In this document: positions 1 to 64,000 of the stretch, piece by piece
Layout: every line of letters begins with the position of its first letter
Numbering within the stretch: the stretch's first letter is position 1
DNA from: Planctomycetota bacterium
GTDB lineage: Bacteria > Planctomycetota > Planctomycetia > Isosphaerales > Isosphaeraceae
DNA: 64,000 nucleotides
NCBI GenBank assembly: GCA_021791715.1
Contig: JAJYWB010000009.1
Location: forward strand, 41,272 to 105,271
Reading direction: 5' to 3'
Position numbers and translations under genes: made by a program
Notes under the pieces: model-generated
What the model was told of the DNA's origin: nothing
Database searches by the model: none
Seen by the model: the letters and a program-made list of their open reading frames with translations, nothing else

Positions 1-1047
1 ACCAATTCGGGTCGAAGCAAGGGGATTTACCTGCTCGAACTCGACGCCGCGACCGGGAACTTGACGTCGAAGGGGCTCGTCGCCGAATCGGCCGATCCTT
101 CGTTTTTGGCGATTCATCCCTCCAAAAACTTTTTATACGCGGTGAACGAGCTGGCGAAATTCGAGGGGGCGCCGGGAGGCGCGGTCAGCGGGTTCGCGAT
201 CGATCGCTCGACGGGAGCGCTTAAGCCGATCAATCAAAAGCCGACCAAAGGCGCCGCCCCGTGTCACCTCGTCGTCGATCGAACCGGCAAAAACGTGCTC
301 GCGGCGAATTATTATGGAGGAAGCATTACATGTTTACCGATTGACGAATCGGGAAAACTGGGCGACGCGTCGGGGTTCGTTCAACACAAAGGTACAAGCG
401 TCGATCCAAGGCGGCAGGAGGCGCCGCACGCTCATTCGATCAACGTCGACGCCGCGAACCGGTTCGCGATCGTCGCCGATCTTGGACTTGATAAAGTCTT
501 TACGTACCGATTCGATCCGGATAAGGGGACGTTCGCGGCCGGCGATCCTCCGTTCGTCGCGATCAAACCGGGTTCGGGACCTCGGCATTTCGCCTTTCAT
601 CCCGACGGCGAACACGCCTACGTGATCAACGAGATGGCTTCAACGATTACGGCGTTTCGATATCACGCGACCAATGGATCTTTGAGCGAGATTCAAACGA
701 TCGCGACGATTCCCGCCGATTTCCACGGCGACACTTCGACCGCCGACGTTCAGGTTCATCCCTCGGGCAAATTCCTCTACGGGTCGAATCGAGGACATGA
801 TAGTATCGCGATGTTTCGAATCGATCCCGCGACGGGAAAGACGACCTCGCTCGGCAACGAGCCGACGAGGGGGAAAACGCCGAGGAATTTCGGAATCGAT
901 CCGTCGGGTCGATTCCTTCTCGCCGAGAATCAAGATTCCGATACGATCGTCGTGTTCAAGATCGATCAGGAGACCGGCCGGCTCGAAGCGACGGGAAGCG
1001 CCGTAGCGGTTCCCATGCCCGTGTGCGTCAAGTTTTTGGAGAAATGA
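1..1047 (+). CDS. 6-phosphogluconolactonase-like, 7-bladed beta-propeller lactonase (YbhE/Pgl family); 5' end truncated by window
   Basis: Frame 1 is open from base 1 (TNSGRSKGIYLLELDAATGNLT...), matching the N-terminal 'GIYvfdLD..tG.L' block of this family. Later 'HPSGKFLYGSNRGHDSIAMFRID' and 'DPSGRFLLAENQDSDTIVVFKID' propeller blades. Stop at 1045-1047. Confidence 0.75.
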   Translation, partial: TNSGRSKGIYLLELDAATGNLTSKGLVAESADPSFLAIHPSKNFLYAVNELAKFEGAPGGAVSGFAIDRSTGALKPINQKPTKGAAPCHLVVDRTGKNVLAANYYGGSITCLPIDESGKLGDASGFVQHKGTSVDPRRQEAPHAHSINVDAANRFAIVADLGLDKVFTYRFDPDKGTFAAGDPPFVAIKPGSGPRHFAFHPDGEHAYVINEMASTITAFRYHATNGSLSEIQTIATIPADFHGDTSTADVQVHPSGKFLYGSNRGHDSIAMFRIDPATGKTTSLGNEPTRGKTPRNFGIDPSGRFLLAENQDSDTIVVFKIDQETGRLEATGSAVAVPMPVCVKFLEK

Positions 1048-1123
1048 CGGCCGATTCGGCCCCCCGGCGCGATCGATCGGAAAAAATCGTCGCGCCGGTG
1101 ATTCTAATACCTATATAAGTCAA

Positions 1124-2503
1124 TTATGCGATGATTTGTTCAATCGGTTCGCCGTGGGGGACGACCGCGAGGGGTCGATCGAGCTGATCCTTGAGCTCGA
1201 GATTCGCGGGAATCCCCAGCCGGCCGTAAATCGTCGCGATGATCTCGGCGGGAGTCGTCGGATCCGACGACGGATGCGCGCCGATTTTATCGGTTGATCC
1301 ATGCACATAGCCTTCTTTGATCCCGCCCCCCGCGAGAAACAGGCCGTAGCCGAAATTCCAGTGATCGCGCCCCGCCGCGGCGTTGATCTTCGGGCTCCTA
1401 CCGAACTCACCCATCACGACAACAAGCGTTCGCTTAAGCATGTCGCGAACGATGAGATCGTCGAGCAGGCTTGAAAGCGCGGCGTCGAGCTGGGGAAGGA
1501 GGGTCGATTTGAGCGTGTTGAAGTTATTCCCGTGCGTGTCCCACGTCGCGTTGGCGTCGGGCGCCCACGAGATCGTGACGACCCTCGTGCCGGCTTCGAT
1601 CAACCGCCTCGCCAGGAGCACGCTTTGTCCGTAAATATTGCGGCCGTAGCGGTCGCGAACGCGCGGATCCTCGCGATCGATCCGAAACGCGGCCTGCGTC
1701 GCCGGAGACGCGAGCATCTCGAAAGCTCGCGCTTGAAAGCGATCGAGATCGCGGAGCCGACGATCGTCGGCGAGCCCGTCGGGAAAACCCGCAAGCGTTT
1801 CTTTAAGCGACCTGCGCTTCCTGAACCGATCGCGATCGATCCCCGCGGGATGCGATAATTCGGGCATGCCGAAATCCGCCGCGTTGGGATCTTTCAGCAC
1901 GAAAAGCGGGTCGTACGATCGTCCCAGCCAGCCGCCGAAAAAGCCCGGTTGCGGCGGACCTCCAGCGCCTTCGGCGGTGATATAAGGAAGCGACACGTAG
2001 GGAACGATCGGCGTTACGGGAGGACGCCTGAGCCCGACGACCGAGCCGATCGCGGGGTTGTCGGTTCCCTTCGCTCCGCCGCCGAACTCGCCCCGATCGT
2101 GCCCGGTGAGCCCGCAATACACCGCCGCCGCGTGCGAGTTGTTCACCGAATGATGCGCCGATCGAATCAACGTACCCTTGTGTATCAACCGCGAAAATCG
2201 AGGTAAATGCTCGCAAACCTGAATTCCGGGAAGGGTCGACGCGATCGGCTTGAATTCGCCGCGGATCCCGTCGGGCGCGTTCGGCTTCATATCCCACATA
2301 TCCAGATGACTGGGACCGCCATTCAAAAAGATAATGATACAACAATCAGCCGACGGGACGATCCCGTTCCGCTCGCGCGATTCGGCTGCGTGGAGAAGCC
2401 GCGCCGCGTCGAGACCGAGGATCGCGCTCCCGCCGATTTGAATCATCCTCCGCCGCGAAATCGGCTTCGACCCGCGGTGCGCGTTCGCTTTCCCGTTCGC
2501 CAT
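1124..2503 (-). CDS. DUF1501 family protein (sulfatase-like fold) with Tat signal
   Basis: RRRMIQIGGSAILGL twin-arginine signal. DUF1501-type blocks (FLNGGPSHLDMWDMKP, VVMGEFGRSP, GRDHWN). ATG at 2503 chosen over the upstream TTG given in the ORF track. Confidence 0.7.
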   Translation of the reverse strand: MANGKANAHRGSKPISRRRMIQIGGSAILGLDAARLLHAAESRERNGIVPSADCCIIIFLNGGPSHLDMWDMKPNAPDGIRGEFKPIASTLPGIQVCEHLPRFSRLIHKGTLIRSAHHSVNNSHAAAVYCGLTGHDRGEFGGGAKGTDNPAIGSVVGLRRPPVTPIVPYVSLPYITAEGAGGPPQPGFFGGWLGRSYDPLFVLKDPNAADFGMPELSHPAGIDRDRFRKRRSLKETLAGFPDGLADDRRLRDLDRFQARAFEMLASPATQAAFRIDREDPRVRDRYGRNIYGQSVLLARRLIEAGTRVVTISWAPDANATWDTHGNNFNTLKSTLLPQLDAALSSLLDDLIVRDMLKRTLVVVMGEFGRSPKINAAAGRDHWNFGYGLFLAGGGIKEGYVHGSTDKIGAHPSSDPTTPAEIIATIYGRLGIPANLELKDQLDRPLAVVPHGEPIEQIIA

Positions 2504-2740
2504 GATCAAATCCCTCCGCGTGCGGCGATTGTTTAACAATTATCAAGCTTACCCGAACGCGAGGCGGTTCGCCAGAGGGAAAGATCGGCGCGTTCGATTC
2601 ATGTCGAATACCCGAACCCCGATCGATCGCCGAAAAGTCGCACTTAATCAATATTTGAAGACATTATTAAATCCGGTAGAAACGACGAAGCGAAAGACGG
2701 GCTTCGAGGCTTAATCGATTGTTATTGAGGAGTTAACCGG

Positions 2741-3868
2741 TCACGCCCGCGCCGGCTCGGCGAGAGCCGCGACGATCGGCCGTTCGCGGTCGCGTCGTTC
2801 GAGATACCAACGAACCGATCGCTCGATGCTTTCTTGATAACCCAGAGCGGGGAACCAGCCCAGCGTGTTTCGCGCCTTCGCCGTGCTGTAGCTGATCGAT
2901 CGACCCATCAACCACGCCGCATAACGCGTGACGAGCGGCGGCCGAGTGCTTTTCGTCAATCGCGCGATCGTTTCCAGAACCGTCGCCCCAGCGAAGATCG
3001 CCGCATAAGGCCGGATTTTCGACACGCTCGGAGCGTTCGCGGCGCGGGCGAACAGATTGATAAACTCGCGCTGAGTGATCGGCCCCTGATCGGTGATGTT
3101 AAACGCCTCGCCGATCGCCGACGGATGACAAGCCGCCAAAATCGCGGCGTCGGCGACGTTCCCAGCATAAACGGCGCTGATCGGGTTATCCCCCTTGCCG
3201 AACAACGGCACGATCCCCTTCTCGAGCCGCTCGACCAGCCGAGCCAGCGTCGTTCGATCGCGCTCGCCGTAAAGCCAGCTCGGACGAATCACCGTCAAAC
3301 GCAAACCCGCTTCTCGCTCCAATCCCCAAACGACACGCTCGGACTCCACCTTGCTACGCGTGTAAGGATCCCAAAACCAAAGGTTTTGACCGAGAGGCTC
3401 GGTCTCCTCAATCGCACCGCCCCGATCCGCGGGATGACCGTAAGCCGAAGTGGAACTGATGTGAACAAATCTTTCAACACTGGAACGCGCCGAAGCCGCG
3501 GCGATGTTTCGCGTCGCGTCGACGCAACCCGCCTGAAACTCGCTCCACGTTCCCCAATCGCCGACCTTCGCGGCGCAATGATAAACGATTCCCACTCCCT
3601 CGGTCGCGCGGAGGCAAGCGTCGCGATCGGTTAAATCCCCCACGACCTTCTCGCAACCGAGCGTATCGAGGAACGACGTATCGCTTTCCGGACGCACCAA
3701 AACGCGAACCCGCTCGCCCCGTTCGACGAGCTTTTCGGCGATATGGCCCCCCAGCAGCCCCGTCGCTCCCGTCACAAGATTCAAAACATGTTTCAACACG
3801 ATCAATATCTTCTTGCCGGGCGATTGACCCAAATGGAACGTCGCAAGCGATCTCCGCTCAATCTTCAT
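2741..3868 (-). CDS. NAD-dependent epimerase/dehydratase (extended SDR); true start probably ~3.78 kb
   Basis: Rossmann motif VTGATGLLGGHIAEKLVERG near the N-terminus; YxxxK-type region (DPYTRSK). Several GTG/TTG candidate starts just upstream of the Rossmann motif. Confidence 0.7.
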   Translation of the reverse strand: MKIERRSLATFHLGQSPGKKILIVLKHVLNLVTGATGLLGGHIAEKLVERGERVRVLVRPESDTSFLDTLGCEKVVGDLTDRDACLRATEGVGIVYHCAAKVGDWGTWSEFQAGCVDATRNIAAASARSSVERFVHISSTSAYGHPADRGGAIEETEPLGQNLWFWDPYTRSKVESERVVWGLEREAGLRLTVIRPSWLYGERDRTTLARLVERLEKGIVPLFGKGDNPISAVYAGNVADAAILAACHPSAIGEAFNITDQGPITQREFINLFARAANAPSVSKIRPYAAIFAGATVLETIARLTKSTRPPLVTRYAAWLMGRSISYSTAKARNTLGWFPALGYQESIERSVRWYLERRDRERPIVAALAEPARA

Positions 3869-4054
3869 CGATCCGCGGAGCGCCTTATCTTAACCTTTAC
3901 AATCCCCGCGGCAAAGCGACTTTGACGAAACCCGCGAACCCTCGCATGATCGTCGATTGCGATTCGCTCGCCGACCGTTAATACTATGTTTTCTCGGTAC
4001 GCTTCAATTCGTTCTCGTTTCGATCCTCCCAACATCGCGGAATCGAGGGGCTCG

Positions 4055-5026
4055 ATGACCGATATGAATACTAACGATCCTTCACATGAGGATCGCGCGC
4101 CGAACGAAGACCTGCAATTTCATAAGGCCGAGTACGCGTCCGAGGCCGCAACGACGACGTGCGTCGCGTGCGGCCGGCCGATCGATTCGATCTATTTCGA
4201 GGCGAACGGACAGATCGTGTGCGAGCCGTGCCGCGATTCGATCCGTTCGGCCGTCGCGGCGGGGTCCGCGCCGGCGCGGTTCCTTCGAGCCTCGATCCTC
4301 GGAGTCGTCGCGGGAATCGCGGGTTTCGCGATCTACTACGCGGTCATGAAATTCGCCCACATGGAAATCGGCTTGATATCCATTCTTGTAGGCTTCATGG
4401 TGGGTTCGGCGGTTCGTACCGGATCGAGAAACAAAGGGGGCGCCGTTTATCAGTTGCTCGCGGTCTTCCTTTCTTACACAGCGATCGGCGCGAGCTACTC
4501 GGCCGCGATCATCCCCGACATGCTCAAAGAACGACAAAACCGACAAAATCCCCCGATCGCCGCGGCGCCCAAAAATCAACCCGCGAACGATCTCACCAAA
4601 AACCGTCCCGACGATCCCCCAAAAGTCGCCGAAAACGACCCCAAAACCGTCGACGCCGAAAACCCCAAAACCGTCGTCAAAAACGACCCCAAAGCCGATC
4701 CCGCGGACGATCCCGATCCCGAACCGACGCCCGCCCCCAAAGCCCTAGCCGCCGCCGGCCTTCAAAATCCTAAAATCAACGCTGCGGCGGATGTTCAAAT
4801 GTCTCCCATTCGCGCCCTGGCGGTTTTGGCGGGGTTATTGATGATGTCGGTGTATGTTCTGCCGATTTTGGTCGGGTTCCAGCAGCCGATCGGCCTCTTT
4901 ATCATCGCGTTCGCGCTTTGGGAGGCGTGGAAGCTTAACGTTCGGCCCAGGTTGGAGATGCGCGGGCCGTTTCGAATCGATGAAGCGAGAGCCGCCGCGG
5001 CGAATGAGATCCCTCGCCATGGTTGA
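4055..5026 (+). CDS. hypothetical membrane protein with N-terminal CxxC...CxxC zinc ribbon
   Basis: ATG at 4055 preceded by a GAGGGG Shine-Dalgarno-like sequence. 'CVACGRPIDSIYFEANGQIVCEPC' zinc ribbon, 4-5 predicted TM helices, Pro/Asp/Lys-rich linker. Stop overlaps the next gene's start (ATGGTTGA). Confidence 0.5.
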   Translation: MTDMNTNDPSHEDRAPNEDLQFHKAEYASEAATTTCVACGRPIDSIYFEANGQIVCEPCRDSIRSAVAAGSAPARFLRASILGVVAGIAGFAIYYAVMKFAHMEIGLISILVGFMVGSAVRTGSRNKGGAVYQLLAVFLSYTAIGASYSAAIIPDMLKERQNRQNPPIAAAPKNQPANDLTKNRPDDPPKVAENDPKTVDAENPKTVVKNDPKADPADDPDPEPTPAPKALAAAGLQNPKINAAADVQMSPIRALAVLAGLLMMSVYVLPILVGFQQPIGLFIIAFALWEAWKLNVRPRLEMRGPFRIDEARAAAANEIPRHG

Positions 5027-6110
5027 ACTTATTGAATCGTTTGAATCCATCTCGTGCCCCGGTTGCGGTTCACCCGTTTCGCCTCGGCTGCTCGCTTGCC
5101 CGAGTTGCCGAGGCTTGATTCACGCCGATCGGTTGAATCGCCTCGCCTCGACCGCCGAAGCCGCCGCGGGCCAAGGAGATATAAGCACGGAGCTCGCCGC
5201 ATGGCGCGAGGCGCTCGAACTTTTACCCCCCGTAACGCGTCAACATCAGATCATTTCTCAAAAGATTGTCGAATTGGAGAAGCGACTCGAATCCGATCCG
5301 AAGCGAGCGACCTCGAAGCCGGTCTCGAAAGGTTCGGAACCCGCGGGAGGCGGCTCGGCCAAAGGCTGGAAGGGCGCCGCGGGGCTCGGTGGAATCTCGC
5401 TGATCCTCTGGAAATTCAAGTTCGTCGCGATCCTCGTGGCCACCAAGCTTAAATTCTTACTGCTGGGACTGACGAAGGCGAGTACGTTCTTTTCGATGTT
5501 TTTATCGATCGGCGTTTATTGGACGGCGTTCGGCGCCCCGCTCGCGATCGGCCTCGTTATCTCGATTTATATTCACGAAATGGGTCATGTGGCGACTTTG
5601 GCGCGTTACGGTCATCCCGCCTCGGCGCCGCTGTTTATACCGGGTTTGGGGGCTTTGATTCGGCTGCGGCGCGATATCCCCGACCCGCGCCAGGACGCTC
5701 GGATCGGCCTGGCGGGTCCGGTTTGGGGTTTGGGAGCGGCGATCGTCGCCGCGATCGTCTATTACGCGACGGCGAGGCCGATTTGGGGAGCGATCGCTCA
5801 GCTCGGCGCCTGGATCAATTTATTCAATCTGATTCCGATCTGGAGCCTCGACGGCGGCCGAGCGTTTCGTACGCTCCCGCGCCGTAGGCGTCGGCTCGCG
5901 GTCGTGGCGATCGGCGTCTTGTGGCTTCTGATCTCGACGGTCGACCCCGGATCGAAGGCCGAGGGGATGCTCGTTTTGATCGGCGCGGGCGCGATCTTCC
6001 GATCGGTCGCGGGAGAAGCTCCGCACGAGTCCGACGACGCGGCGCTCGCGACTTATATCGCTCTCGTCGCGGCGCTCGCCGCGCTCGCGTCGCTCCCCGT
6101 CTCACCGTGA
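5019..6110 (+). CDS. M50 family metallopeptidase (site-2 protease-like) with N-terminal zinc ribbon
   Basis: HEMGH (HExxH) inside a TM helix. Downstream 'NLFNLIPIWSLDGG' (NxxPxxxLDG) motif typical of S2P/SpoIVFB-type proteases. N-terminal CPGC...CPSC. Start overlaps the upstream stop by 8 bp. Confidence 0.7.
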   Translation: MVELIESFESISCPGCGSPVSPRLLACPSCRGLIHADRLNRLASTAEAAAGQGDISTELAAWREALELLPPVTRQHQIISQKIVELEKRLESDPKRATSKPVSKGSEPAGGGSAKGWKGAAGLGGISLILWKFKFVAILVATKLKFLLLGLTKASTFFSMFLSIGVYWTAFGAPLAIGLVISIYIHEMGHVATLARYGHPASAPLFIPGLGALIRLRRDIPDPRQDARIGLAGPVWGLGAAIVAAIVYYATARPIWGAIAQLGAWINLFNLIPIWSLDGGRAFRTLPRRRRRLAVVAIGVLWLLISTVDPGSKAEGMLVLIGAGAIFRSVAGEAPHESDDAALATYIALVAALAALASLPVSP

Positions 6111-6185
6111 ACCACGGATTTAGCCGTAAGAGTAACAATGCTTATTAGTTGCAATAATAGTTGTGAAGGGTTAGCTGTTTATCCA

Positions 6186-6960
6186 GTTCTCGATCGCCGC
6201 GAACCGCGAATCGAAGATTTTCACCACGGATGACACGGATTCCACGGATAAGAATAGATAAAATATATACGGTATAATGTTAGATGTCAAACGGCGATCA
6301 CCGCGCGCCGCGAACCGCGAACCGCGAATCGAAGTTTTTCACCACGGATGACACGGATTCCACGGATAAGAATAGATAGAATACATACGTTATAATGTCG
6401 AATGTCAAACGGCGATCGCCGGGCGCCGCGAACCGCGAATCGAAGTTTTTCACCACGGATGACACGGACTCCACGGATAAGAATAGATAAAATATATACG
6501 GTATAATGTTAGATGTCAAACGGCGATCACCGCGCGCCGCGAACCGCGAATCGAAGATTTTCACCACGGATGACACGGATTCCACGGATAAGAATAGAGA
6601 GAATATATACGTTATAATGTCGAATGTCAAAAGGCGATCATCGTGCGCCGCGAACCGCGAATCGAAGATTTTCACCACGGATGACACGGATTCCACGGAT
6701 AAGAATAGATAAAATATATACGGTATAATGTCGAATGTCAAACGGCGATCGCCGGGCGCCGCGAACCGCGAATCGAAGATTTTCACCACGGATGACACGG
6801 ATTCCACGGATAAGAATAGATAGAATATATACGTTATAATGTCGAATGTCAAACGGCGATCGCCGGGCGACGCGAACCGCGAACCGCGAATTGAAGAATT
6901 TCACCACGGACGACACGGACCGCACGGACAGGATAAATAATATATATTTTTTATTTTAGA
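6186..6960. repeat. intergenic tandem repeat array, 7 units of 110-119 bp (two alternating unit variants plus a degenerate terminal unit)
   Basis: Anchor 'gaatcgaag(a/t)ttttcaccacgg' recurs at 6208, 6326, 6437, 6548, 6658, 6769 and 6888. Each unit is a GC-rich block (cgatcgccgcgaaccgcgaatcgaagattttcaccacggatgacacggattccacggat) plus an AT-rich block containing 'tataatgt'. The minus-frame ORF 6298-6852 is just the repeat translated. Confidence 0.9.
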
Positions 6961-7210
6961 TAATGTATAACAATACAATGGATCGATTGATTCGCGAGGT
7001 CGCGTCGTCGAAGCCGTCGTAGTGCGCAAAATCGACGTGATGGATGAAATCGTCGCTTCAGTTCGTTTGAAATTGGAAATACACGCCCGCGGCGCCGCCG
7101 TGTGCGTGAGATCCGGAGGAACAGGAGGTCGAATCGAGCCAGCTCGAAGGAGATACCGAGACGATTCGATATCCGCCGCGTTGGAAAATCGGTTTCGATC
7201 GACTCGCCTC

Positions 7211-7502
7211 GAGCGATGATGCAAAAAATCAACACGATCGCCACGATGATTTCATAATATACGGATATTATAGCGTACAATCTCTCAAAATCCGCAGAAA
7301 AACAAGCCTTTTCATTCATCAGTAACCCCACTCCAAAAAAATCGAGAAAAACCAAAAACGGGTCTTGCAATCCGATCGCGCGGTCGTTAGCGTAAGGATT
7401 TTAGATCCATCGATGTGATTCGGAATTTCTCGATTCACCTATCGATCGATCCTCTCTCGGGCGGGCCTTCGCCGCCCCCCGCGTCGTCCTCAGGTTTGGG
7501 TC
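7211..7502 (+). promoter_or_regulatory. conserved ~290-bp non-coding leader element, copy A (second copy at 48042-48332)
   Basis: Colinear nucleotide identity with 48042-48332. Shared blocks include aaaaatcaacac, aaaaacaagc, aaaacgggt(c/a)ttgcaatcc, gatgtgattcgga, cgatcgatcctctctcgggcggg, cccccgcgtcgtc(c/t)tc(a/g)ggtttgggtc. Lies 131 bp upstream of the ATG at 7633. Confidence 0.8.
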
Positions 7503-7632
7503 AAGAGAATGTATCTCCGGGAGGGCCAGGCGTCGACCGAGCCGACATTTTTCAATTCAGGAATAAGAAACGGCACACATGACCGTTCGCTCTTACAATG
7601 AGTTCGCGTCGCATGAACTAAGGATGCAATAG

Positions 7633-9000
7633 ATGAACTCACATGAAATTGCGAATTCGAGTACGTTCGACTCTAAGGGAATGCTTTCCGATCAACATCA
7701 TTGCGCGAAAGTTTTAACCAGAATGGACGATGCTTGTACGTACACGTGGAATTATCGCAACGAGATGACGGGATTCAGCGAGAAGAATTCGTCGGGGACG
7801 GTGATCTCTTCGGGAACGTATACGTATGATTCGCTCGATCGTCGCATCGGCGTCGACGAGACATCGGGCGGAACGACGACGCAGACGTGGATCGTGTACA
7901 ACGGGAATTCAAACACGCCTTACGCGCAGTTCAACGGCTCGGGCACGCTTTTGGAGCGTTATCTCGAGGGACCGTCTTACTTTCCGGGAGTGACGGGGAT
8001 GATTGCGCGCACGAACGCCTCGGGCCTGACCGACTGGTACTTGACGGGCAAACTCGGCTCGGTGCGCGACATCGTCAATACGTCGGGGACGGTGATCGAT
8101 CACATCTCTTTCGGAGCGTTCGGTTCGATCCGCGCCGAGACCAATCCGAGCTCGAGGAGCCAATTCAAGTTCGACGGCATGCAGAACGATTCGATCACAG
8201 GGTTGTACAACGATTGGCATCGGGGGTATTCGTCCACAAATGGTAGGTTCGAATCATTCGATCCGATGTCTTTTCAATCGAAGGAGACCAATCTCTATCT
8301 CTTCGTGGAGAACGGTCCAATCAACAATCTCGATCCAACAGGAGATATCATCGATTCCATCCTCGAAATGGAATATGGATTTGCCTCACAAAATAACATT
8401 CTGGGTCATCATGGAGGATTCGGCGGTGGGCATGGCGGTATCGGCGGAGGACACGGCGGATTGGGAGGTGGGCAAGGAGCCGGAGGTGGTGGACATGTAG
8501 GGATCGGCGGTGGCCATGGAGGCTTCCCAGGAGGTGGACATGGAGGATTGCCGGGAGCTGGACATGGAGGACTTCCAGGAGGTGGTCATATCGGATCACC
8601 CCGAGTGGGAAATAACCCTGGACATCCATCGCATACACCACCATCTACTGTAACAATTGGTCTTACAGGAGGTGGAGGTACGGTTCACATCGGAATTGAT
8701 CCAGGAAGCGATGGAGCTGTTACGACCACTCCAAATGATCCAAATCCTGGAGTCACACAAATCACCGGCTCGTTAGGAGGAAGTTGGGCTCCTCCTTACG
8801 GTAATCCTTTCAATCCTAATTTTGGTGGTGGAATCTATTACAATCCTCGATGGGGGACGCCTTTTTTCCCATTCAATGTCGGCAATACACCGATCGGATT
8901 TAATCCACCTGGATTTCCTATCGCCATTCAAGGTCCATTGATTCCAATCCCTGGACCACTCGGTCCGTTCGGCCCGAACGGACCTTGGTTTGATCCTTGA
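7633..9000 (+). CDS. orphan RHS fragment: terminal YD repeats + RHS repeat-associated core + Gly/His/Pro-rich C-terminal domain
   Basis: 'YTYDSLDRRIGV' YD repeat. Core signature 'GLYNDWHRGYSSTNGRFESFDPM...NLYLFVENGPINNLDPTGD'. Then GHHGGFGGGHGGIGGGHGG... and a Pro/Gly/Asn/Phe-rich tail. No N-terminal RHS body or signal peptide; ORF opens right after a stop. Confidence 0.75.
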   Translation: MNSHEIANSSTFDSKGMLSDQHHCAKVLTRMDDACTYTWNYRNEMTGFSEKNSSGTVISSGTYTYDSLDRRIGVDETSGGTTTQTWIVYNGNSNTPYAQFNGSGTLLERYLEGPSYFPGVTGMIARTNASGLTDWYLTGKLGSVRDIVNTSGTVIDHISFGAFGSIRAETNPSSRSQFKFDGMQNDSITGLYNDWHRGYSSTNGRFESFDPMSFQSKETNLYLFVENGPINNLDPTGDIIDSILEMEYGFASQNNILGHHGGFGGGHGGIGGGHGGLGGGQGAGGGGHVGIGGGHGGFPGGGHGGLPGAGHGGLPGGGHIGSPRVGNNPGHPSHTPPSTVTIGLTGGGGTVHIGIDPGSDGAVTTTPNDPNPGVTQITGSLGGSWAPPYGNPFNPNFGGGIYYNPRWGTPFFPFNVGNTPIGFNPPGFPIAIQGPLIPIPGPLGPFGPNGPWFDP

Positions 9001-9039
9001 TTCTGATATATTTCCTTTATCCCATAAAAGGAGACTCCG

Positions 9040-11016
9040 ATGTCGATTTTATTTATATCCTTGTTCATCATTACTCAATCTTCCGACGTCGATCGGAATG
9101 ATTCAAGCTCGAACTTGATGAATGCGCCGGAAACCAAGAATTCGGTATTACAAGAGCGCATCAATCGAGCGTTATCGGCCGAATCCCAAGGTGATTCGGC
9201 GCTTCGTTCGCGAGAATTGATCAAATCGATTTTGATCGATCCGGATAACATAAAGGCTCGCGGCTTGCTCGGTTTCGTTCGATTCGATTCGAAGTGGATC
9301 AAGCCCGATCGTATCGGAGTCGATATGGCGCGATCCGCCGTGGATAGCGCGCTTTATAAAGAATATGAAACAATCAAATCCAAAACAAAAAACAACGCCG
9401 ACGATCAGTGGAAAACCGCGATTTGGTGTGAGGAACATGGATTATCCGAAGAGGCTCGGGCTCATTTTCACGTCGTCGGCTACCTCGATCCCACCAGAAC
9501 CGCGGCTTGGAATAAACTGGGATTTAAAAAATATCATGGCGAGTGGATGTCCGAATCGGATCGAAAGGAGATGATCGCCGAAGAACAAACGAGACGTAAA
9601 GCCGACGAATATTGGACGAAGCGTCTTTCGAATTGGAAAAAGATGCTGGCGATTCCTTCACAACGCGATCGAGCGCATTTATACCTTTCGACGGTCGACG
9701 ATCCGACGGCGGTTCCCTCGATTCGGCGGATCTTGATAGCGGGCGACGCGGATTGTCAGATCGAGGCGATCAAGATTTTGAAAAAAATCGACACGATCGA
9801 GGCGTCGGTCGCTTTGTCGACTTTATTGATCCACGGTCGTAATCGGGAGGTGGTCGATCGGACCTCCGATGAACTCAAAAAGAAACCTATCGATGATTAT
9901 CTACCTTTCTTAATTTCAAGATTAACGCATGAACTGAAGTACGAGATCCATTATTCCTCATTAACGGGAATGCCCGACGAAATGGTCGTCGATTTCGGAG
10001 ATTTTTTCGTTAAACGAAAATATGAATACAAAAAAAGTTTGCCTCAAGATACGATTTTTATGCTCAATAAGATGAAACGCCTCAACATCGATCCGTTCGA
10101 TCCTTCGGTTCGAAATTATCTTGAATCGCATCACGTCACAGCGCTCGAAAATTTCGTGAACGATTTTGATTTTATGAAAGACGACTACGGGTTTTTCAAT
10201 CCGAAATTCGCCGTGACCGGTAAAGCGTCGACCGGAATCCTATTCGGCAAGTCGTTTTACAACAATATCGACGAGTATCAAAGGTCCAATATGATAACTT
10301 TAAATAACATCCTGACAGACATAGAATTCATTAAGATATTCAACGGAGCGAGCCTCGTCACAAATCAAAGGATTATACATTATCTGGTCGAAATTTCGGG
10401 CAAAAATTTCGGCGCGAACTCGAAAGATTGGATGGAATGGTTTATTAAATACTCCGCGTATTCAACCGCATCGACGAACACAAGACTCTTAATTAAGCCT
10501 ATATTTGATCAGCTTGTGCCGAATTACTACACGCCGAATTACCTGAGAACACGATCGACGTTTTGTTTCGCTAAAGACACTCCGGTCGTTTGCGTTCAAG
10601 GATATAAATCGATTCAATCTTTGAAACCAGGCGATTTAATTTTGTCCCAAGACGTGACGAACGGCGAATTGAGTTTCAAGCCCGTTTTACGGGCAATAAG
10701 CAATCCGCCCCAACCCGCGATCGATATCGATTTCGGAAGAGATAAGATCACATCGACAGATATCCATCGTTTCTGGATCTCCGGCAAAGGCTGGGCGCCC
10801 GCTCGAGACTTGCATCCAGGCGATCGAATTCGCGCTTTGAACGGCGTTCTCGAGGTCAAAAAGATCGAACATCGTCCGGTTCAACCCGTTTTCAATCTCG
10901 TGGTCGCGGAGAATCACGACTTTTTCGTCGGTCATTCGGCCGCTCTCGTGCACGACAACGATTACGCTCCGCGTGTCGAGAGACCGTTCGATCGCGTCTC
11001 GAATGATTCGCGATGA
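9040..11016 (+). CDS. secreted hypothetical protein with C-terminal Hint (Hedgehog/intein-like) domain
   Basis: Signal-like N-terminus MSILFISLFIITQSS. C-terminal ~140 aa run from 'CFAKDTPVVCVQGYKSIQSLKPGDLILSQD' (Cys-1 block) through 'TDIH' (TxxH block) to 'HDFFVGHSAALVHDND' (terminal HN-like block). Only ~18 aa follow. Distinctly lower GC than the flanks. Confidence 0.6.
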   Translation: MSILFISLFIITQSSDVDRNDSSSNLMNAPETKNSVLQERINRALSAESQGDSALRSRELIKSILIDPDNIKARGLLGFVRFDSKWIKPDRIGVDMARSAVDSALYKEYETIKSKTKNNADDQWKTAIWCEEHGLSEEARAHFHVVGYLDPTRTAAWNKLGFKKYHGEWMSESDRKEMIAEEQTRRKADEYWTKRLSNWKKMLAIPSQRDRAHLYLSTVDDPTAVPSIRRILIAGDADCQIEAIKILKKIDTIEASVALSTLLIHGRNREVVDRTSDELKKKPIDDYLPFLISRLTHELKYEIHYSSLTGMPDEMVVDFGDFFVKRKYEYKKSLPQDTIFMLNKMKRLNIDPFDPSVRNYLESHHVTALENFVNDFDFMKDDYGFFNPKFAVTGKASTGILFGKSFYNNIDEYQRSNMITLNNILTDIEFIKIFNGASLVTNQRIIHYLVEISGKNFGANSKDWMEWFIKYSAYSTASTNTRLLIKPIFDQLVPNYYTPNYLRTRSTFCFAKDTPVVCVQGYKSIQSLKPGDLILSQDVTNGELSFKPVLRAISNPPQPAIDIDFGRDKITSTDIHRFWISGKGWAPARDLHPGDRIRALNGVLEVKKIEHRPVQPVFNLVVAENHDFFVGHSAALVHDNDYAPRVERPFDRVSNDSR

Positions 11017-11072
11017 GAAGGATTCGCATTATTCACCAATAACCTCGATATTATTTTCTTGGAGATTCGATT

Positions 11073-12569
11073 ATGACTCATCCTCGTTCATTTATGACAC
11101 TCTTTTTCTTCATCTTCACGATTGCATCGAACGGATTCGGGCAGACTGCGAACGATTTATTACAAAAAGCGGTCGCCTTGATAGCCGAAGACAAGATCGA
11201 CGAGGCGATCGAATCGCTCAATCGTTCTATCGCATTGGATCCTTCAATTTCAAGAGCATATAGTCACCTCGGTTTCTGTCTTATTGATAAGCAAGTATCT
11301 ACAAAAACTATCGATTGTTTCGAAAAAGCGATCAAGCTTGATCAAAAAGATTTTCTTCCTCATTTTTACCTGGGAACTTATTATATGATGCAATTGGAAA
11401 AATATGATAGCGCTCTTAATCATTTTCTACAAAGCATCGATTTATATCCGGTTTTTGATGTGTCTTATTTGTATTCTGGAATCTGCTCTTTAAATTTAAA
11501 TAAAGATGATGATGCAATGAAGTACATAATTAAAGGCTTAACTCTAATACAAAACAAGCAAAGTTCCTATAAAGGATTATTCTACTTTTATAAAGGATTA
11601 ATTGAACTTCAATCCGGTCGTTTTGATTCAGCGGAAAACGACTTGAAAAACTCGATGAAAATGATCGGAGATCCTAAAGTCTATCTTCTACTCGGCTCTT
11701 TGTCTGATATTCAAGGCGATCATTCCGAATCGATAGCATACAACGCGATTATATTAAAAAATGATATGGAACTACTAAAATCATATAATACAAAAACTAA
11801 TATAGGTGCGGTCGTGTTTAAAACCGATCGGATCAATCAGTCGAATCAACTTGTTGTTTTGGGTGCGGCGTATCATCGCATAGGAGATATGGATAAGGCG
11901 TTGAATCGACTAAATAGAGCCTTGCGGATCGTGGAAAACAACTCATTCGCGTTGACCGAACGCGCATATCTCTATTTGCATTGTGGAAATCTTGAAGCAT
12001 CTATCAATGATCTGAATAAATCCATGGAAATTTGCCCCTCCAAATCGAAAAATTACCTATTAAAATCGGCGGCGGAGATAACGATCAATCCCAAGGACGC
12101 TCCGGAACTCGCCAAAAACTTCGTCAAATTACGTTCCTGGAAGGATCCGGATTCGACGATCGCCACGATAATCGGTTCGCTCGGGGCGATTAAGGCAGGG
12201 GACAAAACGACGTCGACGTCTCTGATAGACGAGGCGATCAAACACTCCAAAAAGAACGTGTGGCCCTATCCGCTCCTCAAGTATCTTCGCGGAGAATTCG
12301 ATGAGAATCTACTCAATAAATCGGCTCGTACCCCCGATCAAAAAAGCGACGCTCAAGCCGTTATCGGTTTGATCGCGGTCGCTCGCGGTAGAAAAGACAA
12401 GGCGTCTGAGCATTTTCATTGGCTCCTCAAACAAGGAAATCCTCGATCGCTCTATTTTGATATCGCTATGAATGAATTGAGAAAAATTGAAGGAAGGAAA
12501 AGCGTCGACGACGCCGTCGCACAATATTGCTCAAAACTCTATAAATCATACATGAACACAAAAAAGTAA
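11073..12569 (+). CDS. TPR repeat protein with signal peptide
   Basis: Signal MTLFFFIFTIASNGFGQ. Multiple 34-aa TPR-like repeats (AYSHLGFCLIDKQ..., HFYLGTYYMMQLEKYDSAL..., YLLLGSLSDIQGD...). AT-rich. Confidence 0.75.
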   Translation: MTHPRSFMTLFFFIFTIASNGFGQTANDLLQKAVALIAEDKIDEAIESLNRSIALDPSISRAYSHLGFCLIDKQVSTKTIDCFEKAIKLDQKDFLPHFYLGTYYMMQLEKYDSALNHFLQSIDLYPVFDVSYLYSGICSLNLNKDDDAMKYIIKGLTLIQNKQSSYKGLFYFYKGLIELQSGRFDSAENDLKNSMKMIGDPKVYLLLGSLSDIQGDHSESIAYNAIILKNDMELLKSYNTKTNIGAVVFKTDRINQSNQLVVLGAAYHRIGDMDKALNRLNRALRIVENNSFALTERAYLYLHCGNLEASINDLNKSMEICPSKSKNYLLKSAAEITINPKDAPELAKNFVKLRSWKDPDSTIATIIGSLGAIKAGDKTTSTSLIDEAIKHSKKNVWPYPLLKYLRGEFDENLLNKSARTPDQKSDAQAVIGLIAVARGRKDKASEHFHWLLKQGNPRSLYFDIAMNELRKIEGRKSVDDAVAQYCSKLYKSYMNTKK

Positions 12570-12663
12570 AATTATAACACAATATTATTTTCTATTCTTA
12601 TCACATATTGATTAGAATGTTTTGTTTCATTAAGACCGATATTATTCGACTATCGCCGTTTTC

Positions 12664-13863
12664 ATGATGAAAATCCTCTTCGCTTCAGCCCACTGCGTGA
12701 TCGATCCATCAAGCGGCGCGGCGATAGCAACCCGCGAACTCCTCGAATCGCTCGTCGCGCTAGGAGACGATTGCCGCGCGTTCTGCATGGGAATCTTCGA
12801 TTACCACCACGAAACACGACCCGAAGACTTTTTATCGTCGCTCGAAGCCGAGATTCATATGGCGCTCGCCGAAGCCGCTTCAGGCGCCGAGGTATCGATC
12901 TTCGACCTCGCGTTAAACGGCGTGAGAACGACGATCGTTCCCACGCAATCGAGCCGCGCCGATCGATCGCCGACACACGCCGAATCGATCGCATTTCTCG
13001 ATCTCTACGAAGTCATCCTCGATCGCTTCCAACCCGACCTCGTTTTAACCTACGGCGGGCATCCCGTCGGTATCGAGCTGATGAAACGCGCTCGCAAACG
13101 GAACATCGCCGTCGTTTTCCAGATCCATAACTTCGCGTATAAAGATCGCCAGGCGTTCGCATTCGCGTCACATATCCTTGTTCCTTCACAATTCAGTCGC
13201 GATTATTATCAAAGAACGCTGGGACTCGACGCCAAGGCGATCGACCCTCCGTTTCGTCTCGATCGCACGTTCGTTGCCGAAACCGAGCGTAAACCTCGTT
13301 ATCTCACATTCGTCAATCCCGATCCTTCGAAGGGGTTCACGTTATGGGCTCGGATCGCTTATGAACTCAGTCGTCGCAGGCCCGATATCCCGCTCCTTGT
13401 CGTTGAAAGCCGTGGCAAGGCGTTCGATCTCGTTCACCTTGATATCGATCTCTCGGATCACCCCAATTTGCATCGCATGGCGAATACGCACGATCCCAGA
13501 CACTTTTATCGCGAGTCGCGCGCGATCTTAATCCCTTCGCTTTTTCTCGAATCGTTCGGCCTGACGGCGCGCGAGGAGCTCGTCAATTCGATCCCCGTGC
13601 TCGCGTCGGATCGGGGCGCCTTACCTGAAACGCTCGGATCGGCGGGATTCACATTTCCGATCCCTTCGCGATACACGCCGATTACGCTCGAAGCGCCGAC
13701 CGCCGAGGAAATCTATCCCTGGATCGATAAGATCGAACGCCTTTGGGACGATCCGGCGTTCGAGGCCAAGGCTCATGAAAAAGCGTGGAACGAATCGCTG
13801 AGATGGGATCCGATCATAATCGCAAAACGATATCACGAGCATTTTGAGTCGATCGCGCGGTGA
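12664..13863 (+). CDS. glycosyltransferase family 4 (GT-B, group 1)
   Basis: C-terminal 'PSLFLESFGLTAREELVNSIPVLASDRGALPE' matches the GT4 E-x7-E/donor-binding region. N-terminal Rossmann half. Confidence 0.7.
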   Translation: MMKILFASAHCVIDPSSGAAIATRELLESLVALGDDCRAFCMGIFDYHHETRPEDFLSSLEAEIHMALAEAASGAEVSIFDLALNGVRTTIVPTQSSRADRSPTHAESIAFLDLYEVILDRFQPDLVLTYGGHPVGIELMKRARKRNIAVVFQIHNFAYKDRQAFAFASHILVPSQFSRDYYQRTLGLDAKAIDPPFRLDRTFVAETERKPRYLTFVNPDPSKGFTLWARIAYELSRRRPDIPLLVVESRGKAFDLVHLDIDLSDHPNLHRMANTHDPRHFYRESRAILIPSLFLESFGLTAREELVNSIPVLASDRGALPETLGSAGFTFPIPSRYTPITLEAPTAEEIYPWIDKIERLWDDPAFEAKAHEKAWNESLRWDPIIIAKRYHEHFESIAR

Positions 13864-13995
13864 GAGCAATCCCGCGTCGATCTCGTTTTGAAAAATGAGC
13901 CGTTTCATGCACTGGGTATCGATATCATAAAAATTATATTCATATATTAATTACTTTTATTATTAATGATATTTCATATCTGCATTTTATCACAT

Positions 13996-14988
13996 TTAGA
14001 TTGAAGCGCACGCCGGAGTTTTGTCGCTCTTCGGGGGCGACGCCGCGGGGCGCACGGGAGCGTCGATCGTCCAATCCCACGCCCACACCTGGTTGCGGCC
14101 GGCGTTCTTGGCCGCGTAAACCGAGCGATCGGCGCGGCGGAGCAGATCGCACGGCGAATCGGCCGAAAAATCGGTCGCGCACGCGACGCCGAGGCTCGCC
14201 GTCACGGTGATCATCGATTCGTGACACGGGACGATCGTTCGCTCGAACGACTCGCGGAATCGCTCGGCGAGGTCGATCGCCCCCTCGAGACCGCACCGGG
14301 GCGCGAGAACCACAAGCTCCTCGCCGCCGTACCGAGCGACAAAATCGGCGCTCCGCGCCGTCCTCCGCAACATCCGAGCCGATTGCCGCAAAACCTCGTC
14401 CCCCGCGGCGTGACCATAACGATCGTTGATTTGCTTAAAATGATCAAGATCAATAAATAAAGCTGAGAATGGATCGTTCGTCCGTTTGCACGTGTCCCAG
14501 ATTCTCCGAGCCTGTTCCTCGAGCGCGTGGCGATTCGCCAGCCCCGTCAGGCCGTCGATGTGCGCCAGGCGTTCGAGCAGGTCTTGGAGGTATTTCGTCC
14601 GGAGCGCGGCGCGAACGCGAGCCTGGAGTTCGGTCGGATCGAACGGTTTGGAGATGAAATCGACCGATCCCGAATCGAGCCCGCGAACCTTCTCGGCGGT
14701 TGAAGCCGCGGCGGAAAGGAAGATCACCGGGATCGACCGCGATCGCGGAACTTCTTTGATCCGCTTGATCACCTCGAAGCCGCTCATTCCCGGCAGCCGC
14801 AATTCGAGCAGGATCAGGTCGGGACGATACGTCGTGCAGGCGCCCAAACCCGAGATCATATCGAGCGCTTCAAAAACCTCGCAGCCGTCGGAGGTGAGCC
14901 AGTTGCGGAGGAAGCGACGATCCGCGGCGTCGTGCTCAATCAACAGCACGCGACGCGAAAGATCCGAATCGCCAAGATCGAACGTCAT
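13996..14988 (-). CDS. response regulator receiver + GGDEF diguanylate cyclase (PleD-like)
   Basis: REC domain (VLLIEHDAADRRFL...LILLELRLPGMSGFEV...IPVIFLSA). GGDEF domain with 'RYGGEELVVL' (GGEEL variant) and RxxD-like region. Confidence 0.8.
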   Translation of the reverse strand: MTFDLGDSDLSRRVLLIEHDAADRRFLRNWLTSDGCEVFEALDMISGLGACTTYRPDLILLELRLPGMSGFEVIKRIKEVPRSRSIPVIFLSAAASTAEKVRGLDSGSVDFISKPFDPTELQARVRAALRTKYLQDLLERLAHIDGLTGLANRHALEEQARRIWDTCKRTNDPFSALFIDLDHFKQINDRYGHAAGDEVLRQSARMLRRTARSADFVARYGGEELVVLAPRCGLEGAIDLAERFRESFERTIVPCHESMITVTASLGVACATDFSADSPCDLLRRADRSVYAAKNAGRNQVWAWDWTIDAPVRPAASPPKSDKTPACASI

Positions 14989-15516
14989 GCTTGATCTCTT
15001 TCCGAATCGTCAAAGACCACAAACTCGACCACCATGCATGCATTACGTTACGCGGCGAAACGTCGTGTCAGCGATGTTGCGGAAAAACCAAGCGAAACCC
15101 GCTCGAACGGGTCGATGACGATCGATCTTCGAGACGATCGCTTGCTTTTTCGACTTCATCGGTTCGACCTTCGCTTCGATCGCGCGATCACCTTGAGCGG
15201 TAACCCGGCCTCGTTGGATTGTATCGGGCGCCTGCGGATTTTAGCGGAAAGGATGCGTTTTGTTTGCTTTTGGGTTGCGATCGGGAACGCGGACGCGGCT
15301 TCGTCAAAACCGAGGATCCGGCTTCGGGAAGATTCCAATTTTGCGTGTCCTATTGATTCGCGTGGCGTTTCGCGCGCGATTTGGTCGAAATTGGGAACGT
15401 CGCGATGCGGTTTGACGTCCCAGGGCGCGGCGGCGACGACGCGTCGATTTTTGTGCGCGAGTTCGCTCGCGGCGTGATCAGGCGACGAAGAGGCCCCCAA
15501 ACCATCCGGAATTCCC

Positions 15517-17577
15517 ATGGCTGAAGAAACGATCGACGCCGGTCTACTCGAGCAAACCAAAACTCAAATTCGCAAGCTCGTCGCCGAAATCGCCGAGCTC
15601 GCCGAATCCGACGTGCAACCTCCGGTCTTCCACACCGAGTTCCTCAATCGCGTGGTCGCCGCGGTCGCGGCTTCTGGCGGCGCGATCTGGCTGCTCGACG
15701 GTCGCAACAACCTTAGGCTCAACCATCAGGTGGAATTTCGCCTCACGGGTTTGCTCGACGGTCGCGTTCGATCGCAACCGCACGACGGCCTTTTGGGCTG
15801 CATGCTCAAGGCGACTCAACCCGTGATCATCCCGCCGGGGGCGGGAGTCGAGGGGGCTCCGGGCGCCGGCAATCCGACGGGTTTCGCGCTCATCATCGCG
15901 CCTTTGATCGTCGACAAACAGGTCGTCGGTCTGGTCGAAGTGTTGATGGACCCCAACCGCCAGGCCGCGACCCAAAAAAGCACGCTTCGGTTCATTAACG
16001 ATCTGTGCGATCTCGCCGAGGGTTATCTCAAAAATCGCCAGATGCGGCAGATTGTTTCGCAGCAGCAATTGTGGAATCAGCTCGAGGGGTTCACGCACGC
16101 GATTCACGGATCGCTCGACCTTAAAGAATCGGCTTACGCGGTCGTCAACGACGGTAAAAGGCTTGTCGGGTGCGATCGTTTGAGCGTGGCGCTCAAGATC
16201 GGCGGTCGGATCGTCATCGAGGCGGTGAGCGGTCAAGAGGTCGTCGAGCAGCGCGCCAATTTGATTCGCGAATTGACCAAGCTTTGCAAAGTCGCCGTGC
16301 TTTCGGGCGACGACCTCGTCTACACGGGCTCGACCGAAACGTTCGCTCCCGAAATTCGTGATGCGCTCGAGGCTTATGTCGACGAATCGGGGGCGAAAGC
16401 CGTCGTCATCACGCTGTTGTTCAAACCGGAAACCGATCCCACCAAAGATAAGATCGCGTTCGGCGCGTTGATCGCGGAACAAATCGGCGACGAAGTGGCG
16501 CCGACCGATATGCATGCGCGGACGGAAGTTGTGGCGCGGCACGGGTCGACGGCGCTTTGGAACGCACGCGAGCACGACAAGATCTTCCTTCGTCCGCTGC
16601 TCAAGATGATCGGTTCGCCCACCAAGTTTTTCCGGGGTAGAACGCTCGCCAAAATCGTCGCGGGGCTGGTCGCGGTCGCGGCGATCATCCTGATTCTCGC
16701 GTTCGTTCCCTGGAAACTGACGATCGAGGGGCGCGGAGCGCTTTGGCCCGATAACAAGCACAACACTTACGCGCCTTTGCCCGGCAAGGTTGTTCAGGTG
16801 TTCGCGGATCACGGGCAGAAGGTGAAAGAGGGGGATCCGCTCGTCAAGCTCGAGAGCAAAGAGATCTCGAAGAAATACTTTGAAATCATCGCTCAGCGCG
16901 AGGAATCGATCGTCAAATCGAAGAATTTGGCGAATCAGATCACCAAGGCGAAGGCCGACGATCGCGTGCAGTTGCAGGCGCAGCTCGCCGAGGAGGAGAT
17001 CAAGCTCGAAAGCGCCAAAGATCAGCTTGAAATCCTTCAGGATCAGCTCGCGTCGCTGGAGATCAAGGCGCCGCACGCGGGGATCATCACCACCTGGGAA
17101 CCGAAGAAAAACTTCATGAATCGTCCCGTCGACGTGGGAACCGAGCTCCTTTCGGTTCTTGATGTCGACGGCGAATGGGTGATGGATGTTGATGTACCCG
17201 ACGACGACATGAGCCCCGTGCGTCGAGCTTACGCTCAGCTTATGAAAGATATCGAAGCGGGACGGAAGAAGCCGGGATCGACGCTTTCGGCGTATTTCGT
17301 CTCGGCGACCGATCCCGAACACAGATATCCCGGCTACGTTCGGAAGATCTCGTCGAAAGCCGAACTTGTCGACACCAAACACGTGGTGAAGGTGACGATC
17401 GGCTTTAGCGATAAGGTTCGACGCGAATACGAGGCCAAGAACGGCCCGCTTCGGCCCGGCGCCGAGGTTCGCGCCCGGATCGATTGCGGTCAAGCGCGGC
17501 TCGCGTATGTCATCTTCCGCGACGTCATCCACGTGTTCTATGAAACCGTCTTGTTCCGATGGCCGTTTATGAACTGA
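15517..17577 (+). CDS. tandem GAF sensor domains - TM helix - HlyD-like membrane-fusion/biotin-lipoyl domain fusion protein
   Basis: Two GAF-like segments (GGAIWLLDGRNNLRL...GLVEVLMDP and VNDGKRLVGCDRLSVALKIGG...). TM helix LAKIVAGLVAVAAIILILAF. Then 'PGKVVQVFADHGQKVKEGDPLVKLES', a long coiled coil, and 'IKAPHAGIITTWEP' hairpin/beta-barrel blocks of HlyD/MFP proteins. Confidence 0.65.
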   Translation: MAEETIDAGLLEQTKTQIRKLVAEIAELAESDVQPPVFHTEFLNRVVAAVAASGGAIWLLDGRNNLRLNHQVEFRLTGLLDGRVRSQPHDGLLGCMLKATQPVIIPPGAGVEGAPGAGNPTGFALIIAPLIVDKQVVGLVEVLMDPNRQAATQKSTLRFINDLCDLAEGYLKNRQMRQIVSQQQLWNQLEGFTHAIHGSLDLKESAYAVVNDGKRLVGCDRLSVALKIGGRIVIEAVSGQEVVEQRANLIRELTKLCKVAVLSGDDLVYTGSTETFAPEIRDALEAYVDESGAKAVVITLLFKPETDPTKDKIAFGALIAEQIGDEVAPTDMHARTEVVARHGSTALWNAREHDKIFLRPLLKMIGSPTKFFRGRTLAKIVAGLVAVAAIILILAFVPWKLTIEGRGALWPDNKHNTYAPLPGKVVQVFADHGQKVKEGDPLVKLESKEISKKYFEIIAQREESIVKSKNLANQITKAKADDRVQLQAQLAEEEIKLESAKDQLEILQDQLASLEIKAPHAGIITTWEPKKNFMNRPVDVGTELLSVLDVDGEWVMDVDVPDDDMSPVRRAYAQLMKDIEAGRKKPGSTLSAYFVSATDPEHRYPGYVRKISSKAELVDTKHVVKVTIGFSDKVRREYEAKNGPLRPGAEVRARIDCGQARLAYVIFRDVIHVFYETVLFRWPFMN

Positions 17578-17694
17578 TTCACACGGCTGAAACCTCTTTT
17601 TGTTGTTACGACCCTGATTTGATTGTCGAGGTCGTCGTGATGAACGACCCGGCCGGCCTGCAATCCGTTCCATCCGATACCGGAGATCCAAGAG

Positions 17695-18696
17695 ATGTCG
17701 ACGTCCCTGAAATTCGCGATCGCGGCGGCCATGACGATCGGCGTCGTGTCGATCGCGGCGACGGCTCAAGAGATCGGCGATCGTTCCGCCGACGGCCAAA
17801 AATCGTTCATCGTGCACGACGGAGAAGTGAGCTGGCTGTCGAAATCGGACGTCGCTGCGCTCCGTGAAGGCGTGCTGGAAAAAATGGAGCTTCATGTCGG
17901 CAGCACGGTGGAAAAAGACGGAGTCGTCGGCGTTCTGAACGATCGGATGGCGAAGCTCGCGGTGCGGAAGGCGATGATCGTCGCCAAAGAAACCGCTCCT
18001 GTTGAAAAGGCCGACGCCGAACGTCAACGCGCGCTCAAATCGCTGGCGCGGATGGAACGTTTGAACGGCAAAATCCCCAACACCGCGTCGAAAGAAGAGA
18101 TCGAAAAAGCCGAGGCCGAGGTGATGGTTTCGGAAGCGGCGATTCACGAGGCGCGAGAAAAACAGACCGAGGCGCAGATCGAACTGAGCATCGCGCAGGA
18201 ATCGCTCGAGGAACACACGATCAAGGCGCCGTTTTCGGGTGTGATTATTGAGCAGCATAAGTATCCGGGCGAGAGCGTTCGAGCCAACGAGCCCGTCGTC
18301 AGGCTGGCGAATCTCGATCGATTGCGCGTTCACTGTTACGTTCCGCTCGAATACGCCTTCCGGGTTCGCGTGGGGATGCTCGTCGACGTGAAACCCTCGA
18401 TCCCCGACATCGCCTTGCCGATCGAACGCAAGCTTTTCCGCGGCAAGATCACGTTTGTGGATCCCGAGGTTCAGGTCGCGGGCGAAAAGAAACGACGCGT
18501 CTTCGTCGACGTGGAAAACAACGAGGAACGCGAACTTCAGCCGGGAATGGAAGCCGATTTGAAGATTTACATCGATCCCGAATCGGCGCCTCCGCCTCCG
18601 TCCGATATGATCAAACGAGTCGCCGAGACCGGTACCGGGGCGAAGGAACCGCTCCCGTCGAACGAAACCCAACCGGCTCGGAGCGTGAAACGATGA
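17695..18696 (+). CDS. HlyD family periplasmic adaptor (membrane fusion protein-like), signal peptide
   Basis: Signal MSTSLKFAIAAAMTIGVVSIAATAQE. Lipoyl half 'LHVGSTVEKDGVVGVL', coiled coil, 'IKAPFSGVIIEQHKYPGESVRANEPVVRLANLDRLRVHCYVPL'. Confidence 0.65.
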   Translation: MSTSLKFAIAAAMTIGVVSIAATAQEIGDRSADGQKSFIVHDGEVSWLSKSDVAALREGVLEKMELHVGSTVEKDGVVGVLNDRMAKLAVRKAMIVAKETAPVEKADAERQRALKSLARMERLNGKIPNTASKEEIEKAEAEVMVSEAAIHEAREKQTEAQIELSIAQESLEEHTIKAPFSGVIIEQHKYPGESVRANEPVVRLANLDRLRVHCYVPLEYAFRVRVGMLVDVKPSIPDIALPIERKLFRGKITFVDPEVQVAGEKKRRVFVDVENNEERELQPGMEADLKIYIDPESAPPPPSDMIKRVAETGTGAKEPLPSNETQPARSVKR

Positions 18697-18793
18697 CTTT
18701 CGCGCATCCGACCCGAGGCGACCGTTTCCACGCGATTTCGCGCATTCGCGGCCGATCGCTTTCGCTCGATCCTCGATCAAGGAGCGTCGTTTT

Positions 18794-20977
18794 ATGAGTT
18801 CGGCGCCTTCGCTAGCACCCGTCATGCCCGTCGGCCAGGCCGCGGAGGAGCTTGTCGTCAAGCTCCGTCCAGACCTCGTCGTCAGACCCCAGTTTTACGA
18901 GGGGATGACGCACTACGTGGTGAAAGATCCGATCGCGCTGAAATATTTTCGCTTCAAAATCGAAGAATATTTTTTGCTCGAGCAGTTTGACGGCAAGAAG
19001 TCGTTGCAAGACGTGAAGCGAGCGTTTGAGAAGAAATATCGCCCGCAGACGATCTCGGTCGAGGATCTCGTTCGGTTCGTTTCGCAATTGCACGAGGCGG
19101 GGATCGTTCAGCTCGATACCCCCGAGCAGGCGAAGGTGTTGATCGACCGTCGCCGCAAGCGATTCTGGAAGCAGATCGGTCAATTTTTCGCCAACATCTT
19201 ATATATCAAGATTCCCGTCTGCGACCCCGAACGACTGCTGACCTGGATGTACCCGTTTTTCCGCTGGATTTTTACGCCTTATTTCGTGGTCGCGAGTTTC
19301 GGGCTGATGTTCGCGGCTTTAACGCTGGTTTTCAGCCAGTGGTCGACGTTCGCATCGCGGCTCCCCAATTTTGAAAGCTTTTTTAATTGGCGCACGATTT
19401 TTTATTTTTGGACGAGCTTGGCGGTCGTGAAGGTGATTCACGAATTCGGCCACGGGCTGACGGCCAAGCATTACGGCGGCGAGGTTCACGAGATGGGCGC
19501 GCTGTTGCTCGTGCTCACCCCCGCGCTTTATTGCGACGTGACCGACAGTTGGCTTCTCCCCAATAAATGGCATCGCATCTGGATCTCGGCCGCGGGGATT
19601 TTCGTCGAATGTTTTCTGGCGAGCATCGCCACCTTTATTTGGTGGAACACCGAGCAGGGGCTGCTGAACAGCTTATCGTTAGCAACGATGTTCATATGCT
19701 CTGTTAACACGATCATGTTCAACGCGAATCCATTGTTGCGATACGACGGATATTACGTGATGGCCGACTGGCTTGAGATTCCCAATTTAAGGATCAAGAG
19801 CACGCAGTTTTTCAGTTATTTGTTTCAAGAGAAAGTTCTCGGGCTCGAGATTCCGGTGCAAAGTTATATGCCGCGATCGCGGCGGTTCTTGTTCGTGTTT
19901 TACGCGGTCGCGAGCTACCTGTATCGCTGGTTCGTCTCGTTCAGCATCATTTTTTTCCTGTACCGATTCCTCAAGCCGCACGGGCTCGGGTCGCTGAGCA
20001 TGTTGCTCGCGCTCGGCGCGCTCGTCCCCCTCGTCGGCATGCCTTTTTATCAAATGATCAAGTTTGCGAGAACTCCCGGGAGGCTGCGCAAGATGAAAAA
20101 AGGACGAACGTTCGCGTTCGTATCGGCCTGCGCGGCGTTGCTCGCCGCGATCATGCTGATCCCGACTCCGCTTCGCGTCCAGGGAACGCTGGTTCTCACG
20201 GTCGCCAAGCCGGCTCGGATTTACACCGAGATCCCCGGCCGGCTCGTCACTCTCAACGTGCGCGACGGCGATTGGGTGAAGAAAGACGCGGTGATCGCCA
20301 ATCTATCGAACCCGGAAAAGCAAATCGAACAGCGCGCCCAACAAGAGCTTTTCGACGCCAACATGGCCAAATACCGCTGGTTCGTCCGCGGCAGCGATCT
20401 CGCTTCACGCAAGGTCGCGATGCAATTCCTGGAACTCGCCAACAAACTCGAACCTTCGGTTGAAGAAATTAACAAGCAAGTGAATAGCTTAAATTTGATC
20501 GCTCCGCGCGAGGGGCGGGTGATCGGCCTTCCCGATTCCGACACCCTCGGCCAGTGGATCAAGCCCGATAAGCCCGTGTGCGAGGTCGGCGACCCGACCA
20601 AAATCGAGGCGCATTTGATTCTTGATCAGGGAGATATCGACCTGATCCGGGTCGGCAATGTCGCTCGCGTCAAGATCTACGGAGATTCGGAAACGACGTG
20701 GAAATCGAAGGTCGGAGAGATCGCCAAGCGAAACCGCGACGACATCCCTCCCGAACTGACGAGCAACGCCGGAGGCGAGATCGCCACCAAAAGCGACCCC
20801 AAGACGGGCCAGGCGAAACCCCTCTCGGCGGTTTACGAGGTGATCATCCCGATCGACAACCCCGAACAGATCCTTCATCCCGGCCAGCGCGGCTTCGCCA
20901 AGATCGACGGCGGCACGCATCGCCTTGGCTGGTGGCTCTGGCGGGTCGTCGCCAAAACGTTCCACTTCACGCTCTAA
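18794..20977 (+). CDS. three-part fusion: PqqD-like (RRE-like) N-domain + M50-like intramembrane metalloprotease core (HEFGH) + C-terminal HlyD-like adaptor domain
   Basis: N-terminus 'YVVKDPIALKYFRFKIEEYFLLEQFDGKKSLQDVKRAFEKKY...EDLVRFVSQLHEAGIV' is PqqD-like. Polytopic membrane region with 'VIHEFGHGLTAKHYGG' (HExxH). C-terminus 'LVLTVAKPARIYTEIPGRLVTLNVRDGDWVKKDAVIANL...IAPREGRVIGLP...VARVKI' has HlyD biotin-lipoyl/beta-barrel blocks. Confidence 0.65.
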   Translation: MSSAPSLAPVMPVGQAAEELVVKLRPDLVVRPQFYEGMTHYVVKDPIALKYFRFKIEEYFLLEQFDGKKSLQDVKRAFEKKYRPQTISVEDLVRFVSQLHEAGIVQLDTPEQAKVLIDRRRKRFWKQIGQFFANILYIKIPVCDPERLLTWMYPFFRWIFTPYFVVASFGLMFAALTLVFSQWSTFASRLPNFESFFNWRTIFYFWTSLAVVKVIHEFGHGLTAKHYGGEVHEMGALLLVLTPALYCDVTDSWLLPNKWHRIWISAAGIFVECFLASIATFIWWNTEQGLLNSLSLATMFICSVNTIMFNANPLLRYDGYYVMADWLEIPNLRIKSTQFFSYLFQEKVLGLEIPVQSYMPRSRRFLFVFYAVASYLYRWFVSFSIIFFLYRFLKPHGLGSLSMLLALGALVPLVGMPFYQMIKFARTPGRLRKMKKGRTFAFVSACAALLAAIMLIPTPLRVQGTLVLTVAKPARIYTEIPGRLVTLNVRDGDWVKKDAVIANLSNPEKQIEQRAQQELFDANMAKYRWFVRGSDLASRKVAMQFLELANKLEPSVEEINKQVNSLNLIAPREGRVIGLPDSDTLGQWIKPDKPVCEVGDPTKIEAHLILDQGDIDLIRVGNVARVKIYGDSETTWKSKVGEIAKRNRDDIPPELTSNAGGEIATKSDPKTGQAKPLSAVYEVIIPIDNPEQILHPGQRGFAKIDGGTHRLGWWLWRVVAKTFHFTL

Positions 20978-21080
20978 AACCTTTTGTAACTTGATTTAAG
21001 GTCTATTAGAACGCGGGCGGCGCGCGAAAACGATCGTTCAAAACGCGGTTATCGCGCCGCTCTTTAGAACCGGAAGTCGA

Positions 21081-21098
21081 TTCGGGCTTAAGCCCGAA
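21081..21098. terminator. palindromic hairpin between convergent genes (possible bidirectional terminator)
   Basis: ttcgggc-ttaa-gcccgaa: perfect 7-bp stem with 4-nt loop, between the + strand HlyD-M50 gene end (20977) and the - strand tRNA end (21170). No T-run, so weak. Confidence 0.3.
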
Positions 21099-21169
21099 GG
21101 ATCATGATTGAAGTTTCCGCTCGCGAATGAACTTCTCGCGCGGCATGTCATTCAAAGCAACAACAGAAG

Positions 21170-21243
21170 GGTGGGTGACGGGATTTGAACCCGCGATATC
21201 CAGATCCACAATCTGGCGCCTTAACCGCTAGGCCACACCCACC
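21170..21243 (-). tRNA. tRNA-His (anticodon GTG) with genomically encoded G-1; CCA not encoded
   Basis: Reverse complement reads G-GTGGGTG-TG-GCCT-AGCGGTTA-AGGC-G-CCAGA-TTGTGGA-TCTGG-ATATC-GCGGG-TTCAAAT-CCCGT-CACCCAC-C. Cloverleaf holds. Anticodon loop TTGTGGA has GTG in the anticodon position. The extra 5' G pairs with discriminator C. Confidence 0.9.
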
Positions 21244-21831
21244 GTAACGTTCGGGCGATTATAAAACCGCCGTGATTCGGACGTCAAGCGATCCGAGAAG
21301 GTTCACGAAAGAGAGCCGCCCGTAAGTTAACGCATCCTGACCGAAAGCCGACCGACCGACCGAATCACCTTAAAATACACACACCAAAATCACCTAAAGA
21401 ACATGCTTATTCAAATGATATTACGGAGAGTCGAGTTCCTCGCGCCTACCGGTCCACACGCCCGCGACAAGAACGGCCGCGGCGATCGAACAAACAGGTT
21501 CCTTGCGATTCGGCGCGGGGTTCGCCCAAACGAATCGCCCGACGACCGTTCGGCGATTTCTCGCGCGAGTTCATCGGCGATTCGGCGAGGGTTTCGTTCG
21601 AGAAAAACGCGTTCGAGGGAAATGTTTTCGTGGGAATCATTGAGTGGAGACACGCGAGATTCCTACGAGCGAATCGTTATGAATTACGCGACAAGCCCGG
21701 GACGACTTTGGAATCGATCTTGCGAAACCGAACGTGATGTCGATTTAATGGATTCACGCAAGCAAATCGGCGATGTCCGCGCGGATCGCTCTCGACCCCT
21801 TCGGCGCGGCCGGTTTCTGGAGGCTCCGGGC

Positions 21832-24060
21832 ATGTCGGTGCTGTTCACGATGATCGTCGCGGCGACGACGGCCTCGGCGCAATTGCCCGAGACGTCGAGG
21901 ATCGACTGGCGACCGTTCAAATCATCGCTCGGCAACTTCCGCGTCGTTCTCCCCGATTTTCCCGATGAATCGATCCGCACGATCGATTCGATCGACGGCG
22001 AGGTCGACGAGTTCGTCTATTCGTGCACGCTGGGCTGGAAACGCTATTTCGTCCGGTATTACGATCGTCCCTCGACCGCCCCTAGACGCGCGCCGGGATC
22101 GGTTCTTGATTCGGTTTACAAGCGGATGCTCGACGATCTTCAGGGGAAGATCGTCAAGCAAACCGACGTCGTCATATCGGGACATCCCGCACGCGAATAT
22201 ACGATCGAGGCGCCGACGACGTTACCGGGCGTTTTGATCGTCGTCCACGGGAGAATCCTCGTCGTCGATCGACGGGTTTATCAAGTACAAACTTCCGCAT
22301 ATAAATCGAGATGGAAAGGCGAGGACGGTACCGACGTCGTGTATTTCACGTCGTTCAAGCTGATCAATCCGCCTCCGCCTCCCGAGATTGTCGCGCCCAA
22401 GCCTTCGGATACGACGATCGACGACGACGAGGGGTCGGGAGGGCTCGCGGTTTCTCCCGCGCCCAAGCGACCGAGCTTGAATCGGCCGAGCGTCGCGGTG
22501 ATCACGCCTCCGCCTCGAAGCCCGACGATCCCGCGGCGATCGGTCCCGCGCGATCTCGCCGCCAATACCAAAGCGATCGAGCTCGATCGTCCGCGCGCGC
22601 CCAAATCGACCCGAACCGCCGCGACGCCCAAAGACGCCGCGTTCAAAAAGCTCGCGACCGAGGGGCCGCTCAAGGGCTGGAAGGCGTTCCGCTCGGCCGA
22701 AATCGGTTTTCGCGTCTACTTTCCCGAATCCCCCGAACGATCCGAGAAAAAATTCCCGTTCGCAGGCAAACCGACGATCTTCGCCAAATACTCGGTCGAA
22801 TCGCTCGCGGCGCCCACGTGCTTCGTCGTTCACGCCGATCTTACGGGCGAAGCGGCGAAATTATCTAAAAAAGAAATTATCGATAAATTTATTGATGAAT
22901 TTATCAAGCCTCCCGCGAAGCAGGTCGTCGACGAGAACGCGACCGATCGAGTCGTCGCGGGTTCGCGCGAGGTCGTTTATGAAACGAAAGATCTCGAAAC
23001 GGGCGAGGCGATCGCTCGGTCGCGGATGCTGGTCGCGGTTACATCGACCGATCTCTTCGCGATCGGCGTTTCAACCCCCGCCGACGGCTTTCGTGAGGAT
23101 CTCGCGCGAGCTTATCTCGATTCTTTTGAACTGATCGAACGTTCGCCGAAACTCGCGGCTCGATCGAGCGATTCCAAACGAAAAACCGCCGATTCGCCCG
23201 CCGAACCGATTCGACCCGCTCCCTCCGCGGCATCAAGCCGAACCGGGGCGAAGGCGAAGGCGATGCGGCCCGACCCTCCCGCGGAATCGGCGAAACAAGC
23301 CGATAGCGATCGACCTGGACGATCACCGGCGGCCGCACAGGCGTCAAACGCGATCAAAACCTCCGATAAGGCGGATCAGACTGAGGCGATCGCCGCGAAC
23401 GAATCCAAAACCGCCGATCAGGCGAATCCCACTGAGATGAAGCCCGCGAACGGAACCAAAACCGCCGATCAGGCGAATCCGCCCGACTCCCGGAAAGCGA
23501 CGACGACGATCCCCTCGGGAGAAAAACCGAACGATAAGCCGATACCCGCGGGTGAAAAAGCGAACGATAAGCCGATACCCGCGGGATTCCGGCTCTTCAC
23601 CTCGCAAGATCCGCCGTTCCACATCCTCTTTCCAGGAGAGCCCAAAACGACCGTGAAGGAAGAACCGATCGCGGCGGGCGAAGGCGCCAAACCCGCGACC
23701 AAAACCACCAGGGTGTTTAAAGCCTCGGTCGGTTCGGTCGAATATCGAGTTTATGTGAATGAATATTCTTACGATCTTAATATTGATCAACCCGACGAAT
23801 ATTTTGATCAGGCGAAAAAAGCGTCGACGAACTCGAATCTGGTCGAACTCGTCGGCGAGGCGCCCGTCCGGAGCGGCGAGATCCCCGGTCGCGAGTTTCG
23901 CCTCGACGTGAAGATTCCAGGCGCGGAAACGACTCTCAAAACAAAACAACGCATTTATTTAACAAAAAGACGTGATTACCGAGTGATGGTTTCGGCGCCC
24001 GATTCCGCCGACGCGTTCGAGAAGAACGATTTCTTTCTCGATTCGTTCACGATTGAATGA
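21832..24060 (+). CDS. secreted hypothetical protein, Pro-rich with short tandem peptide repeats
   Basis: GGAGG 8 bp upstream of the ATG at 21832. Signal MSVLFTMIVAATTASAQL. Repeats 'EKPNDKPIPAG/EKANDKPIPAG' and 'KTADQANP' x2. Long low-complexity Pro/Ala/Ser regions. The ORF-track start at 21403 is probably too far upstream. Confidence 0.5.
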   Translation: MSVLFTMIVAATTASAQLPETSRIDWRPFKSSLGNFRVVLPDFPDESIRTIDSIDGEVDEFVYSCTLGWKRYFVRYYDRPSTAPRRAPGSVLDSVYKRMLDDLQGKIVKQTDVVISGHPAREYTIEAPTTLPGVLIVVHGRILVVDRRVYQVQTSAYKSRWKGEDGTDVVYFTSFKLINPPPPPEIVAPKPSDTTIDDDEGSGGLAVSPAPKRPSLNRPSVAVITPPPRSPTIPRRSVPRDLAANTKAIELDRPRAPKSTRTAATPKDAAFKKLATEGPLKGWKAFRSAEIGFRVYFPESPERSEKKFPFAGKPTIFAKYSVESLAAPTCFVVHADLTGEAAKLSKKEIIDKFIDEFIKPPAKQVVDENATDRVVAGSREVVYETKDLETGEAIARSRMLVAVTSTDLFAIGVSTPADGFREDLARAYLDSFELIERSPKLAARSSDSKRKTADSPAEPIRPAPSAASSRTGAKAKAMRPDPPAESAKQADSDRPGRSPAAAQASNAIKTSDKADQTEAIAANESKTADQANPTEMKPANGTKTADQANPPDSRKATTTIPSGEKPNDKPIPAGEKANDKPIPAGFRLFTSQDPPFHILFPGEPKTTVKEEPIAAGEGAKPATKTTRVFKASVGSVEYRVYVNEYSYDLNIDQPDEYFDQAKKASTNSNLVELVGEAPVRSGEIPGREFRLDVKIPGAETTLKTKQRIYLTKRRDYRVMVSAPDSADAFEKNDFFLDSFTIE

Positions 24061-24251
24061 ATGGCCCCGACCGCGGGACGAATCTCACACGGTTCGGGCG
24101 AGATCGTTCTCGCGTCGATCGTCGAAGTTGGTAAACGTGCCGACCGCGGGACGATTCAACCCGGTTGTGTTAAAATCGGTTCGATCGGGTCGCCGAAGAC
24201 GCGCGGCTTGGAGGTCGACCTCCCAATAACTTCATATGGATATCAATACCA

Positions 24252-25625
24252 GTGAGCGGAATGAGGATTGAAAGCGTATCGGGGATTCGAGGGATTGTGG
24301 GCGACGGTTTCGACCCGATCGTCGCGGCGGGGTTTACCGCGGCGTACGCGTCGACGTTGGCGCCGGGTCCGATCGTCGTCGGCCACGACGGCCGCGTATC
24401 GGCCGATCTCTTTTCGAAAGCCGTGCTTTCCGCGGTCGTCGCCTCGGGGCGAGACGCGCTTTGGGCGGGGGCGGTCGCCACGCCGACGCTCGGAGTGCTC
24501 GTCCGCGATCTCGCCGCGAGCGGCGGAATTCAGATCTCGGCGTCGCACAATCCGCCCCGCTACAATGGACTCAAGTTCTTTCAACCCAAGGGGATGGTGC
24601 TAAGCCCCGCGATGGGCAAGGCGGTGATCGACGCGTTTCATCAACATCCGCCGCGCTGGTCGAAATGGGACGAACTTGGGTCGATTCAACCGATCGACGA
24701 CCCCGACCGCGATCATCTGAACGCGATTCTCGCGGTTGTCGACGCCTCGGCGATTCAATCAAGGCGCTTCCGGGTATTGGTCGACGCGTGCCACGGCGCC
24801 GGGGGTCGCCCCGCGGCGTCTCTTTTAAGAGCCCTCGGCTGCGAATTCGAGATCGTGGGAGCGAACCCCGACGGTCGCTACGATCATCCCCCCGAGCCGA
24901 CCGAAGAGAATTTGCGAGGCTTCGCCGAACAGGTCGTCGCTCACGGCGCGGCGATCGGTTTCGCTCAAGATCCGGACGCCGATCGGCTCGCGATCGTCGA
25001 CGAAACGGGACGGTATATCGGCGAGGAACTGACGCTCGCGCTCGCCGCTCTGCGCAGGCTCGATCAAGATCTGGGACCGATCGTCGTCAATTTATCAACG
25101 TCGCGCGTCGTCGAAGATCTGGCGAAGAGCAGGGGGCTCGTCACGCATCGAACTCCCGTCGGCGAAATCCACGTCGTCGAGCGCATGATCGCCGAACGCG
25201 CGCTGTTGGGAGGGGAAGGCAACGGCGGCGTGATCGACCCCCGCGTCGGCCACGTGCGCGACGGTTTCGTCGCCATGGCGCTCGTCCTCGACCTGATGGC
25301 GGCGCGGCGCGAACCGATCTCGAAAATCGTCGACTCATTACCACATTACTATATGATTAAAGAAAAACATAACTTGACAACTTTTGAGCGTTCGGGCGTG
25401 AGTTCCGCGGCGCGGTTTGATCGACTCGCGGAGCTGTTTCCGGACGCGCGGATCGACCGCCGCGACGGGATTCGGCTCGATTGGGACGACCGCTGGGTGC
25501 AGGCGCGGGCGAGCAATACCGAGCCGATCGCGCGGGTGATCGCCGAGGCGCGCGACCGAGAAACCGCGGCCGAACTGGCTCGGAAGGTCGGCGCGGCGTT
25601 GACCTCGAACGGAGGGTCGATATGA
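24252..25625 (+). CDS. alpha-D-phosphohexomutase (phosphoglucosamine mutase / phosphomannomutase family)
   Basis: 'SGIRGIVGDGFDP' N-terminal block. Active-site 'ISASHNPPRYNGLKF' phosphoserine loop. Metal-binding 'GFAQDPDADRLAI' (DxDxDR). Sugar-binding 'GGEGNGG'. Confidence 0.8.
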   Translation: MSGMRIESVSGIRGIVGDGFDPIVAAGFTAAYASTLAPGPIVVGHDGRVSADLFSKAVLSAVVASGRDALWAGAVATPTLGVLVRDLAASGGIQISASHNPPRYNGLKFFQPKGMVLSPAMGKAVIDAFHQHPPRWSKWDELGSIQPIDDPDRDHLNAILAVVDASAIQSRRFRVLVDACHGAGGRPAASLLRALGCEFEIVGANPDGRYDHPPEPTEENLRGFAEQVVAHGAAIGFAQDPDADRLAIVDETGRYIGEELTLALAALRRLDQDLGPIVVNLSTSRVVEDLAKSRGLVTHRTPVGEIHVVERMIAERALLGGEGNGGVIDPRVGHVRDGFVAMALVLDLMAARREPISKIVDSLPHYYMIKEKHNLTTFERSGVSSAARFDRLAELFPDARIDRRDGIRLDWDDRWVQARASNTEPIARVIAEARDRETAAELARKVGAALTSNGGSI

Positions 25626-26326
25626 GAGAATGGCCCGTCTTCGAGAAACCTCCCGCGATCGCCTTCGTCGACGTCGACGGCACGCTTTTGGCGGAAACGA
25701 CGACGTATCTCTTCGCGCGAATCATGCGACGGCGGGGGTTGATTCGACGTTCGTTTATCCTTCGGGCGATGTACCACGGATTACAGCATCGCTTCGGCCG
25801 GCTTGATTACGGCCGGCTGGTCGCTTTCGGTCTCAGAAGCATCGCGCGGATCCCCGTCGTCGAGCTCGAACGGATCGCTTACGAAAGCTTTGTTGAGAAC
25901 GTTAAGCCTCGGCTTTACCTCGGCGCGGTCGAGCATATGAACGCGATGCGCGAGGCGGGGACTGCGGTCGTTCTCGTTTCGTCGTCGCCTCGGATCGTGA
26001 TCGAGCCGCTCGCGATCTATTTGGGGTGCGCCGATGTTTTAACGACTCCGGTGGTGATTCAACGGGGCCGATTGATCGGAACAGGGCAGGGGCCGCCGTG
26101 TTACGGCGAGGGAAAGCTCTATTGGGCCGAGCGTTGGGCGGAGGAGCGAGGGATTTCGATGGACGAAACCGTCGCTTACGCGGATAATTGGAGTGATCGA
26201 TCGCTTTTGGAACGCGTGGGTCGCGCGATCGTCGTTCATCCGCATCGCAAGCTCAGAAGGCTCGCCAAAAAACGAGGCTGGTTGATTATCCGTCCGCGTC
26301 GACCTAGACTTAGGTCGGTACGATGA
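25622..26326 (+). CDS. HAD-IB family hydrolase (phosphoserine-phosphatase-like)
   Basis: 'IAFVDVDGTLL' (DxDGT motif I). Later 'VVLVSSSP' (motif II) and a K...(G)D(N) motif III region. ATG overlaps the upstream stop (ATGA). Confidence 0.7.
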   Translation: MREWPVFEKPPAIAFVDVDGTLLAETTTYLFARIMRRRGLIRRSFILRAMYHGLQHRFGRLDYGRLVAFGLRSIARIPVVELERIAYESFVENVKPRLYLGAVEHMNAMREAGTAVVLVSSSPRIVIEPLAIYLGCADVLTTPVVIQRGRLIGTGQGPPCYGEGKLYWAERWAEERGISMDETVAYADNWSDRSLLERVGRAIVVHPHRKLRRLAKKRGWLIIRPRRPRLRSVR

Positions 26327-26476
26327 GAATAACCGGCGCCCGCCGAACTGAAAACGTGTGTGTTAAAGCGTGGAACCGACGGGCGAGTTATAGTCGAAAC
26401 GACGTCCGATATCCAAGAGAAACGCAAGCGGACTTAACAGGAAAGCATTCTTCGCACGTACGAGGGATGATGAGTC

Positions 26477-27130
26477 ATGCAAGACGAGATTCAGGACAAT
26501 CCATCACAGCGCAAACCGAGCGTCAGCCCGACGGCGATCGCGATCGTCATGGGATTGGCCGCTCTCACCGCGTCGGCGAGCGAAACCGATCTGGTTCGCG
26601 ATATCCAACGTTACTGCGCGGTCTGTTGGCGAAACGCGCGGCTCGATCCCGGTCTTTGGGACGATTGCACGCAAGAGGTTTGCTGTCGATTGCTCACCAA
26701 GGCGCGATCGGGAGCGCTCGATCTGAACCTCGTGCTCGCCGAGGACAGCTCCGAACGCCGCGAGCTTGTGCGGGCGATCGACACGGTGCGCAAGCGTGTT
26801 CAACGTTCCAAGAAATATCAACCTTTTGACGAAAGGCTCGCCCCCGGCGACGATCGCGAGTCGAAGGCTCGATACCGGCAAGAATTGGGCGAAATCCTCG
26901 AGGCGGCCCGCCGAGCCGTTTTGACTCCCCGCCAGGATCGGATCGTCGAACTTTGGACCCGCGGTTGGAACGTCGCCGAAATCGGCGGCGAGCTCGATCT
27001 TTCGGTCGCCCGCGTGAGCGACGAAAAATACAAGGCGTTGCGCAAGCTCGAACGGCATCTCGCCGATCGACGCGACGAGTTCGATCTCGCCGCTCCCGCG
27101 AACGACGACGAGCTTCTCCACGTCGGCTAA
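26477..27130 (+). CDS. RNA polymerase sigma factor, ECF-like (sigma-70 regions 2 and 4)
   Basis: Region 4 HTH 'LTPRQDRIVELWTRGWNVAEIGGELDLSVARVSDEKYKALRKL'. Region 2-like 'DLVRDIQRYCAVCWRN...EVCCRLL'. Confidence 0.65.
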   Translation: MQDEIQDNPSQRKPSVSPTAIAIVMGLAALTASASETDLVRDIQRYCAVCWRNARLDPGLWDDCTQEVCCRLLTKARSGALDLNLVLAEDSSERRELVRAIDTVRKRVQRSKKYQPFDERLAPGDDRESKARYRQELGEILEAARRAVLTPRQDRIVELWTRGWNVAEIGGELDLSVARVSDEKYKALRKLERHLADRRDEFDLAAPANDDELLHVG

Positions 27131-27185
27131 AATCGACCGGCGTAAGAATTCATCACTCCCAAACAAGCTTTCATCCAAGGGTTTT

Positions 27186-27617
27186 TTGATGGGAGAAGCC
27201 GTCGTCTTCGAGCACACCGCCGACCTTGGGCTGAGGATCGTCGGCCGCGATTTGGCGGATCTCTTTGAATCGGCGGCGCGGGGATTGATCGCGGTGATCG
27301 TCGCCGATCCCACGACGATCGAGCCTCGCCTTGAAGAGAGTGTGAAGCTCGCCGATCAGTCGCTCGAAGGGCTGATGGCGAGCTGGTTGAACGAGCTGAT
27401 CTTTCGCGTCGAAACGCGGCGACACGTCTACGCGTCGTTTCAGGTCGAGGTAAAGACTTCGCCCGACGAATCGACGCTCGAGGGCCGAATCGCGGGCGAG
27501 CCGATCGACCGCTCGCGGCATCAAATGGATCACGAGGTCAAGGCGGCGACGCGTCATCAACTCGTCGTCGAACGAACCGCCGACGGCTGGACCGCCGAAA
27601 TCATCGTGGATATCTAA
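27186..27617 (+). CDS. archease
   Basis: Family signature 'FEHTADLGLRIVG..LADLFESAARGL' at the N-terminus and a C-terminus ending '...WTAEIIVDI'. ~140 aa, as expected. Confidence 0.75.
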   Translation: MMGEAVVFEHTADLGLRIVGRDLADLFESAARGLIAVIVADPTTIEPRLEESVKLADQSLEGLMASWLNELIFRVETRRHVYASFQVEVKTSPDESTLEGRIAGEPIDRSRHQMDHEVKAATRHQLVVERTADGWTAEIIVDI

Positions 27618-27651
27618 ATAACTATTAAATAATCATTAATGATAAATCAGC

Positions 27652-28932
27652 ATGATGAATCCGCCTCTCGAGGTCGTTCGAGCTCGGTCGCGCGTGTTGA
27701 AGGCTTCGGCGCCGACGTGTAAGCTCGGCTTTTTGGCGAAGTTGTCTCTTTTCGCGTCTGGGGAAGGGCGAATCTTGAGCGATCCGATGCGTCGAACATC
27801 ATTCACCGCGGCGCCGGCGTTGATCGCTTTCGCCTTCGTCTTTTGCGGGCTCGTCGTCGCCCGACCGGCTTACGCTCAACCCGCCGAAACGAAACAAGGC
27901 GCCAAGATCTCGGCCGAGCGCGAAGCCGACGACTCCTCCCAAGAACCCGCCGCGGGCGCCCCTAAATCGTTCCTCGAATGGATGGCCAAGGCTTCGGGAC
28001 CGATTGGAATCGTTATTTTATTACTATCTTTTTATTTGATTGCGCTCGTCGGCTGGATGTTTTTGGAATACCGCCGCGCGGTGGCGATTCCCGACTTGCT
28101 GACGCGCGAACTCGCCGAATTGCTGGCGCAAAAGCGATTCAACGACGCTTTCCAGCGACTCGCGGGGGATCGATCGTTTTTATCTCGAGCCGTCGCCGCG
28201 GGCGCCCGCAAGCTCGATCGCGGCCGCGACGAGGCGATCCGAGCGATCGAACTCGTCGTCGACGACGTCACCATGGAAATGGAACACCGATCCACATATC
28301 TGGCCACCGTCGGAACGCTCGGCCCGATGATCGGACTTGTGGGAACGGTTTACGGTATGATTATGAGCTTTCGCGAGATGGCGGTCGAGGGGGTTTCGCC
28401 CCAGGCGAGCAGGCTCGCCGAGGGAATCTCGACGGCGCTCTTCGCCACGCTTGAAGGGATCGCGATATCAATACCTGCAATTTATTTTCATGCGTTTTTC
28501 CGTAATCGGATCGCTCGGCTTTCGCTCGAGGTCGCGATCGTCGCCGAGGCGATGCTCGATCAGTTCGCGGTCGGAAGCCGTCCGGGACGCGCCGCGGCGC
28601 TCATCTCCCATGCGTTTCAGAGCACGACGCGAAACTCGAGGCCGCCGATTCCCCCGCCCCCCACGCTCTCGGTCCATGTCCAATCGTCGAATGAAGACGA
28701 CTCGGGCGATTCCGATCCCCCGGCGATCGACGGCCCAAGAATCGACATGTCCGCCGCGATCGACGATCTTCGCATCGAAAACGGAGACGATCGCCGCGAC
28801 GATCCAAACGACGACGAAGGCCGAAACGTTCCCCGTGATCCGGCAAATCGTGTCGATACGACGATCGAAAACGGCCCCGCGAATCCGGGCGATTCGGCGT
28901 CCGAATCCGCCGAGAATTCCGCAGAACGTTGA
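27652..28932 (+). CDS. MotA/TolQ/ExbB proton-channel family protein with long N- and C-terminal extensions
   Basis: Core 'TYLATVGTLGPMIGLVGTVYGMIMSF...GISTALFATLEGIAISIPAIYFHAFFRNRIARL'. Signal/TM N-terminus. Acidic ~130-aa C-terminal tail. Confidence 0.8.
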   Translation: MMNPPLEVVRARSRVLKASAPTCKLGFLAKLSLFASGEGRILSDPMRRTSFTAAPALIAFAFVFCGLVVARPAYAQPAETKQGAKISAEREADDSSQEPAAGAPKSFLEWMAKASGPIGIVILLLSFYLIALVGWMFLEYRRAVAIPDLLTRELAELLAQKRFNDAFQRLAGDRSFLSRAVAAGARKLDRGRDEAIRAIELVVDDVTMEMEHRSTYLATVGTLGPMIGLVGTVYGMIMSFREMAVEGVSPQASRLAEGISTALFATLEGIAISIPAIYFHAFFRNRIARLSLEVAIVAEAMLDQFAVGSRPGRAAALISHAFQSTTRNSRPPIPPPPTLSVHVQSSNEDDSGDSDPPAIDGPRIDMSAAIDDLRIENGDDRRDDPNDDEGRNVPRDPANRVDTTIENGPANPGDSASESAENSAER

Positions 28933-29003
28933 GCTCGAACGGCAAAAACTCCGAACGCGAAAGACTTTTCAAATAAAATGGCGATTACTAAAGGTTTATC
29001 GTT

Positions 29004-29477
29004 ATGCCTCGTTATTCAAGATATCGTTTAAAAAGCGATCAGACGCTCGAACTGAATTTGACTCCGCTGCTCGACGTTGTTTTACAATTGATTACTTTTT
29101 TTATGATGCTCGTCCATTTCGGGACGAAACTCGAAGGCGCGACGAAAACCGCGCGGCTGCCGATCGCCGCGGCGGGGACGCCGAAAAGCGATCTCGGACT
29201 CGATCGGCTCGTCGTCGTGATCGACGCTCGCGGCGGAATCGTCTCGGGCGATCAATCGCTCTCCGATCGCGCCTCCGAGGCCTGGTGGAACGAGCGGGCC
29301 GAAAAACGCCGCCGCGGCGCCGAGCTGATCGGAGCAGCGAGCCGCGATCTCCCCACCCGCGTCATCGTCCGCGCCGATCGCGACGCTCCCTACGGCGAGG
29401 TGCGCAGACGATTGGCCGAGGCGAGACGAGCCGGATTCGCCAAATTCACCCTCGTCGTTCTACGGAGTCGAAAATAA
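29004..29477 (+). CDS. ExbD/TolR biopolymer transport protein
   Basis: 'LNLTPLLDVVLQLITFFMM' N-terminal TM signature. Periplasmic domain 'VIVRADRDAPYGEVRRRLAEARRAGFAKFTLVV'. Confidence 0.8.
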   Translation: MPRYSRYRLKSDQTLELNLTPLLDVVLQLITFFMMLVHFGTKLEGATKTARLPIAAAGTPKSDLGLDRLVVVIDARGGIVSGDQSLSDRASEAWWNERAEKRRRGAELIGAASRDLPTRVIVRADRDAPYGEVRRRLAEARRAGFAKFTLVVLRSRK

Positions 29478-30005
29478 ATGAATTCACGCATACGAACACG
29501 ATCGAGACGATCGAAAACCGAGCAATCCAAGGTTCTCTTCCCCGTCACCCCCATGCTTGATATGGCTTTTCAATTGTTGGCTTTCTTCATCCTTTCGTTT
29601 CAGGCGCCGACGCGCGAGTCGAGAATCGATTTATACCTCCCCGCCGAACCTCAGGCCGTCCTTCAAAGCGACTCGGCGAAAGCGACCGCGGCCGATACCG
29701 AGCGAGGAACGAACGACCTCGAAATCGATCTCGAAACCGAACTCGTCGTCCACGCCCGCGCCGACGATCTGGGGGATCTCAAAACCCTCATGCTCGGCGA
29801 TGTGACTCTTGATAATGTTGATGTGTTAAGCACACGATTGAGTCGATACCGCGAGGTCGTACGCGATAAACCCCTCAGAATCGTGCTTTACGCCGACGAT
29901 TCGCTCCGCTACCAAGCCGCCGCGCAAATCATGGGGGCGTGTTCGAGGGCTCGCGTCGAAACGATCCGCCTCGCCGACGCTCAAGCACAAGGAAACGATC
30001 GGTGA
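29478..30005 (+). CDS. ExbD/TolR biopolymer transport protein (second copy)
   Basis: 'FPVTPMLDMAFQLLAFFILSF'; 'LRIVLYADDSLRYQAAAQIMGACSRARVETIRL'. Start immediately follows the upstream stop. Confidence 0.75.
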   Translation: MNSRIRTRSRRSKTEQSKVLFPVTPMLDMAFQLLAFFILSFQAPTRESRIDLYLPAEPQAVLQSDSAKATAADTERGTNDLEIDLETELVVHARADDLGDLKTLMLGDVTLDNVDVLSTRLSRYREVVRDKPLRIVLYADDSLRYQAAAQIMGACSRARVETIRLADAQAQGNDR

Positions 30006-30703
30006 ATCTTTCACTCATCAATTTAATTATTTTTTTAATTGCTTTTGATTCGAAATCGGTTTCCAATCGAAACGATCGACCGATCGCGATCGAACCGCGA
30101 GCCGATTCTTCGACCGAAAAAGACGACCGCCGCGGGTCTCAGCTGACGATCGCCGATCTCGACGCGTACCTCGGAGCGTTGCGAGGCGATACCAATACCG
30201 AACCGGCGGAACGCGTTTCGTTCCGCGATCTCTGGAATCGACCCGACGATTATCAAGGTAAGCGCGTCGAAATCGAGGCGAGTATCGAACAAATATTTGA
30301 ACAAAAAGCGGTCGGCGCCTTTCCTGTTTTGATCGAGATCTGGGGATTCTCGCGCGTCGGCGATCCGTTCTGTCTCGTTTATCCGCGCGCGAACGAGAGT
30401 CGTCGATTCGAGCGCGGAACGAGGGTTCGATTCCGCGGGGTTTTCCTCAAACTCCTCGAATACAAAGCCCGCGACGCAGATCGGATCGCGCCTTTGATCG
30501 TCGGCGCCGAGCCCCCGACGACAGTCGGAAACGACGCCTCGCGAAACCTTCGATCGACCCGCCTCGATAAAAAACGCCTCGATCGCGCCTTCACGGCGAT
30601 CGCAATCGTATTTACAATCTTATTTATATTGATTCAAATGCGCGGAAGAACGAAACGTATTCCCTTATCGGAGAACGACGATCCGCCGCGATTCGTCGGC
30701 TGA
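30002..30703 (+). CDS. hypothetical membrane-anchored protein (ExbBD-operon member)
   Basis: GTG at 30002 overlaps the upstream TGA. N-terminal TM 'LSLINLIIFLIAF'. C-terminal TM 'AFTAIAIVFTILFILI'. No recognisable TonB C-terminal motif. Confidence 0.4.
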   Translation: MNLSLINLIIFLIAFDSKSVSNRNDRPIAIEPRADSSTEKDDRRGSQLTIADLDAYLGALRGDTNTEPAERVSFRDLWNRPDDYQGKRVEIEASIEQIFEQKAVGAFPVLIEIWGFSRVGDPFCLVYPRANESRRFERGTRVRFRGVFLKLLEYKARDADRIAPLIVGAEPPTTVGNDASRNLRSTRLDKKRLDRAFTAIAIVFTILFILIQMRGRTKRIPLSENDDPPRFVG

Positions 30704-30818
30704 ACGACAATTTATGCTTTACACATTATGTTTGTATTTAAAAACAAAAGCGCCGCGTCGCCGCGAGGAGACGCGAACGCTTCGAGTATTTAACCGCTTT
30801 GATTCATCGCCGATTCGT

Positions 30819-33182
30819 TTACGGACCGCGATACGCGTCGAAGAGCGTCTCGGCGTCGGCGTTATCCGCGGGCTCGACCGTCCGATAACCGGAAAAGCCG
30901 GGAGCGGGCTCGGAAGCTGCCGAGGGGGGCTCGACGACCGCCTGCGCGACGACCGTCGGCGGTGCGATCGTCGCGGGAGCGACCGCGATCTCACGCGTCG
31001 AGGGGTCGAGGTCCGCGGGTTCGATCGTGAAATCGGCGCTTCCGTTCTTCTCCGACCCCTGACGAATCATCCGATCGGCGAACTCTTTAAGGCTCGCCGC
31101 GGCCGCCTGATTCTCGGCGAGATGGAACCCCGATTTTTCGGCGACGAGCAGGCTTACAAGCGTTCCCAGCATGCCCGAAACCGCCGACGCCTGGTGATCG
31201 CCGTCGCCGTTCGCGCCTCCCGACCCTCCCGCCAAAAACACCTGGCGCGGAACGAGCGGCTGGGCGCTCTTCGACAAATGTTCGGCCGTTTGCGCCAAAG
31301 CGAACAGCCGAGGATCCCCCATCGATTGGATCTTCCGCAGCATCACCGAAGCCTCGGACATCCCCACCTGGAGAATTCGCGACCCTTCACCCTTGCCCGC
31401 GAGCATCCGTTGCCGACTCTCGGCCTCCGCCGTGACGATCGTCTTCTCGGCCTCCTTGCGGGCGAACGCGAGCGAGGCGTCTCCTTTGTTCTCCGCAATC
31501 TGAATTTGAACATGCGAGTTCGTAAGCTGGGTTTGCATCGCGGCGAGAGCCTGCGCGTCGTTCAACGACTTGAGCTTTTCGGAAGCGGCTCGCTGACGTT
31601 CATACGTTTCGATTTGTTCAATCGAAAGTTGCCGCAGCCGAAGTTGCTCGAGCAGCGTCTCGATCTTATCGCCCGCCCCCGCGGTATCGGGCTTGCCGAT
31701 CAAAACGTCGACGCATTCGATGTCGAAATCGTGGAACTTGCGGCAAAGCTCGTCGCGCGATTCGTGCTGGATGCTGTCGCGTTCATGAAGCAACTGAAGC
31801 ATCGTCTTCTTATGCGCGACGTCGCGGAAATACGCGCTCAACATCGGGTCGAGCGTCTGCGTGATCAGCTTCTTCACATCGCCGAACCGCTGAATCACGC
31901 TCGGCGCCTTCTGGTAATCGATGTGAACGACGACCGAAAGCGGCAACGACGGCTCATATGCGTCGAACGTAACAAGATCGATCGATTTCAAACTCTCGTC
32001 GTATCGATGCGATTCGGATCGTCCCGTCACCCAGTGCAAAACGAAGTTCGTGGTCGGCACCAAGATAATATTACCCGCATATGTATTAAACGGATACTTG
32101 CCGGGACCGAGAGGACGTTCCCACACGCCCCGCTCCCCCTCGGCCACGCGTTCGCCGTGGCGGAAGGCGTCGCCCGAAAGATCATGACCCGTTTGCCCGT
32201 AATAACTGATCACGACTCCCACATAACCGATCGGCACGACCGTTTTGGGAATGATCTCGATCGTCGCGAACCATCTGTTGATGAAATACGTGCCGTCGGT
32301 GAGCGGTACGTATTGCCGACCGCGACGGCCGCCGGCTCGCAGAAACGCCTCGGGATCCTGGAAATTGTTGTGATAATTCTTGTCGGCGCGATCGATCCCC
32401 ACCGCGGGAGCGATGATTTCACCCGGGCCGAGCGAGGGACCGTCGTGCACCGTCACGATCCCGATCGAATCGACGCTCAGCTCTTTGCCCGGATTGAGCT
32501 GATCGGGCGCCGAAACGGGCGCGCCGATCACGACGGGCGAAAATCCGTCGATCTCACGCAGTTTTTTCTGCCACGCGACAATCGTCTCAAGCTCTTTTTG
32601 CCCCTGAAAATTGAGCCGATAAACCGAATCTTCAGAAATCACCACGAAGAGCGCCGGATTAATCGCATAAACGCCTTCACGCAAAATCATCCGTTGACGT
32701 CCGCGCCGGCCGAGCGCCGGCTCGCTTTCGCCCGCTCCGGCTCGACCGATCAAAAATGTACGCGCGTCTTGAAAGTTGTTGCAATCGACCCGTCCGCCGA
32801 GCGTCTGACTCGGCTCCAACGGCTCGCCGTCGCGTGCATAAACGTAACCGATCTTCCCCTGTGCAATCGTAACAAGTGACACTTTATGGATCCGATATTG
32901 CCAGACCCAATAGTTGAAATGGACGCCTCCGCGGAGGACGTCGACCTGAAAACCCGCCTCTCCGGCGAGCGCCAGAATCCTTCCCTCGGGTACCGAACCC
33001 TTCGACGACCAAAGCTTCTCGACGATCCCCACGCGATTGTTCGGGATATATCGCATTCCCGATACGATCGCCGCGGCGATCATCAAGAGAGCCAAATAAA
33101 ACAAAAAGTAAACGAGCCCCTCGAACGTCACCGCGGCAAAAAGCGGCGTCGCCGAGTTGAAACTCACGAGCGGCGTTCCCAT
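30819..33182 (-). CDS. SPFH/band-7 family protein, flotillin-like with two SPFH domains and long coiled-coil/low-complexity C-terminus
   Basis: N-terminal TM FLFYLALLMIAAAIV. Two SPFH-like segments (GIVEKLWSS... and TYFINRWFATIEIIPKT...). Flotillin-like coiled coil 'LEQLRLRQLSIEQIETYERQRAASEKL...AEAESRQRMLAGKGE'. Confidence 0.75.
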   Translation of the reverse strand: MGTPLVSFNSATPLFAAVTFEGLVYFLFYLALLMIAAAIVSGMRYIPNNRVGIVEKLWSSKGSVPEGRILALAGEAGFQVDVLRGGVHFNYWVWQYRIHKVSLVTIAQGKIGYVYARDGEPLEPSQTLGGRVDCNNFQDARTFLIGRAGAGESEPALGRRGRQRMILREGVYAINPALFVVISEDSVYRLNFQGQKELETIVAWQKKLREIDGFSPVVIGAPVSAPDQLNPGKELSVDSIGIVTVHDGPSLGPGEIIAPAVGIDRADKNYHNNFQDPEAFLRAGGRRGRQYVPLTDGTYFINRWFATIEIIPKTVVPIGYVGVVISYYGQTGHDLSGDAFRHGERVAEGERGVWERPLGPGKYPFNTYAGNIILVPTTNFVLHWVTGRSESHRYDESLKSIDLVTFDAYEPSLPLSVVVHIDYQKAPSVIQRFGDVKKLITQTLDPMLSAYFRDVAHKKTMLQLLHERDSIQHESRDELCRKFHDFDIECVDVLIGKPDTAGAGDKIETLLEQLRLRQLSIEQIETYERQRAASEKLKSLNDAQALAAMQTQLTNSHVQIQIAENKGDASLAFARKEAEKTIVTAEAESRQRMLAGKGEGSRILQVGMSEASVMLRKIQSMGDPRLFALAQTAEHLSKSAQPLVPRQVFLAGGSGGANGDGDHQASAVSGMLGTLVSLLVAEKSGFHLAENQAAAASLKEFADRMIRQGSEKNGSADFTIEPADLDPSTREIAVAPATIAPPTVVAQAVVEPPSAASEPAPGFSGYRTVEPADNADAETLFDAYRGP

Positions 33183-33271
33183 CGGAACCCCCGATATGCG
33201 GTGGACGAAGCCCGACTCAAGAACAAACTCGCGTCCGGTTCATCCTTGAGAGTGTCTTTCGCTTCCCGGGA

Positions 33272-33853
33272 TCAATTATTCGATCGATCGCCGCCGCCGA
33301 TCGCGGACGATCCCCCTCCCTCGTTTAACGACGCCGATTCGCTCGAATCACCCCCGGAGGCCTCGAACCGAAAATCACAGTGCGAAGCACCCTCCATTAT
33401 GGTTTGCGTGCGTGCCAGCTTGATGTTGGAATTGAATCCTTCGACAAGCGAAAAATCGCGTCGGCAAGAGAGAGTCGATCCCAGATCGCCGAGGCCGAGC
33501 GCATGATACATCTCGGCGTAGCGGCAGCGGATGACGTTGAACGCGAGTCGGTTCTCGGTCGATTCGAGCGTCTCGATTTCGAGAGCGTTTCCCTCGGTCC
33601 AGCGATCGAGGCAAGACGCGAACGCTTGAAGACTCGCCTCGGCGACCGAACGAGCGAGTTCGCCTCCCGCTCGTCGCGCCAGCGAATCGATCACCCCCCG
33701 GACGATCGCGACCGCGCGCTCCTCGCCGATTTCGGCGGCGAACGCGCGAACGAGCGGCGCCGTGATCTCGGCCTCGATCTTACGCCGTTCCAATAAAGTA
33801 ATCGGCGATCGTTTACTAGATTCGGAATCGTCATCGCATTTTGGATTTAACAT
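33272..33853 (-). CDS. L-2-amino-thiazoline-4-carboxylic acid hydrolase (ATC hydrolase)-like family protein
   Basis: ~190 aa with C-terminal 'TQTIMEGASHCDFRFE' matching the family's conserved Cys-containing block. Confidence 0.55.
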   Translation of the reverse strand: MLNPKCDDDSESSKRSPITLLERRKIEAEITAPLVRAFAAEIGEERAVAIVRGVIDSLARRAGGELARSVAEASLQAFASCLDRWTEGNALEIETLESTENRLAFNVIRCRYAEMYHALGLGDLGSTLSCRRDFSLVEGFNSNIKLARTQTIMEGASHCDFRFEASGGDSSESASLNEGGGSSAIGGGDRSNN

Positions 33854-33898
33854 AAGATTTACCCTTAAGCAAAAGTCGACTTTATGGGTCTCATGAAT

Positions 33899-34651
33899 TT
33901 ACAACACGACTCTTTTAAATCGTGTTCGTTCGTCGTCGTTATCGAGCGCGATTCGACTCGCCCGCGCGAGCTTGACGACGCGGTCGAGTTCGATCTCGCG
34001 AATGCGATCGCCGCCTCGGCACGCCGCGCCTCGCACCGCGAAAAGATCGGGGCGAAGCGAGGCGAGCCCGCCGATCGCTCGATCGTCGAGCCCTCCCGCG
34101 AGAGCGATGAAGCGCCCGCTCGATCGTATCGCGTCGATCGTAGGTTTCCAAGAAATGTCGATCGCCGTTCCGTCGCGAACGCCCTTCGCCCACGTATCGA
34201 ACAAAACCCCCACGCATTCGTCGAGCGCGATCGCCTCGGCGACGATCTCGTCGGGGTGGGGAGATTCCGCTCGCTCGTGATCGACATAAATCGCCGCGAC
34301 CCAGCGTCGACCCGCCGAAACCGCTTTGCGAACCTCGCGCCACCGCGTTCGCCAATCGGAACCGGTTCTTGCAAATCCTATTTTTATATAATTGATATTA
34401 TAAAGAGATCGTTTGATTTCTGCGAGATCGATTCGGTCGTTCCAATCGGCGATTTCGCCGAGCGCAACGCTCATCGGTATCGCCGCGGGGACGGCGCGTC
34501 TCGTTTCGCGCCAAACCGCGGCGTCTGCGCGCCCGAGCGGCCCGCGAAGCGGCTCCTTAAGGTCGACGACCGAAGCGCCGCCGAGAACCGCGACGACCCC
34601 CTCCGAGGCCGACCGAACGCTCACGAGCAAACCCGACGGGGTTCTATCCAT
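33899..34651 (-). CDS. (5-formylfuran-3-yl)methyl phosphate synthase MfnB-like (DUF556)
   Basis: 'LLVSVRSASEGVVAVLGGASVVDLKEPLRGPLG' aligns with MfnB 'LLVSP..EA..A..GGADIIDVKNP.EGSLG' (Schiff-base Lys conserved). 'YIKIGF' and C-terminal 'FAVRGAACRGGDRIREIELDRVVKL' also align. ATG at 34651 chosen over the upstream TTG. Confidence 0.7.
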   Translation of the reverse strand: MDRTPSGLLVSVRSASEGVVAVLGGASVVDLKEPLRGPLGRADAAVWRETRRAVPAAIPMSVALGEIADWNDRIDLAEIKRSLYNINYIKIGFARTGSDWRTRWREVRKAVSAGRRWVAAIYVDHERAESPHPDEIVAEAIALDECVGVLFDTWAKGVRDGTAIDISWKPTIDAIRSSGRFIALAGGLDDRAIGGLASLRPDLFAVRGAACRGGDRIREIELDRVVKLARASRIALDNDDERTRFKRVVL

Positions 34652-35231
34652 CTCCGTCACATCCCGGACCCGCGGATAAACGACGATCAATCGGTTTTTA
34701 GCGATCAAGCTCGAAGGCGAATCGAGCCGTCTTCTTAACGATTTTCGATTCGATTGTCGCGAATTTCAACGACCGGGTCGAGCGTCGAGATCGGAATAAA
34801 ATATTATGATATTTATATACTATTCTATCGCATATTCTATATATTATGTTTTAGACTCCTCCCGCCTCAAGTTATTAAACGAACAAACATATTTCATTAA
34901 TTTGTAATATTATTAAAATCGAACGATTTCAGCGCCGAAGCCCGCAGGCCGTCAATCAATGAATGCATCCTTTCTTGATTACTATCGTAACCATAATTGT
35001 AATGATAGCGGCGATTTCGAAGTGATTCGTGGAGTTAAAAAAAGCGAGCCGAATCGCCGTAATACGCTATTTTATAACGAGTAAAAAAAAAATCGTCGGA
35101 GCGTCGGTCCTCAGTCACAAACGTTCGCCCGTGCTCGTAGCCTTTTTATCCAGGCATCAAGCTCTATCGTCGCGGTCGGGTCGTCTCGTCAATTCGCTCG
35201 TCCCGCACGATAAGCCCGTCATGACGTCTCT

Positions 35232-35978
35232 ATGAATGAGATGCAACACATGAAAGGATTATTCACCATGTTCCAATTGAAATCGAGGCGACGATCGAGA
35301 AGAACGACGCTCGAGGTATCGAGACTGGAGGATCGCGACCTTTTATCGGCTGCGCCGATCGCGGGACCGGCCGAGTTTTTTTCGTTCCGCTTCGCGCACG
35401 ACCGGTTCCACGGTCCGGTTCACGTGATCGGCAATCTTTACGAATATCGATTTAATAACAAGTTCTCGGGTCGGAATATCCGATTCCAACAGAACGTCTT
35501 CCAGGGGGGTCAAGGATCGGTTTCTTTGGGAGGGACCGACTTCGGTCGCGCCGATCAAAATCCGGGCAATCCCCCCGGACCGCCGCCGGGGCCGGGACAT
35601 GGACCGGGACCTCGACCTCCCGGACCTCCGGGGCCGGGACCGGGAGGACCGGGACCAGGAGGACCGGGACCAGGAGGACCGGGACCAAGAATGGGACTTC
35701 CTCCAGGACCGCCTCCGGGTCCAGGACATGGACCGGGACCAAGGCCGGGCGGCCCCGGACAAGGCCCGCAAGGACCCGGAGCGGGTCAAATCTCAGGACC
35801 GAGCGATCGTTACAGCTATCGCTTCTCGCACGATCGGTTTTACGGCCCTGTTTATATTATCGGAAACCTCTACGAAGATCGTTTCAACAATAACTTCTCG
35901 GGACGACGAATCCGCGTCCAACAGAACCTCTTCCAGGGGGGCCAGGGATCGGTGAACCTGGGCGGAACGTTCTTCTAA
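35232..35978 (+). CDS. secreted protein with an internally duplicated ~60-aa module separated by a poly-Pro/Gly linker
   Basis: Module 1 'FSFRFAHDRFHGPVHVIGNLYEYRFNNKFSGRNIRFQQNVFQGGQGSVSLGGTDF'. Module 2 'YSYRFSHDRFYGPVYIIGNLYEDRFNNNFSGRRIRVQQNLFQGGQGSVNLGGTFF'. Linker PGPPPGPGHGPGPRPPGPPGPGPGGPGPGG... The basic N-terminus 'RRRSRRTTLEVSRLEDRDLLSA' resembles a lineage-specific export signal. Confidence 0.5.
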   Translation: MNEMQHMKGLFTMFQLKSRRRSRRTTLEVSRLEDRDLLSAAPIAGPAEFFSFRFAHDRFHGPVHVIGNLYEYRFNNKFSGRNIRFQQNVFQGGQGSVSLGGTDFGRADQNPGNPPGPPPGPGHGPGPRPPGPPGPGPGGPGPGGPGPGGPGPRMGLPPGPPPGPGHGPGPRPGGPGQGPQGPGAGQISGPSDRYSYRFSHDRFYGPVYIIGNLYEDRFNNNFSGRRIRVQQNLFQGGQGSVNLGGTFF

Positions 35979-36346
35979 ATCGGGTCGATCGCGACGCTCG
36001 ACATCGAATCGACCGCGCGATATCGACGAAAAAAAATCGACCCGGTCCTCAGGGGACGAGAGCGCCGGGTCTAGCATGATATCTTTATTTGTAAACTCCA
36101 TTATTCGGAACGCTCGACTTGGATGAATAACTATACCCATTTGCATGCAAATCTATTTGTGTTATTTTATTATCTTATATATTTTTTGTTTCGTTTGAGA
36201 GCAAGTATTTTTGGCGCTAACGAGCGCGAGGATCGTCGCCGCCTCGTTCAAATATCACGAAGGGGATGGACGAATCGACGCGATGATCTAGCGGGCAGGA
36301 ATCGATGCGCCGGCCGGCTTTTGATCCGCGATCGAACGTATCGTCC

Positions 36347-37342
36347 TTATGTGAATTCCACGATCGCCTTGATGTAATTCGCGCGTTCGAAACCCGCGGG
36401 ATCGGGAGCGTGAACGCGGCTCATGCTTCCTTTCGCCTGAGCGACCGAACAATACCCTTTTTCTTCAAGCCAGCCGCGAGTTCCTTCAATAAGTTTTCGT
36501 ATATGATCCACACCGTGTTGATAAAGCGCCGAAGCCGTCGTCACGATATCGGCGCCCGCGAGAATCAGCTTGACGACGTCTTCGGCGGCGTGAACCCCCG
36601 AAGTCGCCGCGAGCGAAACGTCGAAATGCGGACGGAGAATCGCGATCCACCGCAACGGCGTACGCAACTCGTCGCGAGTGCTGGGATTAAGCCTGGGAGT
36701 GATCGCGAGCGTCTCGATATCAAGATCGGGCTGGAGGTAACGATTAAACAGCACGAGCCCGTTCGCACCGGCTTGAACAAGCTTGCGAGCCATGTTGGGA
36801 GTCGAGCTGAAATACGGGCCGATCTTCACCGCGAGCGGAATCGAAACGACGTCGCGCACCGCCGCGACAAGATCGACATATCGACGCTCGACATCCTCTC
36901 CGGTCTCGTCGGGATCGGTGGGAACAAAATAAATGTTGAGTTCGAGCGCCGCGGCGCCCGCCTCCTCGATCCTCCGCGCATGCCGAACCCAACCCCCCGG
37001 AGTGCACCCGTTCAAACTCCCGATCAGCGGAATCGAAACCTTGCGCCTGGATTCCTCGATATATTTGAGATACGATTCCAAACCGTCGTTGTATCGCCTC
37101 ATCTCGGGGAAAAAATCGTTCGCCTCCGGAAAGCGATCGGTCGTCGATTCAAACAGATCGGCGAGCGCCGATTCGTCGCGATCGATCTGCTCCTCAAAAA
37201 GCGAAGGCATCACCGCCGCGGCCGCCCCCGCCTGCTCGATCCGTCGCAACGTGTCGGCGTGCGCCACGAGCGGACACGCCGATACGACGACGGGATTCGC
37301 CAGTTCCATCCCCAGGTATTTGGTTTTCATATTAACGCTCAT
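36347..37342 (-). CDS. dihydroorotate dehydrogenase-like (class 1 DHOD/DHPD-like TIM barrel) protein
   Basis: 'LANPVVVSACPL' N-terminal block. 'IPLIGSLNG', 'ELNIYFVP', 'IPLAVKIGP', 'ATSGVHAAEDVVKLILAGADIV' blocks typical of the DHOD/DHPD family. Start overlaps the PFOR stop (ATGA). Confidence 0.7.
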   Translation of the reverse strand: MSVNMKTKYLGMELANPVVVSACPLVAHADTLRRIEQAGAAAAVMPSLFEEQIDRDESALADLFESTTDRFPEANDFFPEMRRYNDGLESYLKYIEESRRKVSIPLIGSLNGCTPGGWVRHARRIEEAGAAALELNIYFVPTDPDETGEDVERRYVDLVAAVRDVVSIPLAVKIGPYFSSTPNMARKLVQAGANGLVLFNRYLQPDLDIETLAITPRLNPSTRDELRTPLRWIAILRPHFDVSLAATSGVHAAEDVVKLILAGADIVTTASALYQHGVDHIRKLIEGTRGWLEEKGYCSVAQAKGSMSRVHAPDPAGFERANYIKAIVEFT

Positions 37343-40300
37343 GATTCAATCTCCAACACGTGACGACCGCTCGGCGCCATGCGCTCGGGCGCCGATCGCT
37401 CGATCCCGGCCATCTGAGTATAAAAATGCATTCGTTCATTAATATCTTTTTGCGCGAGTTCGAGCAGCCGCGCCGCGCGCTCGGGGTCGGACCGCATCAG
37501 CATCGCGAACCGCGCCTCTTTGGCCGCGAAAGCCTGGAACGGGATCGTCGGCTCGCGACTATCGAGATGAAACGGATGTTTCCCCTCCCCCGCAAGCCGC
37601 GGATCGTAGCGGAACAACGGCCAATAACCGCTTTGTGTCGCTTCTTTTTGATGCGTCATCGAGGTCGACATGTCGATCCCGTGCGCAATGCAATGACTGT
37701 ACGCGATGATCAACGAAACGCCGCGGTACGACTCGGCCTCGTGGAACGCGCGGATCGTCTGGAGCGGATTCGCGCCGATCGCGACCTGCGCCGTATAAAC
37801 GCTTCCGTAATCGACCGCGATCATTCCCAAATCTTTCTTGCCGATCGCCTTCCCCTCCGCGGCGAACTTGGCGACCGCTCCCCGCGGAGTCGCCTTCGAA
37901 GCCTGTCCACCCGTGTTCGAATAAACCTCGGTATCGAGAACAAGAATGTTAACATCTCGACCCGAAGCGAGAACGTGATCGAGCCCGCCGAAACCGATGT
38001 CGTACGCCCAGCCGTCCCCCCCGACGATCCAAACGCTCTTGCGCACGAGCGCGTCGGCGACGTTGAGCAAAGCCTTCGCCGCGGCTTCTTCGCATCCCGC
38101 GAGCTTTTCTTTGAGCGCGGAAACGCGCCTTCGCTGCTCGGCGATATCGGCCTCGGTTTCTTGTTCGGCTTCAAGAATCGACGCGACGAGATCCCCCCCC
38201 GCGATCCCCGCGACCTCGGCCGTGAGTCGACGCGCATAAGCCTGTTGATGATCGAGCGCGAGCCTCATTCCCAGGCCGAATTCGGCGTTATCCTCGAACA
38301 ACGAATTCGACCAGGCGGGACCGCGACCTTCGGCGTTCTTCGCCCACGGCGTCGTCGGCAAATTGCCGCCGTAAATCGACGAACAACCCGTCGCGTTGGC
38401 GATCACCGTCCGATCGCCGAAAAGCCGGCTCAACAACGAAAGATACGGCGTTTCGCCGCACCCCGCGCACGCTCCCGAATACTCGAACAAAGGCTCGAGC
38501 AACTGCGACCCCTTCACCGTGTCGGTCTTCACCTCGGTCCGATCGATCTCGGGAATGTCAAGAAAGAACGCGAAGCTCGGCCGCTCGAGCTCGACGAGTT
38601 CATCGGTTACGGCTTGCATATTGATCGCCTTATGTTTAGCGATCTCCTTGCTTCTCGCGGGACAAACGTCGACGCAAACTCCGCACCCCGTGCAATCGTC
38701 GGGGGCGACCTGAATCGTCAACCGATAATCATGAAACGCTTTATCGTCCCAGGCGATCGAGCGGAATCCCGCGGGAGCTCCGGCGAGCGCAGCGGGAGCG
38801 TACGCCTTGGCGCGGATCGCGGTGTGCGGGCACACGAGCGCGCACAGGCCGCACGCGATGCAGATATCCGGATCCCACACGGGGATCTCGGCCGCGATCG
38901 ATCTTTTCTCATATTTCGATGTTCCTGTCTCGAAAGCGCCGTCGACCGGCAGCGCGCTCACGGGGAGGAGATCCCCTTTCCCCGCGAGCATCATCGAGGT
39001 GACGCGTTCGACGAAATCGGTCGTCGCTCCGACGACCGCCGAGCGTCGCCGCCGGGTCGAAGTCGCCCGGTCTGGAACCTTCACCTCGTGAAGCGAAGCG
39101 AGCGCCGAATCGACCGCGGCGAAGTTCTTTCGGATAATCGATTCACCGCGCTTGCCGTATGTTTTTTCAATCGATTTCTTGATCGAATCGATCGCGTGAT
39201 CGAGCGGAATCACCCCCGAAAGCGCGAAGAAACACGTTTGCATCACCGTGTTGATTCGAGAACCGAGCCCCGCGTCCTCGGCGACCTTATATCCGTCGAC
39301 CACATAAAAACGCAATCGCTTCTCTATAATCCGTTCCTGCATCTCGCGCGGCAGTTCGTCCCAAACCTCTTCGGGTCCGCGCCTGCAGTTGAGCAAAAAA
39401 ATCGCCCCCGGCTCGGCGAGCTCGAGAACGTCGATCCTATCTATAAATGTGAACTGATGACATGCGATAAAATTCGCTTTTTGAATCAGATAAGTCGATT
39501 TGATCGGCCTGGGACCGAAACGAAGGTGCGAGATCGTCGTCGAGCCCGATTTCTTCGAGTCGTAAACGAAGTAGCCTTGCGCGTAAAGCGGAGTGTTCTC
39601 GCCGACGATCTTGACCGAATTTTTATTCGCGCCGACCGTGCCGTCGCTTCCCAGGCCGTAGAACACCGCGCGAAGGACGTCGGCGGGCTCGTCGTGGAAC
39701 GCGGGATCCCATTTGAGGCTCGTCCCGCTCACGTCGTCAATGATTCCAATTGTGAACCTTCGTTTGGGTCGATCGCGGCCGAGTTCGTCGAAAATCGCGT
39801 GCGCCATCGCCGGGGTGAACTCTTTCGACGAAAGCCCGTATCGTCCGCCGATCACCCTTGGAAGCGGTTTCGAGTGGGATTCTCCGATTCGTTCCTCCCA
39901 ATGATCGGCGATCGAGGCGACGACGTCGAGATAAAGCGGCTCGCCGACCGAACCCGGCTCCTTCGTTCTGTCGAGCGCGGCGATCGCTCGAACCGAGGGG
40001 GGTAAAGCGGCGACGAACGCTCGCGCGTCGAAAGGACGATATAACCGTACTTTGATAAGGCCGACCTTTTCGCCGCGACCTACGAGCGTCTCGACCGCCT
40101 CCTCGACGGCGCCCGCTCCCGATCCCATCAACACGATCACGCGCTCGGCGTCGGCCGCGCCGATGTAATCAAAAAGCCCGTAACGCCTGCCGACACGCTC
40201 GGCGAAACGATCCATCGTCTTCAACACGACACCCGGAACCGCTTGATAAATCGGATTGATCGCCTCCCGAGCCTGAAAGAAAACGTCGGGGTTTTGCGCC

Positions 40301-40953
40301 GAGCCTCGCAAAATTGGACGATCGGGCGAAAGGGCGCGGTCGCGATGAGCGCGCACAAGTTTATCGTCAATCATATAACGGAGATCGTCGTCTGAAAGTT
40401 GCTCAATTTTGTTGATCTCGTGAGAAGTCCGAAAACCGTCCATCACATGTAAAAACGGAACGCGCGATTCGAGCGCGATCGCCTGCGCGATCAGCGAAAA
40501 ATCGTGAGCCTCCTGAACCGTCGCGGCGAACAACATCCCCCAACCCGTCGAACGCGCCGCCATCACGTCGGAATGATCGCCGAAAATCGAAAGCGCGTGA
40601 GTCGCCACCGTCCGCGCCGCGATGTGAAAAACCGTGGATGTGAGCTCTCCCGCGATCTTGAACATATTCGGAATCATTAAGAGGAGCCCCTGCGACGCGG
40701 TGAACGTCGTCGCGAGCGCCCCCGCCTGCAAAGCCCCGTGCACCGCCCCCGCGGCGCCCCCCTCGCTTTGCATCTCGATCACCTCGGGAACCACCCCGAA
40801 GATGTTCTCGACCCCGGCGGCCGATAACGCGTCGGCGAGTTCTCCCATCGGCGACGCGGGAGTGATCGGATAAATCGCGATCACCTCGTTGACGCGATGC
40901 GCCGGTCGAGCCGCGGCCTCATTGCCGTCGACCGTCGTCAGTCGTCGCTCCAT
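37339..40953 (-). CDS. nifJ: pyruvate:ferredoxin (flavodoxin) oxidoreductase, single-polypeptide NifJ/PFOR type
   Basis: 1204 aa. N-terminus 'DGNEAAARPAHRVNEVIAIYPITPASPMGE'. Two 4Fe-4S ferredoxin motifs (CIACGLCALVCP, CTGCGVCVDVCP). TPP-binding 'GGDGWAYDIGFGGLDH'. Confidence 0.9.
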   Translation of the reverse strand: MERRLTTVDGNEAAARPAHRVNEVIAIYPITPASPMGELADALSAAGVENIFGVVPEVIEMQSEGGAAGAVHGALQAGALATTFTASQGLLLMIPNMFKIAGELTSTVFHIAARTVATHALSIFGDHSDVMAARSTGWGMLFAATVQEAHDFSLIAQAIALESRVPFLHVMDGFRTSHEINKIEQLSDDDLRYMIDDKLVRAHRDRALSPDRPILRGSAQNPDVFFQAREAINPIYQAVPGVVLKTMDRFAERVGRRYGLFDYIGAADAERVIVLMGSGAGAVEEAVETLVGRGEKVGLIKVRLYRPFDARAFVAALPPSVRAIAALDRTKEPGSVGEPLYLDVVASIADHWEERIGESHSKPLPRVIGGRYGLSSKEFTPAMAHAIFDELGRDRPKRRFTIGIIDDVSGTSLKWDPAFHDEPADVLRAVFYGLGSDGTVGANKNSVKIVGENTPLYAQGYFVYDSKKSGSTTISHLRFGPRPIKSTYLIQKANFIACHQFTFIDRIDVLELAEPGAIFLLNCRRGPEEVWDELPREMQERIIEKRLRFYVVDGYKVAEDAGLGSRINTVMQTCFFALSGVIPLDHAIDSIKKSIEKTYGKRGESIIRKNFAAVDSALASLHEVKVPDRATSTRRRRSAVVGATTDFVERVTSMMLAGKGDLLPVSALPVDGAFETGTSKYEKRSIAAEIPVWDPDICIACGLCALVCPHTAIRAKAYAPAALAGAPAGFRSIAWDDKAFHDYRLTIQVAPDDCTGCGVCVDVCPARSKEIAKHKAINMQAVTDELVELERPSFAFFLDIPEIDRTEVKTDTVKGSQLLEPLFEYSGACAGCGETPYLSLLSRLFGDRTVIANATGCSSIYGGNLPTTPWAKNAEGRGPAWSNSLFEDNAEFGLGMRLALDHQQAYARRLTAEVAGIAGGDLVASILEAEQETEADIAEQRRRVSALKEKLAGCEEAAAKALLNVADALVRKSVWIVGGDGWAYDIGFGGLDHVLASGRDVNILVLDTEVYSNTGGQASKATPRGAVAKFAAEGKAIGKKDLGMIAVDYGSVYTAQVAIGANPLQTIRAFHEAESYRGVSLIIAYSHCIAHGIDMSTSMTHQKEATQSGYWPLFRYDPRLAGEGKHPFHLDSREPTIPFQAFAAKEARFAMLMRSDPERAARLLELAQKDINERMHFYTQMAGIERSAPERMAPSGRHVLEIES

Positions 40954-41345
40954 CCCGATCCCCTTTATCGATATATATTTATCATGTCATGTTTTCAATA
41001 CGATGAATCAGGAACGACTTCGAGGGTCGCTTCTCGCGAAAGTCGCGCCTATCGAGGCGCGATCGATTGATCGTCCGATCGTCGGACCGCATGCGCAAGG
41101 CCCCGAGCGATGGAGCTGGAAGATATGGCGGTCGTCGCCGCTCGGTTTCCCGTCGCGAGAAACCGAACTTTATTTAACGCCGGCTTACCGCTCGGGTCAA
41201 TCGGGACGCGTCGGTCGGTAGGGGAATGTTGATCGCAACCGACGCGCCGGCTATCCTCAAAGAGCGACGTGGATCGCTCGCCTCGACGTTCGAGGGTCGA
41301 TCGCGGCGACAATCTCCCCAATCTTCCGTTTTTCAGGAGCCGAGC

Positions 41346-42326
41346 GTGCCCGCGCGCGTACTGATCACTCGACCGATTCCAGAACCGGGAGCGTCGCTGA
41401 TCGAACGCGTCGCCGATGTCTCGATGTGCGTCCGCGACGATCGATCGCCGACTCGCGCCGAATTGATCGCCGCGATCTCCGACGCCGATATTATTTTATG
41501 TCTATTAACCGAGACGATCGACGCCGAGATCCTCGAAGCGGCGCCCAGATGCAAGCTCGTCGCGAACATGGCGGTCGGGTACAACAACATCGACGTCGCC
41601 GCCGCGACCCGCCGCGGAATCATCGTGACGAACACCCCCGGAGTTCTCACCGAGGCGACCGCCGACCTGACCTGGGCTCTCATCCTCGCCTCGGCGCGCC
41701 GAGTCGTCGAAGGGGATGAAGAAATGCGAACAGGTCGATTCCACGGCTGGGGTCCGTTTTACATGCTCGGAATCGACGTTTTCGGCAAGACGCTCGGCCT
41801 CGTCGGCCCAGGTCGGATCGCGCAAGCCGTGGCGCGCCGAGCCGTCGGGTTTCGAATGAACCTCCTCTACCGAGGCAGGAAAACCTCTCCCGAGCTCGAA
41901 GAACTGGGAGCCAGACATGTCGAGCTTGACGAACTTTTACGCGAAAGCGATTTTGTAAGTTTGCATACCCCGCTCAACGCCGACACGCGCGGGCTGATCG
42001 ATCGCCGCGCGCTCGAGCTGATGAAGCCGACGGCTTACCTGATCAACACGGCGCGCGGTCCCGTCGTCGACGAGAAGGCTCTCGTCGAGGCCCTCAAAAA
42101 CGGGACGATCGCGGGGGCGGGGCTCGACGTTTACGAAGACGAACCGCGCATGGCCGAGGGGCTCGCCGGCTGTCGCAACGCGACGCTTCTCCCCCATCTC
42201 GGCAGCGCGACCGCCGAAACGAGGTCGGCGATGGCGCGGATCGCCGCCGAGAACGTCGTCGCGTTCCTCAACGGTTCGAGACCTTCCAACACCGTCAATC
42301 CCGAGGTGTACGCGAAGATCGATTAA
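41346..42326 (+). CDS. D-isomer-specific 2-hydroxyacid dehydrogenase (glyoxylate/hydroxypyruvate reductase / glycerate dehydrogenase-like)
   Basis: AGGAG 7 bp upstream of the GTG at 41346. 'GKTLGLVGPGRIAQAVARRA' NAD-binding GxGxxG. Catalytic region 'NTARGPVVDEKALVEALKNGTIAGAGLDVYEDEP' and 'LLPHLGSAT'. Confidence 0.8.
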   Translation: MPARVLITRPIPEPGASLIERVADVSMCVRDDRSPTRAELIAAISDADIILCLLTETIDAEILEAAPRCKLVANMAVGYNNIDVAAATRRGIIVTNTPGVLTEATADLTWALILASARRVVEGDEEMRTGRFHGWGPFYMLGIDVFGKTLGLVGPGRIAQAVARRAVGFRMNLLYRGRKTSPELEELGARHVELDELLRESDFVSLHTPLNADTRGLIDRRALELMKPTAYLINTARGPVVDEKALVEALKNGTIAGAGLDVYEDEPRMAEGLAGCRNATLLPHLGSATAETRSAMARIAAENVVAFLNGSRPSNTVNPEVYAKID

Positions 42327-42405
42327 CGTTCATTGATTCGCTACATCCTTTTACATTTTTTCATCATTATGATATAATCCATAAATAAATGAATCCAACA
42401 ACGTC

Positions 42406-42621
42406 GTGAACTCCGAATTCGTCGAAAGCGTCGGCTTGGATGTTGTGATGATCAAGACGACTTTGAAAATATGCGATTGGATCGCCGGAGCGACCGCGCC
42501 GTTTCTCCCGGGTTTGGGCGCCTTTTGGGTCTCAAAGGTCTATAAGATATCGACAAATATTGATCGATTAACTTATCGAATCGACGCGATCGAGAAACGA
42601 ATCGATTCTTTCGAAATGTGA
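42406..42621 (+). CDS. small hypothetical membrane protein (AT-rich)
   Basis: One TM segment 'KICDWIAGATAPFLPGLGAFWVSKV' followed by a short coiled-coil-like tail. Start ambiguous (GTG at 42406 or ATG ~42448). A 28-codon ORF follows, overlapping ATGTGA. Confidence 0.3.
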   Translation: MNSEFVESVGLDVVMIKTTLKICDWIAGATAPFLPGLGAFWVSKVYKISTNIDRLTYRIDAIEKRIDSFEM

Positions 42622-42942
42622 ATGGCGTTCGTCGGGGAGACGCTCGCGAAAATCGATCGGAAGCTCGATTCCCAAATCGAATTAAAACGACAGGATGCTT
42701 CGAAATGACGCGCGAACCGATCGGGGGTTCAACGGCGATCGTACGACGTTTTTCCGCGCGATCGAGGCGGATTGGAGGTCGGATCTCGCCCTGATCGTTT
42801 CGATTTTCACCTTATCGCTCGACGCTTCGGTTTCATGTACATTAAGACGAAGTATCGACGAACGGTCGTGATCGGCCGGACGCGGAACGGTCCACATCGG
42901 CTTGCGATCACGTCGAATCGTCGATCGGTCGAGGGCGTTGTC

Positions 42943-43155
42943 ATGAAATACCGAGTCTTGATCGAGACGGATGAAGACGGCGCGTTCACCGCGGAGGTAC
43001 CGGCGTTGCCGGGTTGCGTTTCTCAGGGGAAGACGCGAGCCGAGGCGATTGAAACGATCAAAGAGGCGATCACGGCGTATCTTTCAAGCCTCGATGCGCG
43101 CGGCGAGCCGATTCCGCCGCCGATCACCGAAGAGATCGTGGAGGTGATCGTATGA
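42943..43155 (+). CDS. hicB: HicB family antitoxin (UPF0150)
   Basis: 'MKYRVLIETDEDGAFTAEVPALPGCVSQGKTRAEAIETIKEAITAYL' matches HicB 'y.v.ie.dedG.y.a.vPdLPGC.sqGeT.eEAl.n.keAi'. Stop overlaps the hicA start (ATGA). Confidence 0.7.
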   Translation: MKYRVLIETDEDGAFTAEVPALPGCVSQGKTRAEAIETIKEAITAYLSSLDARGEPIPPPITEEIVEVIV

Positions 43156-43376
43156 AATTCGTGCCTCACGCGAAGGCCGAGAACGTCGTCAAGGCGCTCA
43201 CGAAGGCGGGGTATGAGATTGACGATCGTCAACAGGATTACGTCGTCCTCCGCCATCCCGATCCGCCACATCGTCGGCTGACGACTCCGACCGAAGGCGT
43301 GGCGACTCTGGGACTGATTCGAAAGATCATCCGCCAGTCTGGGATGACTGTTGAAGAATTTCGCAAGTTGCTCTGA
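43152..43376 (+). CDS. hicA: HicA family mRNA interferase toxin (YcfA-like)
   Basis: 74 aa. 'KALTKAGYEIDDRQQDYVVLRHPD....TTPTEGVATLGLIRKIIRQSGMTVEEFRKLL' fits the HicA dsRBD-like pattern (GSH.h..h......vP.H...i..GtlrsIlkqagi). Confidence 0.65.
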   Translation: MKFVPHAKAENVVKALTKAGYEIDDRQQDYVVLRHPDPPHRRLTTPTEGVATLGLIRKIIRQSGMTVEEFRKLL

Positions 43377-43795
43377 TTCGATTTTCCGGGCCGCCGAGTG
43401 CGGATTGGAACGGAATTCGCTAAGAGTTTCGCGGCGGTTTCGGATCGCGTTCGACCGCGGCCCCGGTCGGCGAAAATCGCCCAATTCGCACGGATTTCGG
43501 CTCGATTTCTCGAATCACCGCGGTTCATCAATGAATTCCATAGGTGTTCGGAACGAGGGCGAGCGACTTGAAATCTTCAAGAAAACGGATACCTTTAACA
43601 GTCTCGAACGCATGCGCGGACGGGGCGCCTTCGGCCGACTTCATTCGTGAATTCGCGATCGGTCACGGATCGTCGGGCGCTGCGTAACCAATCCGCATTG
43701 AAACGACCGCGGAGCGAAGCGAACGTCTTGCACGCCGATCGCCCCGCGTCGCCTGAGACTCCGACCGACACTCCAGACTCCGGACAGAAATTAGG

Positions 43796-45286
43796 ATGAG
43801 CGTCCTCAAGTTTCGCCTTAATCAATCGAATATGGGGACGCGGTACCCCGAGCTAAAAAAAGCTTACGTCACGGGGCTCGATCGAGCTCCAGGACGGACG
43901 CAGGTCGAGCTAAAACCTCACCTATTAATATGCAAAAAAGAAGCATGTGAAAGCGGCCGCATTTTTCTTCCCTGGCCGGTCGACGGTTTCGGCATGCCGA
44001 TGGTGGGTACCGCGACTTTGGTCGAACGCGATCAACCCTATGATTTGGCGGTCGAACTCGCTCGGGGCAAGCTGAACGACGTGCGGAATCAATTGGCCGA
44101 TTGGCGTTTGATGGGGCTCAAATCGACCGCCGACCTCGACGCCTTGATTCACCTGGCGCAGTCGACCTTCGCCAAGGCTGCGACCTCTCAAGACGATCCC
44201 GCGGCGTCGCTCGCGGCGTCGCAGGAATGCCTGACCGCGGCGCACCGCGCCAGCATGCTCCTCGTCGAAACGTATACGAATCAAGTTTTGCACAAGCGTT
44301 TAGGACACGCGGCGAAGTTGAGCACGCTGGTGGCGACGGAAGTCGCCGGCGATCCGCGTTCCACGCCGTATTCGCATTCGATCACACGGGCGACGAACGC
44401 CGCGGTGATCGGTCAGCATTGGCGCGATCTCGCCCCCGTCGAGGGGAAATACCGCTGGGACGATTTCGACCTGCAACTCGCGTGGTGCCGCAGACGCCGT
44501 TTGACGCCGATCGCCCGGCCGATCCTCGAATTCCGCAACGCGGCGCTACCCGATTGGCTCTGGCTTTGGGAGGGGGATTTTGAAGCGATCGTGGGGATGA
44601 TCGGCGAACTCGTGAAGCAAGCGGTGCACCGTTACCGCGGCAAACTTCCGATCTGGCGGCTCGTCGGCCGCCCCGCGACCAACGACGTGCTGGGGCTCTC
44701 CGAAGAACAACAAATACAAATCACCGCATACGCTTTGCAAACGGCGCGCGAGATCGCCCCCAACACGCAGTTCGTGATCGACTTCGACCGCCCCTGGGCC
44801 GAATGGATGGGCTCGAGGAACTTCCAGCTCGGTCCGCTCCACGTCGCCAATTCGCTGGCGCAGGCCGATCTCAACCTCGCGGGAATCGGCCTCGAGATCG
44901 CCCCCGGGTTCGACCCTCCCGGCAGCCATCTCCACGAGATCCTCGATTTTTCTCGCATGCTAGATTTATATGCTCTTATTAACTTACCGCTTCATGTGAG
45001 TCTCTTTTTTCCGTCTTCGAGCAAGCCCGATTCGCAGGCGGATCAATCGATCAAGGTCGACACGCGTCAATGGGGGGGCGATCCGACCGAGGAATCGCAG
45101 CGTCAGTGGGCGGCGCGGTGGATTTCGCTCGCGGTGGCGAAGCCGTTCGTCAAATCGGTGACGATCTCGCACGCGGGAGACGCGCAACCGCATGTTTATC
45201 CTAATTCGGGTTTGATGCGACACGATTTCTCCTCCAAGCCGCTCTTCGAGTGGCTGAAGGGATTCCGAACGAAATACATCGAATAA
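43796..45286 (+). CDS. hypothetical protein
   Basis: Long ORF with normal codon usage for this genome. No motif I can confidently assign. Start could be an internal Met. Confidence 0.45.
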   Translation: MSVLKFRLNQSNMGTRYPELKKAYVTGLDRAPGRTQVELKPHLLICKKEACESGRIFLPWPVDGFGMPMVGTATLVERDQPYDLAVELARGKLNDVRNQLADWRLMGLKSTADLDALIHLAQSTFAKAATSQDDPAASLAASQECLTAAHRASMLLVETYTNQVLHKRLGHAAKLSTLVATEVAGDPRSTPYSHSITRATNAAVIGQHWRDLAPVEGKYRWDDFDLQLAWCRRRRLTPIARPILEFRNAALPDWLWLWEGDFEAIVGMIGELVKQAVHRYRGKLPIWRLVGRPATNDVLGLSEEQQIQITAYALQTAREIAPNTQFVIDFDRPWAEWMGSRNFQLGPLHVANSLAQADLNLAGIGLEIAPGFDPPGSHLHEILDFSRMLDLYALINLPLHVSLFFPSSSKPDSQADQSIKVDTRQWGGDPTEESQRQWAARWISLAVAKPFVKSVTISHAGDAQPHVYPNSGLMRHDFSSKPLFEWLKGFRTKYIE

Positions 45287-45330
45287 TCGTCGCATTTGGA
45301 ATGATCAACGACGAATTATTTTTGGATGAC

Positions 45331-45900
45331 GAACCGAATTTGGGAGGGCGAACCTCCTGGTGAGCCATATTTATATTATAATAGATAAATCTCTCGACCG
45401 ATCATGAATAATTAAATGAACCGATCTCGGGTGGGCGAACCGTTTTTGGGAGGGCGAACCTCTTGGTGAGCAGGCTTCATATTTCGATTGACGATTTACT
45501 CGGCCGACCATGCATGAGAAAATGATCCGATCCTCAGATGGCGATCCATTTTTGGGTGGGCGAACCAATTATGGGGGGCGAACCGAATTTGGGAGGGCGA
45601 ACCTCCTGGTGAGCCAAATTTATATTATAATAGATAAATCTCTCGACCGATCATGAATAATTAAATGAACCGATCTCGGGTGGGCGAACCGTTTTTGGGA
45701 GGGCGAACCTCTTGGTGAGCCATTCTCATATATAGATTGAAAATTCGCCCGGCCGACCATGCATGAGAAAATGATCCGACCATCAGATGGCGAACCGAAT
45801 TTGTGAGGGCGAACCTCCCGGTGATCCGTCTATATATTACGATTGATAATTCGCTCCGCCCAACAAACATGAGAAAATGAACGATTTTTGGGAGGGCTCA
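45331..45900. repeat. intergenic higher-order tandem repeat: 36-bp core motif recurring every ~105-110 bp, organised in ~249-bp super-units (2.4 copies)
   Basis: Core 'gaaccg(aa/tt)tttgggagggcgaacctc(c/t)tggtgagc' at 45331, 45436, 45580, 45685 and 45792, plus degenerate copies near 45540 and 45880. The AT-rich inter-core segments are themselves repeated pairwise (A,B,A',B'). So the structure is a duplicated super-unit, not unique spacers. Confidence 0.85.
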
Positions 45901-46140
45901 CCCCTTTGCTATTTACCTCGATATGAATGATTATTTTAAAATGCCGGCTCGGTCGGCGCCTCGCCCTCCCGACAAACACCCTCCATGTTGTAACTTACCG
46001 CGATATTCGGCGCGTCGCCCCCGCTGTAAACGTACTCCTATGTAAATCATATCGCGAAATACGCCGATTAAAAATAATCGGACAATTCGCGGGCGAACCG
46101 CGATCGCGCCTCACCCGCATCATAAAATCCACTCGCTTGA

Positions 46141-46758
46141 TCATTCGTTTCGATCGGGAGGAGGACCGCCGCCGGGACCGCCGGGGCGACCGCCGCGCGG
46201 GCCGCCGAATCCGCCCCCCGGACCGCGCCGACGCATCTCCTCGAGCGTCTTCCGCTGCTTGTCGTTAAGAATCTTTTCCAGTTTGGAATCGACTTCTTTT
46301 TGAAGCGCTTCGATCTCTTTCTTTTGATCAGGCGTTAATTTCAGCCGATTTTGAACCATCATCGGCAGGATCTCGCCGGGACGCGGCGGAGGCCCCATGA
46401 ATCCCCCCGGGCCGCCCCCGGGCCCTCCCGGACCGAAACCTCCAGGTCCGCCGCGACCGAATCGGTCGTTCGCTCGTTCCTTCGACGCCAATGCGTTCAA
46501 TTCGTCGTTCGTCACCACGCCGTCCTTGTCGGCGTCGGCGCGGTGAAAAAGCCGAATCAATCGCGCGTCGGTGATCTCGCCCTCGGTCAATTTGCCGTCC
46601 TTGTTCGCGTCAAACGCCATCATCCGAGAAGCCAGATCGTCGCCGACCGACGACGAATTCGCGATCGTTCCGCGACCCCCGTCGGGTCGTTGAGCCGTCG
46701 CAATCGTCGCCGCGATCGCCAATCCCGCGATCGCCGACACGGAGAGAATCATTCGCAT
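46141..46758 (-). CDS. secreted EF-hand domain protein with Gly/Pro-rich segments
   Basis: Signal MRMILSVSAIAGLAIAATIATA. Two canonical 12-residue EF-hand loops, 'DANKDGKLTEGE' and 'DADKDGVVTNDE'. GGPGGFGPGGPGGGPGG low-complexity. Confidence 0.7.
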   Translation of the reverse strand: MRMILSVSAIAGLAIAATIATAQRPDGGRGTIANSSSVGDDLASRMMAFDANKDGKLTEGEITDARLIRLFHRADADKDGVVTNDELNALASKERANDRFGRGGPGGFGPGGPGGGPGGFMGPPPRPGEILPMMVQNRLKLTPDQKKEIEALQKEVDSKLEKILNDKQRKTLEEMRRRGPGGGFGGPRGGRPGGPGGGPPPDRNE

Positions 46759-46816
46759 CGCTTCCCTTTCATCATACCAGTATTATGATAAGTTATGAAT
46801 CAGATAGAATTTTCGA

Positions 46817-47521
46817 TCACTTGTTCGTCGTTCGATTCGATTGCAGATCGCGTTCGTCGGGGGTTTTGCCCAGGACGATCTCGAAATGAGCCGAGAGCTC
46901 GCCGACCTTCGAATCTTTAATCGGCTTGAACTCGACGCGAAGCAGCTCGCGATCGAAAACGCCGATTCCTCCGCTCGCGATTCCGTCGACGTCGTTGCCG
47001 GGATGTCCCGCGATGTTCATCTGGGTGGTGAGGATCTCGCGTCCTCCTTTTTTAATCTTGAAGTGAATGTGAGGCGCGGGCCTGCCGGGATAAGGGACGG
47101 GCTTGATCGTACGGAAGTAGTATTCGCCTTTCGAACCCGTGGTGAACCTGCCGAAGCCCTGAAAATTGGGGTCCCAGCGGTCTTTGTTTTGATCGGAGTC
47201 TCCCGAGTGGTGGTAAACCTGTTTGGCGTCGCACTGCCAGATCTCGACGGTCGCGTTTCGGATCGGATCGCCGTTCGGGCCGAGGATTCTGCCCGTCAGA
47301 TGCGTGATCTCGCCGACCGCTGGAGTGAGCGAATCGTTGACGACGATCAGATCGTTATCGGTATCGAGCGGCAATTTATCAGGATAAAACGGCCCCTCCT
47401 CGCGCGGAGGGGTCGCCGCGAGCTGTTCGGCGAAGAGCCCGCGGGTCGTGAAAAACGCGGCGCTCGCGGCCATCGTCCCCAAAAAGGCGCGCCGGCGACG
47501 GATTGACAAATGCGAGTTCAT
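46817..47521 (-). CDS. intradiol ring-cleavage dioxygenase (protocatechuate 3,4-dioxygenase beta-subunit-like) with Tat signal
   Basis: ATG at 47521 with GGAG ~10 bp upstream. 'MNSHLSIRRRRAFLGTMAASAAFF' Tat motif. 'GRILGPNGDPIRNATVEIWQCDAKQVYHH' and 'PAPHIHFKI' iron-ligand blocks. Confidence 0.75.
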   Translation of the reverse strand: MNSHLSIRRRRAFLGTMAASAAFFTTRGLFAEQLAATPPREEGPFYPDKLPLDTDNDLIVVNDSLTPAVGEITHLTGRILGPNGDPIRNATVEIWQCDAKQVYHHSGDSDQNKDRWDPNFQGFGRFTTGSKGEYYFRTIKPVPYPGRPAPHIHFKIKKGGREILTTQMNIAGHPGNDVDGIASGGIGVFDRELLRVEFKPIKDSKVGELSAHFEIVLGKTPDERDLQSNRTTNK

Positions 47522-48041
47522 GGAAGAGATCTCCTCGATTCGGAAACACGCGAGACGCCGGAACGCGCGACACGACGCCGCTCGACATTGACGACTCGTC
47601 GAAAAACTCCGAAAAAACCGCGATTCCAAGGTGATTCGCTCGAGATCACAGTTTATTAGCTCATGTTCAAGAAATTTTAGTGAAATATCATGATTCGATG
47701 AATCCGATTGGAAATCGACCCGCACGCGATCGATGCGGCGAGATCGGGTCCGAGCCGAACGGCGCGGGAAATGGCTTCAAGACCGACCCCCGAACTCAAA
47801 TCGACGACCTTCCTCGTAAGAGAAAGCGTCGATTCGGCGGCGATCGTCACGGCAATTTTCCAAAGGCTGCGATTTCGAATCGCGGATCGAAAGCAACCGA
47901 AGGCTTGATTGAATCAAGCGGGCGATCAGCTCGATTGCGATCACTCGCATCATCGATGAACAACGCCCTCGCTTGGATGCATGCGTTCGATCACTCCGGA
48001 TTTTGTATGGCTTCGATTGCCGGCGACTTGATCTTCGCCGC

Positions 48042-48332
48042 GAGCGATGTTTCCAAAAATCAACACCATCGCGACAATCTATTCATGATATAAGACATTT
48101 TCCCTAGATAATCGCCGGCTAAACTCTGAAAAACAAGCGTTTTTATGCATCCCGAACCCGCGTGCAAAAAAATGAGAAAATCGGAAAACGGGTATTGCAA
48201 TCCAATGGCGCCGCCGTAACGTTATGGAATTTAGACCGATCGACGTGATTCGGATCTCCATGATTCACCAACCGATCGATCCTCTCTCGGGCGGGATTTT
48301 CATCGCCCCCGCGTCGTCTTCGGGTTTGGGTC
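48042..48332 (+). promoter_or_regulatory. conserved ~290-bp non-coding leader element, copy B (see 7211-7502)
   Basis: Colinear with copy A; 124 bp upstream of the ATG at 48456. The small ORFs overlapping it on both strands differ between the copies and are probably not coding. Confidence 0.8.
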
Positions 48333-48455
48333 GATCGTTAAGGATCATTCGATCATAGCGATGATTCCTTGCGAAAATAGGATTGGCCTCGTTCAATAAT
48401 CCTCAGCGCACCAAAACGTTCAATTTCGCGTACTTCCATTCGAATAGCGCTTTGA

Positions 48456-49535
48456 TTGAGGCTGGATGAAATGATAACGCATCATGATTCGGATTCCGGT
48501 TTTATAATCGATCAACCATCCTACATGATTGCTTTTTCGAGTGTACTCGCATTTGTTGTGATTTTGTCGATTATCCATTGCTTCGCACCACGATTATTGA
48601 GCAGATCGTCCACCATTCATGGAGACCGAACGCCTAAAATGGTGTTACCGGACGAACCTCTCATGTTATCACATCGAGTTCCCGGAGAACTGGTTGAAGG
48701 TACATTTAATATACGAAATGTCGGTAAGGCGCCGTTGGAATATCAGCTCTTTCCATCGTGTGGTTGCGTCATCCTCACCCCGCTCGATGGACGGATAGCA
48801 TCCTCAGAATTCCAGCCTATTCGCGTCGGAATGAAAACACTGGGATACGGTCAGGAAAAAAGTGTTCTCATTCACCTCAAAACAAACGATCTATCGTTGG
48901 TTGAGACTGATTATCGTGTTACAGCATTCTGTCCGTCGCCTCTTGAAACGACTCCGAGTGTGATCAATTTGGGGAGGATACCACCGGCTGTCGAGAAAAA
49001 CATTCGATTGACAGTCGCTTATAAGTCGGCTCAATCTTACGCGATGACGACTTCCAATCACGAGCGAATCGGGATGCACCGGATAAGCTCGAAGGGACTC
49101 GTTGACGAATGGGATCTAAGAATACATGCCGGATCAAAGATAGGATTTGTAACCGATCAGATCCGGATCGATATCGAAGGCTATTCGGTTCCGATGACGA
49201 TCCCAATCGTTGGAGAAATTGTCGATGAGATGATCATTTCTCCATCATATGTGGCCTTGATGAAGAAACAGAGAGGGAAAGGATATCGCGATGTGATTTT
49301 GATCGCGTCTCGGAGGGATGGCGAACCGTTTGGAAGAATCGACAGGATCGATAAACCTGATCATATCTTATTTCATGAGATAGATCGGGAAGAATCGATC
49401 AAACGTCGACGCATACGAGTCGAATTTCGCGGAGATCATCCGCAAGATTTATCGGAACCGTCGATCGTCCGCTTCTATTTTATGGGAATGAAACGGCCCG
49501 TGGTCGTTCGATTCCAGCCTTGCCGTGATCGTTGA
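48456..49535 (+). CDS. DUF1573-like secreted/membrane-anchored protein
   Basis: Signal anchor IAFSSVLAFVVILSII. 'GTFNIRNVGKAPLEYQLFPSCGCVILTP' matches the DUF1573 F.F.N.G..PL.I....SCGCT block. AT-richer than the genome average. Confidence 0.55.
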   Translation: MRLDEMITHHDSDSGFIIDQPSYMIAFSSVLAFVVILSIIHCFAPRLLSRSSTIHGDRTPKMVLPDEPLMLSHRVPGELVEGTFNIRNVGKAPLEYQLFPSCGCVILTPLDGRIASSEFQPIRVGMKTLGYGQEKSVLIHLKTNDLSLVETDYRVTAFCPSPLETTPSVINLGRIPPAVEKNIRLTVAYKSAQSYAMTTSNHERIGMHRISSKGLVDEWDLRIHAGSKIGFVTDQIRIDIEGYSVPMTIPIVGEIVDEMIISPSYVALMKKQRGKGYRDVILIASRRDGEPFGRIDRIDKPDHILFHEIDREESIKRRRIRVEFRGDHPQDLSEPSIVRFYFMGMKRPVVVRFQPCRDR

Positions 49536-49567
49536 CGTTGGACACGTTTCAACAAGGAGAGCAATCC

Positions 49568-50044
49568 ATGTCGGTTTCATCTTCGGCGCCAATTCGGATG
49601 ATCGTTATCGTCGGATTCATCGCATCGGCGAGTTTGGCGATTTTCGCCGCGGGATCTCCTCCCATCGGCCCGGCGAACTGCAAGACTTCGGGGAACAACT
49701 GCTCCGACTGCATGGTCACTCTTGAAGCGACACAAAACCAAATGTGCACGAATAACAACATCTTTAAAGGATGTTTTATCACTGTTTGCCAAGCGGCGTC
49801 ATTGAGTTCTGTGTCAATCTGCGTCTATAACGGCGCTCAAAAACCGCCTGGGTGCACGCCGAAGACGACGAACAATATGGCGTCATGCAGCAATTGCGCA
49901 TTTTCTCTATGCTCCTGCGCAACCGGGACAGGTACATGCCCTATCGCGGGATTCAATTCTTTAGGGAATTGTTTCATTCCTGGAGGCGGTTGCGCCGGGA
50001 TCACTGTACTTGGAACTTGGAATTCAATCCCTCAGTGTTCCTGA
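49568..50044 (+). CDS. small secreted cysteine-rich protein (about 17% Cys in the mature part)
   Basis: GGAG 8 bp upstream of the ATG at 49568. Signal MSVSSSAPIRMIVIVGFIASASLAIFAAG. Mature part is Cys/Gly/Asn/Thr/Ser-rich (CKTSGNNCSDC..., CSNCAFSLCSCATGTGTCP...). Confidence 0.5.
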   Translation: MSVSSSAPIRMIVIVGFIASASLAIFAAGSPPIGPANCKTSGNNCSDCMVTLEATQNQMCTNNNIFKGCFITVCQAASLSSVSICVYNGAQKPPGCTPKTTNNMASCSNCAFSLCSCATGTGTCPIAGFNSLGNCFIPGGGCAGITVLGTWNSIPQCS

Positions 50045-50166
50045 GCGTTCGAGTTGCACACCATCGTTCGATCGCCGATACACCTGGAAAGCTCTCGTAT
50101 CGGCGAATCCATTCATCATTCTCTTGAGTCAATCGCTCCGCTGAATGATCTATACAGGATTAAATC

Positions 50167-51327
50167 ATGAAGCAATCAAATCGATCGATCGTTGCTCTTT
50201 CCTCGATCTGTGTCTTTCTCGCGTCGATCGTCGTCGACCCGTCACGGTCGTTCGGCGATATCGACGACGTCGACGCGATCGTGTCCAATATTCGTTCGAG
50301 CGAAGCTTTATATAAGAACATCGAACTGCAATGGGTTTTTCAATATCGCCTGGGAGACGTGAAGTACATGATCAAAGACAAGACTTTAAAGAATTCCACC
50401 GAATTTGTACGAGTTGTGAAACAAGGCGATTATCTTTACAGCAAGTATAACGAGAGTAGTTATAGGATCGACAAACAAAGCAAGGATTTTCAGGTTGAGT
50501 GCGGATTCGACGGCGCGACGAGTCGAATCGTCGATCTCGGCGCAGCGGCGAACATCACCGACGAGGTATTCGATGGTAACTCGGTTCGAGAAGCCGATCC
50601 GTTTCGTATGCTAATGAAGTGGGATTATGTAAGACATCTTAACATAAGTTTATCAGCATTTTTATCAAGCGGAGAAAGCATCAAACAATACCATGGATAT
50701 GAGCATACAAATATTAAGATCGTTCACGAGCTAGACGAGACGATCGACGGACTCGATTGTATAAAACTTGGAATCTATTTATGGTTTATCGGAACGACTA
50801 TCGACGACGGACAGGTTACATATATTTGGCTGGCGCGTGAACGTAATCTGATTCCTGTCAAATACACGATGTACTTTCCAAAAGTGAGAAAGATTCATCC
50901 GACCTTGATCGGTTATTCGTCGGATTTTCGCGAGATCGCCCCCGGAGTCTGGTTTCCGCATCGATATGAGATTAATACATACGATAACGAGTATATGACT
51001 GAGGACAATAAGATTGTGAAAGGAAACAATCTATTGACCACGATCGTCAAAGCCGAACTCGATCCCGATTATCCGCGATCGTTTTTTCAAAATATCCCCA
51101 TTCCCGACGGGACCATGGTGTATGAGATCAAAAAGAAAGAGACGGTCGCCAAGTATGTTCAGGGATTACCGCGTAAGATTCATCCCAATGACAATGCGCG
51201 ATCATCGGCGAGCATTTGGCTGGTAATCGGCGCGATCGTCTCTTTTTCGATCGCATTCGTCGCCTGGAAACGAATCTCGCGTCGAGTGCCGATCGTTCCG
51301 ATCGATCCATTCGATACAAAAGCGTAA
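50167..51327 (+). CDS. hypothetical secreted protein with C-terminal TM anchor and basic tail (paralog of 51874-52920)
   Basis: Signal IVALSSICVFLASIVV. C-terminus 'IWLVIGAIVSFSIAFVAWKRISRRVP'. Shares 'C.FDG...+IVD' and overall architecture with the next gene but one. Confidence 0.5.
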   Translation: MKQSNRSIVALSSICVFLASIVVDPSRSFGDIDDVDAIVSNIRSSEALYKNIELQWVFQYRLGDVKYMIKDKTLKNSTEFVRVVKQGDYLYSKYNESSYRIDKQSKDFQVECGFDGATSRIVDLGAAANITDEVFDGNSVREADPFRMLMKWDYVRHLNISLSAFLSSGESIKQYHGYEHTNIKIVHELDETIDGLDCIKLGIYLWFIGTTIDDGQVTYIWLARERNLIPVKYTMYFPKVRKIHPTLIGYSSDFREIAPGVWFPHRYEINTYDNEYMTEDNKIVKGNNLLTTIVKAELDPDYPRSFFQNIPIPDGTMVYEIKKKETVAKYVQGLPRKIHPNDNARSSASIWLVIGAIVSFSIAFVAWKRISRRVPIVPIDPFDTKA

Positions 51328-51679
51328 CAGTCATCCGCATACGGATAATACCCGGAAGCTCATAACATAGTATTGGACCGGGGTTTGATCGTCACTCTTC
51401 GGGTTTGAACCGTATTTGAAAGAAAAGGTTGGATCGATATGTCGCCGAACGGATATTCAAGGATGATTGATCGTTAACGAATTGACCCAGGGATTCATCC
51501 CGGCCCGAGATCTCCCACCCCCGCGGACTGGATGCCGGTAAAACAGGGAACCGGGTTGATCGGAAAAAAAGCTACCAAGATCAACAAGATCCGTAGCTTG
51601 ATCGATTCGAATGTCTTATCAACTCATCCCTCGAGACTCTCCACAACACCGAAATGGTTACTCCCAGCCTTGAATGCAT

Positions 51680-51808
51680 TCCAACGAATTGGGGTCGATC
51701 AAACCCGCGATTTCCCTTATGATCGTACGGTATCGAGAACCCGCGTGAAAGTTCGGTCAAGGAAGACAAGGCGATGCTCGCAGGGATACGCGACGAGACG
51801 ATCGATCA
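51680..51808 (+). promoter_or_regulatory. ~130-bp duplicate of the leader and first 11 codons of the GT39 gene at 53549, placed upstream of the gene at 51874
   Basis: Near-identical to 53457-53588: 'tccaacgaattggggtcgatc...atcgagaacccgcgtgaaagttcggtcaaggaagacaaggcgATGctcgcagggatacgcgacgagacgatcgatca'. The copied reading frame (MLAGIRDETID...) runs into a different frame from the downstream gene. Confidence 0.8.
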
Positions 51809-51873
51809 AGACCCCCGATCGACGACCCGATGTACATCGACGAAACTCCCATTTGTCAGAAACGAGATATATT

Positions 51874-52920
51874 ATGAACCTTATTATGATTATTGCGACG
51901 ATCTTCGCCGCGGTATCGGGCGAGAAGCCCGGTCATACCGACTCGACGTTGTCGCGATGCGTGAGAGAGCGAATGACCGTCGATTCGGGAGAACTGATCA
52001 TCAAAGCAAAATTCCTCGTGCTCAAAGACATCCCCCAGGCGCAAGGCTCTTCGCGGAAATTCCACATTTGGTTCCAATCTTATCCAAAGATGTATCGATT
52101 TGATATTGAAGTTGAGAATGATCGCGATTACGACAAAAGCTTTCATTCCGAGCGATTCTGTTATGACGGCACGATATTTAAAATCGTCGACGATATGAAT
52201 TCCCATAAACCGCTTCGCCAATATTCCTACATTCCGAATCCGGCTCCGAGCGTCTTCGACCCGAGAATACTAGGTCTACACTTCGGTCCGATCTTATGGA
52301 TGGCGCCGTTCCATCTCGATGGCCTTCTTAAACTTATTGATGAATCTACATTAGTCGAATCAACCCGATCGAACGGCGGCAAGAGAGAGATTTATATCGC
52401 GGATAAAGAACGTAAACTCATATATGATTTTGATGATAACGGCCAACCCGCCGCGGCGGAATACTTACGTGGAGAAGGAGGGTCGGAGGAACATTACAAG
52501 TTGGATATCACGACGCAAGTTTACAAAAACACACTACATTTTCCGAAATCGATTCACCTCGTCGAGTACAAGGGGTCGACGGTCCAAACAGATGAAAAAA
52601 TAGATATTGATGTGATTCAACTCAATGAGCGTCTCGATTCGTCGGTGTTCTCTTGGAAATCTCTCTCACCCAAACCCGGTTCGAGGCTTGTCTTCGATCA
52701 CGATTACAAGACGCAATCGGTATACTGGAACGGCGAGCGAATCCAGAACATTCCCAAGGAGCTTTTACACAATCTTTCAGCCGATTTGATGCGGTATGAA
52801 TATCGATCATGGAGGCGGATCATCGTCGCAGCCTGTCTCCTCGTCGTCTCCGTATTTTTACTAATCGCGTATCGATACCGATTAAAACGTTCCCGTCTCC
52901 CACGAAACAACGTCGAGTAG
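51874..52920 (+). CDS. hypothetical secreted protein with C-terminal TM anchor and basic tail (paralog of 50167-51327)
   Basis: Signal MNLIMIIATIFAAVSG. C-terminus 'IIVAACLLVVSVFLLIAYRYRLKRSRLP'. The ORF-track start at 51532 is upstream of a more plausible ATG at 51874. Confidence 0.5.
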   Translation: MNLIMIIATIFAAVSGEKPGHTDSTLSRCVRERMTVDSGELIIKAKFLVLKDIPQAQGSSRKFHIWFQSYPKMYRFDIEVENDRDYDKSFHSERFCYDGTIFKIVDDMNSHKPLRQYSYIPNPAPSVFDPRILGLHFGPILWMAPFHLDGLLKLIDESTLVESTRSNGGKREIYIADKERKLIYDFDDNGQPAAAEYLRGEGGSEEHYKLDITTQVYKNTLHFPKSIHLVEYKGSTVQTDEKIDIDVIQLNERLDSSVFSWKSLSPKPGSRLVFDHDYKTQSVYWNGERIQNIPKELLHNLSADLMRYEYRSWRRIIVAACLLVVSVFLLIAYRYRLKRSRLPRNNVE

Positions 52921-53548
52921 TTTCCCCGCGATTGAATTACGGTCGTCTCGATCGATCCTCGTGTTTGATTCTCGTCGTCTCGACGGATCGATCACCATCG
53001 TCTCGAAGGCGTTCCAGAAGAAACGCCGAGATTTTTGCGGAATTTGTGCGAGAATCTTCAATCGAGTCCGCAAATCGTGTTCTTCCAAATGGATCCGTCG
53101 ATTTTCAAGTCGTGATTTATCTTCGTTCCCTCATGGAATTATCCAATTGAGAGTCGTCGCGAAGTCGCGCCCCGAGCAACAAGAATAACTAGATATTTTA
53201 TATTAATAGTTTCTAGTTCTGATTGACGGGAATTGATCCACGGTTCATCTCGCCCAGATCGTTTTGATGGATCTTTTCATAAATCCACCAGGAGGCGCCG
53301 GTTTTTTTCCATCTTTCGCCGTCGCGATATACCTCATAAGAACAATTAATCTTTGATCCTATTACGAATCCGCGATTGTTCGGCTTTTGTAATATCTCTT
53401 AACCTGCGTCTCGATCCGAACCCAACATGGCCGCACACATCCATTCCTTGAGTCGATCCAACGAATTGGGGTCGATCGATCCCGCGATTTCCCATATAAT
53501 CGAATTATCGAGAACCCGCGTGAAAGTTCGGTCAAGGAAGACAAGGCG

Positions 53549-55225
53549 ATGCTCGCAGGGATACGCGACGAGACGATCGATCATGATTCCAGATCGGCGA
53601 TCACGCGACTCATTCGATCGAATCCGGCCGCGGCGCTCGCGGCGCTCGTCGTCGTTTCGGCGACGGTTCGATTAATCCTCGCAATCGTCGCCCCTCTCGG
53701 CAACGACGAAGCATATCACTATTTATTTACAGTTCATCGCGATTGGAGCTATTTCGATCATCCGCCGATGACGGCGTGGGTTGAAGATTTGGGCCTCGCG
53801 GTCGCTGGGGGACGCGTTTCGGCGATCGCGCTGCGGCTGGGGTTCATCGCGCTCTTCGCGGGATCGACCTGGCTTTTAGCGAGGCTCACGAATCGATTAT
53901 TCGGCGGCGATCGACCATACGCGGGTTTCCTGGCGGCTTTGGCGCTCAACGTCACCGCTTATTACGGAGCGGCCGCGGCGACGTTCGCTCTCCCCGACGG
54001 CCCGCTCCTCTTCTTTTGGCTCCTCACGCTCGATCAACTCGACAGGGCGCGGCGGAAACCCGAATCGATCACGCGCTGGGTCGGCGTCGGCCTCGCTTGG
54101 GGCGGCGCGCTCTTAAGCAAATACCACGCGGTTTTTCTTCCCGTCGGTATGTTCATTTATCTTCTTATAGAACCTTCGGCGCGACGCTTGTTTCTTAAAC
54201 CGGGACCGTATCTGGCGATCGTGATCGGTATCCTCGCGTTTTCGCCGGCGATTTACTGGAATTATGAACACGGATGGGCTTCGTTTTTGTTTCAGGGGGG
54301 TCGCGCGGCGGGATCGGCGCTGTTTCGGCCCGATCTCCTGGCGCGGGCGATCGGCGAACAGGCTCTTTATTTATTGCCGTGGATCTGGTGGCCGCTCGTC
54401 GTCGCGCTGGTTCATGGGGTTCGGTCGGCGACGCGGCGCGACGGGTCGAACGAGCGATTTCTGACGAGCCAGGCGATCGTTCCGCTGTTGCTTTTCGCGT
54501 GGGTCGCTTGCCGAGGGAGGGTGCTGCCGCATTGGTCGCTGATCGGGTTCGTTTCGATCTTTCCCTTGCTCGGCGCGGCGCTCGCCGATCGGCTCGCGAC
54601 CGAACCCAAAAGACTCAAAACCAAACTTATCGTCGCGTGCTTATTACCAGTTCTATTTATATTAGCATTTATGACGATAACTTCAAGTCGATTATTGGAA
54701 AGGGTTAAGCCGGCACGTCTGGGCGAGATCGCGGCGAGCGCCGATCCGTTGTTGGACCAGGAGGGTTGGAGCGAGTTGAGCAGGGTTCTCAGGGATCGGG
54801 GGGTGTTAAACGATCCCGCGGTATTCCTGGTGACGACGCGGTGGTATCAGAGCGGCCAGCTCGCGTATGCGACGCGTCGCGGCGGGGATATCGCGTGTTA
54901 CAGCGCGTTCGACGCGCGCGGGTTCGCTTATTGGAACAGGCCCGAGGAATGGGTGGGTCGCGATGCGATTTTGGTGACGGTCGACGATACGACGACCGAT
55001 CCCGAGCTGATGAGGCCCTGGTTTGATCGGATCGACCCGATCGCGCAGGTGACGCTCGAGCGATCGGGGAAGCGGGTTCGAACGTTGAACGCATTTCGAT
55101 GCGTCCGTCAACGCGTTCCGTTTCCGTATGCGAACGTATCGGCGCGGGAGATTCGTCGGCGGGTGATCGCCGGGAGAGGTGCGTTGCATTCGACGAGCGA
55201 CGCGAACGAGCGGGTTCGGAAGTAA
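53549..55225 (+). CDS. glycosyltransferase family 39 (ArnT / protein-O-mannosyltransferase-like, polytopic)
   Basis: 'GNDEAYHYLFTVHRDWSYFDHPPMTAWV' matches the ArnT/PMT 'DEayY...a...w..yfdhPP' loop-1 signature. ~11 predicted TM helices. C-terminal soluble domain. Confidence 0.75.
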   Translation: MLAGIRDETIDHDSRSAITRLIRSNPAAALAALVVVSATVRLILAIVAPLGNDEAYHYLFTVHRDWSYFDHPPMTAWVEDLGLAVAGGRVSAIALRLGFIALFAGSTWLLARLTNRLFGGDRPYAGFLAALALNVTAYYGAAAATFALPDGPLLFFWLLTLDQLDRARRKPESITRWVGVGLAWGGALLSKYHAVFLPVGMFIYLLIEPSARRLFLKPGPYLAIVIGILAFSPAIYWNYEHGWASFLFQGGRAAGSALFRPDLLARAIGEQALYLLPWIWWPLVVALVHGVRSATRRDGSNERFLTSQAIVPLLLFAWVACRGRVLPHWSLIGFVSIFPLLGAALADRLATEPKRLKTKLIVACLLPVLFILAFMTITSSRLLERVKPARLGEIAASADPLLDQEGWSELSRVLRDRGVLNDPAVFLVTTRWYQSGQLAYATRRGGDIACYSAFDARGFAYWNRPEEWVGRDAILVTVDDTTTDPELMRPWFDRIDPIAQVTLERSGKRVRTLNAFRCVRQRVPFPYANVSAREIRRRVIAGRGALHSTSDANERVRK

Positions 55226-55313
55226 CGCGGTTTGAGCCGATCGTCGATCTCGAGACGCGGTTTCGGGGGATCGACGCGAGGTTTTTCGACGCGGGGCGTG
55301 CGATTCGATTTTC

Positions 55314-56858
55314 ATGTCGAAAGGTTTGCGGTCTTCCGGCGTGGAAGTTGCTAGAATACGGGCCGAGCGGAGGGCGCTCGGACTCGAGGGCTTCATGATC
55401 GTACGCGACCGACACGACGGATCAATCGACAACGCCGCGATCTCGGCCGGAGACGCGACCAAGGGGCGCGCGTCCAAAGTGATCGGTTTATACCAGATCA
55501 TGCTCAAGCGAGTTCTTGAGCATTTTTTTCCAGAAGGTCGATTGGATCCCGCGGAGGATCGGAGTTCGATCGAGTTCGATTGGGGGGGTAGGCGGGCGAA
55601 TTTCGTGATCGGCGAGGATCCCGACGGATTGGGGGTATCGATCGAGTGGTTTCGCTCGCGTTATTTTTTTCGGCCGACGAGTCCGACGCCTTTTTCGGCT
55701 TCGGAGCGTCGGCTGATTCAGGTCGCGGCGCACGTGCTCGACGCTCGGTTTCGGACGATGTTTGATTTGGGGACGGCGACGCGTCCCGAGCTGTTTCATT
55801 ACGCGGTCGAGGATTTCGTCGTCGGCGAGTTTCTCAGTCCGCCGAATTTATTAAGGGTGCCGATCGCGCTCGAGACGTTGCGCGTGGCGGCTTTATCAAC
55901 GTACGAGGCGCGGCGGGTATCGACGGGGGTGATGTTGTTGGGGACGACGCACGATCCTTCGTTCCCGCGGCACGGCGTTCCGGAATCGGCGACGCCTTTC
56001 GATATACGTTTATCTTCGCTCAAGAGCTTTCATCGTCTGTGCGACGGCCTGAGAACGCTGTTTTTGGTGAATCGCGACGGGATGTTGGGTTCGGTGGTCG
56101 ACGTCGAGCGGTGGTCGCGGCGGGTCGAGTTCGACGAGCCGAACATCGCGTGTTGTCCACGTATTTACGCGCATCATTCACGAGCGACATTATCAGGTCA
56201 GCATATCGGGATGGTATTAACACCTTGGCAAGAGATCAAGGTGTTCGCGGGGGGGCAGTTGGCGTTCGCGTTCAGCGACGCGCGGTGGCGTTTGCTCGAT
56301 ATACCCGCGAAGTTCGCGGTTTGGAAGCAAGCCGCGGGGGAGACGACGCCTTCGGATCTGGCGGATCGGATTTTCCACGCGGCGCTGAATTTAAGCGAGG
56401 ATCATATCGGCGCGTTGATCGTGGTGTTGCGCGATCCCGAACATTCGTTCACGCGACTCGTCGCTCCCGGGGATCGGATTCACGACGGCGCGGCGCGAGC
56501 CGGCGACGACGACGCGGAGCAAGAGGGGGGGTTCCACGGTTTTTCCTCGCAACAGATCGCGGGGAAGCACTTGTTGCATCAACTTGTGAGAGATCAGAAC
56601 ATCGACGACATGGATCCCGCGGTGTTGGAGGCGCTGGCGGGGGTCGACGGCGCGGTGGTGACCGATCGTCGCGGCAGGCTCTTGTCGTTCGGTGCGATTC
56701 TGCGAATTCCACCCGAAACGATGCTGCCGGCCCGCGCCGTCGAGGGCGCCCGCACGACGGCTTCGCTCGTCGCCTCGTTCTACGGACCCGTGCTCAAGGT
56801 GAGCGAGGACGGCTTTCTCACGATGTATCTCGGCGGTCGGCGCATCTGGGAGATTTAA
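55314..56858 (+). CDS. protein with C-terminal DisA_N (diadenylate cyclase, DAC)-like domain carrying a degenerate RHR motif; N-terminal ~330 aa unknown
   Basis: 'SEDHIGALIVVLRDPE', 'VDGAVVTDRRGRLLSFGAILRI' (DGA motif present), 'GARTTASLVASFYGPVLKVSEDGFLTMY'. This aligns with the CdaA/DisA DAC domain, but the canonical GTRHRAA is GARTTAS here. Confidence 0.55.
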   Translation: MSKGLRSSGVEVARIRAERRALGLEGFMIVRDRHDGSIDNAAISAGDATKGRASKVIGLYQIMLKRVLEHFFPEGRLDPAEDRSSIEFDWGGRRANFVIGEDPDGLGVSIEWFRSRYFFRPTSPTPFSASERRLIQVAAHVLDARFRTMFDLGTATRPELFHYAVEDFVVGEFLSPPNLLRVPIALETLRVAALSTYEARRVSTGVMLLGTTHDPSFPRHGVPESATPFDIRLSSLKSFHRLCDGLRTLFLVNRDGMLGSVVDVERWSRRVEFDEPNIACCPRIYAHHSRATLSGQHIGMVLTPWQEIKVFAGGQLAFAFSDARWRLLDIPAKFAVWKQAAGETTPSDLADRIFHAALNLSEDHIGALIVVLRDPEHSFTRLVAPGDRIHDGAARAGDDDAEQEGGFHGFSSQQIAGKHLLHQLVRDQNIDDMDPAVLEALAGVDGAVVTDRRGRLLSFGAILRIPPETMLPARAVEGARTTASLVASFYGPVLKVSEDGFLTMYLGGRRIWEI

Positions 56859-56982
56859 TTCGTCGAAACCGGGTTCTTACAAGCGAGTGATCGGTTGCCG
56901 TTCGAGTTCGCGGGCGCGATAATCCGGTTTGATCGCGCCGGCTATCCGCGATATTTTATTGTTTATATGGAGTATTAATATT

Positions 56983-57978
56983 ATGACTCATCCGATTCGC
57001 GTCGCCGTGACGGGAGCGGGGGGCCAGATCGGCTACGCCTTGATTTTCCGGATCGCGTCGGGGGGGATGTTCGGACCGAATCAACCCGTCGCGCTTAGCT
57101 TGCTTGAGATCACACCGGCGCTTCCCGCGCTCAACGGCACGCTGATGGAGCTCGAGGATTGCGCGTTCCCGTTGCTGGGAGACGTGATCGCGACCGACCG
57201 CGCCGAGCAGGCGTTCGCCGGCGCGGATTGGGTGATTCTGGTCGGCGGCTTGCCGCGTAAAGAGGGGATGACCCGCGGCGATCTCATTCGCGCGAACGGG
57301 CCGATCTTCACCACGCAAGGGAAGGCGATCAACGACGCGGCGGCTTCGGGGGTGCGGATTCTCACGGTCGCCAACCCGTGCAACACCAACTGCCTGATCG
57401 CGCGATCGCACGCCCCCAAAGTTCCCGCTGAAAATTGGTTCGCGATGACTCGACTCGACCAGAATCGAGCGACGGCTCAACTCGCCAAAAAGGCGGGCGC
57501 AGCGATTCGAGACGTTACGAACGTGACGATCTGGGGCAACCACAGCGACACACAGTATCCCGATTTTCGTCACGCCAAAATCGGCGGAAAACCGACGACG
57601 GACGTCATTAAAGACGCGACCTGGCTCAACGAAACGTTCGTGCCGACTGTCGCCAAGCGCGGCGCAGCGGTGATCAAAGCTCGCGGAGCGTCGTCGGCGG
57701 CTTCGGCGGCGAACGCGATCATCGACAGCGTCCGCTCGATCGTCAATCCCACGCCCGAAAACGATTGGTTCAGCGCGGGGGTCGTTTCCGAGGGCGCGTA
57801 CGGCGTTCCCAAAGGGGTCGTTTACAGCTACCCGCTCCGCACCGACGACGGAAAATCGTGGAAGATCGTCGAGGGAATCGAACTCGACGCCAACGATCGA
57901 ACCCGACTCGACGCCTCGGCGGCCGAACTCGTCTCGGAACGCGACGCCGTCAAAGATTTACTCGGCAAAGCGCTTTAA
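56983..57978 (+). CDS. mdh: malate dehydrogenase (NAD-dependent, LDH-like/cytosolic-type family)
   Basis: '[23 protein letters not shown]' NAD-binding. Substrate/catalytic blocks '[16 protein letters not shown]' and '[12 protein letters not shown]...TRLDQNRA', '[12 protein letters not shown]'. GGAG ~10 bp upstream of the ATG at 56983. Confidence 0.85.
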
Positions 57979-58056
57979 AACCGATTATCTTTGAATATTA
58001 TGACAAGAACGCCTCGTTGATTTTTCAATCGTCGAGGCGTTTTTCGCGCGCGTCGA

Positions 58057-58731
58057 TCAATCGAGAAACGTCACCTCGGATCGATCGGCGCCGATCGGGC
58101 GACGGCCGCGGGGGGAAGGCTCGTCGTCGTCGAGTTCGAGCCTGATCTCGAGATCGGGAACGACGGCGATATCGCCGAGGGGCGCGAGCGAACGAGACGA
58201 TCGGTTCGGGTCGCGTTCGAGATCGGGTTCGACCCGGCCGAGCGACGCGCGGATATCCGCGAGCGGTCGATGATCGACCGGAAACGTGAAGTTCCGTTGA
58301 TGCGCCGTCCAAAGCGCCGCGTCGCGATTGTAAGGGCTCCGAATATCATAATTATGATAACGCGCCATATCCCAGATCATCACGCATAAATCCGCGAGCG
58401 AAACTCCCGGCGCCCAGTGCGCCGCGTACGCTCCCAGACACACCATCCCCGTTTCGGATATATTGGGATGATAAATCGGCGTGAGCCAACGGAGAGCCGG
58501 AGGAGTGCGCGGGTAAGCCGCGGCGAGTTCGACCTCGACCTGATGCGAACTCCGCACAATCACGCGATCTCCCTCGCGCGCCAGGGATTTCCCGTGAAAC
58601 TCCAGCATGTACATACGAGGAGGTGAGCCGTTCGCCTGAAATCGAAAGATCGTGCTCTCTTCGCTCAGCCGAACGAGGGCTGCGTGATCGGATCGTAATC
58701 GTCTTATATGAGGCGATTCATAAGCCGCCAT
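58057..58731 (-). CDS. ubiquitin-conjugating enzyme E2-like (UBC fold) protein
   Basis: 'PPALRWLTPIYHPNISETGMVCLGAYAAHWAPGVSLADLCVMIWDMARYHNYDIRSPYNRDAALW' carries the UBC active-site signature HPN(I/V)x3-4Gx(I/V)CL with the catalytic Cys, followed by the W.P..s+..vl pattern. N-terminal half fits the UBC alpha1-beta-sheet (RRLRSDHAALVRL...). Confidence 0.7.
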   Translation of the reverse strand: MAAYESPHIRRLRSDHAALVRLSEESTIFRFQANGSPPRMYMLEFHGKSLAREGDRVIVRSSHQVEVELAAAYPRTPPALRWLTPIYHPNISETGMVCLGAYAAHWAPGVSLADLCVMIWDMARYHNYDIRSPYNRDAALWTAHQRNFTFPVDHRPLADIRASLGRVEPDLERDPNRSSRSLAPLGDIAVVPDLEIRLELDDDEPSPRGRRPIGADRSEVTFLD

Positions 58732-58834
58732 GTTCTTTGGTTCTCAAATGTGCTTCAGGACGAAACGAAGCCGCCTCTCGGCGACGTTTCGACCGGACGA
58801 CGAATCATTCGCAATTCGTACGATCCGAAACGTT

Positions 58835-59167
58835 TCAACCGATTCGACGAGCAAATCGTCGACGCCCGGCGTCCGCGCCCGCGACGACCTCGGGGTAGAC
58901 GATCAGGTGATCGCCGCTTTGAACCCCCGCCTCGACGAGCGTATGGCTTTCGAGCAGTCGACGACCGCCTTCTTTATGATCGAGCGCGTAGCTCATCGGC
59001 TGACCGTCGGGGCTCAGCGTCGGTAAGCTCATTTTGGTGATAATGTTGGGCAAAATACGGCTCACGGGCACGCTGAAAGCGATGACCGCTCGAACCGATT
59101 TCGAACCCGTTTGGTCCAGGAAGGTTACCTGAACTCCGTTGGGATCCGCCGACCCGCCTTGCGACAT
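58835..59167 (-). CDS. small beta-grasp / ubiquitin-like candidate protein ending in Gly
   Basis: 110 aa. GGAGG 9 nt upstream of the ATG. 'VQVTFLDQTGSKSVRAVIAFSVPVSRILPNIITKMSLP...LVEAGVQSGDHLIVYPEVVAG' fits a Ub-like beta-beta-alpha-beta-beta layout, with the 'SGDHLIV' penultimate strand. 13-aa tail ends ...RRIG. Confidence 0.5.
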   Translation of the reverse strand: MSQGGSADPNGVQVTFLDQTGSKSVRAVIAFSVPVSRILPNIITKMSLPTLSPDGQPMSYALDHKEGGRRLLESHTLVEAGVQSGDHLIVYPEVVAGADAGRRRFARRIG

Positions 59168-59333
59168 TTTCCAATGCCTCCTCTTTCGCTATTCGCTCAT
59201 TCCGCTTGAATATTGCGTCAAATCGCCGTCGGTCCGCGCGATCTCGTCAAAAAGCGTGCGCCCCGCGATCGATCGTACCAGGAAATCGATCCGATCGGCG
59301 TGATTCGCTTATCGACGCCATGCGAAAGCCCCG

Positions 59334-60278
59334 TTAAACAGCGACGCTCATCTTCCCCTGACAGCCGAAAATTGAACACCCGCCGATGTATTCCCAACAA
59401 TCGTGATGATAAGGAGTTCGGCACGCCGCGCAGACGACTCGACGCGTTTTGGGAAGGATCGGATCGCCGCAGACCTTGCAAATCGGCGGCCCGGTCTCGG
59501 CGAAATTCGCCGCTCCCACTTCCTTGATCGTAATCCCCTTCGACATCCTCGCCTGAATGCTTTTCCCGAGCGCGTCGAGCAAAACGAGCGACTCGTAAAC
59601 CATCCGTCCCAGGAGCTCGTCGTCGGTCCCCATATCGCGATCGATCTGGATCATCATCCGATCGGGATCGATCGAGACGAGAAAACTCGCGGGAAACGCC
59701 AGCCTGCCAAGATTCTCGACGGCGCGCCGACCCGAAAGCTCAAACACGCTCGTCGCAAGCTCGGGATCGTTGGAGAAAAGCTGAAAGGATCGATCGAAAT
59801 CGACGTCGCCGATCGGCACTTGACGAGCGCCTCGAGGCGATCGATGAATCGCATCGGGCGAAACCGGGGTCAACTCCATACGAAACGATTTATTCAATCG
59901 GCCGATCCGCGCGACGACACGCGACCGAGGATACGAGGGCCCTCGACGCGGTACCACGGGCGCCAGTCCAACGCGAACGAGAGCGCCGTTGTACAAAAAG
60001 CCGACGGTCGGCGGCTCACCAAACCCCCTCGGTTCGTATCGTCCCCGATACCGCTTCGCCAAACGCCGATACGCTCGGTAACGACGCTCGGACAACCGGC
60101 TCACGAAGAACGACGCGGCGCGAAGCACGAAATAGAGAAGGAGAAAAACTCCCCCCGTCCCGACCAATGAAATGATTGAAGAAGCCATGTGTTTGATCGG
60201 CCGACGCGACTCCCCGCGATCACGGCGAACGAGCCTTGATGAATCTCGATTGTATCGCGAACGAGGCTCACGCCGCAA
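59334..60278 (-). CDS. membrane-anchored protein with C-terminal C4HC3-type zinc finger (RING/PHD-like cysteine spacing)
   Basis: TM 'IISLVGTGGVFLLLYFVLRAASFFV'. C-terminus 'CKVCGDPILPKTRRVVCAACRTPYHHDCWEYIGGCSIFGC' = C-x2-C-x12-C-x2-C-x4-H-x2-C-x7-C-x4-C. True start may be the internal ATG at 60188. Confidence 0.5.
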   Translation of the reverse strand: MRREPRSRYNRDSSRLVRRDRGESRRPIKHMASSIISLVGTGGVFLLLYFVLRAASFFVSRLSERRYRAYRRLAKRYRGRYEPRGFGEPPTVGFLYNGALVRVGLAPVVPRRGPSYPRSRVVARIGRLNKSFRMELTPVSPDAIHRSPRGARQVPIGDVDFDRSFQLFSNDPELATSVFELSGRRAVENLGRLAFPASFLVSIDPDRMMIQIDRDMGTDDELLGRMVYESLVLLDALGKSIQARMSKGITIKEVGAANFAETGPPICKVCGDPILPKTRRVVCAACRTPYHHDCWEYIGGCSIFGCQGKMSVAV

Positions 60279-60398
60279 CGTGTTGAACGAACGCGCGGAA
60301 AAGGATCGGCGAGAAATCGCGAACGTCGCCGATCCGCTCAGGCGCGCGATCGAACTAGATTATTGAAATTAATAATCCAACGCGCGATCATGATTTAT

Positions 60399-61514
60399 TC
60401 ACGTCGTCTCCCGCGCCAATTCGCGGAGGACGTCGAGGCCGCGAGCCAAAACGTCGTCGGCGACGGCGTACGAGATTCGAAAATGCGTATCGCGATCGCT
60501 GAAAACCGACCCCGGAATGACGAGCAAATTGCGTTCGATCGCCCGCGCCGTGAACGGCGTCGCGGCGTTCCCCGGCGCTCGCGGAAACGCGTAAAACGCG
60601 CCTTGAGGACGCGCCAGATCATAAAGCTCGGCGAGCGCGTCGACGAGCAAATCGCGTTTGGCCTGATATTTCGCGCGGATCTCCCCCATATCGAACCCGA
60701 CCGCGGCGACACCGCCGTATTGTGAAACGCTCGGAGCGCAAACATAACTAAATTGCTGAAGCTTGGCCATTTCTTGAATCAACCGAGCCGGCCCGTGCGC
60801 GTAGCCGAGACGCCATCCCGTCATCCCGTGAGACTTGCTAAAACCGTCGATCACGAGCGTATCGGGATTCCACCGAGCCGGCGATTCGGAAGGAAAGTCG
60901 TAGGAGAACGATCGATAAACTTCGTCGCTGATCAAGAGAACGTCGCGTTTCCGACACAACTCGGCGAGAGAGCGCATCTCGTCGGGCGATGCGACGACGC
61001 CGGTCGGATTCGCGGGCGAATTCACGACGACGCACTTCGTTTTGGGACCGATCGCGGCGTTCACTCGTTCAATGTCGATGCGAAAATGAGGATATGTATC
61101 GACCGTTACCGATACGCCCCCCGCGAGAGTCGCCAGGTGACGATACATCGAGAAGCAAGGGTCGAAGACGATCATCTCGTCGCCCGGATCGAGGATCGAG
61201 CAAACCCCAAGCAAAAGCCCCCCCGAACTCCCCGACGTGATCAGAACTTGCCGATCCTGATGACCGTAAGCCGAATCAACCTCTTTCTGGAGGAGTTCGC
61301 GAAGCTCGGGAATGCCCTGGGTCACGGTGTACGCGTTGTGACCCGCCTCGATCGCGGCGATCGCGGCCGCCTTAACCGGGTTGGGAACGTCGAAATCGGG
61401 AAGACCGATCGAAAGATTGATCGGATCAACCATCGTCTTGGCCATGTCGAACGCCTTGCGGATTCCCGAGGCGTCGATTCGACGCATCCGCGCCGCGATC
61501 CAAGCTTCGTTCAC
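60399..61514 (-). CDS. pyridoxal-phosphate-dependent aminotransferase, class I/II (AspC-like)
   Basis: PLP-lysine block 'DGFSKSHGMTGWRLGYAHG'. 'VVVNSPANPTG' and 'LLISDEVY' blocks. Confidence 0.8.
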   Translation of the reverse strand: MNEAWIAARMRRIDASGIRKAFDMAKTMVDPINLSIGLPDFDVPNPVKAAAIAAIEAGHNAYTVTQGIPELRELLQKEVDSAYGHQDRQVLITSGSSGGLLLGVCSILDPGDEMIVFDPCFSMYRHLATLAGGVSVTVDTYPHFRIDIERVNAAIGPKTKCVVVNSPANPTGVVASPDEMRSLAELCRKRDVLLISDEVYRSFSYDFPSESPARWNPDTLVIDGFSKSHGMTGWRLGYAHGPARLIQEMAKLQQFSYVCAPSVSQYGGVAAVGFDMGEIRAKYQAKRDLLVDALAELYDLARPQGAFYAFPRAPGNAATPFTARAIERNLLVIPGSVFSDRDTHFRISYAVADDVLARGLDVLRELARETT

Positions 61515-62194
61515 GTTCCCGATCCTTCCAGGTCTTTCATCGGTGATCTTAAAGCAAACACCCGCGCGGCGATCGTTCGAGGCGGGTCGAGTTCGTCGCG
61601 CCGATAACCCTTAAAAAACGCGAGGAATCGACCTTCGATTAATATGGATCGAACCCCGAACATCGGCCGGATCGCTCGGGAGCGTCTCTCCTCACGCCGA
61701 CGAAGAATCATCGGCGCTCGAGCGTGTTCGGTCAAGTCTCGGACGTTGAGGAAAGCGAGACGGTTGGGAAGACGTTTGTATAGTCAGTATTTTCATTGAT
61801 TTTAATTGAATCAGTCGGTTTCAAATCAAGATCTGGCCAATATGATAGCGCGGTTGAATCGCGGGGACGCATAAGTCGGCGGAATTCGACCGGGTGGTAC
61901 GATAAGCCGGCAAGATTGGTCCGACTGACCTGTTTTGAGCGTTTTATCGGGATAATCGTCGCGTTCAGCCGGCCGAATTCGACCGACTCATGTCTTTTTG
62001 ATGAGAAATCCTGGAATTTTTACGCCCTCACTTCACATCGATCAAGCGGGCGGAATAATATCAGGGTGTCGAACGATCCGTTCGTCGGACGAACGATTTT
62101 TCGATCAGCGTGTCGACGTTACTGATAGTGAACAGTAGACTAGCAAGGAGGTGAATAAGTCGCCGACGGTTCCGAGCCTGGGGGGCCTGGGACG

Positions 62195-63187
62195 ATGGTG
62201 GATATCGCGACGCAACTACCAAACACGAACGAACCTCGCAAACATTCGACGATCCGTCCTGGCTGGACGAAGGTTCGGCGGCGTGGACCGTTGTTAAAAC
62301 CTTCGCGGTCCGCGGTTGAAGTGTACGGTCTCGACATCACCGCGGGATGTGCACACCGGTGCGGATACTGTTACATCCGAGGCTCCGCGGTTTATCCCGG
62401 AGAAGACAAGCTCCTGTTCGACCCCGACGTCGTCGAACGGTTGAGAAAGAATCTGGATTCGCTCGACGAGGCGCCTCGGCAGGTCGTCCTTTGTCCCAGT
62501 TGCGATCCCTTGCCGCCGATTCGTGAGATTCGCCGAGCGACGCTTCAAGTCGTCGAATTACTGCTGAGCCGCGGCATCCCGATCTCGATCATGACTCGCG
62601 GACGCATCGACAACGATCTGATCGAAGTGCTCGCCAAGCGGCGCGATCTCGTTCAAACCGCGATCGGCGTGACGACTCTCGACCGCAAACTGAGCAGAAC
62701 TCTTGAACCGTGGGCCGCGCCTCCGTGGAAACGGTGCCAGGGAATCAAACGACTGATCGCCGCCGAAATCCCGGTTGAAATCCGTCTCGAACCGATGATC
62801 GCGGGACTCACCGACACCCGCGAAAACCTTCGGCCTCTCTTCGGCGCCCTGGCGCGGCTCGGGGCGCGGCGTGTCGTCGCGCATTATTTATTCTTGCATA
62901 ATTCAATGGTTACTTCGCTGACCGAAGCGCTCGATACGCTCCGCGGCGGCGAGAAACTGCTTGAAGCTTATCAGGAAGGGCCGGAGTTCGCGCTCGGGTC
63001 GATCGGTCAAACGCGGCACCTACCCGTCGAGGATCGCCGCGCCGGGCTCGCTCGACTGACGGCGTGGGGCTCGGAGTTCGGCCTTTCGATCGAAACGGGA
63101 TCGACCCAAAATCCCGATCTCCGTCGCGCCGAACCGCAAGCGAAGCCGCAACCGCCGATCACGCCGATCATTCCCGCTCCCACATAA
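62195..63187 (+). CDS. radical SAM protein (spore-photoproduct-lyase / DNA-repair-photolyase-like family)
   Basis: 'GCAHRCGYCYIRG' CxxxCxxC cluster-binding motif near the N-terminus. TIM-barrel-like remainder. Confidence 0.65.
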   Translation: MVDIATQLPNTNEPRKHSTIRPGWTKVRRRGPLLKPSRSAVEVYGLDITAGCAHRCGYCYIRGSAVYPGEDKLLFDPDVVERLRKNLDSLDEAPRQVVLCPSCDPLPPIREIRRATLQVVELLLSRGIPISIMTRGRIDNDLIEVLAKRRDLVQTAIGVTTLDRKLSRTLEPWAAPPWKRCQGIKRLIAAEIPVEIRLEPMIAGLTDTRENLRPLFGALARLGARRVVAHYLFLHNSMVTSLTEALDTLRGGEKLLEAYQEGPEFALGSIGQTRHLPVEDRRAGLARLTAWGSEFGLSIETGSTQNPDLRRAEPQAKPQPPITPIIPAPT

Positions 63188-63351
63188 GCGGAATCGGCCC
63201 CACGCGATCGACCGAACTCGATATACGCATAATTATCATTGCAATCTCATGTAAATTGATTCGCGGACGGCGTTACGCGCCGATTGAAACACGGATAACG
63301 CGGCGTATGCGATTTCATGTATTTGAATAATATTAGGTCATCATATGCCCT

Positions 63352-64000
63352 TTAGTCGATCGCCACAATCGGAGCCAGGTCGCCGTCGGCGTTGAACTTG
63401 GCCAAAAGGAACGACGACCCGACATAATGGCCGAGAACCGCGCGGAGCGATTTCTTGGCGAGCGATCGATAAATCAAAAGCGAATCGCCGACTCCCCACG
63501 GCAACCGCGCCGCGAAAGCGATCCCGGGACGACACACCGACGATTTCTCGGAGACCGTCAGCTTCTTCCGACGTAAGATCGTCCGAGAAGGTATCGGACG
63601 CCAGACGATCGCGAGAGGAAGCCACAATCGACGTGCGCCTGGAATCGACGGCTGATTGAGGACCAGATATCTTTTTCCAGAATATTCCTCGACGCCAAGA
63701 CTTCCTTGATCGCTCGTACCGGGAAACGGGGATAACGCGAGCGGAACGACGACGACGCTCGCTCCTCGCTTCGCGATCAGTCGAATCGACGAACTTTCGG
63801 GTATCGATACCGCTTCGATCCCCTCCGGAATCTCGACGCGCAGGACCGCGCCTTGGCCTCGATTATCGACCTCCTCGGCGAGGATCGCGACCCCTTCGTT
63901 CCCGAGCAAAGCCGCGGTTCGCGTGACGTTGTTTCCTTTGGAACGCCACGTCCATTCAAACAGATGCGCGTTCGGTCCTTGAACCCAATGGATCGTCGGA
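63352..64000 (-). CDS. hypothetical protein, N-terminus runs off the window end
   Basis: The minus-strand frame stays open upstream of the Met at 63909 to base 64000. The segment 'SKGNNVTRTAALLGNEGVAILAEEVDN' loosely resembles the PfkB sugar-kinase N-terminus, but there is no C-terminal GAGD motif. Confidence 0.3.
   Translation of the reverse strand, partial: PTIHWVQGPNAHLFEWTWRSKGNNVTRTAALLGNEGVAILAEEVDNRGQGAVLRVEIPEGIEAVSIPESSSIRLIAKRGASVVVVPLALSPFPGTSDQGSLGVEEYSGKRYLVLNQPSIPGARRLWLPLAIVWRPIPSRTILRRKKLTVSEKSSVCRPGIAFAARLPWGVGDSLLIYRSLAKKSLRAVLGHYVGSSFLLAKFNADGDLAPIVAID

Follow-up and report, generated by a model that had tools for sequence, protein, structure and literature searches.

The three minus-strand genes at positions 58057–60278 of the window (the whole 64,000-nucleotide stretch of planctomycete DNA analyzed here) probably make up one half (E3-Ubl-E2) of a ubiquitin-like (Ubl) conjugation system that is inherited vertically in Planctomycetota, with the E1 and the JAB peptidase provided in trans. 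Judged from sequence comparison, the locus belongs, in rearranged form, to a type of bacterial system already predicted in 2011. The system type is not new, and the locus does not represent a novel minimal module.

Composition of the Three-Gene Locus

The genes follow each other in the order TM-RING, Ubl, E2, separated by 166 bp (RING/Ubl) and 103 bp (Ubl/E2), and the surrounding ORFs were assigned by Pfam to core metabolism. The first-pass annotation had described a tight co-directional row on this strand, flanked by an aminotransferase and a malate dehydrogenase; the coordinates were confirmed, and Pfam identified the flanks as a class I/II aminotransferase and a malate/lactate dehydrogenase. 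It had also proposed profile searches and structure prediction: all three ORFs exceeded the curated Pfam cut-offs (UQ_con, YukD, and Prok-RING_1), and the AlphaFold models of the E2 and the Ubl matched Rad6/UbcH5/Ubc13 and SUMO/ubiquitin, respectively. The following features were delineated.

59334..60188, minus strand: TM-anchored RING-type putative E3, 284 aa (Pfam Prok-RING_1; homologs at 48/80 loci)
60102..60176, minus strand: N-terminal TM helix of the RING protein, residues 5–29, IISLVGTGGVFLLLYFVLRAASFFV (hydropathy maximum)
59361..59480, minus strand: C4HC3 binuclear zinc finger, residues 237–276, CKVC...CAAC.TPYHHDCW...CSIFGC (ligand conservation and Prok-RING_1)
59168..59190, minus strand: Shine-Dalgarno AGGAGG, 9 nt upstream of the Ubl ATG (read from the sequence)
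58877..59167, minus strand: mature Ubl modifier, residues 1–97, ending in invariant EVVAG (Pfam YukD, AF2, Foldseek)
58838..58876, minus strand: predicted C-terminal propeptide of the Ubl, ADAGRRRFARRIG (tail unconserved in length and content)
58237..58731, minus strand: UBC catalytic core of the E2, residues 1–165 (Pfam UQ_con, PDB profile search, AF2/Foldseek)
58462–58470 and 58438–58440, minus strand: HPN and catalytic Cys98, respectively, of the E2 active site
58060..58236, minus strand: disordered acidic C-terminal tail of the E2, ending SEVTFLD (low pLDDT, terminal motif)

The product of the last gene (58057–58731) matches Pfam UQ_con (PF00179) with E=5.6e-15 (55.6 bits; cut-off 27). The active site recognized in the first-pass annotation, HPNISETGMVCLG followed by HWAPGVSLADLCVMIW with the catalytic Cys in place, is genuine by conservation, HPN (H88, P89, N90) and C98 being present in 81/81 E2 orthologs; residues S6, P7, R10, R11, L12, and D15 of the N-terminal helix are likewise invariant in the alignment, the window included. 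A profile search of PDB sequences placed Ubc13 first (1.6e-10), and the best 60 matches listed carry eukaryotic-type E2 names. The AF2 model comprises a helix (H7–25), four strands, and helices at 99–143, which corresponds to the UBC alpha/beta fold, with a pLDDT of ~90 for residues 1–90 and below 50 for both the active-site loop (93–104) and residues 172–219; its Foldseek matches are Rad6, UbcH5, and Ubc13 (E ~1e-7 to 1e-6, ~145–150 columns). By sequence and model, this is a eukaryote-type UBC E2 with a catalytic Cys and predicted thioester chemistry. The protein terminates in the motif [DE]-psi-x-F-psi-[DE]-COOH in 61/80 orthologs, and a SIM-like role of this motif may be hypothesized.

The Ubl ORF (58835–59167, minus strand) encodes a 110-aa precursor, which scores 5e-13 (50.1 bits; cut-off 27) against the beta-grasp family YukD (PF08817). 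The AF2 model (mean pLDDT 81.9, ~92 in the core) shows the b-b-a-b-b topology, so that the beta-grasp assignment proposed earlier holds. Its top Foldseek matches are SUMO1, Caldiarchaeum ubiquitin, and ubiquitin (TM-score 0.7–0.83 on the target), and the matches also include the EccD ubiquitin-like domain. The segment "SGDHLIVYP" had been taken for the penultimate strand; in the model, "DHLIVYP" is the last strand (residues 87–94). The Ubl is 76–92% identical across Isosphaeraceae and 68–70% identical to the Pirellulales versions. The strongest Shine-Dalgarno of the region belongs to this gene, as had been noticed (AGGAGG, 9 nt from the ATG), the E2 and RING genes having no comparable motif, and a GGAGG-type sequence precedes the Ubl in 76/76 orthologous loci. 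Orthologs of this protein are named "EsaB/YukD family protein" by NCBI.

The C-terminus of the Ubl required reinterpretation. The last residue of the ORF is indeed Gly, as stated in the first-pass annotation, but it is not the reactive end: conservation stops at ...YPEVVAG97, and the ORF-terminal "RIG" is incidental and was ruled out as the reactive site, since the tails beyond G97 are variable. Residues V94, V95, A96, and G97 are invariant in the ortholog alignment; the ORF stops exactly at VVAG in ~10 relatives and elsewhere continues into tails of 2 to >60 residues, the 13 residues after G97 in the window Ubl being such a variable propeptide. Conservation thus identifies G97 of the invariant EVVAG as the predicted reactive glycine. 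Removal of the propeptide, exposing G97, is predicted by analogy with the Rpn11-type processing of Caldiarchaeum ubiquitin (ref 29 of PMC10557695).

The start of the RING gene was set by the gene callers at ATG 60188 (284 aa), whereas the longest ORF would begin at TTG 60278. The protein matches Prok-RING_1 (PF14446) with 2e-9 (37.7 bits; cut-off 29.1) over residues 266–302 of the long ORF, and its Singulisphaera acidiphila ortholog scores 35.7 bits; matches of the finger to the PHD and C1 Pfam models are weak. Among PDB sequences no solved relative is detectable, the best matches being C1-type fingers with E ~1. The TM anchor described earlier is supported by hydropathy as the single N-terminal hydrophobic helix (Kyte-Doolittle peak of 2.18 over 19 residues). 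For the finger, the C4HC3 order of ligands stood, whereas the spacing had to be corrected at one position and reads C-x2-C-x12-C-x2-C-x4-H-x2-C-x6-C-x4-C, with x6 where x7 had been counted. All eight zinc ligands are kept in every intact homolog (46/48); in the two exceptions, L032 and L054, the frame is lost within the finger or directly behind it. By these sequence features, the first gene is a TM-anchored C4HC3 RING-like putative E3.

Operon Organization in Related Genomes

For comparison, we used 80 Isosphaeraceae loci from 80 different assemblies, in each of which (80/80) the system is single-copy. The Ubl and E2 genes are adjacent in 78/80 loci, and a RING homolog lies within 10 kb at 48/80, mostly directly upstream of the Ubl. 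This arrangement is far beyond chance, and the trio is a conserved unit, which answers the synteny check that the first-pass annotation had called for. A ThiF-type E1 gene directly follows the E2 gene on the same strand in ~71/80 loci, and in most loci with enough flank genes for a JAB/MPN peptidase of the membrane and for an M48 protease come next, often along with one for an MMPL transporter, giving the order (TM-RING)-Ubl-E2-E1-JAB-M48-MMPL; M48 and MMPL are absent from some loci. The operon of S. acidiphila (L042) illustrates this order, with Pfam matches to ThiF (2e-55), JAB (2.9e-9), Peptidase_M48 (1e-35), and MMPL (2e-79), and the same gene order was found on independent metagenome contigs by precomputed Pfam calls. 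All six E1 contexts inspected, none of them from the lineage of the window, are canonical or nearly so. Co-location of the five components (E1, E2, RING, Ubl, and JAB) characterizes most relatives, S. acidiphila among them, and is not seen in the window. Of the features of a conjugatable Ubl, the beta-grasp fold and a conserved C-terminus with an exposable glycine are present in the window protein, the motif being Ala-Gly rather than Gly-Gly; the cognate E1 beside the Ubl-E2 pair is present in the ~71 relatives but missing in the window and the flanks next to it.

The E1 is strongly conserved, orthologs of it elsewhere showing ~60–75% identity and the best 120 homologs being 68–93% identical to the E1 of L006. 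It is annotated as "HesA/MoeB/ThiF" or "molybdopterin-synthase adenylyltransferase", which masks the operon. A variant operon, Ubl-E2-JAB-E1-JAB-E2'-RING, occurs in other Planctomycetota, with Pirellulaceae as the name on one of the records; in this Pirellulales-type version the second E2 has no catalytic Cys, and the E1 is 60% identical to that of S. acidiphila. In the E2 tree the sequences group by genus, a sign of vertical inheritance.

Probable Operon Split in the Lineage of the Window

Together with loci L005 and L033, the window makes up a deep minority clade, in which the TM-RING, Ubl, and E2 genes lie apart from the E1, JAB, M48, and MMPL genes. As the first-pass annotation had observed, neither E1 nor JAB adjoins the trio: tblastn over all 64 kb, Pfam searches of eight ORFs around the trio and of 30 other large ORFs, and the 4.7 kb past the end of the window revealed neither of them, and the surroundings are free of ThiF and JAB genes over ~58 kb to one side and 10 kb to the other. 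Each gene of the trio is nevertheless under purifying selection, with dN/dS of ~0.05–0.25 in the split clade; combined with the invariant HPN and Cys, this points to an E1 encoded elsewhere. The operon would have broken after E2 in this lineage, leaving the E1, JAB, and partner genes to act in trans from another locus. Breaks at other points are found in other genomes, namely L021 and L043 without a nearby E1, and L094, L022, and L051 with an E1 and no JAB within ~10 kb, which suggests that trans-acting parts are common among these operons.

Two readings had been offered earlier, an unusually reduced minimal module and a component set whose E1 is elsewhere, and the evidence favors the second, the same Ubl-E2 pair being followed by a ThiF E1, and usually then by JAB, in most relatives. 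A truly reduced E1-less module, which would borrow a housekeeping MoeB/ThiF adenylyltransferase or use the Ubl for non-covalent binding only, is improbable. It fits the lack of ThiF and JAB genes in the window and the 4.7 kb beyond, as well as the persistence of the E1-less layout, with all three genes under purifying selection, in L005 and the deeply diverged L033. Yet the ~70 kb inspected belong to a multi-megabase genome, parts of the system occupy separate loci in other genomes too, and every other lineage pairs the E2 with a dedicated, highly conserved E1. Furthermore, what E1-dependent charging requires has been kept in the split clade: the VVAG terminus, Cys98, HPN, and the N-terminal E2 helix.

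Other Explanations of the Locus

An anti-phage role like that of Bil or CBASS-Cap2, with the Ubl put on phage or host proteins during infection, also appears unlikely. In Bil (BilABCD) and type II CBASS (Cap2/Cap3), E1, E2, and JAB-type activities are encoded together with the Ubl by a single bacterial operon (PMC10557695, PMC10097602), and, according to PMC10557695, the characterized bacterial E1/E2/Ubl/JAB operons are defensive and others are predicted to be so. Genes flanking the planctomycete system vary between genomes, and the E1 and JAB of the S. acidiphila operon yield weak, partial matches to the Cap2, BilD, and BilC models, those of the E1 to PADLOC Cap2 "E1-E2" and BilD running through the adenylation domain at <=58 bits. 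For the window proteins, however, the best match among PADLOC models, Bil and Cap2 included, is a generic E2 model with E=0.029, the Ubl and RING having none. Across the planctomycete system, none of the E2, Ubl, RING, and M48 proteins gave a significant match. The planctomycete system further differs from Bil and CBASS by the presence of a RING E3, a eukaryotic UBC-type E2, and vertical single-copy inheritance across the family, with the E2 tree following genera and related operons in other Planctomycetota. The Ubl itself changes slowly, as its 76–92% identity across Isosphaeraceae illustrates, which would not be expected of a rapidly evolving defense gene. The core-metabolism context also argues against defense, and the earlier description of the surroundings as housekeeping rather than a defense island agrees with the single copy per genome, the genus-congruent tree, and the PADLOC result.

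It is very unlikely that the trio is a decaying remnant, left without function after loss of E1 and JAB. The local operon is incomplete, as such a remnant would be, but the window, L005, and L033 all have intact ORFs despite saturation or near-saturation at synonymous sites in the comparison of the window with L033. The dN/dS values are low (Ubl 0.045 and RING 0.12 vs. L033; 0.19–0.25 vs. L005; RING 0.12–0.20 within the split clade), and the catalytic residues, zinc ligands, VVAG, and Shine-Dalgarno are all retained.

Least probable is a non-conjugated Ubl with a YukD/EsaB-type part in the structure or assembly of secretion or membrane machinery (type VII-like): the Ubl shares PF08817, above its cut-off, and the beta-grasp fold with YukD/EsaB and the EccD N-terminal domain, as its NCBI name and Foldseek matches reflect, and the founding member YukD, located in ESAT-6 secretion loci, is reported not to be conjugated (PMC1779556), whereas the Ubl studied here ends in a conserved, invariant Ala-Gly followed by disposable tails, is locked to E2, E1, JAB, and RING genes in relatives, scores only E=0.022 (13.6 bits; cut-off 95) against NCBIfam T7SS_EccD, and has no ESAT-6/T7SS Pfam family (FtsK/EssC, WXG100, or EccD type) in any inspected neighborhood.

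Comparison with Known Conjugation Systems

The gene set of the relatives (ThiF E1, UBC E2, TM-associated C4HC3 RING, beta-grasp Ubl, and JAB) is that of the operons predicted in 2011, as far as these are described in citing papers. The prediction of prokaryotic E1/E2/RING/Ubl/JAB operons is credited to Burroughs, Iyer and Aravind (Mol Biosyst 2011), whose work is also the reported source of Prok-RING_1 (PF14446). PMC4197634 and PMC10557695 cite the 2011 prediction of such operons in Planctomycetes and other bacteria, and occurrence in Planctomycetes is common to both sets according to the former. Features of the present operons to set beside the 2011 prediction are the Isosphaeraceae gene order, the YukD-type Ubl with VVAG and a propeptide, the M48/MMPL link, the Cys-less E2', and the split layout.

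The five-gene ubiquitin operon of Caldiarchaeum subterraneum (Aigarchaeota) was described by Nunoura (2011) and reconstituted by Hennell James (2017; PMC5654768). Both systems are compact, with one each of ubiquitin or Ubl, E1, UBC E2, small RING E3, and an Rpn11/JAB peptidase processing the ubiquitin precursor (a predicted step in the planctomycete case), and the Caldiarchaeum ubiquitin structures 6fno and 6fj7 are among the top Foldseek matches of the window Ubl model. The window Ubl differs in being YukD-type rather than ubiquitin-like by sequence, with ~22% identity in the structural alignment and an Ala-Gly instead of a Gly-Gly end. Moreover, the planctomycete E3 and JAB carry membrane anchors and are accompanied by M48 and MMPL partners; there is no evident link to a proteasome, and in the window neither E1 nor JAB adjoins the trio.

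Eukaryotic RING-CH ligases (MARCH, Doa10/MARCH6) combine C4HC3 spacing and a membrane anchor with a canonical UBC E2 carrying HPN-Cys and act in ERAD-type turnover; in eukaryotes, Ste24, an M48 protease, acts in membrane and translocon quality control. A functional parallel of the planctomycete system to the MARCH/Doa10 ligases can be drawn by analogy, although the window finger matches Prok-RING_1 and is C-terminal to a single N-terminal TM helix.

Proposed Mechanism and Implications

The literature searched contained no biochemistry on any member of the Planctomycetota Ubl operon family, and the steps proposed here are drawn from homology, starting from the observed domains, E2 and Ubl folds, invariant residues, gene order, and selection. 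The 110-aa Ubl precursor would be cut after G97 of EVVAG, the likely protease being the JAB/MPN metallopeptidase of the system. The ThiF-type E1 would then adenylate G97 and charge Cys98 of the UBC-fold E2 with the Ubl, and the membrane-anchored C4HC3 RING would bring E2~Ubl to substrates in or near the membrane and promote transfer to lysines. The membrane-anchored JAB peptidase would reverse the modification. In most relatives the gene neighbors include an MMPL transporter and an M48 protease resembling Ste24/HtpX, which suggests membrane-protein quality control or regulated turnover as the process served.

A broader reading is tentative and, taken as a whole, rather doubtful. Planctomycetota may possess an ancient, vertically inherited, complete Ubl system, universal or nearly so in Isosphaeraceae and present as a variant in Pirellulales-type genomes, with ubiquitin-like constraint on the modifier (76–92% in the family, ~70% between orders). 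Its membrane RING-CH-like E3 and JAB, coupled to the Ste24-like M48 and MMPL, might form a bacterial analog of membrane-protein ubiquitination of the ERAD or MARCH type, with the E1, the E2, and the UEV-like E2 recruited via SIM-like "psi-x-F-psi-D" peptides and the window as an example of E3-Ubl-E2 and E1-DUB halves able to operate in trans.

The practical lesson of the window is that an E2/Ubl/E3 cluster seemingly devoid of an E1 should be taken as one piece of a split operon. As currently annotated, the system is concealed by the names given to the Ubl and the E1. If conjugation proceeds as predicted, cultivable planctomycetes, e.g., Singulisphaera acidiphila DSM 18658, would become a bacterial model system for the complete E1-E2-RING-DUB cascade. 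The ubiquitin-like constraint on the modifier and the membrane-anchored E3 and DUB would then bear on the origin of RING-dependent ubiquitination and on membrane-protein quality control in a phylum with elaborate endomembranes.

Genes of the Triad

Three co-directional genes of the window encode a ubiquitin-conjugating (UBC) E2 enzyme, a ubiquitin-like modifier (Ubl), and a membrane-anchored putative E3 (TM-RING), all three scoring above the curated Pfam cut-offs:

58057-58731, minus strand: E2 gene, 224 aa; UQ_con, 55.6 bits (cut-off 27).
58835-59167, minus strand: Ubl gene, 110 aa; YukD, 50.1 bits (cut-off 27).
59334-60278 (longest ORF), minus strand: TM-RING gene; Prok-RING_1, 37.7 bits (cut-off 29.1).

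On the source contig, a metagenome contig of 214 kb, gene callers start TM-RING at the ATG at 60188, which yields a 284-aa protein. YukD is a ubiquitin-like beta-grasp family in Pfam. The first-pass annotation had described these ORFs as a UBC E2, a beta-grasp Ubl, and a transmembrane C4HC3-finger protein set between aminotransferase and malate dehydrogenase genes; both their positions and the domain reading are correct, and Pfam places the two flanking genes in the class I/II aminotransferase and malate/lactate dehydrogenase families. Two plus-strand ORFs (58708-59040 and 58730-59026) overlying the Ubl gene and the start of the E2 gene were regarded as antisense artefacts typical of a GC-rich genome, not genes; their GC3 is low (0.51 vs. 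0.64-0.75 in real genes).

The UBC active site with its catalytic cysteine, noticed at the outset, is universally conserved: 81/81 E2 sequences have the HPN motif (residues 88-90) and Cys98. In the N-terminal helix, S6, P7, R10, R11, L12, and D15 are invariant. The best PDB match to the profile of E2 homologues is Ubc13 (1.6e-10), and the 60 best PDB matches listed carry eukaryotic-type E2 names. Structure prediction agrees, since the AF2 model (mean pLDDT 69.5; about 90 for residues 1-90, below 50 in the active-site loop and C-terminal tail) aligns with Rad6, UbcH5, and Ubc13 across approximately 145-150 columns.

In TM-RING, a single N-terminal hydrophobic helix precedes a zinc finger with the ligand spacing C-x2-C-x12-C-x2-C-x4-H-x2-C-x6-C-x4-C. 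The ligands are retained in every intact homologue (46/48); in the two exceptions (loci L032 and L054) the frame is lost within or just past the finger. A PDB sequence search with the RING protein returned no meaningful relative; the ligand spacing would be compatible with a cross-brace fold.

Modifier and Its Reactive Glycine

The AF2 model of the Ubl has the anticipated beta-grasp fold (mean pLDDT 81.9, core about 92), its best PDB structures being SUMO1, Caldiarchaeum ubiquitin, ubiquitin, and the ubiquitin-like domain of EccD; a PDB sequence search with the Ubl profile gave no meaningful relative. An alignment from 78 loci is near-identical through ...GDHLIVYPEVVAG, with no conservation beyond. 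About 10 Ubl ORFs end precisely at VVAG, whereas the rest carry 2 to >60 unrelated tail residues. The tail of the window Ubl, ADAGRRRFARRIG, is probably a propeptide of this variable kind. The glycine that ends the ORF, remarked on earlier, is a coincidence, and G97 is the predicted conjugation site. By analogy with archaeal ubiquitin, which undergoes trimming of the Rpn11 type (cited in PMC10557695), the Ubl precursor would be processed, the likely trimming enzyme being the JAB peptidase of the system.

A strong Shine-Dalgarno sequence stands before the Ubl gene alone and is conserved universally among the loci, which fits a modifier required in stoichiometric amounts. Some Ubl clusters at 90% identity hold about 300 member sequences. 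An in-frame Ubl-E2 fusion considered for locus L022 was ruled out by a stop codon after VVAGSN.

The Operon in Relatives

A scan with one genome per species gave 80 loci from 80 different assemblies, all belonging to Isosphaeraceae or to MAGs labelled only at higher Planctomycetota ranks. The triad is conserved as a unit: the Ubl and E2 genes are adjacent in 78 of the 80 loci, and in 48 a TM-RING gene lies within 10 kb, mostly directly upstream. Clustering of neighbouring ORFs across all loci revealed conserved same-strand genes downstream of E2, which in Singulisphaera acidiphila DSM 18658 (NC_019892.1, locus L042) are as follows:

Gene 1: ThiF-type activating enzyme (E1), 10950-12260 of L042; Pfam 2e-55.
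Gene 2: JAB/MPN peptidase (JAB), 12369-13775 of L042; Pfam 2.9e-9.
Gene 3: Peptidase_M48 with a CAAX-protease N-terminal membrane domain; Pfam 1e-35.
Gene 4: MMPL transporter; Pfam 2e-79.

As read from its sequence, the S. acidiphila JAB has the motif H-x-H-x7-S-x2-D and, at its C-terminal end, two hydrophobic segments taken to be transmembrane helices; 16 bp separate its gene from that of M48. RING-Ubl-E2-E1-JAB-M48-MMPL (18 loci) and its truncated forms are the architectures seen most often, and precomputed Pfam calls place the genes in the same order on independent metagenome contigs.

The operon can be interrupted by inserted genes, and the junctions at which it breaks differ between genomes. 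Loci L021 and L043 independently have no nearby E1, whereas in L022, L051, and L094 the break falls after E1, with no JAB within about 10 kb.

Locus L089 (11261-13412) has three tandem Uma2-family genes between E1 and JAB in an otherwise canonical operon; gaps of about 2-2.7 kb between these two genes also occur in L006, L009, and L010.

Split Arrangement in the Window

In the E2 neighbour-joining tree the window groups with loci L005 (MAG DAHWFG01) and L033 (MAG CAWFUI01) in a deep separate clade, none of whose members has a local E1. Only L005 and, partly, L033 share the window's housekeeping flanks. With the E1, JAB, M48, and MMPL proteins of S. acidiphila as tblastn queries, the 64-kb window gave no match at 1e-3, Pfam detected no ThiF or JAB domain in the eight ORFs around the triad or in 30 other large window ORFs, and the 4.7 kb past the window end contain no ThiF or JAB gene. 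The original observation that neither E1 nor JAB is adjacent thus holds across the window and 4.7 kb beyond. Its interpretation as a minimal E1-less module is not supported, since in most relatives the Ubl-E2 pair runs on into a ThiF E1 and usually a JAB; the window has a split version of that operon.

All three genes are under purifying selection despite the split: dN/dS between the window and L005 is 0.25 for Ubl (variable tail included), 0.19 for E2, and 0.20 for RING, and between the window and L033 it is 0.045 for Ubl and 0.12 for RING. In the window triad every catalytic and ligand residue is retained, and so are the VVAG end and the Shine-Dalgarno sequence. Most economically, E1 and JAB would be encoded at another locus and act in trans. 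The best 120 E1 homologues and six inspected E1 contexts included only loci still having Ubl-E2 upstream, none of them of the window's lineage; this deep clade is too rare to show among the best 120 E1 matches.

Proposed Mechanism and a Recurrent Peptide Motif

In the proposed cycle, JAB would trim the Ubl precursor, E1 would adenylate G97 and then charge Cys98 of E2, the membrane RING would bring E2~Ubl to membrane-proximal substrates, and the membrane JAB would undo the modification. Because JAB and M48 are tightly linked and MMPL is a frequent neighbour, we suggest a role in the quality control of membrane proteins or in regulated turnover, which would recall the biology of RING-CH, Doa10, and Ste24.

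An acidic-hydrophobic motif recurs in several components. It is found in strand 1 of the Ubl (VQVTFLDQ) and, as [DE]-psi-x-F-psi-[DE]-COOH, at the extreme C-terminus of E2 in 61/80 loci, including the window:

58060-58236, minus strand: E2 tail, ending in SEVTFLD.

About one-half of the E1s begin with an N-terminal LTFLD(D/E) (e.g., L006, L007, L012, L037, and S. acidiphila, L042), and psi-psi-IDDxDRYSR occurs in nearly all of the E1s listed. These peptides resemble beta-strand peptides of the SIM type, and SUMO-SIM complexes are among the best structural matches of the Ubl model; they may be SIM-like Ubl-docking peptides.

Distribution and Inheritance

At 50% identity the E2 family comprises 81 clusters with E <=1e-30 and 782 with E <=1e-10, the named distant members being other Planctomycetota, including Pirellulaceae. 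A variant operon was found in other Planctomycetota (L085, 5716-11567; L087, 5494-11610; one record named Pirellulaceae):

Gene 1: Ubl, 68-70% identical to the window Ubl; EIVAG end, in some cases followed by a tail.
Gene 2: active E2 (E2a), sharing 49-52% identity and carrying the C-terminal motif described above.
Gene 3: small JAB.
Gene 4: ThiF E1, sharing 60% identity with that of S. acidiphila.
Gene 5: large membrane JAB.
Gene 6: second E2 (E2b), lacking the catalytic Cys (UEV-like).
Gene 7: TM-Prok-RING_1 protein.

The Pirellulales E2a and Cys-less E2b, both with similar acidic-hydrophobic motifs in their tails, resemble an E2/UEV pair such as Ubc13-Mms2.

Each assembly has a single copy of the system, the E2 tree groups Singulisphaera, Tautonia, Paludisphaera, and Tundrisphaera sequences by genus, and conservation of the modifier is very strong; together these speak for an ancient cellular system passed on by vertical descent and not for a mobile defence island. 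None of the E2, Ubl, RING, and M48 proteins was recognized by PADLOC models, and the S. acidiphila E1 matched the Cap2 and BilD models weakly, via its adenylation domain. Membership in a defence system was rejected on the negative PADLOC result, consistent with the initial impression that this is no obvious defence island.

Other Features of the Window

A low-GC island (6000-13900; GC 0.37-0.53 vs. about 0.58) looks like a polymorphic-toxin cassette. It contains:

7633-9000, plus strand: 455-aa ORF without a Pfam match.
9040-11016, plus strand: PT-HINT pretoxin-domain protein, 658 aa.
11073-12569, plus strand: TPR protein, 498 aa.
12664-13863, plus strand: GT4 glycosyltransferase.

A second low-GC stretch (45000-53000; GC 0.45-0.50) includes three ORFs of 170-462 aa (49532-52920) with no Pfam match. 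Features there and elsewhere are:

48456-49535: Ig-like/DUF1573-like protein, in the second low-GC stretch.
55314-56858, plus strand: 514-aa protein whose only match, to DAC/DisA_N (diadenylate cyclase), is weak and below threshold (E=1.5e-3).
4854-6110, plus strand: Peptidase_M50 (site-2 protease) protein (Pfam).
18794-20977, plus strand: Peptidase_M50 protein fused to HlyD-type membrane-fusion domains (Pfam).

The 514-aa protein adjoins malate dehydrogenase in L005 (97% identity, partial) and L033 (69%).

Relation to Known Systems

Bacterial operons combining E1, E2, RING, Ubl, and JAB were predicted in 2011 by Burroughs, Iyer, and Aravind in Actinobacteria, Planctomycetes, and Acidobacteria, according to passages of PMC4197634 and a summary within PMC3417536, and one survey reports a complete ubiquitin toolkit in no bacterial genome (PMC4327156). 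Our literature search found no paper joining Isosphaeraceae to this system and none that pairs Isosphaeraceae or Planctomycetota with "ubiquitin-conjugating," and a 2025 review of the phylum does not mention ubiquitin. The closest characterized analogue is the archaeal Caldiarchaeum operon (PMC5654768).

Public annotation spreads the components over unrelated names, listing the Ubl as "EsaB/YukD family protein" or hypothetical and the E1 as "HesA/MoeB/ThiF family" or "molybdopterin-synthase adenylyltransferase"; the E2 alone is labelled "ubiquitin-conjugating enzyme E2." The YukD name of Pfam and NCBI is functionally misleading for this Ubl, because YukD itself belongs to type VII secretion loci and is reportedly not conjugated (PMC1779556).

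The window holds a rearranged member, in split form, of a class that is known from computation but experimentally untouched. Its own contribution is mainly to show the E3-Ubl-E2 part persisting independently, as a unit of its own, and the class as a whole holds real interest.
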